A stretch of DNA of 63,521 nt from an uncultured Chloroflexia bacterium (GCA_963751345.1 CAVVUS010000036.1:1-63521); one strand, 5' to 3'; shown: positions 1 to 63,521, counted from the stretch's first letter. A program made the numbers and translations. The notes: a model not told the origin generated them from the sequence alone.

Positions 1-498
1 GCGTGGCGGCTCCCAACATCGGGGAAAGTGCGTTAGCACCGCCAGCGGAAAGCCCGGTGATGACATTGGGCCAGTTCACCTTCCTCGCAAGGAGGTTGTC
101 GCCGTCCGTTGCCACAGGCCAGTCGACAGTCCACGTAAGGTTAGGCTTTGACTGGGCGTTATCGCGATAGTCGATGGTGACCTTCTGATTCGCACCAGTG
201 CTGAGATCGATGACATCGCCTCCAGCGACATTGCTGATGCTGAAGATGATCGTATCTACCTCGCCCCCGCCCGCGACGGCGGCGGCGACGACGCTCCCCT
301 GCAGCTCCAGTGTGCCACGGACTTCCTCAAGGCCGGCGGCGGCAGCAGCTCCCTGGTGCGCCCGGTAATCATACCTGCCGACAGCATCGTGAAGGCAAAA
401 ACGGAGGCAACGACCACGAAGGCGATCAAGACAATGGCTGTCTCCAGTGCTGACAAACCGCTTCCGTGTCGCAGTGTTCGATCTGGTGTACCGAGCAT
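1..498 (-). CDS. Archaellin (archaeal-type flagellin ArlB/FlaB family), runs off the left edge, frameshifted near 350 and 92
   Basis: ATG at 498 with an AGGAGG RBS. Class III signal RHGSG|LSALETAIVLIAFVVVASVFAFTMLSAG (Glu at +5). After a frameshift it reads AGLEEVRGTLELQGSVVA...VDTIIFSISNVAGGDVIDLS...VTIDYRD...DGDNLL(E)EGE, all typical archaellin motifs. Confidence 0.85.
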
Positions 499-690
499 CG
501 CTTCCTCCTGAATGACTTTCTGCTGTTGGTTTGAGGTGAGTAAGATCATGACCATCCGCGATCATCTTTATCGCTGATGAGTGTCCCTTGTCGTGCCTTC
601 ACCTTTGCGTCTATGCGGTGGAAATGTGGGTTCAACAGAGCTGATTGTATACCTAATTCTTACCTGTGACATTTCGGTTTGATTCCAGGT

Positions 691-1247
691 TTATTCGGAG
701 GTTCTATGAAACCGGCCATGTGAAGCGGCCAATCTGATGCTCACGTACGCAATCCCGACCATGATGCCTGCCATCAGCCAGATCGATCCTTCCGGCCACA
801 GGATGCTGAGCAGCGTAATAAGGAGAATGAGCCGGTTACGCTGAGCATCATCGCCGGGCTGCTGGTGAGGATGCGGATCGCTGAGCGCAAGGCCAAGCTT
901 CGTGGCGGCGTCTCCTGGTTCTCGAGGAGCAAGCCTAAGGGATAGAGCTGCAGCGCCACCCAGATAAAGGCCAGCACCAACCATAGGGCCCGCAGCCAGA
1001 GCATCATCTTGGGCGTGAGTGTGGGCGGAAGCCCTCAAGGGTGAAGAAACGCACGTTAACGAACAGGGCGACGGCAAGTGCGACGTTCAGCAATGCCACA
1101 ATCCACGCGCGCCGCTGCCAACGAGTTACTATTGGCGACGGGCCCTCGGGTTCCAGGCTCCTGGAGCGCAGCAAGTGATTCGTGGACAATGTTTTTAAGT
1201 AGCTGGTTGTCGCGCTCCAGAGCCGTGATCCGGTCTTCCAGTGCCAA
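691..1247 (-). CDS. Hypothetical multi-TM membrane protein with N-terminal coiled coil (frameshifted)
   Basis: MALEDRITALERDNQLLKNIVHESL N-terminus. Hydrophobic segments are spread over ORFs 1004-1189, 774-1007 and 691-1077, which join by frameshifts. Confidence 0.55.
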
Positions 1248-1476
1248 TGCTCGACTCCTTGTGCTTCGATGGACTCATACCAAAGTCTTACTATTCATCA
1301 GTATAGCACAGCCTCGCTGGCATGGCTGTGCAGGTTCTTACAGAAAAATTCGCGAGGGGCTGCGGCGTCATGGAATCGCCAATGGATTCTATACTTTTAC
1401 ACAGCAAGACGGCGGGCGCGATCCTCTGCGATCGCGCCCGCCGTCTTTAAAGCGCTAGGTCAGTCGGGGCGTCAGG

Positions 1477-2320
1477 TTAGTCTGTGGATAGATAATACCC
1501 GCGTCCGCGCACCGTCCGGATGAACTGGGGGATGGCGGGGTCCAACTCGACTTTCTGGCGAAGGCGGAAGATGTAAGGACGCACGATGCACTGCGCCTCG
1601 TACTCGTCCAGAGCTCGTAGTCAAGTCCCTCAGTCGCAAGGTCGCGGCACGAAAAGACCCCGTCCGGCCTAGTCATCAACTGTGAGAGGATAGCCGCTTC
1701 TCCTTCCGTGAGTTCCTCGGGGTATCTTCCTCGTCGCACAGAAAGACGTGGCGTTTTTCACTATCGAGACAGAGCTGCCCGGCTCTGAGCAAGCCGGGTG
1801 TCCCCGCGCGGTGTGACCGGCTGTCGGTCTGAGATGGGGTTGAAGGCGGCGACGACGTCTTATGCCGGGATTCTGCAACTGGGCGACTGTCTCGGTGATC
1901 GTGTTGAGGAGCAATTTACGGCGCTGCTCCTTGATGCGCGCCGCAATCACCTTTTCCACCACCGCCAGTAATTCGTCGGCACCGAATGGGTTCGGCAGAT
2001 AGTCCCGCACGCCGGTGCGCACGGCGATGATCGCACTCTCGACCGTCGGATGGGCGGTGATGATGACGACGGGCAGATCAAGCCCGGCTGCGTGTACTCG
2101 CCGCATGACCTCCACGCCGTCGATGCCCGGCATTTTCAGATCGAGCAGCATCATGTCGTACGTCACCCGCTCAAGGGCCTGTAGTGCGGCGGCACCTGAA
2201 GCGGCTACGTCGACGACATAGCCTTGATCGATAGGGTCTCCTAGATCGCGGTGCGAATTCGTCAGCGTCATCAACGACCAGAAGCCGGGCTTTCGGGGTC
2301 GATTGTAGCACTTCGGTCAT
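1477..2320 (-). CDS. Response regulator (receiver + OmpR-type winged helix), frameshifted
   Basis: RLLVVDD...DMMLLDLKMPGIDGVEV...ITAH receiver motifs. C-terminal ELTEGEAAIL...FIRTVRGRGYYL wHTH motif, stop at 1477-1479. Confidence 0.8.
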
Positions 2321-2575
2321 CACCTTCGCTCTCACAAGACATGATCGACGCTTAGCCCAAGAATGTGGAAGGGGTATCAATCTCATTATCGTTAGGAGTC
2401 ACAACAGTGCAAGTTAGAGCCGACCCAACTGGATGATTTGCCAACATCGCCAGGTAGCGCTACCCTTGTGGTGTACCGGCGGCTGTATGCAGCCCCCACC
2501 GCCCAAAGTTCACAGAGAAGGCGGACGCATTCCTGCAACCGCAACCGGGATCGCTCTACCCTAAGGAGGCTCACT

Positions 2576-3568
2576 GTGCGTGTTCTCTTCATTGGTGGCA
2601 CAGGCAACATCAGCACCGACGTCAGTCAGTTGGCTCTGGCACAAGGCATCGAACTCTACCATCTCAACCGGGGCAAGACGGGCCTCGAGATTCCCGGCGT
2701 GCATACGCTGGTTGCCGATACTCATCGACCGGCTGAGGTTGACGCGGCGTTGGGAACGCTGACGTTCGACGCCGTCGTCAACTGGATTGCCTACACGGTT
2801 GACGATGTGGAGCAGGACATCGCACGCTTTGGCGGCAAGACGTCACAATACGTCTTCATCAGCTCCGCCTCGGTCTATCAGAAGCCACCGGCGCATCCCG
2901 TCATCACGGAGTCGACGCCGCTGCGCAATCCCTATTGGCAGTATGCGCGGAACAAAATCGCATGCGAGCGGCGGCTGGATCAGGCCTTTCGGGACGATGG
3001 ATTTCCCTCCGTCATTGTCCGCCCGTCGCTAACCTACGCCACGGTCTTCCCCGTGGCAATTGGTGGTTGGAAGTGCTACACGCTCGCTGACCGGATGCTC
3101 AAGGGCCAGCCGATCATCGTTCACGGTGATGGTGCTTCGCTATGGACGGTCACCGACGCTCGCGACTTCGCCAAGGGGTTCGTAAGGCTGTTGGGCAACC
3201 CTCAGACACCTGGCAACGCCTTCCACATCACGTCCGACGAGATCCTGACCTGGAACCAGATCTATGGCACGATCGCCGATGCCCTGGGTGTGGAGGCGAA
3301 CGTCGTGCACATTGCCTCGGACTACATCGCAAAGATACGGCCCGGCACGGGGGCGGGCTTGTTGGGCGACAAGGCGTGGAGCACGATTTTCGACAACACC
3401 AAGATCAAGGCCTATGTGCCCGGTTTTCAGGCTACCATACCTTTCCGTGAGGGCATCCGTCGCACGCTGGCGTGGTTTGATGAGGACCCTAGGCGTAAGT
3501 GGATCAACGACGCAGTGAACGAGGAGATGGACGCCATACTGGCGTCCTACGAACACGCGGTCGGGTGA
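2576..3568 (+). CDS. NAD-dependent epimerase/dehydratase (extended SDR)
   Basis: GTG start after AAGGAGG. GGTGNIS Rossmann motif, FISSASVY, YARNK catalytic YxxxK. Confidence 0.85.
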   Translation: MRVLFIGGTGNISTDVSQLALAQGIELYHLNRGKTGLEIPGVHTLVADTHRPAEVDAALGTLTFDAVVNWIAYTVDDVEQDIARFGGKTSQYVFISSASVYQKPPAHPVITESTPLRNPYWQYARNKIACERRLDQAFRDDGFPSVIVRPSLTYATVFPVAIGGWKCYTLADRMLKGQPIIVHGDGASLWTVTDARDFAKGFVRLLGNPQTPGNAFHITSDEILTWNQIYGTIADALGVEANVVHIASDYIAKIRPGTGAGLLGDKAWSTIFDNTKIKAYVPGFQATIPFREGIRRTLAWFDEDPRRKWINDAVNEEMDAILASYEHAVG

Positions 3569-3611
3569 GGGAGCGCACACGCATGCCCGATCCCGCACAG
3601 ATGGAGGAGCA

Positions 3612-4583
3612 ATGCAGCGGATAGCAGTCTTGACGAGTGGTGGCGACGCCCCGGGAATGAACGCGGCGATCCGCGCGGTCGTCCGATCGGGCCTCGACAA
3701 GGGGTGGGAGGTCTTCGGCGTGCATCACGGGTACGCCGGTCTAGTTGCTGACGATATTGTCTCACTGTCAGCACGTGACGTGGGTGGGATTATCCAGATG
3801 GGCGGCACAATGCTGGGCAGTGCCCGATGTCTCGAGTTCAAGACTGTAACAGGTCGACAGCTCGCGCTGGCACACCTCGACCAGCGTGGCATCGAGGCCC
3901 TTGTGGTCATCGGCGGGAATGGGTCTCAGACCGGCTCGTATGAATTGTCAGAGATGGGCTTTCCAGTCGTGGGGGTGGCCTCGACGATCGACAATGATCT
4001 CTGTGGCTCTGAGATGACGATCGGGGTCGACACGGCGCTCGATATCGCGCTCGAGGCCATCGACCGCCTCAAGGTGACGGCTGCCTCACATCATCGTGCA
4101 TTCCTTGTCGAGGTGATGGGGCGTGAGTGCGGCTATCTGGCGCTGATGTCAGGCATCGCGGGTGGGGCTGAGGCGATCGTACTCCCCGAGGTGCCGACCG
4201 ATCCAGAGGCCGTCGCGGCGGAACTGCAAAACGCCTATAGCAGGGGCAAGGCGAATGGCCTGGTCGTGGTGGCGGAGGGCGCGCAGTACAATGCCGCGAG
4301 CCTCGCACGCCACTTCACAGAGCACCATGAACGCCTAGGGTTCGATCTTCGGGTTACGACACTGGGCCACGTCCAGCGCGGTGGCGCACCCGGGGCCTTT
4401 GACAGGCTGCTGGCCAGCCGGCTGGGCGCAGGGGCTACATCTGCTCTGGCGCGGGGCGAGGCCGGCGTGCTGATGGGACTCATCAAGAGCGAGATCGTTG
4501 CCACACCGTTGGCCGAAGTGGTCTCCGGCAAGAAGCAACTGGATATGCGGCTGCTCGACCTCGCTCGTATGTTGGCTAAATGA
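3612..4583 (+). CDS. pfkA: ATP-dependent 6-phosphofructokinase
   Basis: IAVLTSGGDAPGMNAAIRAVV, GGTMLGSAR, TIDND, VEVMGR, LGHVQRGG. Confidence 0.95.
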   Translation: MQRIAVLTSGGDAPGMNAAIRAVVRSGLDKGWEVFGVHHGYAGLVADDIVSLSARDVGGIIQMGGTMLGSARCLEFKTVTGRQLALAHLDQRGIEALVVIGGNGSQTGSYELSEMGFPVVGVASTIDNDLCGSEMTIGVDTALDIALEAIDRLKVTAASHHRAFLVEVMGRECGYLALMSGIAGGAEAIVLPEVPTDPEAVAAELQNAYSRGKANGLVVVAEGAQYNAASLARHFTEHHERLGFDLRVTTLGHVQRGGAPGAFDRLLASRLGAGATSALARGEAGVLMGLIKSEIVATPLAEVVSGKKQLDMRLLDLARMLAK

Positions 4584-4669
4584 CCTGCTGCAGGACACCA
4601 TACCCGCCCTATCGGGAAGCATCGATGGCCGCGAGGCATGGTTCCAGGCGCGTCAATCTCCGCGCCTAC

Positions 4670-4951
4670 TCAAGCCGGGTCTCCGACATCGGTGAGCGTC
4701 CCGTGGCAACCCCGGCACCCGATGCCGGTACGGGCCATCGCGCCGCGTTGGCATTGCGTGACTGGGCCTGGGTGACACGAGGTACAGGCGTTGTCCGGCA
4801 CTTGGGAACGATCTATCTTGTCGATGCGGAAAGCATTCATGGCGCCGGACAGGGCTGTTATGGCGTCGTGGTTGTCAGTCACGCCCACGACAATGCCGGC
4901 GATGATACGAGGCGCCGTCGAAGGGACAGGGTGATCATCGCTGGCTTCCAT
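4670..4951 (-). pseudogene. Fragment of a multiheme c-type cytochrome (two CxxCH)
   Basis: CTSCHPGPVTQCQRGAM...CRGCHG. Short, with no clear signal peptide, and ends abruptly. Confidence 0.45.
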
Positions 4952-4985
4952 CGGAGATCTCTTAGTCTTGTGACCAAGCCGGTGA

Positions 4986-5912
4986 CTACCGTTTCGCGAG
5001 ATCGATTACAAGCCCGCCGTGATCCGATGCCCACCGCCAGCCATCCTCGGCGGTGAAGGGTCGATCAAAAAGCGTTCGCGCTGAGACCACGTCAAGACGT
5101 GCCACGTCTTCACGCGCGACAAAGATGTAGTCGATCCGCTTGTCGAAGGTGCCGAGGGGATCCGACAGATCGTCGACGCAGCACGTTAGCCCAGGTGCGT
5201 CAGGGTGCACGGCTCGATAGGTGTCAACCATTGATGAGGAAAGCGACCGGATCTGTGGCGTGTCCTCGGTTGCGTTTAGGTCGCCACAGACGATGGTGGG
5301 GTAGGGTGAACCTTCCACGACGTCGGTGAGGGCTGCTGCCTGGCGTTCGTTCACGCCGGCATCGCCGTCCGTCAGATGCGTGGCGACGATCCTCACATCC
5401 CCCAGCGGTGTTGCCGCCACGGCCTGGAGGGCGATGCGGTGTTCGAAGGGGCCTGCGCGCGGAAACAACTCGATCGCGACAATCTCACGCAGAGGATAGC
5501 GACTGAGGATCGCCTCCCCCTCCTCGAAGAAGATGGTCCACCGGTTGCCATTCGCACGGCTGTAGACGTAGGTATAGCCGGCCCGCGCGGCAAGATAAGC
5601 GGCGGTGTTGCCGTGACTCGGCGTCCAGCTGATCTCCTGGAGGCAGACGAGGTCCGGCTGCTCCTGCAAAAGGCCACCGGCGATCAGGTCGAGGCGGGAT
5701 TCAAGGTGATCGAACCGCGGATACCCGTGGAGGGTGTTGAGCGTGAGTACCCGCAGCATCTCCTGTTGGGCGGGGCTTGTTGAGCCGCACGTTCCCGGGC
5801 ACCCTTGGATGGGTGTGCCGGGCCGGCTCACGTTGAGCAGCCATAGGAGGACGAGCAGCGCCGCCACCAGTGGCCATCTCAGCCACGACAGATGAGCGTC
5901 TGCTCGTGCCAA
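4986..5912 (-). CDS. Endonuclease/exonuclease/phosphatase family protein with N-terminal TM anchor
   Basis: LRVLTLN, DLVCLQE, THL, CGDLNA, RIDYIF, SDH motifs. Confidence 0.88.
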   Translation of the reverse strand: MARADAHLSWLRWPLVAALLVLLWLLNVSRPGTPIQGCPGTCGSTSPAQQEMLRVLTLNTLHGYPRFDHLESRLDLIAGGLLQEQPDLVCLQEISWTPSHGNTAAYLAARAGYTYVYSRANGNRWTIFFEEGEAILSRYPLREIVAIELFPRAGPFEHRIALQAVAATPLGDVRIVATHLTDGDAGVNERQAAALTDVVEGSPYPTIVCGDLNATEDTPQIRSLSSSMVDTYRAVHPDAPGLTCCVDDLSDPLGTFDKRIDYIFVAREDVARLDVVSARTLFDRPFTAEDGWRWASDHGGLVIDLAKR

Positions 5913-5918
5913 CGAATG

Positions 5919-6390
5919 CTACCGGGTACGGCGGCGGGCGATGACCAGTAGGAACACTAGCGCAAACACGCCCAGCACCATCCAGATCACCGGCGATGCA
6001 TCTCCCGCTGCCGGGGCGTCGGTCTGTCGCGAGAAGAGCACCCAGGCAAGCACGCCTGCCATCGCTACGCCTAGGACGGCGGCGATTTGCGCATTGGAGC
6101 GCACCGACGAGAGCTCGGTCCGGTAGGGATTGACTCCGGCCTCGCGGAACGCGTCGCGCGAGCGCGCATCCCGCGGCCGCCGCAGCACCAGGCGCTGGTC
6201 ATCGAGCTTCAGTGCGAGTTCCCACTGTGAGCGAGCTTCTTCATCGAGGATCTGTTGCATTCGTTCCGGTTTTCGGAACGCACGGTATCCCGCCGTGCAG
6301 GATCTTGTACTCATACCTGTCCTCGCGGTCTTGCTGGATGAGGGCGGCGAGGAGTCGATCCTCCTCATCCTTTTGAGCCATCTCCGTCAT
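5919..6390 (-). CDS. Hypothetical membrane protein (two C-terminal TM helices), frameshifted
   Basis: MTEMAQ...YEYKIL joins FRKPERMQQILDEEARSQWEL...PYRT plus two hydrophobic helices. Confidence 0.6.
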
Positions 6391-6586
6391 CACGGGTATA
6401 AACGCGAACATACGCTGCCTCCCTCGAAGCATAGGGCATCTGAGTTCGGGCCCATCGCCAACAGTGTCTCTATCATAACCTACTTAGCCATCGCAGTACA
6501 TCGTATCGAGGGATGATTCGCACCTGTTCCAAAGGCCAGGCCTGATTTCCCGTGCCTCAAGTACGGCGGTCTTTGGAATTTGGCAC

Positions 6587-6615
6587 TTGACACGCAAATG
6601 TACCTTTGATATAGT
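6587..6615 (+). promoter_or_regulatory. Near-consensus sigma70 promoter with extended -10
   Basis: TTGACA (6587-6592), 17-bp spacer, TG-n-TATAGT (6610-6615). Predicted TSS about 6622. Confidence 0.75.
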
Positions 6616-6621
6616 GTTCTT

Positions 6622-7250
6622 GAGCGCTCTCAGGAGACATCGCCCACTACTTCTACGCTATGTCTCGTGCCCTGTTATTATCCGATACTATGATCTGCTT
6701 GTCGGATGACGTCATTCTGTAGTTCGCCGTTCTTACTCTTCATCATTCTAATCTCCTGAGAGCGCTCTCCTTCCCCCGGGAGAGCGTTTCACAACTCTTC
6801 GGGCATCTCTGGCCTTCCTTTCCTGTCCAGCCTACGCCTTCGGCTGTCCGCGTGTTCGATGACATTTCACAACTACTGCTGCCTTCAATAGAGATTCCCT
6901 ATGGTATGTCATCGAGAAGAGCGATGGTTGAGGTGACCATTGTCATTCATCCCCCCCACCGAATCCTATCCCATTCTGGATGCCCACGTGCCTGCACAGA
7001 TTGCGGGCCGTCGACGCGATTCCGTTACCGCCTGAGTGTCGTCGCGCGCAGCCTCGCCGCCGGCCACACTCAGATCCTGGGGTCGATCATGCCCTCGGGT
7101 CTCACCACCACCTTCCATGTTCGCCTCTTCGCCGTTTTCATCGGCGCCGTCGACTCCACTCACCCCGGTGCGTCAGCACTCCGAACGTACAGCTTGGTCA
7201 CGTCACCCTCCGTTCGTTCATCTTTCGACGTTCATGGGCCTTCTCCATGC
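6622..7250 (+). ncRNA. Candidate large structured non-coding RNA (unassigned family; 3' end uncertain)
   Basis: Starts at the predicted TSS with a perfect 16-bp stem (6622-6637/6752-6767). Many further nested inverted repeats, CU-rich loops and no convincing ORF. Confidence 0.45.
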
Positions 7251-7311
7251 GCTTGAGCGTACCCGGTCAGGTCTGACGGGCAACATCGAGCTTTGCGCTG
7301 CACCGGCGGCA

Positions 7312-7354
7312 GAAGGCGTGCCGGCGGCAGCAATACGTGCCACCGGCACGTCTT
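7312..7354. terminator. GC-rich hairpin (about 18-bp stem), terminator or REP-like
   Basis: GAAGGCGTGCCGGCGGCA-N8-TGCCACCGGCACGTCTTC, just past the stop of the minus-strand isomerase gene. Confidence 0.55.
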
Positions 7355-7381
7355 CTACGGGATGAGTGGCGCGCCCTGTTC

Positions 7382-8265
7382 CTATTGCGCCCGCAACTCG
7401 GCGTTCCGCACGGTGACGCCGACGGCGGCGGCCTGCTCGACGATGTAGCCGTAGCCCCAGTCCTGCTGACGCTCGGGGAAGTGCTCGATCATCATCGGGC
7501 ACGTCCTGTTCGAGCTTGACGATCTCGGCGATGTAGGCGCGGTAGTCGATCTCGCCGTCACCGGTGAAGGTCTCGTGGAAGTGGGTCTGGCTGTCCTTCA
7601 CCATCTTGATGTCTTTGGAATGGCAGCTCACAAGGTACTCGGCCAGCAGACGGAAACACTGGCGGATGAAGTCGTCGCTGAAGTAGAAGCGCCTGGGGCT
7701 GGAGATGATGTTGAAGGGATCCAGATGGACGCCAAAGCGGGGGCGGTCGACCGCCTCGACGAGCTCCCGGTAGATCTCGGGGCTGTCCGGCAGCAGCCGC
7801 GACTCGGTCTCCAGCACGTAGGTCGTGTGCTCCGGCTTGACGGTGTCGAGGATGCGCTGAACCATGGACACCGTCGTATCAAAGGAGGCTTGGCTGAAGT
7901 TCTCGGGGTTGTGCGCAAACCACCCGCCGGTGCTCACGGTGCCGCCGTGGCCCACGCAGCACAGCGAGCCCACGCGCTCCGCCCGCTCCAGCCGGCGGCA
8001 GGTCTTCTCGAAGTTCTGCTCGCGCAGCACGGGGTTGGTGTCCAGGATGTTGAGCGCATAGGCGCCCGTCTCGGCGATAACGATCCCCGCCTCGCTGATA
8101 GGCGGCCTTGATCTCCTCCAGCAGTACGGGATCCTCGACGCCGGGGTCGTACGCGGCGGAGAAGCCGTGCCGCAGGTGGTATGCCACCAGCCCCTCGGGC
8201 GTTCTGTCGGTCGCAAAACACTGCCCACCCACTCTCAGCTTGTTGTCGGTTCGGAGAAGGGACAT
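7382..8265 (-). CDS. Sugar phosphate isomerase/epimerase (xylose isomerase-like TIM barrel), two frameshifts
   Basis: YVLETE, FGVHLDPFN, SCHSKD, GDGEIDY, MMIEH metal ligands. Frames join near 8100 and 7495. Confidence 0.8.
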
Positions 8266-8380
8266 TGTCGGCTCCTTTGCGTATAGCGGAACGAAAAGGC
8301 TTGCTTATGTGATGATGCGCTGTTCCCAGCGATCGCACGAGTGGTCCAATCTCGGAAGGTTGCCACTCGTAGGGTGCTAC

Positions 8381-9416
8381 CTACGCCCAGGGATCGAGCA
8401 GGATCTTGCCACACTTGTGCGAGGCGGAGAGGGCCAGCGCCTCCTGGACCCGGCTCATCGGGAAGCGGTGGCTGATCTGCAGGTCGAGCAGGTCGGTCGA
8501 GCCGCGGATCACGCGCATCATCCCGTCGAAGTCGTTGACGCTGTAGTGCCACTGGCCGATCAGCGTCAGACCCTTGCGGATCATGTCGGGGCTGACCGTG
8601 ATCGGCAGCGGGTCCGAGCTCTCGGCGACGAAGCAGACGCGGCCCTTGGGGCGTGTGGCGTCGATGCACAGTCCGTTGGGAGTCGGTCACACCTGCACAG
8701 TCGATCGCGCAGGTGACGCCCAGCCCACCCTCGGTGAGCGCCCGGATCTGCTTTAGGGTGTCCGGGTCGTGGGCGTCGAAGACGGCGTCGGCTCCGAGGA
8801 GGCTCGCGCGCTCTATCCGCCAGGGTTCCAGCTCGGTGACGATGACGCGGGCGCCACGGAACTTGGCGTTGACGATGGCGCCCTGGCCTACCGGACCGGC
8901 GCCGGTGATCAGGACGGTATCGAGGGCGCCTACGTGCGCGGTCTGCATCGCCCCGAACGTGGGTCCCAGCCCACACCAGGCCATCGCCGCGTGGTCATCG
9001 GCGATATCGTCGGGGATGGTGGGGAGAAGCCAGGCGGCCCCCAGACGGTACTGGGCATAGGCCCCCGTGGGCTCAGTCTCTCCCGTGAAGTCAGTGTAGC
9101 TGACCTGGTTCTGGCAGTGGAGGAAATCGCCGGCGCGGCAGTAGGCGCATCGACCGCATGGGCCCGCTCCCATCAGGACGACCCGGTCACCCACCTCGAC
9201 ACCGCAGGGCTGGGCTACCTCGACGACCTCGCCGACGCCCTCGTGCCCCAACGCCGGAATCCGCCCGCTCTCGCCCGGCCCGTGGAGCCAGGCTTTGTAC
9301 TCGGTGCACATCGGCACGACGGTCATTTTGACCAGCGCCCAGTCCGCTTTGGGGTGGGGAATGGGCATATCGACGAGCTCGGCCTGCTGCTTGCCGGAGA
9401 TGATGGTCTTTTTCAT
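8381..9416 (-). CDS. Zinc-binding alcohol dehydrogenase (MDR family), frameshifted near 8670
   Basis: GHEGVGEV, CGRCAYCRAGDFLHC structural Zn, ITGAGPVG. C-terminus GKILLDPW in ORF 8381-8584. Confidence 0.88.
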
Positions 9417-9513
9417 TGAACCGTTCATGTGCGTTTCACTCCCTGTGTTTTGACGCGAGATCGACAGAGCTGCTTGTGAACGCTAGAAGGCGACCTTCCG
9501 CGGTAGTTCCGGG

Positions 9514-9623
9514 CGGATCTGTGATCCGCCGGGCATTAGTCAAGCCAGAGCGCCGGATCACAGATCCGGCGCGAACGTCAGAAGACGGCACTTCGCAAAT
9601 GCTCCAGACGGATTTGTGATCCG
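9514..9623. repeat. Three REP-like 15-bp imperfect palindromes in alternating orientation
   Basis: CGGATCTGTGATCCG (9514-9528), its reverse complement (9554-9568) and CGGATTTGTGATCCG (9609-9623). Confidence 0.7.
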
Positions 9624-9656
9624 CGCGGGAACGATCAACGGCCTGCTGCCGCCTGC

Positions 9657-10704
9657 CTACGCCAGACGCGCGCGGAGGGCGTCGAGTAGGCCGTCGGGCG
9701 GGTCGAAGGGCAGGTCGATCGCGGTCGCCGTCAGCGCGCTGGCATAGGTCGCCAGGATGATGTTGAATTGCTCCAGGTTGAGCGCCAGCCGCGTGGGGTG
9801 CAGCTTTTCGCCATCCGCTGCCCAGTCAAAGGCCGCGTCGAGCAGGGCCGCCTGGGCGCGGACGTCCTCGTAGGCGTAGTCGTGGATGCCGCTCTCGTAG
9901 CCGCTCTCCTGCGTGAACCGCTCCCATCCGTGCATCGTCCACTGCACATAGCCTCGCGACCCATAGACCGCCAACCGCTTGTGCGCGTAGATCGAGGCGT
10001 GGTCGCCGACCCTGGGGGCGATATGGCCGCTGAGGAGCAGCGCTTGCACCCCATTCTCGAACGTGACGGCGGCCTCGGCGATGTCGGGGGAGGGTTGGTA
10101 GCCGACGCCGTCGGGAAGGCCGGTCTTGGGCACCAGGTTCTGCGCGCCCGAGACCTGGCCGAAGACCCGGACGGCGGCGGCGCCGCCGTTGTAGGTATAG
10201 GCCAGTTCCAGGACGTGCACGCCCTGATCGAGGATGGTGGAGCGCGCGCTGGCGTCGAGGAAGCGTACTTCACCGATGCGTCCCTCCGCCACGTCGCGCT
10301 TCAGCATCAGGTTCTGGTTGATGGAAGTGGAGCTGGGTATTCACCACGAAGCGGGTCTTCGAGGTCTCGTTGAGCGTCTTGATCTGGCGGTAGTCCTCGC
10401 CCTGCACCGCGACGGGTTTCTCGACGATGACGACGGGCACCTCGTAGGCGGCTGCGAGCTTCATCAGGTCGACGCGGATGGTCGGCGCGGTCACGATGTC
10501 GAGGACGTCGGGCTTCTCCTTCTCCAGCATCTCGCGGATGTCGGTGTACTGGTGTTCCGCGTCGACGCCGAAATCGCGCCCGAACGCCGTGCGGCGCTCG
10601 TCATTGAAGTCGCAGATGGCGCCGATCTCGCCCTTCTGCACGAACTCGTAGGCCTCGGCGTGGCGCCGCGCCCGTGGACCACATCCCAGGTGTGCCGATT
10701 TCAT
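9657..10704 (-). CDS. Gfo/Idh/MocA family oxidoreductase, frameshifted near 10310
   Basis: LGCGPRA, PDVLDIVT, IVEKPVA, DQGVH. Confidence 0.85.
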
Positions 10705-10856
10705 GTTGCGTTCCTCCTATTGGCTGCGGACAGGGACCGAAGGTTATGAGAGCTTTTCGCTGGAAATCGCCTAAGCTGTAGCATGATGATGTGGCTTGTC
10801 AAGGCTCCGAACGCACAAGCACCTGATCAAGGTGCGTCCACGCTACAGCATCGGTG

Positions 10857-11912
10857 CTATTCTTCGTCCACCCCGGTTGGCGCGTAGGCCGGCGCCAGGG
10901 TCAACGGCGGCGCCGATGGCTTCCAGAATCCCCGCTTGCCCAACGCCTTGCCCAGATAGACCAGGCTGAGCATCACCGGCACTTCCCAGAACAAGCCCAT
11001 CGTGGTTCCCAGGGCAGCCATCGAGCCAACGCCGTACATCGCCACGGCTGTCGCAATGGCGATCTCGAAGTGGCTGGACGAGCCGATGATCACGGTCGTG
11101 ATCGCTTCCCGATAGGCCAACTTGAAGGCCCGGGTGATCAGCAGGTTGTAGCCCACCACGATGAAAAAACCGAGCAACAGTGGGGCCGAGATCAGCAGCA
11201 GGGCGTCGTAGTTTTCGAGCAGCACCTGGCCATTGAGTGAGAAGAGCACTACCAACGTCATCAGCAGGGCGCCGATGGCGATCTTTTCCACCGTCCGTCG
11301 ATAGGTGTGTTCAAACCACTCGGCACCTTTGGCCCGGATCAATAGGCGCTTACTCACAATCCCCAGGATGAGCGGCAGGCCAATGAACACCGCGGCCGAG
11401 ATCACCAACTGCCAACGGTCGATCCGGATGCCCTGGATCCCTGTGAGAAATGAGACGACCGGCACGTATAGCACCATGATCGTCAGCGTGTTGAGGCTGG
11501 TATTGAGGACGTTCTGTTCCTGGTTGCCCTCGGCCAGCCGTCCCCACACCAGTACCATGGCCGTGCAGGGGCTGGATCCCAAGAGAATGAGCGCGACCAT
11601 CAGTTGCTCATTACTTCTGAGGAACAGCCTCGCCAGGAGTGCGGACAGCAGCGGCGCGATCACCCAGTTCGAGAAGAGGCTGAGCAAGATCGGCTTGGGG
11701 TTCCGCCTGAGCTTCTTCAGCTCGGACACCTGGAGGTTGAGCAGGGCAGGGTACATCATCAGGAAGAGGCAGACGCCGATGGGGATGGAGATGCCGCGAA
11801 TCTGCCACGAATCGATGGTCTCGCCGATGCCAGGCACTGTCTGCGACAGAACAATGCCGGCGCCCATGCAAAGAGCGACCCATAGGGCCAAGAACTTCTC
11901 GAACGTTTTCAT
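10857..11912 (-). CDS. acr3: Arsenite efflux transporter, ACR3 family
   Basis: FEKFLALWVALCM, LFLMMYP, NWVIAP, SPCTAMVLVW, SSHFEIAIA. Confidence 0.9.
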   Translation of the reverse strand: MKTFEKFLALWVALCMGAGIVLSQTVPGIGETIDSWQIRGISIPIGVCLFLMMYPALLNLQVSELKKLRRNPKPILLSLFSNWVIAPLLSALLARLFLRSNEQLMVALILLGSSPCTAMVLVWGRLAEGNQEQNVLNTSLNTLTIMVLYVPVVSFLTGIQGIRIDRWQLVISAAVFIGLPLILGIVSKRLLIRAKGAEWFEHTYRRTVEKIAIGALLMTLVVLFSLNGQVLLENYDALLLISAPLLLGFFIVVGYNLLITRAFKLAYREAITTVIIGSSSHFEIAIATAVAMYGVGSMAALGTTMGLFWEVPVMLSLVYLGKALGKRGFWKPSAPPLTLAPAYAPTGVDEE

Positions 11913-11982
11913 TTTGATCTCTCCTCCACCATATTTCGCCCCCTAAGGGTAGATCGCCGTAAGATCCGGTGCGTGTTGCGGG

Positions 11983-12480
11983 TCATTCAAAGCTCGCCGC
12001 GATAGTCTGCAGCGTCTGTGTAACGGTCTGGCCCGTGGTGTCGAGCTTGATCACGTAGTCGGGCCACGCGATCGCCTCGAGCTCGGCCTGGAGTTCATCC
12101 ACCCTTCTGCCCATCACGTCACCGGGGGAGCGCTGGTCGTCTCGCTGATGGTTCTCTGCGGGGGCACAGGTTAGCCAGAAGAATCGGAGCCGAGCCTTGT
12201 CCCCCAGTTGGCGGCGTAGGACCTCGAGGCCATCCGGCGTCCAGACGTTGTCGATCGCCACGTCGAGCCCCATCGCCAGGTAGTCCTCGGCGAGAAGAAT
12301 CGCGTGTCGGGCGAGGAGCGGCTCCTGGAACCCGTCGGCGACCTGGAGCGCCGGGTTGCGGATCCAGGTACGGAAATAGTCGCAGTCGATGGTCGCGCCC
12401 AGGCGCTGGTCGGCCCAGCGCCAGCAGGTGGTTGATTTGCCGACCCCGCACGTTCCGGTGACGATGAGAATATCGTTCAT
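11983..12480 (-). CDS. P-loop kinase / AAA_33-like protein
   Basis: IVTGTCGVGKST Walker A, small nucleotide-kinase-like size. Confidence 0.75.
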   Translation of the reverse strand: MNDILIVTGTCGVGKSTTCWRWADQRLGATIDCDYFRTWIRNPALQVADGFQEPLLARHAILLAEDYLAMGLDVAIDNVWTPDGLEVLRRQLGDKARLRFFWLTCAPAENHQRDDQRSPGDVMGRRVDELQAELEAIAWPDYVIKLDTTGQTVTQTLQTIAASFE

Positions 12481-12540
12481 AGCCAGGTATAATGCCTGTT
12501 ATACACGGTTCGTGTGGTGCGGGCAAGGAGGCGACAAGCC

Positions 12541-12736
12541 ATGCCTCGATCTACCGGTCGACAACCACGGATGAGAGGTCTCAAGCCGACGCTGAGTGGC
12601 GTGGGGCGTACATTGGCGACCATCCTGGTGGTGCTGATCCTCGCGCTGGTAGCCGAGCACATCTGTCAAGCTGCTGGCAGCGGCGGCACTCGTGTATGCG
12701 GGGGTGCGCACCGCCTGGGGGTTCCGACGGGCGTGA
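12541..12736 (+). CDS. Small two-TM membrane protein, one frameshift
   Basis: AAGGAGG RBS then ATG 12541. LATILVVLILALV, then in a shifted frame SVKLLAAAALVYAGVRTAWGFRRA*. Confidence 0.5.
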
Positions 12737-12829
12737 GGCTGGCGCTGCCTTGATCTGCAGTCTGTCCTTCCTATAATGGGGTCGGGCGCCGGGTGAGGGC
12801 GCCGCCATACTATAGGACAAAGGACCATC

Positions 12830-13741
12830 GTGCTACTCAACGTGCTGCTGTTGCTCCTCAGCGTCTTTTCCGCCTCCACCGCCGTCATTATGATCAAAGC
12901 CAGCACGCTGCACCCTGTGTTGTTGGCGTCGCTGCGGCTTTTTGTGGCAACCCTGGTGCTGCTGCCGCTCTTCCTACGCGACCTCCGCCGCCACCGTGCC
13001 GAGTACACGCGAGCGCATCTGCTGGCGTCGGTAGTGCCCGGTCTGGTTCTCGGCGTGCATCTGATGACGTGGGTGGTAGGGGCACGGATGACCCCGACCG
13101 CCAACGCCAGCCTGATCGTCAACCTGGTGCCGCTGGCTATGCCCTTCTTCCTGGTCTGGCTGGCCAGCGAGGCACTGACCCAACGGGAGATCGCGGCCAC
13201 GGGCATCGCCCTGACAGGCGTCGTGATCCTGACGGCGTCGGATCTTAACCTGAGCGCGACGTACTTCGCCGGCGACGTGATCTGCCTGGGGTCGATGCTC
13301 TTCTACGCGCTCTATATGGCATTGGGAAGGCGCAACCGGCATCACCCGACCGTCTGGCTCTACCTGGTGCCACTCTATGCCGTCGCCGCCGTGAGCAGCA
13401 TGGTCGTGGCGCTCTTTTTCGTCAACCCGATCCAGCCCTACACCAGCCGCGAGGTCGGCCTGATCCTGGGGCTGGGTATCGTGCCGACGGTGATCGGCCA
13501 CTCGCTGCTGAACCGGGCGATGAAGTACTTCCGCGGCCAGATCGTGAGCCTGATCAACATGGGCCAGTTCATCTTTGCCGGCGGCATGGCCTACTTTCTG
13601 TGGCACGAGGTGCCCGGGGGGCCGTTCTACGTCGCGAGCCTGCTGCTGGTCGTGAGTGCGTGGGTGGCGGTGGGCGGAAGGACAATCAGCGGTCAGCGGT
13701 CGGCTACCAGCAGGGAGCAAGGAGTACGAAGTATGGAGTAA
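12830..13741 (+). CDS. DMT/EamA family transporter
   Basis: About 10 hydrophobic helices in two repeats, GDVICLGS, GIVPTVIGHSLLN. Confidence 0.88.
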   Translation: MLLNVLLLLLSVFSASTAVIMIKASTLHPVLLASLRLFVATLVLLPLFLRDLRRHRAEYTRAHLLASVVPGLVLGVHLMTWVVGARMTPTANASLIVNLVPLAMPFFLVWLASEALTQREIAATGIALTGVVILTASDLNLSATYFAGDVICLGSMLFYALYMALGRRNRHHPTVWLYLVPLYAVAAVSSMVVALFFVNPIQPYTSREVGLILGLGIVPTVIGHSLLNRAMKYFRGQIVSLINMGQFIFAGGMAYFLWHEVPGGPFYVASLLLVVSAWVAVGGRTISGQRSATSREQGVRSME

Positions 13742-13836
13742 GGTTCAGAGGTCTCCGCTGTGAGCCTTGCTCCGTACTCCTTACTTCCTACTCCTTGCCA
13801 ACGTCTGACCGCTGAAAGCTGAGAGCTGAGAGCTGC
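13686..13836. repeat. Nested heptamer-repeat palindrome
   Basis: TCAGCGG repeats pair with CTGACCGCTGA/(GAGCTGA)n. Inner GCAAGGAGTA (13717-13726) pairs with TACTCCTTGC (13789-13798). Confidence 0.7.
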
Positions 13837-13857
13837 CAGCTATTAATCGGAGGCGAT

Positions 13858-15066
13858 ATGAGCAAACGTGACGTGATCCGCACCGTGCTTGCGGGCGAGG
13901 CGCCGCCCTACGTGCCCTGGTCGATGGGGTTCACGGTGGAGGCGGCGGAGAAGCTGCGCGCGTACTACGCGCCCAGCGATCTGGGAGAGGTGCTGGATAA
14001 CCACCTCGGCGGGGTGGGCGACGACGCAAGTCTTTTCACCGATCTCGGCGACGACCACGTGCGCGACGTCTTCGGGGTCGTGTGGGACCGCCGGATCGAC
14101 AAGGACATCGGCGTCGTGGTGGGCCAGCTCTTGCCGGAGGCCACGCTGGCGCACACTGAGTTCCCTGATCCTCTCAGTCCTGTTTTCTTCGACGGGATCG
14201 AGGCGCAGTTAGCACGCCAGTCAGACCTGTTCCGCGTCTTTCGCATCGGGTTCAGCCTCTACGAGCGGGCCTGGACGATGCGGGGGATGGCGAACCTGAT
14301 GATGGATTTCTACGACCATCCGGCGTTCGTCCACGAACTCCTCAACACGATCGCGGACTGGAACATCGCCCAGGTCCGGAAGGCCGTCACCTACGACGTC
14401 GACGCGGTGTACTTCGGCGATGACTGGGGCCAGCAGCGAGGGCTCCAGATGGGGCCCAAGCTGTGGCGCGAGTTCATCTATCCGCCGCTCAAGCGGATGT
14501 ATGCCGCGGTGAAGGAGGCCGGTAAGGTCATCTTTATCCACTCGTGCGGCGACGTGGACGAGCTCTTCGACGACCTGATCGACATCGGCCTCGACTGCTT
14601 CAACCCCTTCCAGCCCGAGGTCATGGACGTCTACGCCCTGATGCGGCGGTACCAGCGGCCGGCTGACCTTCCACGGCGGGATGTCGACGCAGCGCACGCT
14701 GCCTTACGGCACGGTCGACGAGGTGGTCGCGGAGACGAAGCGGCTGCTGGCGGCGGGCGCGAGGGGAACTACATCTTCGCCCCCGCCCACGCGGTCGAGG
14801 GCGACGTGCCGGTGGAGAACATGGTGGCGATGATTGAGACGGTTAAGGCGCAAGAAGGTCTGGACGACGGATCGAGTCGCTCGGAAGCGCGAGAGCCGCT
14901 CGGAGGCGAGAGTTGCTCAGAGGCGCGTGCCGCTCAGAAGCGGACGGATTGCACGGATAGTCAGCGGACACCTTCCGGGTTGCTCCGGAGCAACCCGGAA
15001 GGTAGGTCGAGATCATTCTTACCGGGAGGACCCAATGAACGAATCAAAGGCGCCTTGGACCAGTGA
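13858..15066 (+). CDS. Uroporphyrinogen decarboxylase (URO-D/MtaA-like) family protein; compensating frameshifts, true 3' end probably about 14900
   Basis: RGMANLMMD, FGDDWGQQ, IHSCGDV, NPFQPE, YIFAPAH. Confidence 0.82.
   Translation: MSKRDVIRTVLAGEAPPYVPWSMGFTVEAAEKLRAYYAPSDLGEVLDNHLGGVGDDASLFTDLGDDHVRDVFGVVWDRRIDKDIGVVVGQLLPEATLAHTEFPDPLSPVFFDGIEAQLARQSDLFRVFRIGFSLYERAWTMRGMANLMMDFYDHPAFVHELLNTIADWNIAQVRKAVTYDVDAVYFGDDWGQQRGLQMGPKLWREFIYPPLKRMYAAVKEAGKVIFIHSCGDVDELFDDLIDIGLDCFNPFQPEVMDVYALMRRYQRPADLPRRDVDAAHAALRHGRRGGRGDEAAAGGGREGNYIFAPAHAVEGDVPVENMVAMIETVKAQEGLDDGSSRSEAREPLGGESCSEARAAQKRTDCTDSQRTPSGLLRSNPEGRSRSFLPGGPNERIKGALDQ
14970..15003. repeat. Perfect 34-bp palindrome
   Basis: ACCTTCCGGGTTGCTCCGGAGCAACCCGGAAGGT is self-complementary. 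Confidence 0.75.
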
Positions 15067-17020
15067 GATCCAAATCCACTATCCGCTGATCACCGAGACG
15101 GCGTTGTCGCCCGATGGCACGGCGGTCGTCTACGTCGTCCGTGAGCCGCTGATGACCAAGTCGGAGAGCCGCTACCTGACGCACCTCTATTTGGCGCTGG
15201 TCGAGGGCGGCGAGCCGATCGAGCTCACGTGGGGTGACCATAGTAACCACCACCCACGCTGGTCGCCCGACGGACGGTTCCTGGCTTTCTCTCCGACCGG
15301 AAGGGCAAGGCTAACGTCTACGTGATGCGCGCGGGCGGAGGCGAGGCATGGGCGCTGACGGCCTACGAGGATACACGCGTATCGCGATGTGAAGTGGTCG
15401 CCTGACGGCAACCGGCTGGCATTTCTGATGGAAGAGCCGCCCACCAGGAAGAAGAAGGCGGCGCGGAAGGCCAGGAACGAAGTGAAGCTGTGGGATCAGG
15501 ATTTCGAGTTTGCGCATCTCTTTACTGTGCCCTTCGTCGTCGCCCCGCGGACACCGCCGGATACCGTGCAGGTCACACGGGGACGGGTGCACGTCGTCGA
15601 GCACAATTGGATGCCCGACGGGAACAGGATTGCGCTCGTGGCGCAACCGACACCCTACGCGGACTTGTGGACTGAGACGCGGCTCTTTACCGTTGCCGCT
15701 GATCTTCCAGAGGGTGGCACGCCCTATGGCGTAGACGACTTTGTCGAGCTTGCGACGGTCGCGGACGGGTCGCCTGAGCCGATGCCGTCGCCCGACGGGC
15801 GGTGGATTGCGTGCGTGACCGGCGATCAGCCACCGCACTGGGCTGGCGCCAGTCGCGTCGTACTCTATCGCGCCGACGGAGGCACGCCTCGGCCGCTGGC
15901 TGCGACGCCTGACGGGCAATGCTGGCTGATCGGCTGGTCGGCAGGTGGCGATCGGGTCTATGTGGGCGAGGCCGGTGGCATCGATACCCATATCTGGGCG
16001 CTGCCCGTGTCCGGCAACGCCGGCACACCGGTACTTACCACGCCCACCTATAAAGGAGCACTGCACACGCCAGGCAATGACGCGATCGCTTACGCGGCGG
16101 AAACCTTCCACAAGCCGAACGCGGTCTGTGTGTGGCGGGTGGGGGCGGGCGAGCCGCAAAGCGTGGCTGCGCCACCGCTGCCCGGAGGCTGGCCCGAAGA
16201 CACGTTGCCGGACGTGGACGTGATCCATTGGCAGGGCCCGGGAGATCAGGAGATCGAGGGGATGGTGACCTTCCCGGTGGGCTACCGGCCGGGTGACGTC
16301 TGTCCGCTGGTTGTGGATGTACACGGCGGACCGGCGGGCGTCTTCCAGCGGCGCTTTCTGGGGTTCCCCGACCGCCATTGCGATGTTCTGGCGCTGGCCG
16401 GGCAGGGCTTTGCCGTGTTGCGCGCAAATCCGCGCGGGTCGAGTGGCTACGGGCAGGCATTCCGCTTCGCCAACTATGGTGATTGGGGCGGGGGCGATTT
16501 TGGTGATATTATGGAAGGGATTGACGCGCTGGTCGGCGATGGCATCGTGGATCCCGAGCGGTTGGGGATCATGGGCTGGAGCTATGGCGGGTTTATGACC
16601 AGTTGGGCGATCACGCAGACGGACCGTTTTCGCGCGGCCTGCGTCGGGGCGGGGGTGACGAACCTGATGAGCTTCACGGGCACCGCCGATATTCCGGGCT
16701 TTCTGCCGGACTATTTCGGCGAGGAGTACTGGACGGATCTTGAGCGTTACCGCCAGCACTCGGCGCTCTTCAACATTCAGGGCGTCACCACACCGACGCT
16801 GATCCAGCACGGCGACGCTGACGATCGCGTGCCGTTGGGCCAGGGGCGGGAGTTGTACAATGCCCTGAAGCGACAGGGCGTCCCGGTGGAGATGGTCATC
16901 TATCCGCGCCAGGGGCACGGAGTCAGCGAACCGCGGATGCGCCTTGACGTGCGGAAGCGACCCGTCAATTGGTTTGTGAGGTGGGTATTGCCGGAGGCTC
17001 GGACAGATCACGGCGACTGA
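15035..17020 (+). CDS. S9 family peptidase (acylaminoacyl/dipeptidyl aminopeptidase), frameshifted near 15290-15390
   Basis: WSPDG propeller repeats, HGGP, GWSYGG nucleophile, DDRVP, HG catalytic His. Confidence 0.9.
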
Positions 17021-17041
17021 TCAGAACGAGGGGAGGGACCA

Positions 17042-17356
17042 ATGACAAACGAGGAAGCCATTCTGGCGAAGTTGGATCAGATACTGGAGCGGTTGGACGC
17101 CTTAGAGCGTGTGCGGGCCGAGCAAGTCGTGATCGAAGGCGGAACGATCAGTATTGCCTCGGGTGAGCACACGCCGGTCCTGGTGGCGCGGGTCGACGAC
17201 GTGGACGTTCGGTCAGAGCGCGATGTGTCGATCTACATCGGCGGGGATCTTAACGGCGTCGTCAGGACGAAAAAGGGTAAGCTCAGGATCAAGGCCAAGG
17301 GCGACATCACCGGCGCGACCTGGACTGCGGACGGCGGACTACAGGTCAAGTCCTAG
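17042..17356 (+). CDS. Hypothetical protein: short coiled coil + beta-helix-like (bactofilin/adhesin-like) region
   Basis: Good RBS. EEAILAKLDQILERLDALE then repeats such as IGGDLNGVV, AKGDITG. Confidence 0.55.
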   Translation: MTNEEAILAKLDQILERLDALERVRAEQVVIEGGTISIASGEHTPVLVARVDDVDVRSERDVSIYIGGDLNGVVRTKKGKLRIKAKGDITGATWTADGGLQVKS

Positions 17357-17360
17357 CGCC

Positions 17361-18155
17361 ATGGTCGACATCACAAGTGAGGCCCGGCTTCGGGCCCATT
17401 TACGCACGCTAAACGACTGCAACCAGCGAGGTGGAAGGCTGCTGTCGTTGGTCGACCTTATCGAGGCGGGGACCGTCGATCTCGACCTTGCCGCATACTT
17501 GGCGGCGGTGATGCGACGTGGCGGCTCGCTTCTGGTAGGGGCGCGGCCCGGCGGCGCCGGAAAGACCGCGGTCATGGTCGCCCTGCTCAACTTCCTCCCC
17601 AACGCCGTCGTGCTCCAGCCAATAGAGGGCCCGATAGTGTTACGCCGGGGAATGATGGATACAGCCTACGGCAAGACCTGTTTCCTCGCTCACGAGATCG
17701 GCGCGGGCTTCTACTACGCTTATCTTTGGGGCGATGAGGCGAAGGCGTTCTTCAAGCTTGCGGGGCGCGGTCACATTATCGCGTCGAATCTGCACGCCGA
17801 CACGCTTATTGAGGCGCAGAGCCAGTTGATTGACGAGAACGGTGTGGCGGCAGAGGACCTGCGCGCGGTAACGTTGAAGCTCTTCCTGCGGCTGGGGCGA
17901 GGGCCCGACCTCCGCATGCGCCGTTGGGTGAACACCGTCTATGAGTCTGATGGCCACCAGGAACGGCTGATGTGGCAGCTTGCGGAGAAAAACCGGTTCG
18001 CACGCTTGTCGGACAGCACGTTTGTCACACCCGACGCGGAGCAGATCTGTCGCGCCTTTCTGGAGACCCTCATCGCGCGTGGCGAGCGTACGCTTGAGGA
18101 GGTGCGCGTCGCTGTGATCCGCGACTGCAAAGCCGTACATCCGATCTCCGCGTAG
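17361..18155 (+). CDS. Type II/IV secretion (VirB11/CpaF/ArlI-like) ATPase domain protein
   Basis: DLIEAGT, LLVGARPGGAGKT Walker A, AHEIG Walker-B-like, SNLHAD His box. Confidence 0.65.
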   Translation: MVDITSEARLRAHLRTLNDCNQRGGRLLSLVDLIEAGTVDLDLAAYLAAVMRRGGSLLVGARPGGAGKTAVMVALLNFLPNAVVLQPIEGPIVLRRGMMDTAYGKTCFLAHEIGAGFYYAYLWGDEAKAFFKLAGRGHIIASNLHADTLIEAQSQLIDENGVAAEDLRAVTLKLFLRLGRGPDLRMRRWVNTVYESDGHQERLMWQLAEKNRFARLSDSTFVTPDAEQICRAFLETLIARGERTLEEVRVAVIRDCKAVHPISA

Positions 18156-18267
18156 GGGGTGTCGGGCATCTAGCCACGGCCGGGCAAGCGGAGACGGTTA
18201 GCAGTCTCTATAGATGTCATCCCTTACGGGCCTTTGAGCGTCACTTGTGGCGCTCGAAGACCGCCTA

Positions 18268-18879
18268 TCAGCCGCCGTACATCTCTTCGTAGTCTGCCAT
18301 GGCGGCCCTGATGAGCTCGTAGGCTTCTTCGCGGCCCACGACCCCCTCAACAGACATCCTTGACGGCTCCCCCGGAATCATCTTGTAGGTGCTGAAGTAG
18401 TGTCGCAAGCGGTTGACGAGGACGATGGGCACCTCGGAGATGTCGTTGACGGACTGCCAGAAGGTGTCATTCTGCAGAATGGCAATGATTTTGTCATCTG
18501 CCTCGCCGGTATCGATGGCCTTTAGCGCGCCCACGACGCGGGCATTCAGGATGACCTCGGCGCGGTTGAGGGGGCGCTCGCTGATGACGCAGATGTCCAG
18601 GGGGTCGTGGTCTCCCCGCTCGGACTTCGGGGAGAGCTCGTGAATCCTGGTCCCGCAGTAAGTGCGCGGAATGAAGCCGTAGAGCGTGGGAGGCTGCGAG
18701 GACGTCAACTGCGGCCGGTCAACACGCATATATCCGGTAGTTTTGTCTATCTCATACTTGATGTCGTCAAAGCGGCTCATCTCGATGTAGGCGTGGACGA
18801 TGCGAGGCACGTCAGGACCGGCTGCAAGCCCGTGCCAGGGATGCGGTCGCCAGCGGTAGAAAGCGTCCGGAAATGACAT
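18268..18879 (-). CDS. ppa: Inorganic pyrophosphatase (family I)
   Basis: [35 protein letters not shown]. Confidence 0.93.
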
Positions 18880-18903
18880 ACTTCGACCTCCTGTGGACTC
18901 TCG

Positions 18904-20744
18904 TTACGGCTCCAGATGATATGGGACGTCGATAATCGTGCGCTGAAACCCGAGGACGCGACGCCGGTAGAGGAGAGCAGTCCGGATCGAAAGGGCGCTC
19001 TGATTGTGTAGCAAGCTCTGCCACCAGCGAGCGGGGACGACCTCCGGCAGGACCACGGTGGCCAGTTGGCCGTCTGCAGCCTGACGATCGATCTCGTCCA
19101 AGTAGTCGAACAACGGGGTGAGCAGCGAGCGATAGGGCGAGGGAATCACGACCAAAGGTACGTCCGGACAACACTGTTGCCAGGCTGACCTCGACGTTCC
19201 CAGCGGTACCGGGGTCGATCTCGACATAGACAGCGGTCACATCAGGTGAGATGGCACGGGCATAGGCTACGGCTTCCATAATCCCCTGATGTACTGCGGA
19301 GATCGGGACAACGATCCGTGGCGTGGGATGGCGTTTCGACCGCTTGCTTTGCCCGAGCGACGGAGAGCTGCCGGTTCGCCGTATCGTAGTGTTTCCGGAT
19401 CTCCAGGAACATACCTACCAACAAAGGTATGAGGAGCACCGTGATCCATGCGCCCTCAAGGAACTTGCTGACCCCGACGATCACCACAGTCGCCCCGGTG
19501 GCAACTGCACCGATGCCATTGAGCAGGGCCTTGGCCCACCACCAAGGGCCTCGGACGTGCCACCAGTGAACGACCATCCCTGCCTGCGAGAGCGTAAAGG
19601 CTATGAAAACGCCCACGGCAAAGAGAGGGATTAGAGCGTGCGTGTCGCCACCGAAGGCAATGATGAGAATAGCCGCCGCGATACTGAGGGCACCGATGGC
19701 GTTGGCGTAGACGAGGCGGTCCCCGAGATTGCGGAGCTGGTGTGGAACGAACTCCTCTTTGGAGAGGATGGCTGCCAGCCGGGGAAAGCCCGCGAAGCTG
19801 GTGTTGGCCGCTACGGCGAGGATCAGCGTGGTTGTGATCTGGATGAACCAGTGAAGGACGCCCTTACCCACAATGCGCTGCGCTAACGCCGAGAGGATGG
19901 TCTCCTCCGGCCCTGTGGTGACGGAGAATGCTTGCGTGAGACCCACGCTGCCCGCAAAGAGGAGGCCCATCAGGATGGCCATTGCCAGGAGTGTTCGCCC
20001 GGCGTTGCGGGGCTTCGGCACTTGGAAGACTGGGACGCCGTTGCTGATTGCCTCGATACCTGTCAGAGCGGTGCACCCGGAGGCAAAGGCGCGCAAGACG
20101 AGGGCGGACGTGAGTGTCTGGGTCGATGGTAGCGGCGAAGGCGCGAGCGGTCCCGGGCCGGCCACGATGAGACGAATCAGCCCGTAAGCCAGCATACCCA
20201 GGTAGCTCAAGACGAACAGATAGACGGGTACCGCCATCAGGGTCCCACTTTCCTTGGTACCGCGCAGGTTGGCGAGCGTGATCGCAAGCAAGAAGAGGAG
20301 GGCGATCTGAACCTGGTAGGGCCAGAGCGCCGGAAACGCCGAGGCAATCGCGGCCACCGCCGCAGTCAGGCTCACCGCTGCCGTCAGTAGATAGCCGATT
20401 AGGAGGGCCGCCGCCGCTACCAGGCCCGGCAGAATGCCGAGGTTCGCCCGGGTGACGGCATAGGAACCACCCCCCGAGGGATAGGCATAGACCGTCTGCA
20501 GATAAGAGAGGGCGACAAGCACCAGCAGCAGCGTGATGGCAACGCCGATGGGAAAGGTGAGTGCCAACCCAGCGCTGCCGGCGACTACCAGTGCCAGGTA
20601 GATCTCTTCATTGGCGTAGGCGATGGATGAGAGGGCGTCAGGAGAAAACGCGGCCAGAGCCTGCAGCTTGGTCAGGCTCTGGCCCTCGAGTTCGTGTGTT
20701 GGTAGCGGTGGGCCAATAACCTTGTTTCGCAGCTGCGTCCACAT
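18904..20744 (-). CDS. APC-family transporter (KimA/YdaO-like), frameshifted near 19320
   Basis: DALSSIAYANEE, YPSGGGSY, GCTALTGIEAISNGVP, SPYRSL, LHNQSA. Confidence 0.85.
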
Positions 20745-20750
20745 AGGAAG

Positions 20751-21203
20751 CTACAGCGTTCCCTGCGCGGGGGGCTTTATTGTGCGTCCACAATAGGGAC
20801 AGATGTGCCACTGCTTCACCAGAGGGTGGTTGCAGGCAGGACAGCGGAACGCCGGCTCGATGTCGGCGAACCGCGGTGGCCGGCTGACATGCCTGGCGAG
20901 CATGATCAGCAGTGCAATGTGCCCCGCGGGAAGCGCAAGTAGCACGGTTCCGATGAGGACAGTGCCAGCTACGTCTATGGGATCAACAGGACCAGCCGTT
21001 CCACACCAAGGGCAGTAGGCGCGCAGGCCGGATTCGGCTTCTTCGTCCTGGGGCTGAATGGGTTCGAACCCACGAGTCACTGGTCCCCGATTGACCGCAA
21101 ACAACAGCAGGCCGACGATGACGATACCGGTCACAATTGTCAGGTACGCCAGGCGTTTAGCACGTTTGCGCATCTTGTTGCGCCCTCCGCCGGGCGCTCT
21201 CAC
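20751..21203 (-). CDS. Zinc-ribbon membrane protein
   Basis: Two TM segments, CPWCG and CPACNH...CPYCG. Confidence 0.65.
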   Translation of the reverse strand: MRAPGGGRNKMRKRAKRLAYLTIVTGIVIVGLLLFAVNRGPVTRGFEPIQPQDEEAESGLRAYCPWCGTAGPVDPIDVAGTVLIGTVLLALPAGHIALLIMLARHVSRPPRFADIEPAFRCPACNHPLVKQWHICPYCGRTIKPPAQGTL

Positions 21204-22545
21204 GTTTGTGTGCCTTCGACCTCTGTCTCGGGACCATAGGGTGGCTCGGTGGCGGTGGGCGTGACCAGCACCTTGTCAATGCGCCGCCCGTCCATGTCCA
21301 CGATCTCAAAGCGCAGCCCGTGCCAGTAGAAGTGTGCTCCCTCGGTGGGAAGACCGTCGAGTTCTGCCATCACGAAGCCACTCACCGTCTGATAGCCGCG
21401 GTAGGTACCGTCCATCTTCGCTTCGAGGTCGAGGATCTCCCAAAGCAAGTCGATGCGTAAAGGCCGTCGACGAGCCACGTTCCATCTTCGCGCTGCACGG
21501 CTTGGGGTTCTTCCGGCTCATCCTCCGAGGGAATCTCGCCGACGATTGCCTCCAGGATGTCCATGTCCGTGACCATCCCCTGGACGCTGCCGTATTCGTC
21601 GGTCACCAGCGCGATGTGGTTTCCTTCCTGCTTGAAGAGCTCCAGCACCCGCAGTGTCGACATACTCTCGGGGACGAAGAGCACCGGTCTCAGCGAGGCG
21701 CGCAGATCAAAGGGCTCGCCCTTGAGGTGCCGGACGACCATATCCTTTGCGTATAGGATGCCCTGTACGTTGTCGGGATCGCCCTCTATCACCGGGAAGC
21801 GGGAGTGCTGCGCCTCCAGCAATACGTCTCGGATCTGGGATTCGGGATCTTCCAGATCGATCCACATAATCTGGGTGCGGGGCGTCATAAACGCGTCGAC
21901 GCGCCGCTCGTCCAACCTCAGGACACTCTCGATCATGTCCTGTTCGGACTCCTCGAAGACCCCCATCTCGGTGCCCTGCTCGATGAGCACCTCGATTTCC
22001 TCGGATGTGACGTCGCGGGCGTCGGATGGCTTGACGCCCATCAGCTCGAGGACGCCATCTGTCGACACGCTGAGCAGCCAGACAATGGGGCGGGCGATAT
22101 TGGAGAGGGTCTTCATCGGCGCGGCCACGTATCCTGCGATGCGCTCCGCATCGGCAAGCGCCAGCCGTTTCGGGACCAGTTCGCCGATCACCAGCGAAAC
22201 ATAGGTGACGCCGATGACGACGACGACGATCGAGATCGACTGCGCATAGGGTATGAGAGCAGGGATCTTGGCGAGGGCAGCTGCGAGCGCACGAGCTAGG
22301 GTTGCCTGCCCGTAGGCGCCGGCCAGGATGCCGACCAGCGTGATGCCTATCTGAACCGTCGACAGGAAGTCCGTTGGCGCGCTTGACAGAACCAGTGCGG
22401 CCTCGGCACGCTTGTTCCCGCTCTCGGCGGCTTGCCGCAAGCGCGCCTTGCGGGCAGAGATGACGGCGATTTCGGACATCGCCAAGAGACCATTGAAGAC
22501 GGCCAATAATAAGATAATAACAATTTGCCAGACCGGACTCGCCAT
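21200..22545 (-). CDS. Hemolysin/CNNM family (DUF21-CBS-CorC) protein, frameshifted near 21460
   Basis: FLSTVQIGIT, GELVPKRLA, MTPR, DEYGSVQG, REDGTWLVDG, DMDGRRIDKV. Confidence 0.92.
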
Positions 22546-22614
22546 GCGCTCCTCTCACAACCCCTCAATCGACTGCCCCCGTTGTCGGTTACCTCTCTAG
22601 TTTACACCATTTTC

Positions 22615-23581
22615 TCATTGATTCCCCTGGCGATACGCCTCGAGTATCGCTCCGATTACCTCGTCATTTTCGCGATAGAAGGGATCGTCTGTGTTGGTGC
22701 GGCGGATGCACCATGCCAGACCGCCGACGGCGTTGTGGAGCCGGTAGTAAGGCAGCGTACGTGCCAGGTCGGGATGCGGTCGGATGGCATCGTATCCGGC
22801 GAGGAAGGCATCCCGACTGCCGGCAAGAGTATCAAAGAGTGCGTGGCTGACCTTCACGAAGTCAAAGTCCGCCGAACCGCCACGGGCAGACTCGAAATCG
22901 ATCAAGCCCGTGATCCGCCCATCCTCGACAAGGACGTTGGCCGGCCGGAAATCGGCGTGGACCCAGCACGGTCCATCGGGTGCGGGCAGATCGGCGCTCA
23001 AGGCCGCGAAGACACCCTCGATCTCTGCCAGCTTTCGCTGGGGGACAACGCCTGTGCAGGTGCGGATCCAGAGTTGGAATCGTTCGTCCATTATGTCCCA
23101 CCAGTCCGGTGGCTCGCCGGCAATCGGGCGCGTGGACTTCGCCGAAGGCAGCGACGCGGTGGGCGTGGAGCGCTGCAAGCAGCGCGCCCATCTGCCGCAC
23201 GAGGTCGAGTGTGCCGTGCTCCTCGAGCGAGAGGTCGAGCGCGGTGCCGGGAAGCCGCGACAAGAGCAAGGCGCCGGGCGCCTCAGTTCTGGGGATCCAG
23301 ACATCGATCACCTCGGGCACCGGCAGATCGGCAGCCAGGGCACGCAAAGCGGTCATCTCGCGGAAGAGCTTGACCCTGGTGTACGGGATTTTGAGGACGA
23401 GGCGCTCACCGTCGGTCAGCGTGATGAGCCGTACGGTCGAGCTATACGACTCCGCCGGGGCCACCATCTCGGCGATGTCGAGACCGAAGTGAGCGACGGC
23501 TGTCATGACGGAATCTGTCTCGGGTTCAGCATCGGGCACTTGGGCAGCCTCACTTCGTCTATGGCGGATAGGTATGATCAT
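22615..23581 (-). CDS. Aminoglycoside phosphotransferase-like kinase, frameshifted; start uncertain
   Basis: LVLK, LPVPEV, LAALH, HADFRPANV, LIDFE. Confidence 0.8.
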
Positions 23582-23738
23582 ACTGTGTTATAGGCTGTTC
23601 CGGCCGGAACGCCACCGGTTTTCACCGACTTGCGCTGCACTGCGGCTTCACAGAAACCACATCATACATTCAGCATTCCTTAAGATTCGTCTGGTACGCT
23701 GATCGTGGAACACAACATCTATCGTAGGAGCATGTCCA

Positions 23739-24506
23739 ATGGTCAAACCGAACGTGAATTACTGGACCGATGTGGGAATCGGCGCTGCCTTTGGGGTGAG
23801 CGCCGTAAGTGGCCTGGTCTTTCTACTTCCCGCGGGCGGGGAGAGTGCCGGCGGTGGGGTACTGGGGTTGTCATATCGTGTATGGGACCAGGTGCACCTG
23901 TGGGCCAGCCTGGCAATGATCGCGGGCGTCCTCGTACACCTGGTACTGCACACCAAATGGGTCGTCTGTATGACCCAGCGGGTCCTCGCCAAGGCCAGGC
24001 GGAGCCCTGCTGCTGACGCCTGCCCGACCCCGCGCACCACGCCTCCTATTCCGCGCCGACGTTTCCTCTACCTGGGTGGCATCACCCTGGCTGCCGGGAC
24101 GGTGCTGGCGACCTGCGGCACCCTCACCGGTGTTCTGACCCGGGTCGCCGATGCCGAGGGTGGGTCCGATGATCTCGCATCGTCGGACCTGAAGTCGGAC
24201 ACAGATGGGGAGGTCGATCTCACCGCTCAACCTCTGGGCGACGACAGCAATGATCCCGGCGAGACGAGTCTGCCTGAGGTCTCCGCGTCTGACGATCTTG
24301 CTGTGGTCGAACCTACGCTCACGCCTGTGCCGGCGGAGGCGCTGCCCGTCTCCGACCCGACCGCGACGCCCGATGCGCCGGTGCGGACCTGCTTGGATTG
24401 CCCGCGAGGTGTGGTGAATGACCCCTATCCGGGCCGGTGCCGGCTCTACATCGATCGCGATGGGGATCGTATCTGTGACCGGTCGATTCCCTACGTCTGT
24501 GGTTGA
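23739..24506 (+). CDS. DUF4405-like membrane protein with internal twin-arginine motif and C-terminal Cys motif
   Basis: NYWTD...HLWAS...VHLVLHTKW, then PRRRFLYLGG and CPRGVVNDPYPGRCRLYIDRDGDRICD. Confidence 0.7.
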   Translation: MVKPNVNYWTDVGIGAAFGVSAVSGLVFLLPAGGESAGGGVLGLSYRVWDQVHLWASLAMIAGVLVHLVLHTKWVVCMTQRVLAKARRSPAADACPTPRTTPPIPRRRFLYLGGITLAAGTVLATCGTLTGVLTRVADAEGGSDDLASSDLKSDTDGEVDLTAQPLGDDSNDPGETSLPEVSASDDLAVVEPTLTPVPAEALPVSDPTATPDAPVRTCLDCPRGVVNDPYPGRCRLYIDRDGDRICDRSIPYVCG

Positions 24507-24514
24507 TGCTGTCC

Positions 24515-24883
24515 TCAACCCGTGACTCTGCGGATGGACATTGCCAACCCGTTGGCCAGTTTGTCACCCTCAACCACGATGGCGAGGCAGCCCTTCGATC
24601 CGGCGCGCGTCTCATGACGCTCGCCGCGGTTCCAGAAGGCCGCGCTGCCCGGCACAATGTCAATGGCGTCGCCATCGTCGCCGGAGACGCGGGCGCCGCC
24701 CTGGAGGACGATCATCAGTTGATCGGTCGCCACCTTGTGGGCGCCCAGAACACCCTCCGGCTCGATCTGGAGGAGCGCGACGTGCCACGCCCTCAGGCTG
24801 ATCAGAGTGGAGATCCTGACTCCGGTGGAGCCGAAGTCCGTAATTAGCTTGCCTTTGTTGAGGCCTGTATCGTAAACCTGCAT
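24515..24883 (-). CDS. Cupin domain protein
   Basis: GAHK...QLMIVLQG...PGSAAFWNRGERHET. Confidence 0.75.
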   Translation of the reverse strand: MQVYDTGLNKGKLITDFGSTGVRISTLISLRAWHVALLQIEPEGVLGAHKVATDQLMIVLQGGARVSGDDGDAIDIVPGSAAFWNRGERHETRAGSKGCLAIVVEGDKLANGLAMSIRRVTG

Positions 24884-24895
24884 ATGAGAGACTCC

Positions 24896-25531
24896 TTAAG
24901 TTGGGTGAACCGACGTCGTCAGGTCCAGGGCAGCCCTGATATCCTGGGCGATCATCGTGCGCTTGGTCTTCTCGATGAAGAAACTTGGGCCCGCCTGCAG
25001 ATAGGAGGGAAAGGCGCGGGCCCCTCGCCAGGTGTAGACCGGACCGCGAATCTTGTAGGTCGATCCCGCTGGAATCACGCGGCCCTCGCCGGCACGTCTA
25101 GCGATCGCGTTCATAGCCTTGATGGCGGCGTCGCCCATCAACAGATAGGCCTGCACATTGGGGAAGTATGCCAGTTCTCGCTCTAGGATCTCCGAGCAAG
25201 CGTTGATGGTCGCGGCTTTCATTGTGTAACCCATCTTGGCACATTTCACCGCTGTTGTCATATAGACGCCGAGGTCAAGGATGTCCTGGAGCGAAGCGGT
25301 TTCGGCGCCGGCATCCTGGAAGGCCAGTACCGTGGTCTGTTCAAAGAGCGAGCCGGATTGTGGCGTGCCATCAGCGTAGTAATAGTCCCCCGGATCGTCC
25401 GGCACAGCTTCGGAGATCAGGACAATCTTGACGTAGGCCGGGTCCAGATCGACGTCGGGTATCCGATAGGCCACGTGGTTTACGTCGGCACACGGGAACT
25501 CCTTGCATCCTATACACTCACCTATACGCAT
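24896..25531 (-). CDS. Uracil-DNA glycosylase-like family protein
   Basis: ISEAVP, TTAVKCAK, INACSEILEREL, GGAGG RBS. Confidence 0.7.
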   Translation of the reverse strand: MRIGECIGCKEFPCADVNHVAYRIPDVDLDPAYVKIVLISEAVPDDPGDYYYADGTPQSGSLFEQTTVLAFQDAGAETASLQDILDLGVYMTTAVKCAKMGYTMKAATINACSEILERELAYFPNVQAYLLMGDAAIKAMNAIARRAGEGRVIPAGSTYKIRGPVYTWRGARAFPSYLQAGPSFFIEKTKRTMIAQDIRAALDLTTSVHPT

Positions 25532-25561
25532 GAAACCTCCTTTGTGGCAGCTAGCCTCCAT

Positions 25562-26716
25562 CTAGCCTCCATGACCAGGGAGTCCGGCACTCGACAGCCA
25601 TGGCGCCCATCTCAAGATCGGAACGAGCCACATCACCGTTGGTACCACGGAGTAGCCCAGAGCCAGAGGTCTCGATGCTCGCCAGAGTGAAGGTAGCAGC
25701 AGTGTCAAGGAGAGTATCATTCCCCCCGCGTTCCGCCCTGCATGCATGATATGGGAGTATACATCAGACGGCAATAGCAGCACGAAGATGGTGTGGAGCA
25801 GCAACCAGATAGGTACGATCGCAGTCGAATGCCTCCGCAGGCACCGCAGCGAAATCGGGAACAAGACCACCGCGGCAAGTGCGACGAGGACGGCAGCGGA
25901 GAGGCCTCCAGGTTCGGTGCTCCACCCACGTATGACACCCAGCAACGGCACCGGCTCCAGGGATGGGCCGGAAAGAAACGGTATCTCACCGAGGCGCACG
26001 TACAAGTAGGCCTCCCAGCATGCCAGCGGCGCCGCGGTGAGTGCTGCCCCAACCGCTAGGCGGATCTTCCCCCGGTAGATCGACACCGCCACGGCGCCGA
26101 CAGGGAAGATCAGCGTGATCTCTTTCGCCAGGGCGGCGAGACTCCAGCTGACAATCGCCAGACTGTAGTCCTCTCGGAGCCACATCACTGCACCCAGGGC
26201 AGCCAGACAAAGGGCGAGTGGCTCGGTTAGGTCTCGCGAGTAGGGCATCAGCGTACCGACAAAAAGGGTGTAGGTCAGGGCGTACCAGGGAGATGTGGCC
26301 TGGCCGGAGAGCCAGTGCGCCAAGATGGCGGTGGCTGCAATGATCGAAACAGCGTTCACGAGGATGATGATCCAGGGTACCAGCACAGGCATTCCAAGGG
26401 AGAGCACGCGTACTACGACAGGCGTCAGGATGCGCTGGAGGCGGTAGGCCGGATTGTCGAGGTGCGGCACGGCGCCCCATCCGTCGCGTGCTATATAGAG
26501 CACAAACTGGCCATCGTATCCGGTGGTGCCCTCAGGGGCCAATTGCGCGTATCTATCCCCCTGCCAGGCAAACCACAGCGGGTCCCGGCCATGCGTCGCC
26601 AGGGCGAGACCTGTGAACAGGACGTAGAAGCCGATGGCGAAGAGCGTGACAGTGCACCAACTGCCCGCTTGCTTGGTGATGCGATTACTCTGGGGATGAG
26701 CCGGATTACGCAGCAT
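25562..26716 (-). CDS. Polytopic membrane protein, probable GT-C glycosyltransferase
   Basis: GYDGQF..IARD, AYRLQRIL, DLTEPL, ALAKE, many TM helices. Confidence 0.7.
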   Translation of the reverse strand: MLRNPAHPQSNRITKQAGSWCTVTLFAIGFYVLFTGLALATHGRDPLWFAWQGDRYAQLAPEGTTGYDGQFVLYIARDGWGAVPHLDNPAYRLQRILTPVVVRVLSLGMPVLVPWIIILVNAVSIIAATAILAHWLSGQATSPWYALTYTLFVGTLMPYSRDLTEPLALCLAALGAVMWLREDYSLAIVSWSLAALAKEITLIFPVGAVAVSIYRGKIRLAVGAALTAAPLACWEAYLYVRLGEIPFLSGPSLEPVPLLGVIRGWSTEPGGLSAAVLVALAAVVLFPISLRCLRRHSTAIVPIWLLLHTIFVLLLPSDVYSHIMHAGRNAGGMILSLTLLLPSLWRASRPLALGYSVVPTVMWLVPILRWAPWLSSAGLPGHGG

Positions 26717-26719
26717 TCG

Positions 26720-27448
26720 CTACACGCCAGACTGCGTCAGTTCCTCTACCAGCTCGGGCAGTTGGCCAATATCCGCTAACTCGAAGTACCGGTCGTTGTC
26801 GGTGGGTGGGGCGTCTACCCACTCGTGGGACCACAACACGTCAGAGGGAACGTAGACGCCGTACCCACCGAGTGCCAGCACCGGGAGAATGTCCGACTTC
26901 AGTGAATTGCCGACCATCAGGAAATGCTCGGGCGCGAGTCTGTGTTTGGCGAGCAGCCGCCGGTAGACATCTTCGGTTTTGCTGCCGACGACCTCTACGT
27001 AAGGGAAGGCGTCGAGAAGTCCGGAGCGCGCGAGCTTGGGCATCTGCTCGGAGGCGTCCCCCTTGGTGATGACCATCAACCTATGTTCAGCCGCCAATGC
27101 GTGGACGGTGTCGTGAACGTGCTCCAGTAGCTCTACATCGGCGGACAGCATCCCCCTGGCGAGGTCCACGATCTCGAGGATCTCGGTGCCCTTGATCTGT
27201 CCATCGGTCAGCTTGACGGCGGCCTCGATCATCGAGAGCGTGAACGACTTGACCCCGTAGCCGTAGACACCGATATTGCCGACCTCGATCTCGTCCAGGT
27301 CGGCTTCCAGCGTCGTAGCGTCGATGTAGCGACCCAACACTACAGCAAGCTTGTGCTTCGCGTCGCTGTAGAGATGCTCCGTATGCCATAGGGTGTCGTC
27401 AGCATCGAAGGCAATGACGTCGAGTATGACAGGTGACGTCACGGGCAC
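26720..27448 (-). CDS. HAD-superfamily hydrolase
   Basis: FDADDTLW, ITKGD, MVGNSLKSDILP. Confidence 0.9.
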   Translation of the reverse strand: MPVTSPVILDVIAFDADDTLWHTEHLYSDAKHKLAVVLGRYIDATTLEADLDEIEVGNIGVYGYGVKSFTLSMIEAAVKLTDGQIKGTEILEIVDLARGMLSADVELLEHVHDTVHALAAEHRLMVITKGDASEQMPKLARSGLLDAFPYVEVVGSKTEDVYRRLLAKHRLAPEHFLMVGNSLKSDILPVLALGGYGVYVPSDVLWSHEWVDAPPTDNDRYFELADIGQLPELVEELTQSGV

Positions 27449-27449
27449 T

Positions 27450-28103
27450 TCACAGCGTCCTGCGCCCGGCGATGTCGTAGGCCTTGGCGGGTGTCCGGGA
27501 CGCCGGACTGGCGGGATACTCTTCCGCCAGCATTGTCCACAGCATGCCGTCGGAGAAGACTCCATTGCCCTCATTCAAGCATTGTCGCAGGGTAGCCTCG
27601 TGGACGTAGCCGAGCTTTCTCGCGACGGCGGCACTGCGGATGTTGTGGGGCAGGCAGTAGATGTCGACTCTGCGCACGTGGTCGACTTCGAAGGCGACTC
27701 TGGTCAGAGCACCGGCCACTTCGGTGGCATATCCGTGGCCGATATGGTCCACGTGGACCCAGTAGCCGATCTCGCGCACATCGTCGCCGCGGCGGGTGTG
27801 GAGGCCGGTACCGCCGACAACCGAGGTCTCGTCGGCGCTGAGGATCCCGTAGGTGAAGTCTTGGTCTAGGTCAAACTCTCCTCGCCACCGCCGCACGAGC
27901 GCGAGGGTGTTGTCGAGAGTGGGCCGATCGCCTCGAGCCCAGGGCATCCAGGGCGCCAGGTGGTCCCAACTCCGGTGGATGGCCGCATTCAGCAGAGCTG
28001 CGTCGTCAGGGCCCCAGCAGCGGACGACGAGACGCTCGGTCTCGACGCGATAGGCCGGACGTGATCCGCCATTTCCCGGTGGGGTGCCGGTCGTCGCGGT
28101 CAC
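27450..28103 (-). CDS. GNAT acetyltransferase (RimJ/RimL family)
   Basis: ETERLVVR, EIGYW, GHGYATE, NIRSAAVARKLG. Confidence 0.9.
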   Translation of the reverse strand: MTATTGTPPGNGGSRPAYRVETERLVVRCWGPDDAALLNAAIHRSWDHLAPWMPWARGDRPTLDNTLALVRRWRGEFDLDQDFTYGILSADETSVVGGTGLHTRRGDDVREIGYWVHVDHIGHGYATEVAGALTRVAFEVDHVRRVDIYCLPHNIRSAAVARKLGYVHEATLRQCLNEGNGVFSDGMLWTMLAEEYPASPASRTPAKAYDIAGRRTL

Positions 28104-28986
28104 GCTTCGAGCCCCTCAGTTGGGTTCTCCGCTACCCGGCGCAGGTAATCACAATAGCCGTTCTGGTCCGAGTAGTTCGCGATGCGGAGCAGTTGCTCCG
28201 CTCCGATGTAGCCTTTCTTGTAGGCGATCTCCTCGATGCAGCCGATCTTCAGGCCTTGCCGGTGCTCGATGGTCTGGACGAAGTCGCTGGCCTCCAGCAG
28301 GCTCTCGTGTGTGCCCGTGTCGAGCCACGCAAAACCGCGACCCAGAAGCTGAACGTTCAGCTTGCCGAGCTTCAGATACTCGTTATTGAGGTCGGTGATC
28401 TCGAGTTCTCCCCGTGCCGAGGGCCGCAGGGCTTTGGCCAGATCCACGACGTGCTTGTCGTAGAAGTAGAGCCCTGTCACTGCGTAGTTGGATTTCGGGC
28501 GCCTGGGCTTCTCCTCGATACTCAGCGCCCGGCATTGCTCGTCGAACTCTACGACGCCGTAGCGCTCCGGATCCTGTACGTAATAGGCGAAAACCAGGCC
28601 ACCGTCCTCGATCCTGCCGGCTTCCGTCAGCATATCCGAAAGCCCATGTCCATAGAGGAAGTTGTCGCCCAGCATCAACGCACAGGGCTCTCCGGCGACG
28701 AACTCCTCGCCTATGATGAAGGATTGGGCAATGCCTTCCGGCCTGGGCTGAACCGCATACTCGATATGCAGGCCAAGCCTCTCGCCGTCGCCGAAGAGAT
28801 CCCTGTAGAGCTCGATGTGCTGGGGGTCGAGATGATCAGAAACTCCCGAATATCCGCCAGCATTAGCACCGACAAGGGATAGTAGATCATGGGCTTGTCG
28901 AAGATGGGCAGTATCTGTTTCGAGAGTGAGATTGTGAGTGGGTACAGACGTGTGCCCATGCCGCCGGAGAGTATGATACCTTTCAC
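28100..28986 (-). CDS. rfbA: Glucose-1-phosphate thymidylyltransferase, frameshifted near 28830
   Basis: [56 protein letters not shown]. Confidence 0.95.
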
Positions 28987-29120
28987 GTTGGCTCCTTTTC
29001 CGGAATCGCGTCGTGTGCTGAAGTATAGTCTGAGCCGGCCCCGCGTCAAATCTTCGGGTTGGGGTGGGTGTGCGCACGTTGTATAATGGGGGGAATAGCC
29101 TACAGGAAACGGAGGAGAGC

Positions 29121-30122
29121 ATGAACGAGCAACCTGTTCGATGGGGTGTGGTCGGCTGTGCGAATATCGCGATCAACCACGTGATTCCCTCGATGGAGGG
29201 AGCTGCACTGACCACACTGACGGCGATTGCCAGCCGTACGCTGAGCAAGGCGCAGGCGACGGCAGAGCGGTTCGGCATTCCGAAGGCCTATGGCTCCTAC
29301 GAGGCCATGCTGGCGGACCCGGAGATCGATGCGGTCTACATCCCGCTGCCCAACGGCCTGCACGCCGAGTGGAGCATCAAGGCGATGCGCGCGGGCAAGC
29401 ACGTGCTCTGCGAGAAGCCGATCACCGTCAACGCTGCCGAGGCGCGGGAGATCGAGGCCGTGCGGTCTGAGACCGGCCGGTACTGCCTGGAAGCTTACGC
29501 CTCTCGGTTCAACCCCGTTCAGGTTAAGGCTGTCGAGATCGCGCGATCGGGTGTTTTGGGCGAGTTGCGTTTTGTGCATACCATCGCGAGCTTTCTGATG
29601 GCGAACCCGGACCCGGCGGATGTGCGACTGCAGGCTGACATCGGGGGCGGCGCGCTCTACGATATCGGATGCTATGCCGTCGACGCGCAAAGGCGGTTGA
29701 TGGGGCGAATGCCGGTGACGGTTTCGGCGAGGATGCAGTGGTCGTCGCGCTTTGATGTCGATATGGCGGGCGTGGCGATGCTTGACTACGGCGACGGCGC
29801 CATGGGCACGCTGCAGTGGGGGTTCAATGCGCCGTGGGGTGGGCCCTTCAGCCTCGTGGGGGTCAAGGGTAAGCTCACCGGCCCCTATGGGTGGGGAGCG
29901 CCGGCGGGTGAGCCCGCAATGCTTCTGCAGACGGGGCGGGAGGCTGAGAAGATCACGGTCGGAGGACACGTCAATGGCTATACTGCCGAGGTCCAGGATC
30001 TGAGCGAAGCTGTGCGTGGACTTCACGCTCCGGCCTTTGCTGCGGAGTCGCTGGAGGAGAATATGCGCATCATCGACGCGCTCTACGCGTCGCAGCGCAG
30101 CGGGCAGACGGAGGCGGTGTAG
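29121..30122 (+). CDS. Gfo/Idh/MocA family oxidoreductase
   Basis: [34 protein letters not shown]. Confidence 0.92.
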
Positions 30123-30133
30123 GAGTGGAAAGA

Positions 30134-30169
30134 AGCTTGGACCAATCTAGCACCAGATTGGTCCAAGCT
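30134..30169. terminator. Hairpin between convergent genes
   Basis: AGCTTGGACCAATCT-N6-AGATTGGTCCAAGCT, perfect 15-bp stem. Confidence 0.65.
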
Positions 30170-30182
30170 GTCTAGGAAGAGG

Positions 30183-31383
30183 TCAGCCGCTGGGAAATCG
30201 AGGACGGACGGGAGTACGCTTCCAGTCGGTGCGGTTGAAAAGGCCGGCGACGTTGGGGTCGTCGTCCTCGTGGTCAGTGTAGAATTCCTCGCCACCATCG
30301 GTGACCCAGCGGTGGTGCCATTGGTCTGACCCGGTTTCCACATCCCCTGTGAAAGGATTCACGAACTCCTCCTGGTTCATCAGGGTCAGATAGGCGTCGT
30401 TGTTGATCTCGGCGTTGGTGCGCGCCCGATGCTCGGTGATCTGACGATCGATTTGCTGGATCTGTTGCTGAATCTCCAGCATTCGCCGGTTCCTGGCGTG
30501 CTCGGCTTGCTGGGCACTGAGGAAGTGTCCGGAGAGAATCTCCTGGCCGGCGATCTCGCGGGCGATCCAGGCCGGATCGAGCTTGACCGACTCGCGGATG
30601 TGGTGAAGCAGCGGCTCCATCTGCGCCAGTTGACCCTCGGGCGCGCGAAGGAGGAGGGTGTCCTTGTTGCTCCACATTCCCGCCGCGATGGCGCCCATAT
30701 TCTCGATGACCGTGTAAGCCTTCTCTTCGAAGCGTTGTCCGTCCTCTGTGTAGGTGAAAACGACCGTCGCACCGTCATAGCTAAAGTTCAGAGGGGGAGC
30801 CGAAGGCGGCCATACGTTGGCGGTAGGCCTGCACGAGCAACGGCTCCGAGCGCTGGCCGACGACCGAGACCGCCGAGGCAGCGGGATGGGCCCACGGGAA
30901 AGCGACCCGTACCAGGAAGTCGACCGCGGACATCACCGGCATGACGACCATCCCTTGGTAGCTGCTGCCCACCGGGAAGAACGCGCCCGCCATCGAGTAG
31001 CGCATGTCGCAGTACTTCACTTCGGGACACCATCGGATGGCGACCGTCCCCCGATCGTCCTGCTTAACGGTGAAGTCGATCTTGGCCTCGATGAACTGGG
31101 CGTTGATGGCCTGCCGGGCGAAGTCAGCACGAACGATCCCGCCGTCCAGCAGCCAGCCGTGCGGCACCGAGAGCGTGAAGGCGCTCTCGTGCGGTTCGCT
31201 CAAACGCTGGAAGAGCTTGCCCCCATCGGCGAGATTCCCGGCGCCTGGCGCATCGTTTAACGAGGCTGCCGCCGTCTCTTCAGGTTCCTCGTAGAGGTAG
31301 CGCTGGCAATATGGGCATTCCCGGGTGCCGGGCGCTATCGGTGCGCCGCAGGCCGGACAACTGAGGGCTCTCATTTTAGGCAT
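30183..31383 (-). CDS. Hypothetical protein with N-terminal zinc ribbon, frameshifted near 30785
   Basis: CPACGA...CPYC. ORFs 30781-31383 and 30183-30698 appear to join. Confidence 0.65.
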
Positions 31384-31408
31384 CGTTCGCCTCCGGGTCC
31401 TTCGGAAT

Positions 31409-32491
31409 CTATGTTTCGTTCTCCGTCCCGGGCGAGGCCGTGATCTCCGCGAGCCGGTAGAAGAACGAGCGTTTCAGCCCGGTGTTGATCGACCAGTTGA
31501 CGGGCACGGTTTGATAGCCGGTGAGGTGCTCGTAAGTGGTCTCACGGGCGTGTTGGGGCCACTCGTAACGCCCGTGGTTCCATCCGCCGCACCCGTAGCC
31601 CTGGATATAGAAGCCCCACGAGGCGTACTCATCGACGGCAGCTTCGAGGTTGTTAAGGTACATTGAGTCCTCGTTGACGAGCAATGGCCGGGGAGCGGCT
31701 AGGTATGCATCGCCGGCCTTGATCCCCTGGAGTTCTCGGCGCAGTTTCCCGGCCCACGTGCTGTTTCCGTGGGGCAGGTAGAAGTCCTGCACCTCCTGCC
31801 AGCGCCCGGGTGCTGAGAAATTGCCGGGCATGATGCTGGAACTCGCGAGCAAGCGGCGCCCGCCCAGCGTGGTCTGCTGCACGATCTCGATCAACTCGTG
31901 GATGTGCTCGGACTGGACGAGTTGGTCGCCTGCCGTGAACTCGTTGTAGACGTCGATGAGGAGGTTGCGATGGTCGGTACGCAGCAGCCAATCGGTGGCT
32001 GTCTCCGTCGCGCGGATGATGGCCGGGTCACCGTGCATCTTCTCAACCTGCCGCCAGTAGAAGAAATTGACGATCACGACCATACCTGCTGCGTCCGCCG
32101 CATCGAGCACGCGTGCAAGCCTGTCGCAGTAGGCAGGCTTAAGCTCTCCATCGGCGTCGAAGGCTGAATTGACGTAGTGCTCGTAGACGTCGGGTGTGTA
32201 GACTGATCCTCCGCCCTGAAGTCCCACGGTCACCGCCAGCAGGCCATAGCGCCGGTAGGTGGGCAGCATCGCGCAGAACTCGTCCGTGTTGCGATCGGGA
32301 TCCCACAGACCGGTGTCGGGATACCGCCAATGCCTTGTTGTCTCGAGATTCTCATCGTCGAAGATTGCCTGCACCATCCGGCTGTTGAACAGCAGGCCCT
32401 CAACGGGGCGTCCCAGGTGACTGACCCCCTCGTATGTCGGCTTGCCGTCGATCAGAAAGCCCGTGCCATCAATAGAGATTTCGGTGTTCAT
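31409..32491 (-). CDS. Hypothetical protein, possible clan GH-A-like glycoside hydrolase
   Basis: IDVYNE and LVNED motifs resemble the acid/base and nucleophile strands of a TIM-barrel hydrolase. Lies in a sugar-utilisation context. Confidence 0.55.
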   Translation of the reverse strand: MNTEISIDGTGFLIDGKPTYEGVSHLGRPVEGLLFNSRMVQAIFDDENLETTRHWRYPDTGLWDPDRNTDEFCAMLPTYRRYGLLAVTVGLQGGGSVYTPDVYEHYVNSAFDADGELKPAYCDRLARVLDAADAAGMVVIVNFFYWRQVEKMHGDPAIIRATETATDWLLRTDHRNLLIDVYNEFTAGDQLVQSEHIHELIEIVQQTTLGGRRLLASSSIMPGNFSAPGRWQEVQDFYLPHGNSTWAGKLRRELQGIKAGDAYLAAPRPLLVNEDSMYLNNLEAAVDEYASWGFYIQGYGCGGWNHGRYEWPQHARETTYEHLTGYQTVPVNWSINTGLKRSFFYRLAEITASPGTENET

Positions 32492-32563
32492 AGGTCCCTC
32501 CTGTCTTGCGTGACAAGTGACCGGTGACGAGTTGATCGGGAGGCTCCGGTTACCCGCTACTCG

Positions 32564-33932
32564 TCAGTCTTCGAAGTAAACCCCGCCCGCCTCGAGCGCC
32601 TCGCGCAGCACACCGTAGGGCAGCTCGCGGGTGCCTTCGTCTCGCAGGGCGCAGAGGGCAGCGGCGGTCCCGGCGGCCTGGCCCTGGCCCATACAGGCCA
32701 CGGTGTTACGCGTTGACATGTGGGCGTCGTGGTCCGACGTGATCATCATCCCGGCGGCCAATAGGTTGTCGAGCCCCGAGACGCGCAGTGCACGATAGGG
32801 GACGCCGTAGGTTCCACCGTCCTTGATCTGGAGCCGCGGGGCAGAGTCGTGGAACCCGTAGGCCAAGACATCGTCATCGAAATGTCGCCCTTCCAGGACG
32901 TCATCACGTGTCACGTCGTAGTCGCACGTGACCAGCCTGCCGCGGCGAATGGTGAGCGAGGGGCTGGTCCGGGCGATAAAGGCTCTCTCGCAGCCGGGGA
33001 CGTACCTCCGGAAGAGATCAACCGCGCGCGCCTGCCGACGACGGAGTTCCACCTCCGCCAGGGCCGCGGCGTCACGGTCCGTGGGGCTCACGTTCATTTT
33101 GTAATTGATCTTCACGAACATAAAGTAGTCGTCGTGGACCGTCGTCGTGACCATCGACATCCCGATCTCCGCAGCGCCCTCCGCAAAGCCCTCGGGCATG
33201 GCGGCACGGCGGCCATCCAGGCGCACGATCTGGTCTTCTCTTGCCGCTGCGCCACCCGCGGGCGTACTGGGTCAGGGCATCGTGCTTGACGATGAAGTCG
33301 TAATACGCCTCCAAGCTCACGTTGGCCAACCCGATGCTATTCACCACAGGATAGTCGTTGGGCTCGACATAGGCCGCACCGGCGCGCGCGCAGAGATCGC
33401 CATAGCCCGTCGTGTCGACGAACGCTTTCGCCATGATGGCCTCGCGGCCCTGATGGCTCTCCGCGATCACACCCTTCAGCTGTGACCCTTCGACGACGGC
33501 GCCGGCGAGCAAGGTGTTGAGGCAGAGATGGACGCCGGCCTGCTCCAACATCGAGAGGGTGACAAGCTTGTAGATCTCGGTGTCGATAGCCGTGCAGACG
33601 GCATCGTAGTCGTAGCCTACAGTCATCTCGGCGTGACCGGTTGTGCCGCCGGCCTCGGCAAGCCGGTCGACGATCTCGGCCGGGATGCCCCTGACCACCT
33701 GGTGTTTCTCTACGCCGGGAAAGGCCTTCCATAGGTTGTAGTAGCTGTGCAGCGCGGTGCCGCCCTCGACGGCGATGCCTCCGGTGTAGCCCTTCATCTC
33801 GATGAGTGCCGTCCGGGCGCCCTGGCGCGCCGCAGCGAGGGCCGCGACGACGCCAGCCGTGCCTCCCCCGGCTACGACGACATCATAGGTGTTGACGGGC
33901 AATTGTTTCGCCGGTTCCGTGTAGGTATGCAA
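32564..33932 (-). CDS. FAD-dependent oxidoreductase (FAD_oxidored family), frameshifted near 33240
   Basis: DVVVAGGGTAG, FVDTTGYGD, YGVPYRAL, MGQGQAAGTAAA. TTG start with AGGAGG. Confidence 0.88.
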
Positions 33933-34123
33933 ATCGTCCTCCTGGTGGGTCTGTGGCGCTGAATGACTCTCGGAGTATAGATGCGATGGATGATAGGGGG
34001 CAACCGTTCCAGAGGCGGCGCCGAACGTGCCGGCGTTTGCTGGTGCGTGCAGCCCAGCGGCGATCCTTCCCGCGATCTGGTGTACTGTACTGACCAATTG
34101 ATATGACTTTATCCCTCTTGGGC

Positions 34124-34175
34124 TTGACATCGTGCCATTTTCATGCTTAAATTGAAATATCAGCCCAATATTTCA
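34124..34175 (+). promoter_or_regulatory. sigma70 promoter with overlapping operator-like palindrome
   Basis: TTGACA (34124-34129), 17 bp, TTAAAT, followed by TGAAATAT-N7-ATATTTCA (34153-34175). Confidence 0.55.
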
Positions 34176-34202
34176 GTCGATGACCCAAAAAAGGTCTCTC
34201 CT

Positions 34203-35228
34203 ATGTCCAATGGAGTTCGCCTTCAAGAGGTAGCAGACCTGGCCGGGGTGTCCATAGGAACTGCATCGCAAGCCCTCAACAATCGCCCCAATGTCGCATC
34301 GGACACGCGGGCGCGCGTGGTCGACGCCGCTCGAACGTTGGGATATCCGATAAAGCATCGTGTGGAACAAGTCGCCGATAACCTCGAAGTCATCGGCATG
34401 CTGACCAAGCATGACTATGGTTATCCGCCTTACACAAACCCTTTCTACTCGGTGGTTCAGGTTGGGGTCGAAAGCGAGTGCCGCAGGCAGAACATCAGCC
34501 TGATGTACGCTAATATCGAGGTCGACGGTTCCAACCATCCGGTCGCCTGGCCCCCGATGCTGAGCGAGGAACGCATCGACGGCCTGCTGCTCGTCGGTAC
34601 CTTTATCGAGGACACCGTGGACGTTCTCAAGCGCCGCCTCGACCTCCCGATTGTGCTCATTGACGCGTATGCGCCAAACTTGCCCTACGACAGCGTCCTG
34701 ATTGACAATGATGCGGGAACCTGCACTGCAATCGAGTACTTGATCCGGTTCGGACACCGCCGGATTGGGCTGATCGGCACACATCCCGATTCACCCCCGA
34801 GTGTGGTGGAACGACGTGTGAGCTTTCTGCGCTTGATGAAAGCATATGGGCTCTCCGAAGCCTACGTCGAGGACTCTGAGGTTAGCTATCAAGCAGGTGA
34901 GCACTCCTTGAGACGACTGCTCGAACGCGCGCCCGAGGTCACCGCGGTCTTTGCCAGTGCTGACCTGGTGGCTATCGGTGCGCTGAATGCAGCTCGGAAT
35001 CTTGGGATCGCGGTGCCTGGAGAGCTGTCGGTCATCGGGTTCGACGATATCGATAGCGCCAGTGTCGTGACACCGGCACTGACTACCGTGCGTGTTCATA
35101 AGACATGGATGGGCTCGCTGGCTGTTCGTCAACTCCTATCGCGGGCCAGCGACCCGTTGCAGCCCAAAATCACCATCTCAGTATCGACCAGGCTCGTTGA
35201 GCGTGACTCCGTGGGTGCCGCCCAGTGA
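34203..35228 (+). CDS. LacI family transcriptional regulator
   Basis: LQEVADLAGVSIGTASQALN HTH, SVIGFDD, PALTTV. Confidence 0.95.
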   Translation: MSNGVRLQEVADLAGVSIGTASQALNNRPNVASDTRARVVDAARTLGYPIKHRVEQVADNLEVIGMLTKHDYGYPPYTNPFYSVVQVGVESECRRQNISLMYANIEVDGSNHPVAWPPMLSEERIDGLLLVGTFIEDTVDVLKRRLDLPIVLIDAYAPNLPYDSVLIDNDAGTCTAIEYLIRFGHRRIGLIGTHPDSPPSVVERRVSFLRLMKAYGLSEAYVEDSEVSYQAGEHSLRRLLERAPEVTAVFASADLVAIGALNAARNLGIAVPGELSVIGFDDIDSASVVTPALTTVRVHKTWMGSLAVRQLLSRASDPLQPKITISVSTRLVERDSVGAAQ

Positions 35229-35313
35229 TCTGCACCGGCAACGGTCAGACATCGGGAGGAACCGAGGTATAGGTTCGTCTACGCCGATTCACCATACGAA
35301 ACGAGGTTTTCTG

Positions 35314-36315
35314 ATGGAAGCTACATCCTCTGAAGCGTTGGTCTCAAAGAAGAAGCCCAGGTGGAGTAGAGATAAGGTCTACACCAACCTGTCCTATCTG
35401 GTCATGGTTCTGCCGGGTGCAATATGGCTGCTGTTGTTTGCGTATCTGCCCATGCCCGGTGCCCTTATGGCATTCAAGACCTATAAGCTAGTTAGACCTC
35501 CTGCGGATGCCTTCATCCAGAACAAGTTTGTCTACAGCCTTATCAAGAGCCCGTGGGTCGGACTGGATAACTTCAGATACCTTACCCTTCCTACAAACAT
35601 CGGGGCTACGCTGACGTATATCCGCAATACGGTAGGGTATAACCTGCTCTTTATGGTTGTGGGGCTGGTGCTATCGGTTGCCTTGGCCGTCGTGATTTTC
35701 GAGCTGACCAACCGGTTCGTGTCAAAGGTCTTTCACTCTATCTTCTTCCTCCCGTATTTCATCTCGTGGATTGTTGTTGCGTATGTCGTCTACGCATTGG
35801 GCAGCGCCAACGGAATCATCAACGGTGGGCTGGCTGCCGTAGGGATGGGGCCGATAGAAGTGTACAAAGAGAAGCTCGCGTGGCCGTTCATCTTCCTGAT
35901 CGCCAATATATGGAGATATACGGGCAACGGGTCCATCATCTATCTGGCCGTCATCACCGGCATCGATCGTGAGCTCTATGAAGCCGCTGCCATCGACGGC
36001 GCTGGGAAATGGCAGCAGTTCCTCCACATCACCTTGCCCCACCTGGTTCCGGTTATCGTGCTGCTGCAGATTCTGGCAGTAGGACGCATCTTCGGTTCCG
36101 ATTTCGATATGTTCTACACCCTGCCAAATGGCGCTGCAGTCGTCAAGGATGTTACGCAGACGCTGGATGTGTTCGTGTACAATATGTTGAGAGGCTCGAC
36201 GCCGCTTGGCTATCCTGCTGCAGCCGCGTTCGTGCAGTCGATTGTTGGCTTCGTTCTGATCATGATCACGAATACGGTTGTGCGTAGGACCAAACCGGAA
36301 TTGGCACTGTTCTAA
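35314..36315 (+). CDS. Carbohydrate ABC transporter permease
   Basis: SPWVGLDNF, LPYFISW, LYEAAAIDGAGKWQ EAA motif. Confidence 0.93.
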   Translation: MEATSSEALVSKKKPRWSRDKVYTNLSYLVMVLPGAIWLLLFAYLPMPGALMAFKTYKLVRPPADAFIQNKFVYSLIKSPWVGLDNFRYLTLPTNIGATLTYIRNTVGYNLLFMVVGLVLSVALAVVIFELTNRFVSKVFHSIFFLPYFISWIVVAYVVYALGSANGIINGGLAAVGMGPIEVYKEKLAWPFIFLIANIWRYTGNGSIIYLAVITGIDRELYEAAAIDGAGKWQQFLHITLPHLVPVIVLLQILAVGRIFGSDFDMFYTLPNGAAVVKDVTQTLDVFVYNMLRGSTPLGYPAAAAFVQSIVGFVLIMITNTVVRRTKPELALF

Positions 36316-36329
36316 GGAGCTACCCCAAA

Positions 36330-37286
36330 ATGGATATAACGGCCAAACCTAGATCAGGGCTGCTGGGCAAAGTCTTGTCATTGAGAAAGACAAGGCGAGA
36401 CATGCTTGCCCTTTCGCCAGCGACGAATGCGGTGTTTACTATTCTCTTGGGATTGCTCTGCATTTTGACGCTGATTCCCATCTACGTCATCGTCATCTCC
36501 TCGGTCACTTCGGAGGCCTCGCTTACAGCTAACGGCTACAGGTTATGGCCTGAGGAATTCTCGACCATGGCCTATACATTCTTGTTCAGCAAGGGCTCAA
36601 TTGTCGTTACCGCTTACAAGAACACGATCATATCCACCGTGGCAGGTACACTCCTCTCTGTAATCATGGTGGGGTTATACGCTTACCCGCTTTCGAGACC
36701 CAATTTCAAGTTCAAGACCTTCTTTACCTTCTTCGCCTTCTTCACCATGCTGTTCAGCGGCGGGCTTGTTTCATACTACATGGTCACTCGGCAGATTCTG
36801 CAGATTCAGAACAGCCTGTGGGCCCTGTTCCTTCCCTCGGCTTTCAGCCCATTCTGGGTGATCGTCATGCGCACCTTCTACCAAACGAATGTGCCCAATG
36901 AGCTCCTCGAATCAGCCCGTATCGATGGCGCCGGCGAATGGCGTACGCTCTTGCAGATCGTTGTGCCGCTGGCTGTCCCCGGTTTGGCGACGGTCGCCCT
37001 GTTCAGCGCGATTGGCATCTGGAACAATTTCTTCAACTGTCTGCTGCTGGTGGACGAGGCGAAATACTACAGCTTGCAGTTCACCATCTATACGACGTTG
37101 AACAACATCCGATTCCTGCTTGAAAACGCGGATAAGATGCAAGGGCTGGTCAACATGTCCCAACTCCCCTCGCAGACTTTCCGGATGGCCATGGCGGTGG
37201 TAACCGTAGGCCCCATCATTTTCGCGTATCCCTTCTTCCAGCGGTACTTTATCCGCGGTCTGACCATGGGGGCTATCAAGGGCTAG
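36330..37286 (+). CDS. Carbohydrate ABC transporter permease
   Basis: FSGGLV, ESARIDGAGE, YPFFQRYFIRGLTMGAIKG. Confidence 0.93.
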   Translation: MDITAKPRSGLLGKVLSLRKTRRDMLALSPATNAVFTILLGLLCILTLIPIYVIVISSVTSEASLTANGYRLWPEEFSTMAYTFLFSKGSIVVTAYKNTIISTVAGTLLSVIMVGLYAYPLSRPNFKFKTFFTFFAFFTMLFSGGLVSYYMVTRQILQIQNSLWALFLPSAFSPFWVIVMRTFYQTNVPNELLESARIDGAGEWRTLLQIVVPLAVPGLATVALFSAIGIWNNFFNCLLLVDEAKYYSLQFTIYTTLNNIRFLLENADKMQGLVNMSQLPSQTFRMAMAVVTVGPIIFAYPFFQRYFIRGLTMGAIKG

Positions 37287-37454
37287 GGCCGTTTGTCCTG
37301 ACTGACAGGCGTTGCCTGTTGAGATCGAATCCAGCAGTCTCTGCATAAGCAAGAGAGGAGGCATCGAGCAGCAAAGACGATCCGCGGTCCTGTCCTTCCG
37401 GTTTGATAAGCCGTAGCGAACACGTTTCTACGTAACTGACTGAAGAGAGGAGAC

Positions 37455-39044
37455 ATGATGTCTAGGAGATTGTCACGTCGTGAGTTCTTGAAGGTTGCCG
37501 GCATAGGTGCTGTTGCCGGAGTTCTCGTAGCCTGTTCCGGACCGGCAGCACAGCCCACAACAGGATCTGAGGCCGGTACTGCACCCGAAGCCACCACAGC
37601 ACCGCCGGCTGAAACCGCAGTTCTCGACTACTACTGGATCGGAAACGGAGATACCGATCAGCGCGGCGCGGTTGAAGCCGCGATCAACTCATATGTTGAG
37701 CCTCTCATTGGCGTCAACGTGGTCTTCCACATCATTGGCTGGGGTGACTGGGTCTCCAAGGCTGTAACGGGCATTGAGGCCGGGGAGAAGATGGACATCT
37801 TCTTCACTGCTGACTGGCAGAATTACATGCAGTTGGCAACCGAAGGCCTGTTCCTCCCGTTGAATGACGACAACGGCCCAGACGGCAACCTGCTCGAGAC
37901 GTATGGCCAGGGCATCCTGGCCGGACTGAACCCCGCGTTCATCACCGGCACGCAGATCGACGGCGTCAACTACGCGGTCCCCACCAATAAAGAGCTGACC
38001 GTTCCCATGGGCTTCATCTACAACGCCGTCTTTGCTCAGGACATCGGCTTTACTCCCGAAGAGGCTGCCAAGGTCAAGACTATGACTGATCTCGAGCCCT
38101 GGCTCGAAAAGGCCAAAGCAGCCCGCCCGGATGAGTATCCTTACCTTTACAGTGGCAACTGGTGGGGCTTCGAACCCTGGCTACCCAGCCTCGCTGAGAG
38201 TGTTCCCGGCAATGTGGTCAACATGCTCCAGGATCCCGATGCCAACGGGAATTTCGACGAGACCATCTACAGTGTCTGGGAGACCGAAGTCAATAAAGCG
38301 TATGTCGCTTTGATGCGCGAATGGTATCTGAAGGGTTGGGTCCATCCGGATGCCGGCCTAACTACTTTCGACAGCGCCCCGCTGATGAACGCGGGACAGT
38401 TCTTCATCACGACCCAGCCCCTGAAAGGCAGCAACATCAAAGCACAGGAACTGGTGAACGCCTCCGGCAATCCCGATCTAGAGCTGCTGGAGATCTACGG
38501 CCAGGCCAAGGTCAACGTAACTCACCATGCCGGTGGCTCTATGCTCGCCATTCCTATGTTGTCCGACTATCCGGTACAGGCCATGGAGTACATCAATCTC
38601 ATGCACACCGACTCCAAGCTGATCAACATGATGCTGTTCGGCGTCGAAGGCAAGAACTGGGAGTTCGATCCTGACGGCCGAGTGAACATCATTGACAGCG
38701 CCTGGTATGGCGCGACTGCCGGCGCGTGGACCGTAGGTAACACCATGCTTCAGGCCGTCTCCAACAAGGAAGACCCCAACAAGAACAAGATGCTGATCGA
38801 GTACGCCAATGATTCCGTCAACAGTCCTTCCCTCGGCTTCCGCTTCCGTTCGGAACCCGTGGCTGCTGAGCTGACCGCTCTGCAAGGAGTCGTCGACGGG
38901 ATGGACCAGGCCCTGAGGTCGGGTTACGTCGACCCTGCGGTCGAACTACCCAAGTACGTTGAGGACCTAAAGGCCGCCGGTCTCGAGACTGTCAAGACTG
39001 AGGTTGAAAATCAGTACACCGCCTGGAAGGCTACGAAGGCGTAG
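37455..39044 (+). CDS. Carbohydrate ABC transporter substrate-binding lipoprotein (Tat signal)
   Basis: SRREFLK twin-arginine motif, LVAC lipobox, FGVEGKNW and LGFRF C-terminal motifs. Confidence 0.9.
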   Translation: MMSRRLSRREFLKVAGIGAVAGVLVACSGPAAQPTTGSEAGTAPEATTAPPAETAVLDYYWIGNGDTDQRGAVEAAINSYVEPLIGVNVVFHIIGWGDWVSKAVTGIEAGEKMDIFFTADWQNYMQLATEGLFLPLNDDNGPDGNLLETYGQGILAGLNPAFITGTQIDGVNYAVPTNKELTVPMGFIYNAVFAQDIGFTPEEAAKVKTMTDLEPWLEKAKAARPDEYPYLYSGNWWGFEPWLPSLAESVPGNVVNMLQDPDANGNFDETIYSVWETEVNKAYVALMREWYLKGWVHPDAGLTTFDSAPLMNAGQFFITTQPLKGSNIKAQELVNASGNPDLELLEIYGQAKVNVTHHAGGSMLAIPMLSDYPVQAMEYINLMHTDSKLINMMLFGVEGKNWEFDPDGRVNIIDSAWYGATAGAWTVGNTMLQAVSNKEDPNKNKMLIEYANDSVNSPSLGFRFRSEPVAAELTALQGVVDGMDQALRSGYVDPAVELPKYVEDLKAAGLETVKTEVENQYTAWKATKA

Positions 39045-39076
39045 ATCCGGGTTCGGAGCTTGATTGTTGAACCGAG

Positions 39077-39108
39077 AGGGGCTGCCCTTGAAAAAGGGCA
39101 GCCCCTTT
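39077..39108 (+). terminator. Rho-independent terminator
   Basis: AGGGGCTGCCCTT-GAAA-AAGGGCAGCCCCT-TT. A second hairpin (GCAATCCCAGCT...AGCTGGGATTGC) follows at about 39143-39175. Confidence 0.75.
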
Positions 39109-39208
39109 GAGTTGCAGTGCGAATGGCCGGAGCAACACTCGCGCAATCCCAGCTTCGACGCAGAGCTGGGATTGCAGTGGCAGCCGCGCCAAAACTTTGC
39201 AGGTCGGA

Positions 39209-39690
39209 CTACTTCTTGCGCAAGCGTGACTTAAGTGTCAAGCCAAGCCCTGTCACTAGGAGCAGGCCAGCCGCATAGAGTTCATACCCCGCACCCGTTG
39301 CCGGGAGTAGCACCCCGGTCGGGCCGCCAGCACCGACAGGCGCAAGCCCGAAGTATACCACCCCGGTGGCGCCTTCTCCCTGCACCTGAACCCACTGTGG
39401 ATTCGCGCTGGTCACGGAGTATCCTGCAGGGACCGCGATAGAAACCATCCACCAATCAGTCGTCTCGCCGGCCGGTATCAAGCCCCAAGTGCCGGGGCAG
39501 GGAGTCGGGGCACTCGGGTTCAGATAGTCGCAAGTGTTGGGAGTCGTGTCGCTGATCTCGTCGGGGTTCGGTGCTGACACCAAGTCGACGGTAGTGTCGC
39601 CGTTGGCGCTTTGCAGCGTCACCTTGACACCGGGCATGCCTACCTCGCCCATGTCCCAGACGCCGTTCAGGTTCGTCGATCCTGTGTGCT
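39209..39690 (-). CDS. SdrD-B-like surface protein with LPxTG-type sorting signal; 5' end unclear or truncated
   Basis: NLNGVWDMGEVGMPGVKVTL SdrD-B-like motif. C-terminal LLPATG + hydrophobic helix + KSRLRKK. Confidence 0.6.
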
Positions 39691-39925
39691 GATCTGTCGC
39701 GCAAGAACCGGTGGCGCGTTTGATGCTGAGTCGATGATCTTGTGCTCGCTGGAGCCTGTGACATACTGACGTGGGCAATGGCGCCTGCGCCGGTGTGTCT
39801 GGCAGGGGGGCTCGTTTCGCACATCCCCGAGGCGCACGCCGGACTTGTCCTGATGATCTACTGCGTGATATCATTGGATGGGTGCAAGCGATACTGATCC
39901 ATTGCACTGAGAAGAGGGATAGCTG

Positions 39926-41036
39926 ATGCGATGGTCACCTTTCGAACTCGAACGCTACTTTGCACGCTACGAGTTCAATGTGGATTACGTGCTCTGTGCA
40001 TCGGATTGCGAGTCGATGACCGTGGCGGAGTTGCTCGAACTGGAACCGGGCGCCGCGGAGCGGTTCCAGAGCTGTCGGCTGGGTTACACGGACTCCAAGG
40101 GCGATCCGGCATTGCGAGAGGCGATCTCGGCAATCTACGACACCGTCGATTCGGCAGATGTGCTCGTGCACGCCGGCGCAGAGGAGGCTATCTTTCTCTT
40201 CGCTCACGCCGCGCTGGACGCCGGAGACCACGTCGTCGTTCAGTGGCCCTGTTACCAATCGCTGATGGAGGTGGCACATGGACTGGGGTGCCGCATCACG
40301 CCATGGCGGATGCATTGGGACGATGGATGGACGCCCGACGTCGACGAGCTTAGAGCGGCTGGTGACGCCCGGGACCCGCGCCATCGTGATCAACTCGCCC
40401 CATAATCCCACAGGCTATCATATGCCCCGTACTGTGTTTGACAGGGTCGTGGCGTTGTCCGAGCGAACCGGGGCGCTGCTGTTTTCGGATGAGGTCTATC
40501 GCGAGTCCGAATACCGGCCTGAGGATCGCCTTCCGGCCGCCTGTGACGTCAGCCCGCGGGCCGTCTCACTTGGTGTGATGTCCAAGACCTATGGTCTGCC
40601 GGGTCTGCGCATCGGCTGGATCTCGACTCACGACGCGGACCTCCTGCAACGGATGGCACAACTCAAGGACTACACGACCATCTGCAACGCAGCCCCGAGC
40701 GAGTTCCTGGCAGGCGTAGCCCTGCGTCATCGCGAGGTCCTGGTAAACCGTACCGTCGATCTGCTAAGGCGTAACCTGGCTCATCTGGACGCCTTCATGG
40801 CGCGCCACCGTGAGCATTTCGAGTGGCGGCGACCGGGTGCCGGGCCGATCGCTTTCCCGGCGCTTGCGGGGAGTGCGGCTGAGATGGGGGCCGACGCCTT
40901 CTGCGAGCATCTGGTGCGGAAGAGCGGAGTGCTGCTGCTGCCGGGCACTGTGTACGGGGTGCCGGGCCACGTGCGCGTCGGATTCGGGAGACGCGATATC
41001 CCGGAGGCGCTTGCACGATTGGACGCTGTTTGGTGA
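39926..41036 (+). CDS. PLP-dependent aminotransferase class I/II, frameshifted near 40350
   Basis: NSPHNPTG, SDEVYR, MSKTYGLPGLRIGW. Confidence 0.9.
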
Positions 41037-41117
41037 CGAAGCGTACCACGCCTCTGCTCAACCTCCTGCGCGATCTTTGAGTTCGAAGCTATTCACTGCA
41101 GACTAGAGGATGATGAT

Positions 41118-44100
41118 TTGAGTGCCTCCACGAACACAACCACCCTCATAACGAAGGTCATGCTGCCCCGCCGGCGTGACGATATTCTGACCCGCCAGCG
41201 GCTGCTCAATGGCCTGTATGATATGGTGGACTACCGGTTGGCGCTGGTCTCTGCGCCTGCCGGCTATGGGAAGACTACGCTTCTTGTGGATTTTGCCACC
41301 GATCTGGAGCATCCCGTTTGCTGGTACGCACTGGATGCCAGCGATCACGATCCCCGGGTCTTCCTGGAGCGGTTGGTGATGGCGCTCCAGCACCGCTTCC
41401 CCAGCTTTGGCCCGGAGACGTTGCGGGCGCTGTCTGCGAGCACCGATCTCCGGGGGGGCGCGCCGGGTGTGGTCAGGGTGCTCGTCAACGAGATCGTTGC
41501 CACGATCCCGCGCTGGTTTGTCTTGGTGCTTGACGACTATCACACGCTCGGCAGGTCGCCGGACGTCGACAGTATTATCTCCAACTTCATAGCCTATCAG
41601 CGCGATCAGTGCCTCACGATCATCGCCAGCCGTACAGTACCCAACCTACCCCTCATTATTCCGCTCGTGGCGCGCGGGGGCGTCGGTGGTATCGGCCCCG
41701 ATCAGATGCGTTTTCTGCCGGAGGAGATCCAGGCGCTCTTTGCCCACAACTACGGCACCGAACTGACGCTCGACGAGGCAACCTCTCTGGCTGAACAGTC
41801 CGAAGGTTGGATCACAGGTCTTCTGCTCACGGCCTATACCAGGCGGCAGGGCGTGCTTCAGAGCTGGATGCGAGCCCGCAGCTCGCATCAGCCTGTCTAT
41901 GATTATCTCACCCAGGAAGTGCTGGATCGCCAGCCACCCGAGATGAGGCACTTTCTCAGCATCTCCTCGACCCTGGCCGATATGAACGAGCGGTTGTGCC
42001 AGGAGATCCTAGGGATCGACAACGCGCTGGATCTGTTGGAGGCGATCGAGGCGGGCAACCTCTTTGTCACCCACTTTGAGGACGATTGGTATCGCTATCA
42101 CCATCTCTTCCGCGAGTTCCTCCAGAACCACTTTCGCCATCAGGACGTGCACGAATGGCGGTCACTTCACGTGCGCGCGGCTCGGTGGTTCGAGAGCCAC
42201 GAGGAGCTAAGCGAGGCTGTCACTCATTACCTCGCGGTCGGTGCCCAGGAGGATGCCGCACGGTTGATGGGGGAGATCGCGTATGACCTCTACGTGACAG
42301 GCCAACTGGCCACTTTGATGACGTGGCGCGCCCAGTTGCCAGACGAGATTCTGCTTGGTGAGCCGCGCCTGGCACTCTACCAGTCACGCGCAGCCTACAA
42401 GCTGGGTCAGCAGGACACGGCGCTCGCCCTGACCGAACTGGCCGAACATGGCTATCGCGAGGCAAACGATATGCAGGGGGTGGCGTATGCGCTGCTGCAC
42501 CGCTGCCAAATCTGGTTAAGTCAGGGGAAAGCTGAGGAAGCCCTTGCTCTTGCCGGTTCCACCCTGTCGCTCATCAATGGTGCCGGCGTCTATGTGGGGC
42601 ACGAGGCGCATCGCATCCTGGGGCTGGCTCACGTCGATCTGGGGGACCTGTCGCACGCCAACGATCACCTGCATCGAGCGCTGGAGCTTAGTGATGCTCA
42701 TGCGGACGCGTACGCCAGCGCCCTGGTGCGAACCGGCTTGGCTCACTGCATCAGCTTGCAGGGGGATCTCGAGGACGCTGTGGCGCTAAACCAGGAGGCC
42801 GTGGTCATCTGGCGCCGTATCGGCAGCGACGCAGGCCTTGCCGACGAGCTCAACGATTTGGGGTTCCATCTCTACACGCTGGGTGAGTACGACGAGGCAA
42901 TGCGATGCTTCCAGGAGGCGCTGGCCTTGAGCAGGCAGACCGGGCTTCGCCAGGCGGAGGCTATCTCCTTGATCAACCTGGGCGAGATGACCTGCGATCT
43001 GGGGCTGTTGGATCAGGCCACTCACTACCTTGAGGCAGGGAACCAGATGGCGCACGCGCTGGGCGATGGCTTCCTGACCGCCTATAGCCTGGAGGCGCTT
43101 GGCCTCGTCCAGCGTGCACAGAAGAGATATGCGGAAGCGGCCGTGACGATCAAGTCGGCCCTCGAACTGGCTACTACCCAGAAGTCTGATTTCCAGCTTG
43201 GCCGCTATCGCTCCTCGTTGGGCATCATTATGGCCGAAGGCGGGCGAGCCGACGAGGGGCTTTCCGAGATCGAGGACGCCATCGAGGTCCTGAGCCGGCT
43301 TGGGGCAGCCGTCGATCTTCACAGGGCCCACCTGCGCAGAGCATGGGCCCTCCACCTTAAGGGTGCTCCGGAGGAGGCTCTGGCACTGTTCGGGAGTCTC
43401 CTGGACGCCGTTCCTGCCGCGGCTGAAGCCCAGGTCTTCGTCGGCGAGGGCCAGCACGCGATGGCGCTGCTCAACGCAGCCCGTCGTGCTTTCAGGGAAC
43501 ATCCAGCGCGGGTGAAGCGGATCAGGGAGATCCTCAGGCGTATTAAGGGACTCAAGGAAGTGGCGGCTCGGCTCTATCCTTTGGCCGCACCTGTCACACG
43601 CGATGGTGAGCCAACCCTGCGGATCTTTGGGTTTGGCCCGGGGCGGGTCGAGCTCAAGGGCGAGACGATCCCGGCGACAGCATGGGGGGCCATAGCGGCC
43701 CGCCAATTGCTCTTCTACATGATGATCCACGAGGCCTGTACCCGCGAGCAGATCGTCGCCGACTTCTGGCCTGATCTGCCCCCGCAGAAGGCGAAAGCCA
43801 GCTTCCACACGACCAAGTTCCGTCTCAACCGGGCACTCGGCGTCGATGCTATCGATTATGATGGCCAGCTCTACATGCTCCATCCGGATCTCAATGTCTG
43901 GTTCGACGTGAAGGAGTTCCACCAGCGCCTCGATAAGTGGCGTGAGACGCAGGACGTAGACGTGCTGGCGGCTGCCACCGAGCTGTACAACGGCGATTTC
44001 CTCTCGGAATGCTATATGGATTGGTGCGGGGTCGAACGAGAGGCCCTGCGCGTCGTCTGTATGGAGGCACTCGAGGCCCTGGCCGAGCGGCTGCTCACCC

Positions 44101-44336
44101 GGAGGCAGTATAAGCGGGCCGTACGTGCATTACGCCAGGCACTCACCCTGGAGCCGACGCGCGAGACCTATCACCAGCAGCTGATGCGCGCCTACGGGCT
44201 CTCAGGACAGCGTAGTGAGGCGTTGGTCCAGTACGAACGGTGTGCGACGGAGCTCCGTGAGCAATTGGGGGCCGCGCCGTCCCAGGATACCGTCGAGTTG
44301 TACCGGCGAATTCTAGAGGAGGCGCCTTTGAGCTAG
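41118..44336 (+). CDS. MalT-like STAND regulator: AAA - winged helix - TPR - OmpR-type HTH/BTAD
   Basis: SAPAGYGKTTLL, VLDDYH, SEGWITGL, YRYHHLFREFL, many TPR-like repeats, LRIFGFG, YNGDFL, LEPTRETYHQQLMRAY. Confidence 0.9.
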   Translation: MSASTNTTTLITKVMLPRRRDDILTRQRLLNGLYDMVDYRLALVSAPAGYGKTTLLVDFATDLEHPVCWYALDASDHDPRVFLERLVMALQHRFPSFGPETLRALSASTDLRGGAPGVVRVLVNEIVATIPRWFVLVLDDYHTLGRSPDVDSIISNFIAYQRDQCLTIIASRTVPNLPLIIPLVARGGVGGIGPDQMRFLPEEIQALFAHNYGTELTLDEATSLAEQSEGWITGLLLTAYTRRQGVLQSWMRARSSHQPVYDYLTQEVLDRQPPEMRHFLSISSTLADMNERLCQEILGIDNALDLLEAIEAGNLFVTHFEDDWYRYHHLFREFLQNHFRHQDVHEWRSLHVRAARWFESHEELSEAVTHYLAVGAQEDAARLMGEIAYDLYVTGQLATLMTWRAQLPDEILLGEPRLALYQSRAAYKLGQQDTALALTELAEHGYREANDMQGVAYALLHRCQIWLSQGKAEEALALAGSTLSLINGAGVYVGHEAHRILGLAHVDLGDLSHANDHLHRALELSDAHADAYASALVRTGLAHCISLQGDLEDAVALNQEAVVIWRRIGSDAGLADELNDLGFHLYTLGEYDEAMRCFQEALALSRQTGLRQAEAISLINLGEMTCDLGLLDQATHYLEAGNQMAHALGDGFLTAYSLEALGLVQRAQKRYAEAAVTIKSALELATTQKSDFQLGRYRSSLGIIMAEGGRADEGLSEIEDAIEVLSRLGAAVDLHRAHLRRAWALHLKGAPEEALALFGSLLDAVPAAAEAQVFVGEGQHAMALLNAARRAFREHPARVKRIREILRRIKGLKEVAARLYPLAAPVTRDGEPTLRIFGFGPGRVELKGETIPATAWGAIAARQLLFYMMIHEACTREQIVADFWPDLPPQKAKASFHTTKFRLNRALGVDAIDYDGQLYMLHPDLNVWFDVKEFHQRLDKWRETQDVDVLAAATELYNGDFLSECYMDWCGVEREALRVVCMEALEALAERLLTRRQYKRAVRALRQALTLEPTRETYHQQLMRAYGLSGQRSEALVQYERCATELREQLGAAPSQDTVELYRRILEEAPLS

Positions 44337-44474
44337 GATTGCCGGGGTGAGCCCCGGCGCTTGATCTACGGAAGCTGTTGTGCGCGCGGGATCCGGATCC
44401 TGCGCGTTTCTGTCTCGCTCGCCTGACTGCCCCACTCCCCCCAGTTTCGACGGATTCCCCAAAGTCGTCCATCT

Positions 44475-44519
44475 CGTTACCGCCACGTTTACCGTTTCGT
44501 AACCGGTCACCTCTATGCT
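44475..44519 (+). promoter_or_regulatory. Putative SARP/BTAD-type activator site with -10 box
   Basis: CGTTACCG (44475), CGTTTACCG (44486), CGTAACCG (44498), spaced 11-12 bp. TATGCT -10 (44514-44519) lies 8 bp after the last repeat; no canonical -35. Confidence 0.5.
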
Positions 44520-44567
44520 GTGAGCAGATTCGAAAAACGAACTCACACACAGCACGGAGGTAGAGAG

Positions 44568-44741
44568 ATGACGGCACGGATGCAGTTGGCCCTGATGAAG
44601 ATGGATGATCCCCGGGTTGTTCGAGTCCTGATGCTCGGACTGGCGATGGTTCTCGCTCTGGTTACACATGGGTCCCCAAGTGGCGCGGAGGCGGTCTATG
44701 CATGCCCATCAACGGGTGGCGGCGGCTGCACGGGCGGGTAG
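44568..44741 (+). CDS. 57-aa putative secreted peptide precursor with C-terminal Cys-Gly-rich core
   Basis: GGAGG RBS 7 nt upstream. MTARMQLALMKMDDPRVVRVLMLGLAMVLALVTHGSPSGAEAVYACPSTGGGGCTGG. Confidence 0.7.
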   Translation: MTARMQLALMKMDDPRVVRVLMLGLAMVLALVTHGSPSGAEAVYACPSTGGGGCTGG

Positions 44742-44757
44742 CACGGAGGTGGGTCCA

Positions 44758-45000
44758 ATGTCCGACATTGCGCTGCGAAGCTTGATCGCCCACGCAGTGG
44801 TCGATCCTCAACTGTGCACGAAGTTACTCGACGGCGAACGGGAGCACGTGCTAGCGCAGTTCGAGTTGGATGACGTGGAGCGGCTGGCGCTAAGGCGAAT
44901 CAAGGCCTCGTCTCTTCAGGCGTTCGCCGCTCAATTGGATGACTGGATGCAGTCGCGCCCCTACATCAGGATGGTGAGCGAGTCTTCAGGTGAGACATAG
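44758..45000 (+). CDS. 80-aa NHLP-leader-like (Os1348/Franean1_4349-like) helical protein
   Basis: GGAGG RBS. LIAHAVVDPQLCTKLL...LAQFELDDVERLAL resembles the 'rA..D..Fr..Ll......l..y.Lt..E..aL' pattern. Confidence 0.6.
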   Translation: MSDIALRSLIAHAVVDPQLCTKLLDGEREHVLAQFELDDVERLALRRIKASSLQAFAAQLDDWMQSRPYIRMVSESSGET

Positions 45001-45009
45001 GATGCGTCT

Positions 45010-45475
45010 ATGACCATTGATTATGCCGTGCTCGACCAGGGATCGCTCGTCTATGCACGCGCGCGAGGCCCTGTGACGGGCGCTGATCTGATCGACCACG
45101 AGCGGAAGCTCCTGGCGGATCCGTGCGTCAAGCGAGGCTATCGGCAGTTGCTGGATTACCGCTGGGTTGCTGATGATGCCATTGAGGAGGGATTCCTCGA
45201 CAGACTGGCTGAGACTCATGCTCGGGGTCGATTGAAGCTGCGCGGGGCCCGTTACGCGATGGTCGCGCAGGGCTCGCGGTGGTTCAGTCTGGGGAACAAG
45301 TACCATTGTGAGCCCTATGGCATGACGCTGATCGTTTTCAACGATCCCAGCACCGCCTGCATATGGCTCGGAGCAGACTTCGCCGACCTGGTAGAGGTGT
45401 GGCGCTCCGGGCCGCGCGCCGACCATGCCGGTTGTGGACCTGGTTGGGGCGGTCACAACCACCCAGACTTCCTAG
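45010..45475 (+). CDS. STAS/SpoIIAA-like small alpha/beta protein; C-terminus probably frameshifted
   Basis: VYARARGPVT..DL, RQLLDYR, RYAMVA, VFNDPSTACIWLG. The called ORF to 45654 would overlap the convergent Crp gene. Confidence 0.55.
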
Positions 45476-45490
45476 CTCATTGGTGTGAAG

Positions 45491-46192
45491 TCAGCGGCCG
45501 GCTATCCGCTCAAGCTCGTCTCGGTTCAAGAGGACGATACGTCCACGCTCTAGCCGGATCAATCCGGCTTCCTCAAGCGCGCGGAGTTCACGTCCTACCA
45601 TGTCGCGCACCGTCCCCAGGTGCACGGCGATCTGCTGTTGGGTCCATTCCCTGACCTCTTCACTTGTCCCGTCTTTCTGGGGGGCGGCGTCAAGGAGGAA
45701 GCGGGCCAGCCTCTCCTGAACTGAGTGAAGCGCGAGCCCCTCCACCAGGTTCGTGAGGTGGCTCAGGCGTTGCGCAAAGTCCCCCAGAACGACCATTGCC
45801 AGGTCTCCATGCGTCCTGACCAGTTGCAGGAAGTCCTCCTTCAGCAGCACACAGAGCGTGACCTCGGTCAGGGCGACCGCATTGGCGGGATTCCGCCCAT
45901 CCGGCTCGAAAACGGGAACGGTATTGAAGGCCTGGCCCGGTCCAAGGCGTACGAGGACCTGCTCACGCCCCTCCTGTGAGACACGATAGACCCGGACAGC
46001 CCCCTCCATGATGAAGTACCCGGCCCGGCAGCGGTCTCCCTCCAGCAGAATGTGCTCGTCGGGTGCGTAGCGCATGACGGCAGCTGCGGCAACCACGCGA
46101 GTGAGCGTTGTCTCTGAGAGGGTGGCGAAGAGGGCCACCTTACGCAGGCGCTCCACATCCATGCTCTCAGTGCTCGTGCGGCTACGCGACAT
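45491..46192 (-). CDS. Crp/Fnr family regulator (HcpR-like by context)
   Basis: cNMP-binding domain (EGDRC, GREQVL, LGPG) and WTQQQIAVHLGTVRDMVGREL HTH. Confidence 0.88.
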   Translation of the reverse strand: MSRSRTSTESMDVERLRKVALFATLSETTLTRVVAAAAVMRYAPDEHILLEGDRCRAGYFIMEGAVRVYRVSQEGREQVLVRLGPGQAFNTVPVFEPDGRNPANAVALTEVTLCVLLKEDFLQLVRTHGDLAMVVLGDFAQRLSHLTNLVEGLALHSVQERLARFLLDAAPQKDGTSEEVREWTQQQIAVHLGTVRDMVGRELRALEEAGLIRLERGRIVLLNRDELERIAGR

Positions 46193-47072
46193 CGATGCTC
46201 TTCGGGGCTGACCGTCCGTCGCCAAGAAGCGCGATAAGCCCCATCAAGCCCATATTCGCGAAGGCCATCGGCGCCAGGATGGGGGCCTCACGCAGGAAAC
46301 GCTCGAAGACGATGGCGTGACCCGCTCCCAGGTCGTGGAGCATGTGAAGTGCAAGGCCAAGAGGGCCTATGACCAAGAGCACAAGCATGCTGAAGGTGTA
46401 GGTCATCAGGTCGCCACGGCTTCTCGTGGAAAGGGTGCCGACAAAGAACGCGACGACAACGCCGAATATGCCCGCAAGCGTGGGAATCCAGAGCCAGGGA
46501 CTGGCGAATCCGCCCCGTACGTGGTCGACGACACTACTAACCGCGGCAATGGCTACGCCGAGGCTGGACAGCAGGAGGTACAAGCTGCTCTTGCGACTCT
46601 CGGGCCGCAGGCCTGAAAGTGTAACCAAGCCCAAGATGCCAACCAAGGCGAAGGAGGCAGGCGCCAGCAGGGGGACACCCCACACGATGAGGCCAAGGGT
46701 GACTCTGGCACCCGCAGGGGCAAAGGGGCGCAGCGATCTCGCCAGGTGAAAATAGGTGCCGACTGAACCGACGAGGATGCTGCCCACCAGGATGACGCGC
46801 ATCAGGGTTGTGGCCCAGGCCGCGCCCTTGCGGCGCCCAACGTAGCCTGCGATTAGGCCGATGGCGGCTGAGGGCCCGAACAAGATCGGGATCCACTCGT
46901 AAGGCCGCAAGGTGCCGTTGCTGATGTGCGCGAGTGTGGCCTCGACACCCAGCAGCAGTTCGTTGAGGATGACAAAGAGCTGATAGACTTCATCTCGGGA
47001 GATTGCGCACCACCGCGCGTCGCACCTAAGCCTGCGAAGTCCCGGAAGGAGGATGGTCAGGTCACCGTTCAT
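46182..47072 (-). CDS. Polytopic membrane protein coupled to the multiheme cytochrome
   Basis: ATGA overlap with the cytochrome stop. Two internal repeats, each with His-bearing helices (LAH...YFH; VDH...LHMLH) and P.LAP motifs. Confidence 0.7.
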   Translation of the reverse strand: MNGDLTILLPGLRRLRCDARWCAISRDEVYQLFVILNELLLGVEATLAHISNGTLRPYEWIPILFGPSAAIGLIAGYVGRRKGAAWATTLMRVILVGSILVGSVGTYFHLARSLRPFAPAGARVTLGLIVWGVPLLAPASFALVGILGLVTLSGLRPESRKSSLYLLLSSLGVAIAAVSSVVDHVRGGFASPWLWIPTLAGIFGVVVAFFVGTLSTRSRGDLMTYTFSMLVLLVIGPLGLALHMLHDLGAGHAIVFERFLREAPILAPMAFANMGLMGLIALLGDGRSAPKSIDVA

Positions 47073-48340
47073 GGGGACGATTGCCCGGTTAGCTCGGAAC
47101 CTATGCTTCGCAGCTCGGCTAGATCGCTCAGTATCTCGTAGGCGCCGTGCCACTGCACATAGTCAGGCCCCTGCATCCAGGCGCCAAACTTGACCGTACG
47201 CCCCCAATGGTGCCAGAGCTCGAAGGAGACGAAATCTACCGGCTGGTCGAAGGGCTCAGAAGTCAGGGCGCCGGCCTGCTGCAGGGGCGCCAGGATGCTG
47301 TTGCTCTCCGCAACCCAATCGTTTACTGCCGTCGTCGCTGCATCTGCAGCCGTGTAGAAGTTGCTGATAAACGTCGCATTGTGGCAGGCGCTGCACACGC
47401 CCTGCATGCGGTCGACGTTCGCCGCCCAATCGGGCCGACGTGTGCTCTGTGACGCGAAGAGATACCATGCCAGACGTTCCCCAACGTCGTGGGTCGTACC
47501 GGTTGCGCCAAACCCGCTGATATGGCAAGTGGCGCACGTGGGTGCAGGTAGGTCAACCGGCGTCAGCGTGCCCGGATCGGCGTCCCAATGCCAGTCGCTC
47601 CCGCCGGTCAGATATGCGATGCCGTGTGGTGATTCCTGGTAGATCTCCCATTGCGGGTGGTCTGGACCGATGTGGCACGCATTGCACGTCTCCGGCTTAC
47701 GCGCTTGCTCCAAGCTAAAAGAGTGGCGTAAGTGACAGTCTTGACACTCTCCCACCGAACCATCGGAGCGCGGCAGGCCCACGTTGTGGCAAGTCTCGCA
47801 CGCGAACTGGGTGACATCGGGCCCCTCCAGCGCGTAGAGTTGGTTGCGTTCCTGATCCGGTGCGTAGGTGCCCTCAGGGATGGCTTGGTACTTTGCCAGC
47901 ATCTCCACCGACAGTCCTTGAGCGCCGGCATAGGCTACATACGCAGGCAGGCTGTGGCGACTCGCGTAGAACTGGTCGGTCTCCGCCTCGTGGCAGGCCC
48001 TGCATTTCGCAGGGGTTGGGCTGCTGAGCACCCACGTGCCTTCATGGGCGACAGCTTCGGGATAGCTCTCAGGCACTTCATGACAGTCCTTGCACGTCGT
48101 TCCGGCGGCTGCCATGGTGCTTCGGCCAAACTGATCAACGATACCGGGTGACTCGTCACGATGACACGTGACACACGGGTCCGTGCTCTCGGCCAAGGCG
48201 TCCACGGCCTTCACAGGCATTGCGAGACTTTGTCGCTCACCGAGCCCCGCGATGATCAAGCCTAGACCGACGACGATCAGCGTTGCCGTCACGCCGACCA
48301 CGACGGTTCTTACCGATTTCCACGTGATGGTTCGCGACAT
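47069..48340 (-). CDS. Octaheme cytochrome c, hydroxylamine oxidoreductase-like
   Basis: Eight CxxCH (CVTCH, CKDCH, CRACH, CETCH, CQDCH, CNACH, CATCH, CSACH), GPDHPQWEIYQESPHG, GPDYVQWHG, N-terminal TM. Confidence 0.88.
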   Translation of the reverse strand: MSRTITWKSVRTVVVGVTATLIVVGLGLIIAGLGERQSLAMPVKAVDALAESTDPCVTCHRDESPGIVDQFGRSTMAAAGTTCKDCHEVPESYPEAVAHEGTWVLSSPTPAKCRACHEAETDQFYASRHSLPAYVAYAGAQGLSVEMLAKYQAIPEGTYAPDQERNQLYALEGPDVTQFACETCHNVGLPRSDGSVGECQDCHLRHSFSLEQARKPETCNACHIGPDHPQWEIYQESPHGIAYLTGGSDWHWDADPGTLTPVDLPAPTCATCHISGFGATGTTHDVGERLAWYLFASQSTRRPDWAANVDRMQGVCSACHNATFISNFYTAADAATTAVNDWVAESNSILAPLQQAGALTSEPFDQPVDFVSFELWHHWGRTVKFGAWMQGPDYVQWHGAYEILSDLAELRSIGSELTGQSSP

Positions 48341-48432
48341 AGGGCCCTCCCTGGGTCTCGGCTCATTGCCTGCTGGGTTGTGTCTGAGTGCCTTACTATA
48401 GCACCGATCCTCATCAGCAGAACTCGGGTCCG

Positions 48433-48475
48433 TGTGACTTTTGTCGTAGTCATTGGGCGCCTCCGCTGGTAGGAT
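48433..48475 (+). promoter_or_regulatory. Crp/Fnr-type box plus extended -10 of the ferredoxin-hcp operon
   Basis: TGTGA-N6-TCGTA (48433-48448) and TG-n-TAGGAT (48470-48475). The box is centred about -41.5 from the predicted TSS. Confidence 0.55.
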
Positions 48476-48537
48476 AGGAGTCGGGTCGGGCGTTATCAGT
48501 GGGCTCGCCGTCGGTGAGGTTCGGTGTGGAGGGCGAA

Positions 48538-48774
48538 ATGTCTATACGGAGTGTACCAATCATTGATCGTGGCGCCTGCACGGCCTGCGGTATCTGTGTG
48601 GCGGCGTGCCCGGAGCACGTGGTTGCGTTGGATGCGCACGAGCTGGTGTTGGTGCACCCTGAATCTTGCACTTACTGTGGCCAGTGTGAGTCGAGCTGCC
48701 CGGTCGATGCTATCGCGCTCCCCTATACCATTACCTGGGATAAAGGCAGCCAAGGGGCTGTAGGGCGCCCTTAG
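48538..48774 (+). CDS. 2x[4Fe-4S] ferredoxin
   Basis: CTACGICVAACP and CTYCGQCESSCP. Confidence 0.9.
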   Translation: MSIRSVPIIDRGACTACGICVAACPEHVVALDAHELVLVHPESCTYCGQCESSCPVDAIALPYTITWDKGSQGAVGRP

Positions 48775-48824
48775 CCACGCCGGTCATATCCTAATCTATC
48801 AGTTTATCGCACAAGGAGGTTGTA

Positions 48825-50513
48825 ATGTCGGAGATGTTCTGTTATCAGTGCCAGGAAGCGGCCAAGAACGAAGGTTGCACGGTTCGCGGCGTCTGTGGCA
48901 AGACGCCGGAGGTCGCGCATCTGCAGGATCTGCTCACGTGGCTGCTCAAAGGGATCTCGTTCTGGGCTGTCCGCGGGCGTAAGAATCTGGGTATCGTCGA
49001 ACCGGAGACCGACCGGTTCGTCGCTGAGGCACTGTTTGCGACGGTGACTAATGTGAACTTCGATCCGGATCGCCACGTCGCGTGGATCAAGGAAGCCGTG
49101 ACACGGCGTGACGCGTTGCGCGCACGCGCTCAGGCCCGATGCGGCCAGTTGCACGGCGCCGGCGCCTGTTCGGCGAATCTGCCCGAGCACGCGGTCTGGA
49201 CGCCGAAGAGCTACGAGACTAAGATATTGGATATGAAGGGGCAGTTGGTTGGCGTGCTGGCTGACCCGGCGCTGGATCCCGATATCCGCTCGCTGCGCGA
49301 GCTGCTGATCTATGGGCTCAAGGGTATGGCTGCCTACACCGAGCACGCTTACGTTCTGGAGAAGGCTAACGATAACATCCTCGCTTTCATCGAGGAGGCA
49401 CTGGATGCCACGACGGACGACGAGCTGGGCGCGGACGACCTGGTTGGCTTGGTCCTGAGGACCGGCGAGATGGGGGTGGAGGCCATGCGTCTGCTGGATG
49501 AGGCGAACACGGGCGCCTACGGCAACCCCGAGCCGACGCAGGTCAGCCTGGGTGTTCGGCCCGGCCCCGCCATCCTGGTGAGTGGTCACGATCTCCGGGA
49601 CCTGCAGGAGCTGCTTGAGCAGACGAAGGATCGCGGAGTCAACGTCTACACGCACGGGGAGATGCTGCCCGCCAACGCCTATCCGGCCTTCAAGGCTTAC
49701 GATCACTTCGTCGGAAACTATGGCGGATCGTGGTGGCATCAGCAGAATGAGTTCGATCGTTTCGGCGGGGCGATTCTGATGACGACAAACTGCCTCGTCC
49801 AACCACGGGAGAGCTACAAGGACAGGCTCTTCACGACCGGACTCGTGGGGTGGCCTGGAGCGACCCATATCTCGGATCGTCAGCCAGGTGGGCAGAAGGA
49901 TTTCAGCCCCGTGATCGCGGCGGCTTTGGCTTCGGATGAGCCGCAGGCGCTTGAAGAGGGGACGATCCCCATCGGCTTTGCTCACGCCACCGTGATGGGT
50001 GTGGCGGACAAAGTGATCGAGGCTGTCCAGGCCGGTGACATTCGCCGGTTCGTGGTGATGGCGGGGTGTGATGGACGGCAACAGTCGCGCGACTACTTCA
50101 CGGACGTGGCGCAGGAGCTTCCGGCGGATCACGTGATCCTGACGGCGGGCTGCGCCAAGTACCGGTACAATAAGCTCGATCTGGGCGACATCGGCGGCAT
50201 CCCGCGGGTGCTCGATGCAGGGCAGTGCAACGACTCCTACTCGCTCGCCTACATTGCGCTGCAACTCAAGGCAGCACTGGGTCTGGACGATATCAACGAT
50301 CTGCCGATCTCCTACGATATCGCTTGGTACGAGCAGAAGGCGGTATTAGTGCTCCTAGCACTGCTATCGCTAGGGGTGAAGCATATCCGCTTGGGCCCGT
50401 CTCTGCCGGCCTTTCTGTCGCCGGGCGTGACCGATGTGCTAGTGAAACACTTTGATATCAAACCCACGGGGACTGTAGAAGAAGACGTCGCGGCGATCGC
50501 GGCGGGTGCGTAG
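48825..50513 (+). CDS. hcp: Hybrid cluster protein (hydroxylamine/NO reductase)
   Basis: MFCYQCQE...[50 protein letters not shown]. Confidence 0.97.
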
Positions 50514-50552
50514 AGAACCAGAGCCAGAAGCGGATCGAAAGAGAGGCTAACG

Positions 50553-51728
50553 ATGGATGGTCGAGTGGTGACCGAACGAGTGACTCTGTTGGGCGGTGTC
50601 GACTGGCATCGACGGCTGTTTGACGCCTTGATTCCGCTGCCCGAGGGCACGAGTTACAATGCTTATCTGATCAAGGGTAGTGAGAGGACCGCGCTGCTGG
50701 ATACCGCGGATCCCTCTATGAGCGACGCCTTGCTGCGCCAACTGGCCGGCGTGGACCGGATCGACTACATCGTCGCCCACCACGCGGAGCAGGATCACGC
50801 GGGGACGCTTCCCCAACTGCTGGCGCGATACCCTGAAGCAAAGGTAGTTGCCAGCACCAAGGGAAAGGCGATGCTCCTGGATCTACTCCACCTGCCGGGA
50901 GAACGCGTGGAGATGGTAGATGACGGGCAGCGGCTCTCGCTGGGAGATCGGACGTTGGAGTTCGTCTATGCGCCGTGGGTGCATTGGCCCGAGACTATGC
51001 TCACGTACCTTCTCGAGGAGAGGATTCTCTTCACCTGTGACTTTTTCGGCTCGCACTACGCTACGTCGGAGACGTTCGTCGCGGGCAATGCCCACGTGGT
51101 TGAGGCGGCCAAGCGTTACTATGCGGAGATCATGATGCCGTTCCGCAGGCCGATCGAACGTCACCTTGCCAAGCTAGCGACGTACGACGTCGAGCTGATC
51201 GCCCCCGGCCACGGGCCCGTGTGGAACCAGCCGACAGAGATCCTCGATGCTTACCGCGACTGGGTGAGTGGGCCGCCGAAGAATCTGGCCGTGATCCCTT
51301 TCATCTCAATGCATGGTAGCACTCGCGAGCTCGTCGACCGTCTGGTGGCATCACTGACGGCGCGTGGTGTGCACGTGCAGCCCTTTGATCTGACGGTCAC
51401 CGATCTCGGCAACCTGGCGATGGCGCTCGTGGACGCGGCCACGGTGGTCATCGGGTCGCCGACGGTGCTGGGCGGTGCGCATCCCCAGGCGGCATATGCC
51501 GCCAGCCTGGCGAACGCCTTGCGACCCAAGACGCGTTATGCCAGCGTCGTCGGCTCCTACGGTTGGGCCGGCGGCGCAGCGGAGGCGCTGGTGGCTGCGA
51601 TGCCCGCGCTCAAGGTTGATGTGTTGGACCCCGTGCTGGTCCAGGGCAAGCCCCGGGACCGTGACTTCGCGGCTGTTGACGTACTGGCCGCGACAATCGC
51701 CCAGAAGCACCGAGAGCTGGATCGCTGA
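50553..51728 (+). CDS. fprA: Flavodiiron protein (FprA/NorV-like)
   Basis: GTSYNAYLI, HHAEQDHAG, VHWPE, CDFFG, PGHG, flavodoxin SMHGST and GSPT. Confidence 0.92.
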   Translation: MDGRVVTERVTLLGGVDWHRRLFDALIPLPEGTSYNAYLIKGSERTALLDTADPSMSDALLRQLAGVDRIDYIVAHHAEQDHAGTLPQLLARYPEAKVVASTKGKAMLLDLLHLPGERVEMVDDGQRLSLGDRTLEFVYAPWVHWPETMLTYLLEERILFTCDFFGSHYATSETFVAGNAHVVEAAKRYYAEIMMPFRRPIERHLAKLATYDVELIAPGHGPVWNQPTEILDAYRDWVSGPPKNLAVIPFISMHGSTRELVDRLVASLTARGVHVQPFDLTVTDLGNLAMALVDAATVVIGSPTVLGGAHPQAAYAASLANALRPKTRYASVVGSYGWAGGAAEALVAAMPALKVDVLDPVLVQGKPRDRDFAAVDVLAATIAQKHRELDR

Positions 51729-51740
51729 GAGGAGGGTACG

Positions 51741-53016
51741 ATGAGCGAGATCATCAATAACCAGACACAGAGAGAGGCAAAACTGAAGGCTATCATTCGC
51801 CAGCTTCACGAGGGGCGGCCGGTAGACGAAGTGAAGTTGGCGTTCGCGGATCTGCTGGAGGACGTGGGGCCTGATGAGATCGTGCGCATCGAGGAAGCCC
51901 TGGTCGCTGAGGGCCTGGACCCGGCAGAGATCCAACCGCTGTGCGATATCCATGTCTCGGTCTTCAAGGAAAGCCTGGATGGGCAGCGAGCGCCGGAGAC
52001 GTTGCCCGGGCACCCGATCTTCACCTATCGGGCGGAGAACCTGGGCGTGGCACGCGTGCTCGACGAGGTCGGTGAGGCGCTCAACGACTACGTCTCCCTC
52101 CCGAATGAGCACACCCGAGAGGAGGCGCAGGCAGCCCTCGTACAGCTCATGGAATACGACAGGCATTATCTGCGGAAGGAGAACCTGCTCTTTCCCTACC
52201 TGGAGCGCACCGGTTTCGTCGGGCCGAGCAAGGTGATGTGGGGGGTGCACGACGAGATCCGGGAGATGTGGCGCGCGCTCTCAACCGCCGTGGAGGAATC
52301 CCAACCGGCAGTGGGAGGGAAGCCGGACACTGCGCTGCTGGCGAAGTTCGAGCCTCTCGCAGAGGCGATTCGGTCGATGGTCTACAAGGAAGAGCACATT
52401 CTCTTCCCTGCGGCGCTGCAGCGACTCAATGATGCCGACTGGGCGGCTATCCGTGACCAGGGCGATGAGATCGGTTACAGCTACGCCCGCCCCGGGCGCG
52501 CTTGGGCTCCGGGGATGGGCGTCCCCGACGCCGAGACGGCGAAGACGGCCGCTCACGGCGGGGCTGCAGCGGAGGTGGCATCTATCGTACCTCCGAGCGG
52601 CGGCATTCCGCTCAACACAGGCGTGCTCACGGCGGAGCAGATCAACCTGATGTTGAGGACGCTGCCGGTGGACGTGACGTTTGTCGACGAGTACGATGAA
52701 GTGCGCTACTTCACGCAGGGCCGCGAGCGCATTTTCCAGCGGTCCCCGGCGATCATCGGCCGGAAGGTGCAGAACTGCCATCCTCCCCAGAGCTCTAGGC
52801 CGCGTGCAACAGATCCTGGACGACTTCCGTGCCGGCGTTCGCGATGTGGCCGAGTTCTGGATCCAGATGGCGCCCGAGGGCGAGCCGCTCTTCGTGCACA
52901 TACGCTACTTCGCCTTGCGCAGCGAGGACGGCACGTATCGTGGCACGATCGAGGTCACTCAGAATCTGACGCCGCTGCGGGCGCTGGAAGGGGAGAAGCG
53001 ACTGCTGGCAGAGTGA
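51741..53016 (+). CDS. DUF438 / hemerythrin-like / PAS domain protein, frameshifted near 52795
   Basis: LCDIH, GHPI, HYLRKENLLFP, VMWGVHDEIR, LPVDVTFVD, VQNCHPP. Confidence 0.9.
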
Positions 53017-53018
53017 GT

Positions 53019-53063
53019 AGGGAGAATGACAGGAACACAGTCTGTGTTCCTGTCATTCTCCCT
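53019..53063. terminator. 22-bp perfect inverted repeat between convergent genes
   Basis: AGGGAGAATGACAGGAACACAG-T-CTGTGTTCCTGTCATTCTCCCT. Confidence 0.7.
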
Positions 53064-54699
53064 TTGTGGCAGCAAACACCCTGCTCAACACCACGTTTGC
53101 CAGTTCGAGACCCGCCTTGGTGGCCAGACCCCAGGTGAGCAGGGCGAGATAATCGGCCAGTGAACCGAAGTTCGTGGTGAAGTAGCGATCAAGTCCCGCG
53201 ATTATTGACGTGGCCAGCGCGATCCCTGTGACCGTGCGCTCACCGATGAGCAGCGCGTCGTCGACGTAGGCCAGCCGCTCGCTGTCGGAGCCCAGGCGTT
53301 CGTACAGGTCGAGATTGAGGCGAGGAAGGCGGAAGGTGTCGAGCCTCGCATAGGTGCGCACGAGTGATCGCAGCTTTCCCAGGATGTCGATGGGGAAGCT
53401 CTCCACAGACTCGCCGGCCTCGGGCAGTGTGCCCTTGGCCGCCGCAGCCATCGCCTCGACCTGCTCGGAGAGCTCGGAACCCGCGTAGTAGACGAAGGGG
53501 TCCATCAGGCGTCGTGTCAGTTCCTGGGCGGATGTGAGTTCCTGCTCCGCTTCACGCTGCCCCAGGTCATCCAGGTCCGTCGCCTCCCACAGGTCACGGG
53601 CGGCAGAGTTGAGGTGGTGCCGCGCCGTCTCCAACATCCCCTGCTCGCTCTCACTGAGGTCGATGCCGGGCTTGCTCAGCTCGCGGATCGCGTCTCGGAC
53701 GAGAATGCCGAGTGCGTAGAGCTCACCCCAGGAGCCTGCAAGAGTTGCAGCCTTGTCGATGCGGTCCGCGTAGGTAGGCACCTGGGGCATCTGAAGCTTG
53801 GTTCCGCGGAGCAGCTCTCGCCCCACGGTGTAAAACCGGGGTTCCTGTAACTCAATATCGCCAGGGCGCTCGGCCTGGTCAATCACCGGGCGAGCATCCT
53901 GGAGGAGCTTGCGACCCAGACGGTCCAGCTTCTCACGAAAGTGGGACCAGACCTCGGTCTCTTGCTCCAGATCCGCCAACGGCTTGAGGATCGTGACCTG
54001 GAAGGCCTCGCGCTCGCCCTCCGTCGGTTCACCGTAGTGTGTGCGATCCCAATTGCGGATCGCGACATCCAGCGCGTCCCTGCGAAGCTGGAAGTCCTCT
54101 GCGACCGTGTAGCCATGGACAGACTTGCGCAGCTTGGCGAAGGTCAGGCTGACGGCGTTCAGACGCCGGAGCAGCTGGAGTGTCGTCTTGCGAATCGTCA
54201 GATAGCGTTGCACCTCGCGTGCGGCGGCGACGCCGGCCCAAACGACGAGCAGTGGCCAGAGGATGATGTCCTTGACGTTGACGGTCAGGTCGACGCTGCC
54301 GGCGTCGGGGGCCTCGGGAGCGAAGTCCACCGTGCCCGCGTAGGTGCCGCTCAGCCCCCAGCGACGGTCGAAATCCAGTGAGAGGCGGGCGCCCTGGCGC
54401 GCGTCGGCACTCTCAAGGACAACCGCGATCCCTCCACCGCGGACGTTGCCCAGGTACCCCAGCCGGGTCGGGCTGATGGGGGTGGCATTGACGCTGTCGA
54501 GCGGCAGCGTGCAGCCGAGGGCCAATCCGCGGATGCAGATGGGGTCCAGGAAGGGAAGGATCCTGACGGCATTGAGCGTCCACGTGTCCACGGCGGGAAG
54601 CCCTGGCAGGGAAGGGGGGACAGTCAGTGCTGCTGTGGGCCCAGCAGTCACCAACAGCGCAAATAGCGCGGCGAGGATCAGCCATCGTGTACCTGTCAT
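53053..54699 (-). CDS. Hypothetical membrane protein (signal peptide, TM, long helical region, two C-terminal TMs)
   Basis: Long intact ORF with the hydrophobic pattern described; no recognised family. Confidence 0.7.
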   Translation of the reverse strand: MTGTRWLILAALFALLVTAGPTAALTVPPSLPGLPAVDTWTLNAVRILPFLDPICIRGLALGCTLPLDSVNATPISPTRLGYLGNVRGGGIAVVLESADARQGARLSLDFDRRWGLSGTYAGTVDFAPEAPDAGSVDLTVNVKDIILWPLLVVWAGVAAAREVQRYLTIRKTTLQLLRRLNAVSLTFAKLRKSVHGYTVAEDFQLRRDALDVAIRNWDRTHYGEPTEGEREAFQVTILKPLADLEQETEVWSHFREKLDRLGRKLLQDARPVIDQAERPGDIELQEPRFYTVGRELLRGTKLQMPQVPTYADRIDKAATLAGSWGELYALGILVRDAIRELSKPGIDLSESEQGMLETARHHLNSAARDLWEATDLDDLGQREAEQELTSAQELTRRLMDPFVYYAGSELSEQVEAMAAAAKGTLPEAGESVESFPIDILGKLRSLVRTYARLDTFRLPRLNLDLYERLGSDSERLAYVDDALLIGERTVTGIALATSIIAGLDRYFTTNFGSLADYLALLTWGLATKAGLELANVVLSRVFAATKGE

Positions 54700-54847
54700 G
54701 CGGCAAGCCCCCTTGACTGTCATATCCCGGCGGAGGTGATCCCGGGTGGCTCTGGCTTATCTGTACATTCAAGCCCATTATACCGTCAAGGTGCCGTACG
54801 GCGCAAGCCACGGAAGGTTCGGTTGTGTTACGGTTTGGACACGAGAA

Positions 54848-54874
54848 AGGCGCCGGTCAACTTGACCGGCGCCT
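54848..54874 (-). terminator. Rho-independent terminator
   Basis: AGGCGCCGGTCAA-C-TTGACCGGCGCCT, followed by a short T run on the minus strand. Confidence 0.6.
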
Positions 54875-54905
54875 GTAGCGTCAGCATGATGAGAGACGGA
54901 GGACT

Positions 54906-55921
54906 CTATTCCTTCTCGCCTCTTGCGCAGCACAGCCACAGCAGCGGACGTGGCGACAATAGCGGCCAAGAGCAGAAGAGCTGAGGTGCCGGTATCGCCC
55001 GTGACCGCGGAAATCGTGACGGCTGTGTGGAGCATGCGGCCTTGTATGGCGAATGGTGGGCTTCGGGCGATGCCACCGTGTAATCGCATCCGTCCGGCAG
55101 TGTCGCCGACCATTCGTAGACCATGGCCCATTCCCACTGGTACTGGGTGCTGAAGGTGATGGGATCCCCTGTCGTATAGCTCGCCGGGAAGCCGCCAGTG
55201 TACGTGATGTCGTCGGGGTGGGCGGTGTCGAAAGGCGACTTCCAGTAGTAACTATCACAGGTGCCACCGGAAGTGCAGTTCACGTTCATGTCGTACGTGG
55301 GAGCGTAGTCGGGACTCGCCGGGTTGTTCAGGCGAGCGTAGTTGTTCATGTTCCACACGATGGAACTTGATGAGCTGTAGCCAGTGGGGGGCGTGCCTGA
55401 ACTGGTGGGATTCGTCCATATCCGAATGCCAGTCCTGGGCCATATTGTCATAGTCCTCGGCATTCGTCTTGTCCCCCTCGGCGGCATAGCCCTGGCGCCA
55501 AGTGTAATCGGTGCCGCAGATTGTGGCGGTGAATTCGGCATACTCGGAGTTCATCAAATGGAACGCCGGGCGCGCATTAGCGCCATTTGTCGTCCAACCG
55601 GCGCTCTGCATATAGGCCGATGGATCTCCTGGATGTAACTTCATATCAAAGGCGTTGTCGTTGAACCTGCCATCGACGACGAGCGCTACGTAGAGCTTCT
55701 GTGCGCTGGTGTCGGCATAGGTCCATAGCGTGGCGCCACCGATTGGGCTGGTGCCGTAGTACGTATAGCTTCGTGCTGTCGCCATCGCCATAGAACAGTC
55801 CGTTGACCGTCGGAGGACCAGCTGCCAATACAACCGGGGTAACCATCAGAGTTGCCAACAGAACAGACACTACAGTCGCTGCGTGAGCCAGAAGGCGCAC
55901 AAATCGTAGCTGCTTTCTCAT
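54906..55921 (-). CDS. Secreted/surface protein with C-terminal TAVT-motif + TM + basic tail; several frameshifts
   Basis: Signal peptide MRKQLRFV...VLA. Fragments 55646-55936, 55255-55833 and 54906-55541 join; tail TAVTISAVTG...ALLLLAAIVATSAAVAVLRKRR. Confidence 0.6.
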
Positions 55922-56285
55922 CACTTCCTCCTCCATATCGAACCCATTGGATCTCGAACGGACATGCTTGTTTTTGGATATCGTGTTTACCTACTCACTC
56001 TAATATAACGCAGCTCGGTTCGTGCAGATACGGATGGTTAGGAAACTCATGTATGCACACAAACCTGATTCTTACTTGCTAACCGACGTGGGTTGGAAGT
56101 ATCTATCCGGGAGATCGGTCCGTCAGGAATGCTTGCGGGGGCGACGAGGAGGACACGGAAAGACGACGGATCTGCCCGGGAGGCGTGCGGGTATAGAGCG
56201 CTTCAGCAAGCGATAGTGTCCGGTTGGCGATGGGCCAACCTGCCCCTGAGGCCTCTGCCGCGTGGGCGATGAGGGACGGAGCGGG

Positions 56286-57542
56286 CTAATCCCGATTGTA
56301 GAGGCGGTGCAGCAACCCCATACCCATCACAAAGGCGATGGCGCAAAGGGCATAGACCCAGGCCAGGGGAACGACGAGGATCAGCGCGTATGCGAGGAAG
56401 GGACCCGTCGCGGCTCCGATGTCGCCGGCGGTGGCATAGGCGCCCATCGCCGCCCCCCTGCGGTCGCTAGGAGCGAGGTCACCAATCGCGGCGGTAAGTC
56501 CGGCCATCCCCCCGCCTGCACTCACCGCGCCGATGGCCACGGCGATCACGATGCCCGGCAGCGATTGCACCAGACCCAGGAGACCGAACCCGACGGCGCC
56601 GAGCACCAGACTGCCAACTAAGACGAGGCCGCGCTCGTTCCGGTGGTCCGACAGGTGGCCCGCAAGGGGGCCCGTCCCTCCCGCGACGAGGGACCGGAAC
56701 GCCGAGAGGATGCCCGTGGCGGTCGCGACACCCAGGACGACTGTGCCCAGCGTCACATGGGCGCCGAAACGCTCGTCCATCAGTAGGTTGAGTGTCGACA
56801 GCGCGACTCCCTCGCCAACGAACTGGTAGATCACCGTCAGCAGCATCACGGAGAGGAGCCGTGGGTTCTGCCGGAGCACCCGGGCTCCACGTATGACGGT
56901 GTCCGTGAGCCGTTGCCCGAGGGCAATGGGCGGCCGGCTATCGGCGCCAGGATTGCGCCCCCCCGCCCCCGGCGTATGGGTCTCCGGCAAGCCCAGGAGG
57001 GCGACGAGAAACCCGACCGCAGTCGTGGCGGCGTAGAGGCGCATCGTGACGTGGAAGCCCAGCGTATCGACCATGAAGCCGCCCAGAAGCGGTCCTACCG
57101 CAAAGCCGACCAACATCCATGCATTGTAAATGCCGGTCAGCCGGCCTCGATTCGCCCGATGGGTGATGTCCTGGACCATCGTCATGCCGCCGACGTTGAT
57201 GAGGGTCCAGGCCACACCCCACATCAGCCGCGCAAGCAGAAAGGGGAGGAATCCCCTGACGACGCCATACCCGAGCGTCGAGACCACACCCAGGAGCATG
57301 CCCAGGAGAAAGAGTCGACGCCTTCCCACGCGGTCGTAGAGCGCCCCGACGATAGGATTGCCGGGGATGCGGATCACGCGGTTGGCGCCCGGCATGATCC
57401 CGACTGAGGCCAGGCTCAGCCCGACGGTCGCTCGCTGGCTTGGTAGCACGGCGTAGAGCGTCAGATCGCCGAAGAGCGAGAGGCATACCGCCAGGCCCAG
57501 CGGCAGCAGCACGCGCCGTGGATGGACGGCAGCGGCATCCAC
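56286..57542 (-). CDS. MFS transporter
   Basis: GALYDRVGRR motif A, 12 TM pattern, GHLSDH, RRGAAMG. Confidence 0.9.
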   Translation of the reverse strand: MDAAAVHPRRVLLPLGLAVCLSLFGDLTLYAVLPSQRATVGLSLASVGIMPGANRVIRIPGNPIVGALYDRVGRRRLFLLGMLLGVVSTLGYGVVRGFLPFLLARLMWGVAWTLINVGGMTMVQDITHRANRGRLTGIYNAWMLVGFAVGPLLGGFMVDTLGFHVTMRLYAATTAVGFLVALLGLPETHTPGAGGRNPGADSRPPIALGQRLTDTVIRGARVLRQNPRLLSVMLLTVIYQFVGEGVALSTLNLLMDERFGAHVTLGTVVLGVATATGILSAFRSLVAGGTGPLAGHLSDHRNERGLVLVGSLVLGAVGFGLLGLVQSLPGIVIAVAIGAVSAGGGMAGLTAAIGDLAPSDRRGAAMGAYATAGDIGAATGPFLAYALILVVPLAWVYALCAIAFVMGMGLLHRLYNRD

Positions 57543-58411
57543 TACTGGGGCATCCTGAAGCCGCCCCCCACATAGATGAGTTGGCCGGTCAGCCAGTGCG
57601 CCTGTGCGGACGCCAGGAAGATGATGACTTCGGCGACGTCATCCGGCTGGCCCACGCGGCCGAGGGGCGTCTGGGCGGCGATGTCGGTTACCTGGTCCGG
57701 CGTGAGGTAGCCCGTCTGGATGGGCCCCGGCGCCACGACGTTGACGGTGATCCCGTAGGGACCCATTTCCGTGGCCGCCGAGCGGCTGTAAGACTCGATC
57801 GCGTGCTTGCTGGCGGCGTAGCTGATGTTGGCGGGATGGGCGTGGGCGGCATCGGTGCTGACGTTGATGATACGGCCTTGGGATCCGCTCCGGGCAATGT
57901 AGCGCTCGAGGTACTCTGCCATAAGAAGTGCCGTGGCCCTGGCATTGATGGCGAAATGCGCGTCAATGCTCCGTGCAGTGGTGAGCGAGATCGGGAACCC
58001 CTCGTCGGTGACCCGTGCCGGATCGAAGGTCTCCATCACGCAGTGCGTGTGGTTGCTGACCAACACATCGACGGGTCCGAGCCTCATCTCGCTGTCGTCG
58101 AAGAGGTGGGGGACCGTATTGGGGTCTGCGAGATCCGCCTCCAAGGCCACGGCCTGCCCACCGTGGGCCACGATCCAGCCGGCTACCGCCTCACCGTCCT
58201 GCTGCTGTTGTGCCTCATAGAGCACAGGGCCCCCGGCTCCACGCGTCCTGGCCTCCGAAAGCTCTGCAGGTAAGTGCAGCGGGGACGGCCGGAAGAAGGT
58301 CAGGTAGACGCGGGCACCCTGCGCAGCGAAGGCGCGCGCAGTTGCGGCACCAATGCCGTGGTTAGCCCCCGTGATCAAGACAACACGGTCTTTGAGCTGT
58401 GGATCGATCAT
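57542..58411 (-). CDS. SDR family oxidoreductase (FabG-like)
   Basis: ITGANHGIG, YAASK, NVVAPGPIQT, LTGQLIYVGGG. Confidence 0.92.
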   Translation of the reverse strand: MIDPQLKDRVVLITGANHGIGAATARAFAAQGARVYLTFFRPSPLHLPAELSEARTRGAGGPVLYEAQQQQDGEAVAGWIVAHGGQAVALEADLADPNTVPHLFDDSEMRLGPVDVLVSNHTHCVMETFDPARVTDEGFPISLTTARSIDAHFAINARATALLMAEYLERYIARSGSQGRIINVSTDAAHAHPANISYAASKHAIESYSRSAATEMGPYGITVNVVAPGPIQTGYLTPDQVTDIAAQTPLGRVGQPDDVAEVIIFLASAQAHWLTGQLIYVGGGFRMPQ

Positions 58412-58654
58412 CGCTTCCGCCTCCTGGACTGTGGTCGGATTCTCGCCTCCCTGCGCCCGCCAAGTATACGATGGTTCCGACTAAATGCCTGGTAACCGGC
58501 TGTGCCCGGTTTCCTGTTCCGGCGATCTGCGATATCCTATGCCGGTGCGCGCGGCGGCCCGGCAGGTGGCATACTGCTCCAGGGCGGTACGCATCGCGAC
58601 CCGCGAGGGGTTCTTCACACGCCGCTACAGCCTGATCCCAGGAAAGGATGCGAG

Positions 58655-59518
58655 GTGAATCGCTTCGCCGTCGTCACCGACAGTACGTCGAACCTGCCGC
58701 CGGAGCTTGCGGAGAAGCTCGGGATTCCCCGTATCCCATGTGTCATCCACTGGGGAGAGGAGTCCTATCTTGATGCCGTGACGCTGGATGCCGAAACGTT
58801 CTACCGCCAGCTTGTGGCGCGCCAGGAGCTTCCCAAGACGTCCCAACCCTCGGCGGGTGCCTTTATGGCGTTCTTCGAGAAGGTGGCCGATGCCCATGGC
58901 GTGGATGAGATTCTCGCCGTGCTCCTGTCGTCGGCGCTGAGCGGTACGATGGCCTCTGCCGAGCAGGCGCGGGCGCAACTCGCGGATCTGCGGCCCGACC
59001 TGCGGATCGAACTGGTGGACTCGCGCTCTGTGTCCATGGGACTGGGCTTGCAGGTGCTGGCGGCACAGCGAGTGGCAGATGCCGGCAGGCCGGTGGAGGA
59101 CGCAATCGCGGCGGTGAGGCAATGCTACGCGGGGACCCAGATTCTCTTTGCCGTTAACACCCTGGAGTACCTGCACCGCGGTGGGCGTATCGGGGGCGCG
59201 TCGCGCCTCCTGGGTTCGGCGCTCAATCTCAAGCCCGTGCTGACCATCGACGCCGGACGTGTAGAACTTCTGGAGAAGGTGCGCAGCCGCGGGAAATCGC
59301 TGCGCCGTATCATCCAGATCGCCGAGGCGCGCCTGTCCGGAAGGCGTCCGAAGGAGCTGGCGCTGATGCACACCGGTGCTGATGAGGATCTACCGGAGTT
59401 TGCGGAGAGGGTCGTCGAGCGACTCAGGCCGGAGACCGTCTATACGGAAGTGTTGACACCCGTCATCGGCGTCCACAGCGGGCCGGGGACGATCGGCATC
59501 GGATTCTACGCGGAGTGA
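58655..59518 (+). CDS. DegV family fatty acid-binding protein
   Basis: VVTDSTSNLP, PKTSQPS, SSALSGT, LEYLHRGGRIG, HSGPGTIG. Confidence 0.93.
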   Translation: MNRFAVVTDSTSNLPPELAEKLGIPRIPCVIHWGEESYLDAVTLDAETFYRQLVARQELPKTSQPSAGAFMAFFEKVADAHGVDEILAVLLSSALSGTMASAEQARAQLADLRPDLRIELVDSRSVSMGLGLQVLAAQRVADAGRPVEDAIAAVRQCYAGTQILFAVNTLEYLHRGGRIGGASRLLGSALNLKPVLTIDAGRVELLEKVRSRGKSLRRIIQIAEARLSGRRPKELALMHTGADEDLPEFAERVVERLRPETVYTEVLTPVIGVHSGPGTIGIGFYAE

Positions 59519-59642
59519 ATGGGCATGGGGCAGCTTCCGGCTGGCAGGCCCTTCGCGACCGCGACCAGCCCTGGAGCTACAATCCCGGCGCGGATCCTCC
59601 CGTCCGGCATACGATCGCCTCTCAGAAGCCCGGCACCTTGTG

Positions 59643-60968
59643 CTAGAGTCCCCCTGCCACCCACAACTCACCGGCGTCCGGCTGCCATAGCCAGGTCCGC
59701 CCGGCGCCGTCGGTCTCCAGCCGGCAGGCGAAGTTGTCGCCCTCGTGCGTGAGCGTCAGCTCCCCAGCCGTCACCTTGTAGAGACGATTTCCCACGCATA
59801 GCCAGCCATTCCCGTCCTGGTCAACCGCCACGTCGGGTACGCCCTGGTCGGACATCAGCTTCCATTCCCCACTCCGGACCCTGAACACCAGGTAGAGACC
59901 TGCGTCGCAGCTTGCGCCGCCGCAGGGGGCCATCGTCACCCAGACGGTGTCTTTTCCGCCCAGGGCCAGGTCGACGAGGTAACCCCACCGCATGCCGCTA
60001 TCCAGCGCGATGTCGGGGTGGTCCAACTTCGCCCAGCCTTCGTTCTGTGCATAGCTCCACAGATCGCCGTCGACGCCCACCCAGATCCTGCCGGACGCAT
60101 CGACCTCTATGTCCTTAATGCAGCCTGAGCCGACGACTGTCGACGCTTGCCCCTGCCAACTGTTGCCATCAAACCAACGGGCGCCCTGGCCCATTGGGCC
60201 GGGGCCTGCCCAGGCACAATCGGTGACCCAAACGTCGCCGGTAGCATCCAGTGCCACGTCGGAGAGTGAGAAGTCGACGCCCATCTCGACCATGGTGGCC
60301 GACGGAACGAAGCCGGCTTCATCCGGCGGGAGGACGATCCAGCCCTCGCCGTCGAAGGCGCGGACGTCGTGATGGGTCACGAGCCAGTTCCAACCGCGGG
60401 GATCGGTCACGATTCCCTCGCTGACGGTGGCGTAGGGTACGTCGTGAGACAGTGGCCCTGCAGGCGTCCAGCCCGCGCTTGCACCGAAGCTGCTGGACGC
60501 CTGGGACGTCCACACGGTCGCCTGGTCCCCGGCGTCGCCGGTAGTCCACAGGCGGCCTAGACCGTCGAATCCGAGCATAACGATATTGTCTGAGCTTCTC
60601 TGGGACCATAGGCCCTGGTTCAGGACGGACAGCCCTTTGTCACTGCTCACCCACAGCGCACCGACAGGGTCCACCCGGACGTCGCGGATCAAGCTTGGGA
60701 TCGGGTCCGGCGCCGGTGCGACGGGCTGGAAAGGCCCGAGCCCATTTCCCGGAGTCGGTGTCGGAGATGCCTCTGCCATCGCGGCGGGGGTGGGGAGGGG
60801 CTCCGTCGGGGGTGGCGTGACCGTCGGCAGGTGGATCTCCAGGGTCGCCAGGATTCCGGCGGGCGTTGGCCCCGGATTGCCCAGCTGCACGGCAGTGCAG
60901 CCCAGGCCCAGGCAGACAAGGATGACTGCGGCCAGCCTCGTCCGGAGATCGATGGGTCTGCTGGACAT
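59643..60968 (-). CDS. Lipoprotein with Pro/Thr linker and beta-propeller (two-component-regulator-propeller-like) repeats
   Basis: LGLGC lipobox, PTVTPPPTEP linker, repeated D..G.lWv units. Confidence 0.7.
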   Translation of the reverse strand: MSSRPIDLRTRLAAVILVCLGLGCTAVQLGNPGPTPAGILATLEIHLPTVTPPPTEPLPTPAAMAEASPTPTPGNGLGPFQPVAPAPDPIPSLIRDVRVDPVGALWVSSDKGLSVLNQGLWSQRSSDNIVMLGFDGLGRLWTTGDAGDQATVWTSQASSSFGASAGWTPAGPLSHDVPYATVSEGIVTDPRGWNWLVTHHDVRAFDGEGWIVLPPDEAGFVPSATMVEMGVDFSLSDVALDATGDVWVTDCAWAGPGPMGQGARWFDGNSWQGQASTVVGSGCIKDIEVDASGRIWVGVDGDLWSYAQNEGWAKLDHPDIALDSGMRWGYLVDLALGGKDTVWVTMAPCGGASCDAGLYLVFRVRSGEWKLMSDQGVPDVAVDQDGNGWLCVGNRLYKVTAGELTLTHEGDNFACRLETDGAGRTWLWQPDAGELWVAGGL

Positions 60969-61178
60969 AGATCCCTCCTACGCGCGCGAATGAACGAGTG
61001 TTGGGTATCCTCTTCCGTTGCCGGTCAGTATAGGCCACTGACTCGGATGCTCAAGTCGCGTTGCCTGCGAAGTCGAATGCCTATGTGCGCTACGCCTTGC
61101 TTGTTCCGGCGGGCCGGTTAGGTATCATGCTACGATACGACGATCGTCAGGGCAGTGTAATGGAAGAGGTTGGGCACG

Positions 61179-61877
61179 ATGGCGGGTGAGCGGGTGTTGG
61201 TTGTGGAGGATGAGCGGGCCGTCGCGCGTGGGCTCGAGTACGGCCTGGCCAGCGAGGGGTTTTCGGTGCTCTTGGCCGCTACGGGCGAGCAGGCCCTCCG
61301 GCTTGCCAAGGATGCGGATCCCCACGTCATCCTCCTGGACATCAGGCTGCCCGGCATCAGCGGTTTCGACGTCTGTCGGGAGCTGCGTGCCAGTGGTTCG
61401 CGGGTGCCCATCCTGATGTTGACGGCGCGCGACGAGCCGGCCGACAAGGTGTTGGGCCTCGAGCTCGGCGCCGATGACTACGTGGTTAAACCCTACGATC
61501 TCAGAGAGCTGGTCTCCCGCATCCACGCGTTGCTGCGGCGGACGTACGGTGCACTTGCTGCGCCCACTGCCGACCGATTGACGTTTGGCGACATCGAGTT
61601 GGATACGGCCCGCTGGGTCGTTCTGCGGCGCGGTGAGCCCGTGGAGGTCACGCCGACGGAGTTCCGGCTGCTGGCTTATCTGGCGGCCCACGCGGGTCGA
61701 CCGGTGACTCGAGAGACACTGATCGAGGCTGTGTGGGGTTACGACAGTGACATCGCCAACCCCAGGACCATGGATGTCCATGTGCGCCATCTGCGTGAGA
61801 AGCTGGAGGATGATCCGGCGAACCCCGCCTGGCTTCAGACGGTGCGTGGCATCGGGTACAGGCTGGCCGTTCGTTAA
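61179..61877 (+). CDS. OmpR/PhoB family response regulator
   Basis: VVEDE, LLDIRLP, MLTARD, GADDYVVKP, TPTEFRLL, VHVRHLREKLE, TVRGIGY. Confidence 0.95.
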   Translation: MAGERVLVVEDERAVARGLEYGLASEGFSVLLAATGEQALRLAKDADPHVILLDIRLPGISGFDVCRELRASGSRVPILMLTARDEPADKVLGLELGADDYVVKPYDLRELVSRIHALLRRTYGALAAPTADRLTFGDIELDTARWVVLRRGEPVEVTPTEFRLLAYLAAHAGRPVTRETLIEAVWGYDSDIANPRTMDVHVRHLREKLEDDPANPAWLQTVRGIGYRLAVR

Positions 61878-61972
61878 GAAACCTTAATGTCGCCGTAAAG
61901 ACAGCGCAACACTCCTCTGGTAACATGGTCGCGTATCGGTTTATCCTACCCCCTGTAGAGGAGATCAAGCGA

Positions 61973-62632
61973 ATGTCTCGACACGTTACCACTATTGTGC
62001 TATTGGTGCTGGGTTTCACTATCACCGCGGCCCTGGGTGTGGCGGTGGGCGGCGGCACCGTTTACCTGTTGCTGCGTGATCGGGGGCGAGTGCCCCTCAT
62101 CGCCCGCAGTCTCAAGTCACGTCTTCCGGACTTTCGCACAGGCCCTCGTGCCATGCCGTCCGGCACTGTGTCGAACCAGGAAGGTGCGCTCGTCGTCTTC
62201 GTTGAGGATGGTAGCCCAGCTGCCGCCGGCGACCTGTCGACGGGTGATGTGCTCACGGCGGTCGATGGTCAAGTCGTAGCGAGTGCTTCCGATCTGGTTG
62301 ACGCGATTGGCGCCCACCGGCCCGGTGATGAAGTGGTGCTTTCGGTAACCCCCGCCGGTGGCACGGCAAGCAAGGAGATCCGGGTGACTCTGGGTGCGAA
62401 AGCCGACGATGACACTGCTGCCTATCTGGGTGTCAGAGTCTCGGATGCGTTCTCGTTGTCGATCTGCGATCCATCGGGCGAGTGCCATTCCGTGGCGCCC
62501 AATCTACCCCGTATGCCGATGAATCCGCAGGACGGCTCGGGTTTCCAGTTTCACATCAGGCCGCCTCAGCAGGGCGATGCGCCGCAGAACGTGCCGCAAC
62601 CTTCGGCTCCGAATCTCGACGACACGCTGTAA
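61973..62632 (+). CDS. Membrane-anchored PDZ domain protein
   Basis: N-terminal TM, then GALVV..EDGSPAAAGDLSTGDVLTAVDG PDZ motif. Confidence 0.8.
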   Translation: MSRHVTTIVLLVLGFTITAALGVAVGGGTVYLLLRDRGRVPLIARSLKSRLPDFRTGPRAMPSGTVSNQEGALVVFVEDGSPAAAGDLSTGDVLTAVDGQVVASASDLVDAIGAHRPGDEVVLSVTPAGGTASKEIRVTLGAKADDDTAAYLGVRVSDAFSLSICDPSGECHSVAPNLPRMPMNPQDGSGFQFHIRPPQQGDAPQNVPQPSAPNLDDTL

Positions 62633-62665
62633 GGCCGGCCTCGGATTCGCCTGGAAGGGGGCATA

Positions 62666-63521
62666 GTGCACTCTATTCAATGGCGACTTGTAATCAGCTA
62701 TGCGGTGCTTGCGCTTCTGACGGTGAGTGCCATGGGGGTTGATTGCCACGTCTCTCGTCGAACGCTATGTCGAGCACCAGGCGATAGCCGAGATGTCGCA
62801 GAACGCAGAGGCACTGGCCCGTCGGGTGTTGCCACAGATCGTGCCCGAGGTACAGCAAGATGCGCTGCGTGGGTTGGTCAGAACGTCGTCGTTCCTGGGT
62901 GACGCGCGCGTGCGCGTCCTTGATGTACAAGGCCACGTTTTGGCGGACTCCAGCGACGGGGAGGGCAGCTTCATTCTGAGCTCCGTGGGCTTGCCTGGCG
63001 AGGCTGGAATCTCTCCGCTTTTCCCTGTCCTGATCCGGCGGGCTGCGCCTGTGGGAGCTGGAATGCAGTTGCAGTGGGAGCACCTCTTCGCAGTTGGTCG
63101 CGACATCTACATCCGATGGGGCGTGGAGAGCCCGGCAGCACGGCTGGATTCGCTGCCGCCAGATCCTGATGCTATTTCCGCACGCAGCGTCGGGCACGGT
63201 CGCGAACGTTGAGGTCGGCGCGCCGGCGCTGATTGCCGCACGGCCCGTGCGCCAGGGCGAGCGTGCCGTGGGCTACGTCGAGCTCAGCCGGCGTGCAGAC
63301 TTCGCCACGAATGCCGTGCGAACGACACGCCAGGCCGTCCTGCTGGCAGGGGCAGGGGCGCTCGCTGTCGCCGCTGCACTGGGTGTTGTGGTGAGCCGGG
63401 GCTTGTCGGCGCCGCTGAGTGAGCTCGGTGCCGCGGCCCAGCAGATGGGCGACGGGAATCTGACAGTTCGCGCGCCCGTCCACGGCTCGGGCGAGATCGG
63501 CCAACTGGCAACCCAGTTCAA
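62666..63521 (+). CDS. Sensor histidine kinase (HAMP), runs off the right edge, frameshifted
   Basis: SIQWRLVISY TM1, second TM, then SRGLSAPLSEL...MGDGNLTVR...EIGQLATQF HAMP motif. Confidence 0.8.

Follow-up and report, generated by a model that had tools for sequence, protein, structure and literature searches.

The closest analogue of the locus described here is AfsR-AfsS of Streptomyces coelicolor. AfsR carries a DBD (a domain that binds DNA) of the OmpR type, a BTAD, a STAND ATPase and TPR, all of which are also found in the regulator of this locus, and the SARP domains of the two proteins align over the full length. As predicted for the present case, the target of AfsR is an adjacent small-protein gene, and the promoter displays direct repeats of which the 3′ unit, 8 bp from the -10 box, replaces the -35 box. 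Activation of afsS by AfsR is reported in PMC11301090. SARP sites are described as heptameric direct repeats, classically in 11-bp units and often three in number (PMC10972967), and the 3′ site is placed 8 bp upstream of the -10 box, where it overlaps the -35 box (PMC11301090). A second related protein is MalT of E. coli, which shares with the regulator a P-loop NOD and a MalT-like TPR/SUPR sensor.

The locus is part of a 63,521-nt stretch of DNA from an uncultured Chloroflexia bacterium. This whole stretch is termed the window; it contains 59 ORFs, and the genome to which it belongs is 5.4 Mb in size and 93% complete. Four co-oriented genes, REG, PEP, an NHLP-like gene and a STAS-like gene, were claimed in an earlier note on this DNA and all four are present at 41118-45475 (Table 1). 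The strong ribosome binding sites claimed for the first two small genes are found as well, that of the STAS-like gene being weak. The cassette consists of a large ATP-switch transcription activator and a three-gene small operon and seems undescribed; a literature search found no paper on it. None of the predicted targets, namely a mini-peptide of the membrane, a protein with the NHLP fold and either a STAS or a REC protein, is related to AfsS, and the phylum is Chloroflexota, whereas AfsR-AfsS is a Streptomyces system.

Table 1. Features of the locus, with positions counted from the first nucleotide of the window and domain positions given as REG residues
Feature	Position	Strand	Description
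REG	41118..44336	+	1072 aa; STAND ATPase, TPR sensor, C-terminal SARP domain
REG P-loop NOD	about residues 30-260		followed by a helical arm
REG MalT-like TPR sensor	about residues 400-830		
REG SARP domain (wHTH + BTAD)	about residues 828-1072		C-terminal
Terminator-like hairpin with T-rich tail	44382..44417	+	stem 44382-44407, after the REG stop codon
Operator (putative)	44475..44505	+	direct repeats CGTTACCG (44475-44482), CGTTTACCG (44486-44494) and CGTAACCG (44498-44505)
-10 box	44514..44519	+	TATGCT; 8 nt 3′ of the last repeat; no -35 consensus
PEP	44568..44741	+	57 aa; RBS GGAGG 44556-44560
NHLP-like protein	44758..45000	+	80 aa, small helical; RBS GGAGG 44745-44749
STAS (SpoIIAA/DUF3478)-fold protein	45010..45475	+	conserved fold residues 1-~132; RBS AGGA, weak

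The regulator, its putative operator and their spread

REG was described in the earlier note as a MalT-like STAND regulator of 1072 aa with TPR and a C-terminal OmpR-HTH/BTAD, and profile searches and alignments bear this out. In Pfam, the BTAD (residues 939-1066) reaches 83.3 bits (cut-off 22.1) and several TPR families score above their cut-offs, with TPR_MalT below its own. AAA_16 gives 20 bits, under its cut-off of 32.6, and Trans_reg_C is absent from the REG matches at E ≤ 0.1. The N-terminal 800 residues align with positions 5-806 of the 903 positions of the MalT model NF003420 (E = 3e-81; 273.7 bits over residues 12-810). The last ~245 residues match the DBD and BTAD of AfsR (8hvr) end to end (E = 5e-11), and phmmer aligns REG ~828-1070 with AfsR 19-267 and EmbR 16-260. 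REG displays the arrangement that defines the SARP family, an OmpR-type winged-helix DBD followed by a BTAD, as well as that of the STAND NTPases, a P-loop NOD with Walker A and B motifs and a C-terminal repeat sensor. Both the Walker A (APAGYGKTT) and the Walker B (VLVLDDYH) sequences are invariant in 12 of 12 REG orthologues. The most variable part of the protein is the distal TPR (residues 631-830), with a mean pairwise column identity of 0.46 vs 0.79 in the NOD.

By its predicted architecture REG is a domain-permuted AfsR. It is not an AfsR equivalog, since the cut-off of the NCBIfam AfsR model (NF053617) is 1430 bits and REG reaches only 101.5, and since its SARP domain lies at the C-terminus instead of the N-terminus. 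Unlike MalT, REG has no LuxR-type HTH and its output domain is a SARP; with the MalT model score below the cut-off of 537, MalT equivalog status was rejected as well. An anti-phage STAND (Avs-like) system was also considered and rejected: PADLOC gave REG only a generic TPR model (E = 1.6e-11) and matched none of the three small proteins.

The hairpin after REG has an 11-pair stem with 7 GC pairs and corresponds to inverted repeat I3. The repeat-containing promoter reported earlier at the 5′ side of the small genes is seen as three direct repeats, whose starts are 11 and 12 nt apart; no sigma-70-type two-hexamer promoter was found in 44200-45800. An alignment at the genus level comprises 19 PEP promoters and four second sites. 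No alignment gap interrupts the segment that extends from repeat 1 to the -10 box in any of the 23 sequences, the 8-nt spacing is constant, and the T, A and final T of the -10 box are invariant or nearly so. That the three repeats on one helix face, 8 nt before the -10 box, represent the known SARP-operator geometry (~11-bp direct repeats, 3′ unit 8 bp from the -10 box) is strongly supported at the sequence level.

The strict repeat motif occurs at only two sites in the 5.4-Mb genome, C36:44487 and C19:129831. The second copy is 5′ of a hybrid histidine kinase-PPK2 operon, and REG's own gene has no copy in this genome-wide search. Among 22 genus genomes, the strict motif gives 14 matches in 9 genomes (reversed control, 0). 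Three of the four second sites lie upstream of (hybrid histidine kinase)-PPK2, and only two of the four place the kinase behind the operator.

Across the class, the NHLP profile finds matches in 90 of 301 genomes and 60 of 176 genera. Twenty-nine loci were compared. A REG-like SARP end is found upstream on the same strand in 21, six are cut by contig ends, and in two (L078, L086) a distance of 1.4 kb holds no REG-like gene. Twenty-four contain a mini TM/Gly-tail ORF. What follows the NHLP-like gene is in 16 of the 29 a gene for a stand-alone receiver; others are a PAS-histidine kinase, a REC-REC, a GAF-HD-GYP and an HD-GYP-type HD_5 protein (one each) and DUF5317 (three). Of 21 loci tested, 15 contain a direct repeat, offset by 10-12 nt, that exceeds 95% of shuffles; the shuffles were mononucleotide ones, and the picks in L093 and L095 were C-runs, not the repeats seen by eye. 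It is strongly supported by these comparisons that in other genera, too, the predicted operator geometry, with lineage-specific repeats, precedes homologous mini-peptide genes beside REG-like genes. As predicted from gene content, the class-wide core is the regulator, the glycine-tailed mini-peptide and the NHLP-like protein.

The claim of the earlier note that the regulator activates the small operon gains from these data. REG very probably activates the adjacent operon, as indicated by a SARP-type operator kept in 23 of 23 genus promoters, a strict motif present twice in the 5.4-Mb genome, and REG co-occurrence. Of 14 genus genomes with the cassette, 12 also have an REG orthologue (at least 52% identity), and of 7 without it, none; these counts overstate the support because kin are not independent. 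In one genome (G012/L044) REG and PEP are about 4.3 kb apart. The stretch is present in no RNA run. Adjacency would be misleading if the repeats had a different binder, either a response regulator of the OmpR family or one of the SARP paralogues, and REG controlled something else. OmpR-type winged-helix proteins generally bind direct repeats, the genome carries nine other BTAD paralogues, and one cassette-positive genome (G004, 91% complete), whose promoter shows two repeats only, keeps the cassette without an REG orthologue. However, the paralogues are at most 39% identical to REG in the DNA-binding part, of the 23 loci, from many genera, that no contig end cuts, 21 have a REG-like gene immediately upstream, the repeat sequence varies by lineage while its geometry is constant, and the cassette-negative genomes lack REG. 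A different binder is unlikely, and activation by REG is the reading followed below.

The PEP mini-peptide and peptide sensing

PEP starts at a conserved ATG, not at GTG 44520. Its N-terminus is basic and conserved and includes DPR; the protein further has a single hydrophobic segment, the sequence V-Y-A, and a 12-residue Gly-rich tail, CPSTGGGGCTGG. The family forms 69 clusters in a 5.8-billion-protein database. PEP is coding, as judged from a mean pN/pS of 0.33, with variable sites by codon position of 30/26/51. Conservation of the tail ranks among the highest in the protein, V43, A45, P47, G50, G51 and G53 being invariant in 21 sequences. Of the 69 clusters, 56 have both Cys, 6 a single one and 7 none. 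Tails outside the genus are 7-15 residues long and mostly without Cys, usually with a Pro right after the small-residue site. The Cys pair is by this distribution a genus-level feature and appears dispensable; proposed earlier as a search criterion, the terminal pair is real here, yet it is no family feature.

RRNPP receptors consist of an HTH (or phosphatase) domain and TPR only; they are not known to carry a STAND ATPase or a SARP domain. The present locus resembles RRNPP systems in that a TPR cytoplasmic regulator adjoins a short gene whose peptide product has an export-type N-terminus. REG is not an RRNPP receptor by this definition, since the STAND NOD and SARP domain are present, and unlike RRNPP loci the operon holds two further proteins (predicted co-transcription).

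The earlier note also suggested sensing of the processed peptide by the regulator, in an autoinduction loop of an architecture unlike RRNPP or Agr. Such a loop, RRNPP-like in that the TPR array would be the sensor, is not supported. PEP would be exported and cut, and the short Cys-bridged peptide would accumulate outside, re-enter, bind the TPR of REG as a STAND-SARP receptor and induce its own operon. PEP does display an n-h-c layout, 68 of the 69 clusters have a [VIA][YFL][AG] site before the tail, and the distal TPR is the part of REG that varies most. By architecture REG is the predicted activator of the PEP promoter, and therefore any positive ligand from the operon would close a loop. 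However, pheromone tails diversify, whereas the PEP tail is conserved, and the Cys pair that would form the bridge is mostly missing outside the genus. Pro right after a cleavage site blocks signal peptidase I, and this is the residue usual there outside the genus. Nor is there an Opp-type importer nearby, the adjoining ABC system being of the SBP_bac_1 sugar type, and REG's own gene lacks the operator. Such a loop is improbable.

There is a small chance that PEP acts as a released or surface cue of a new peptide signalling, in which STAND-SARP, an ex-RiPP NHLP fold and a receiver or STAS protein would be combined in one Chloroflexota circuit, with the peptide feeding back either to the regulator or to the membrane kinase under the same control. 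A further parallel is MgrB, a small membrane regulator of a sensor kinase. Like PEP as predicted here, MgrB is a ~50-residue single-pass peptide with two Cys in a short outer tail and is regulator-induced, and a membrane histidine kinase here carries the same operator. Unlike MgrB, PEP shows no sequence relation to it, and the operator reaches the kinase at only half of the second sites.

The NHLP-like and STAS-fold proteins

In the NHLP-like protein, which is encoded by a single gene per genome, 66 residues form a conserved domain, and the tail is short and variable. It scores 25.5 bits on PF14407 (cut-off 48) and 27.6 bits on NF038399 (Os1348 family, cut-off 40). NF038399 matches 19 of 21 members, all below the cut-off, and with no score above it membership in this family was rejected. 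The AlphaFold2 (AF2) model shows five helices (pLDDT 76) and Foldseek gave no match at E ≤ 0.001. The model aligns weakly with Os1348 (6lk7; Z = 3.9, rmsd 2.7, 55 residues, 22% identity, rank 28) and with a borosin precursor (Z = 5.3), the model being helical and every Z under 8. A bacteriocin-like cluster is reported to include Os1348 as a small precursor protein (PMC7726476), and NHLP RiPP precursors are described as having a Gly-Gly motif and a Cys/Ser/Thr-rich core, together with a C39-ABC exporter and a maturase (Haft, 2010).

These likenesses, the helical leader-like domain included, would fit a RiPP natural-product locus in which either PEP, with its Gly/Cys tail, or the NHLP-like protein, with a leader and a variable tail, is the precursor and the maturation and export genes are elsewhere. 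The tails of the NHLP-like protein do vary between genera. Unlike NHLP precursors, however, the protein has neither a Gly-Gly cleavage motif nor a core rich in Cys/Ser/Thr, and in its tail near-identical strains differ by an indel of 1 nt that shifts the frame (P0001). The earlier note had seen no adjacent RiPP maturase; none was found among the 59 ORFs of the window, nor any PCAT family, and neither YcaO (PF02624) nor Peptidase_C39 (PF03412) was found in the 93% complete genome. The candidate NHLP RiPP precursor was rejected on these grounds, and with a single-copy gene and signalling proteins as neighbours in the 29 loci a RiPP locus is highly improbable. The preference of the earlier note for signalling over an antibiotic RiPP agrees with this and with a third gene that elsewhere encodes a receiver, HK or HD-GYP protein. 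Its predicted gene content supports the view that the cassette works as a signalling module and is no cluster for a peptide antibiotic.

The third small gene was said to end at 45475, and this is the end used by relatives, as comparison with one of them (G002) shows; the frame as given runs from 45010 to 45654 and overlaps a convergent Crp gene. The homology-consistent end (TAG 45473-45475) needs one base fewer near 45418-45421, and both other-run contigs covering this segment (X1, X4) are without that base. The AF2 model (pLDDT 90.7) displays the STAS alpha/beta fold. Foldseek finds 10 PDB chains at E ≤ 0.001, all SpoIIAA-like or anti-sigma antagonists, with 2q3l as the best (E = 4.5e-5) and SpoIIAA, RsfB and RsbV among the others (E from 4.5e-5 to 1e-3, TM 0.5-0.65). 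Unlike SpoIIAA/DUF3478 proteins, it matches no STAS model of Pfam or NCBIfam, and no HATPase anti-sigma gene is next to it in the window. The family is found in 0 of 300 other class genomes outside the genus; the STAS-fold gene is a genus-level feature.

Proposed mechanism

The locus is probably one copy of a Chloroflexota cassette built like AfsR-AfsS, in which a STAND-type SARP activator switches on a small-protein operon. Some cue read by the TPR and NOD would switch REG on. Its SARP domains would then bind the repeats, replace the missing -35 contact and start transcription of PEP, the NHLP-like gene and the STAS gene. In this genus REG would also start a second operon, hybrid histidine kinase-PPK2. 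The roles suggested for the three small proteins are drawn from fold, topology and neighbours only. PEP may be inserted in the membrane with its N-terminus inside and the 12-residue Gly-rich tail outside, and is possibly cut after V-Y-A. The NHLP-fold and STAS-fold proteins may be small cytoplasmic adaptor or switch proteins that would pass the output of REG to two-component signalling, and in most other genera a receiver domain would take the place of the STAS protein.

The regulator and its predicted operator

The four co-oriented genes claimed by the earlier note are present in their places. The first of these, the regulator REG, carries a BTAD match at residues 939–1066 (83.3 bits, cut-off 22.1) and several TPR families above their cut-offs, and AAA_16 and TPR_MalT give weak matches, both below cut-off. 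The MalT model aligns with residues 12–810 at 273.7 bits (cut-off 537) and the AfsR model scores 101.5 bits (cut-off 1430). The last ~245 residues of REG show an unbroken alignment with the DBD+BTAD segments of AfsR (E-value = 5e-11) and EmbR (E-value = 8e-10). Thus REG combines a STAND ATPase with a TPR sensor and a full SARP domain, in a domain order that is the reverse of that of AfsR. Walker A and Walker B are invariant in 12 of 12 REG orthologues, and mean pairwise column identity among the orthologues is 0.79 for the NOD, 0.69 for the winged helix and 0.46 for the distal TPR. The DNA-binding part shares at most 39% identity with the nine other BTAD proteins of the genome.

Features of the cassette and of the second operator site
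Feature	Position	Strand	Basis or remark
REG	41118–44336	+	1072 aa; family matches and alignment to SARP domains
Terminator-like hairpin	44382–44407	+	3′ of REG stop
Direct repeat 1, CGTTACCG	44475	+	sequence
Direct repeat 2, CGTTTACCG	44486	+	sequence
Direct repeat 3, CGTAACCG	44498	+	sequence
−10 box TATGCT	44514–44519	+	8 nt after third repeat
PEP (mini-peptide gene)	start ATG 44568	+	GGAGG RBS 7 nt ahead; coding statistics
NHLP-like gene	44758–45000	+	sub-cut-off NHLP-clan matches
STAS-fold gene	45010 to 45475 (relatives' end) or 45654 (as given)	+	predicted fold
Second operator and −10 box, then four genes	own genome (G000), contig C19:129823–134738 (= L068 7824–12739)		strict motif

The PEP promoter displays no −35, and a sigma-70 two-hexamer search of 44200–45800 gave no match. 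A search for RNA runs covering 43900–45700 returned none. The block extending from the repeats to the −10 box is gap-free in all 23 aligned sequences, i.e. 19 PEP promoters and four second sites, which are further copies of the three-repeat operator situated elsewhere. The strict operator motif has two copies in the 5.4-Mb genome. Over 22 genus genomes there are 14 matches, found in nine genomes, and none to the reversed pattern. An inverted repeat (44509–44522 / 44548–44561) was considered as a possible mask of the RBS but was dropped because relatives do not keep its 5′ arm.

One source describes SARP operators as direct repeats of heptamers, often three, set in 11-bp units (PMC10972967). 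Another places the 3′ unit 8 bp upstream of the −10, overlapping the −35, and has afsS, an adjacent small gene, activated in this manner by AfsR (PMC11301090).

The four genes that follow the second operator on C19 encode a 775-aa hybrid histidine kinase (TM, PAS, HisKA, HATPase, receiver), a PPK2, a 196 aa protein with a sub-threshold Peptidase_C39_2 match (E-value = 0.0017) and a luciferase-like monooxygenase. The second sites compared are those of C19 and of the relatives G003, G015 and G006. Kinase and PPK2 lie downstream of the site in G003 in the same order as on C19, and in G015 PPK2 follows directly, without the kinase. The genes after the G006 site gave no clear identity. REG probably activates PEP and the NHLP-like and STAS-fold genes directly and, in this genus, the kinase-PPK2 operon as well.

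The three small genes

All of the first 12 genus loci examined share the PEP start and RBS. The family forms 69 clusters in a collection of 5.8 billion proteins, nearly all of 52–58 aa. Variable sites number 30/26/51 at codon positions 1/2/3, with a mean pN/pS of 0.33; these values mark PEP as a coding gene on which purifying selection acts. The peptide displays a conserved basic N-terminus with D-P-R, a single hydrophobic stretch, V-Y-A and a 12-residue tail (CPSTGGGGCTGG). Of the 69 clusters, 56 have both Cys, 6 have one and 7 have neither. A lipoprotein reading of V-Y-A-C was dropped as a general feature because 12/69 clusters have D, S, N, H, Y or E in place of the Cys. A protein atlas query with PEP gave scores of 0.85 or less throughout. 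The simplest reading of PEP is a mini-protein that spans the membrane once and leaves a tiny tail on the outside. Cleavage after V-Y-A is possible. In general, a Pro at +1 blocks signal peptidase I.

NHLP-clan models match the second gene below their cut-offs only, and the same holds for 19/21 members. The predicted fold consists of five helices (pLDDT 76). Foldseek gave no PDB match to this model at E ≤ 0.001, and a VIA wide structural search yielded Z values of 5.3 at most, with no clear PDB match. The nearest protein atlas clusters are unnamed Chloroflexota proteins; PF14407, reportedly defined by Iyer et al. in 2009, is found on 38% of the members of one cluster, at rank 8. A single-sequence word search returned 21 clusters only and understates family size relative to the profile, which finds 303 representatives in the 50% library. 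Contigs from other public runs carry one extra base after window position 44985, giving the NHLP tail of the 78-aa form P0001.

Family models show no match to the third gene. Its predicted structure is a SpoIIAA/DUF3478-like STAS fold (pLDDT 90.7), which bears out the label "STAS-like" of the earlier note. The end at 45475 proposed there agrees with relatives, which stop at the TAG at 45473–45475, but the frame as given runs on into the convergent Crp gene. Near 45420 the window is one base longer than the relative G002, and over 45418–45421 contigs from other public runs are one base short in two of two cases (at 45418 or 45421); without this base the frame ends where it does in relatives. 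The STAS-fold gene is present in 14 of 21 other genus genomes. Among 19 genomes outside the genus there is one weak match only, and a profile search of 300 other class genomes did not find it. The NHLP-like and STAS-fold proteins may act in the cytoplasm as adaptors or switches connected with two-component signalling.

Two further genes in the window are split. A class I/II aminotransferase (39926–41036) occupies two overlapping ORFs in different frames and is a single frame in G002; a single-base indel in the assembly studied here is the probable cause. At 32564–34130 (minus strand), FAD_oxidored (PF12831) is likewise divided, with its C- and N-terminal halves on two overlapping ORFs, in what looks like another frameshift. 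Together with 44985 and 45418–45421, the split genes suggest scattered single-base errors or strain indels in the window.

Positions 45491–53138 carry a Crp/Fnr regulator convergent to the cassette, then a membrane protein, a multihaem cytochrome, a ferredoxin, a hybrid cluster protein, an ODP-type di-iron protein and a DUF438-hemerythrin-PAS protein. The gene set resembles a nitrosative-stress cluster and keeps its place beside the cassette within the genus; its cytochrome pair occurs in some of the genomes and is missing from others. A 99-aa ORF at 256–555 (minus strand) matches Arch_flagellin over its first 30 residues (30.9 bits, cut-off 29.5) and is probably a pilin-like N-terminus.

Linkage across the genus, class and phylum

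All 14 longer genus loci contain the NHLP-like gene, the STAS gene and the convergent Crp gene. Eleven of these also have REG upstream, in two cases at a distance of 1.4 kb or 4.3 kb; of the remaining three, two end at contig ends and one (G004) lacks REG within 9 kb. The insertion of ~4.3 kb between REG and the PEP promoter is seen in L019 (4962–9317) and L044 (2811–7169), from G012 and one metagenome contig. A REG orthologue (at least 52% identity) is found in 12 of 14 cassette-positive versus 0 of 7 cassette-negative genus genomes, a contrast that is suggestive and not a statistical test because the genomes are kin.

Across the class, the NHLP-like profile hits 90 of 301 genomes and 60 of 176 genera, mostly in single copy. 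Of 29 loci that were fetched, 21 have a REG-like SARP end immediately upstream and on the same strand; six end at contig ends and two are without it. In 24/29 the REG-like and NHLP-like genes are separated by a small ORF that combines a basic N-terminus with one hydrophobic segment and a short tail rich in Gly. In 16/29 a stand-alone receiver domain is encoded 3′ of the NHLP-like gene; in the other loci this position is taken by a PAS-histidine kinase, REC-REC, GAF-HD-GYP, HD-GYP-type HD_5, DUF5317 (three loci), a peptidase or an unknown protein. The mini-peptide promoters carry direct repeats of lineage-specific sequence, with a 10–12 nt offset, just before TAnnnT. These exceed 95% of shuffles in 15 of 21 loci tested, by a rough measure that picked C-runs instead in two loci. 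Thus the regulator, the mini-peptide and the NHLP-like protein form the conserved core, whereas the STAS-fold gene is a feature of this genus, as is the Cys pair, which the earlier note had proposed as a search criterion.

In another class of the phylum, 15 loci (L107–L121) encode a 72-aa NHLP-like relative ending in SKSAGRGF[FI] between a TPR protein and a P-loop protein, which is another pairing of the NHLP-like fold with TPR and NTPase proteins. L041, a 5.4-kb contig labelled as an Armatimonadota MAG, holds a PEP homologue, the NHLP-like gene and REG at 59% identity, and either derives from Chloroflexota through mis-binning or reflects a transfer.

Signalling, natural-product and defence readings

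The cassette is likely to be a signalling module of the AfsR–AfsS kind, the Streptomyces activator with its small target gene. The autoinduction loop of the earlier note, with the TPR array of REG sensing the processed peptide, appears improbable; nothing was found in its favour. A complex prediction pairing REG residues 400–830 with the NHLP-like protein scored 0.00 and, being without controls, speaks neither for nor against binding. As to a RiPP precursor, the NHLP-like protein lacks a Gly-Gly site and a modifiable core, and its tail shows a frame-shifting single-base indel between near-identical strains. As the earlier note had observed, no RiPP maturase is adjacent: maturase or exporter families are absent among the 59 ORFs of the window, and neither YcaO nor Peptidase_C39 was found in the genome (93% complete). 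A PADLOC defence search of the cassette gave a generic TPR match only.

Literature searches found no prior description of the cassette. Anaerolineae, which are seldom cultured, abound in digesters, sediments and soils; to our knowledge, almost nothing is known of their gene regulation. A putative NHLP-type "leader" fold is found here outside natural-product clusters, which is relevant to genome mining: NHLP-type ORFs beside a BTAD/TPR regulator should not be counted among orphan RiPP precursors. The predicted targets of REG include tiny proteins of a type often missed by gene callers. If the peptide is a signal, the phylum would thereby gain its first described peptide signalling system, as far as literature searches show. 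The cassette offers a testable set of regulator, operator and target, with a STAND activator whose predicted operator can be read from sequence.
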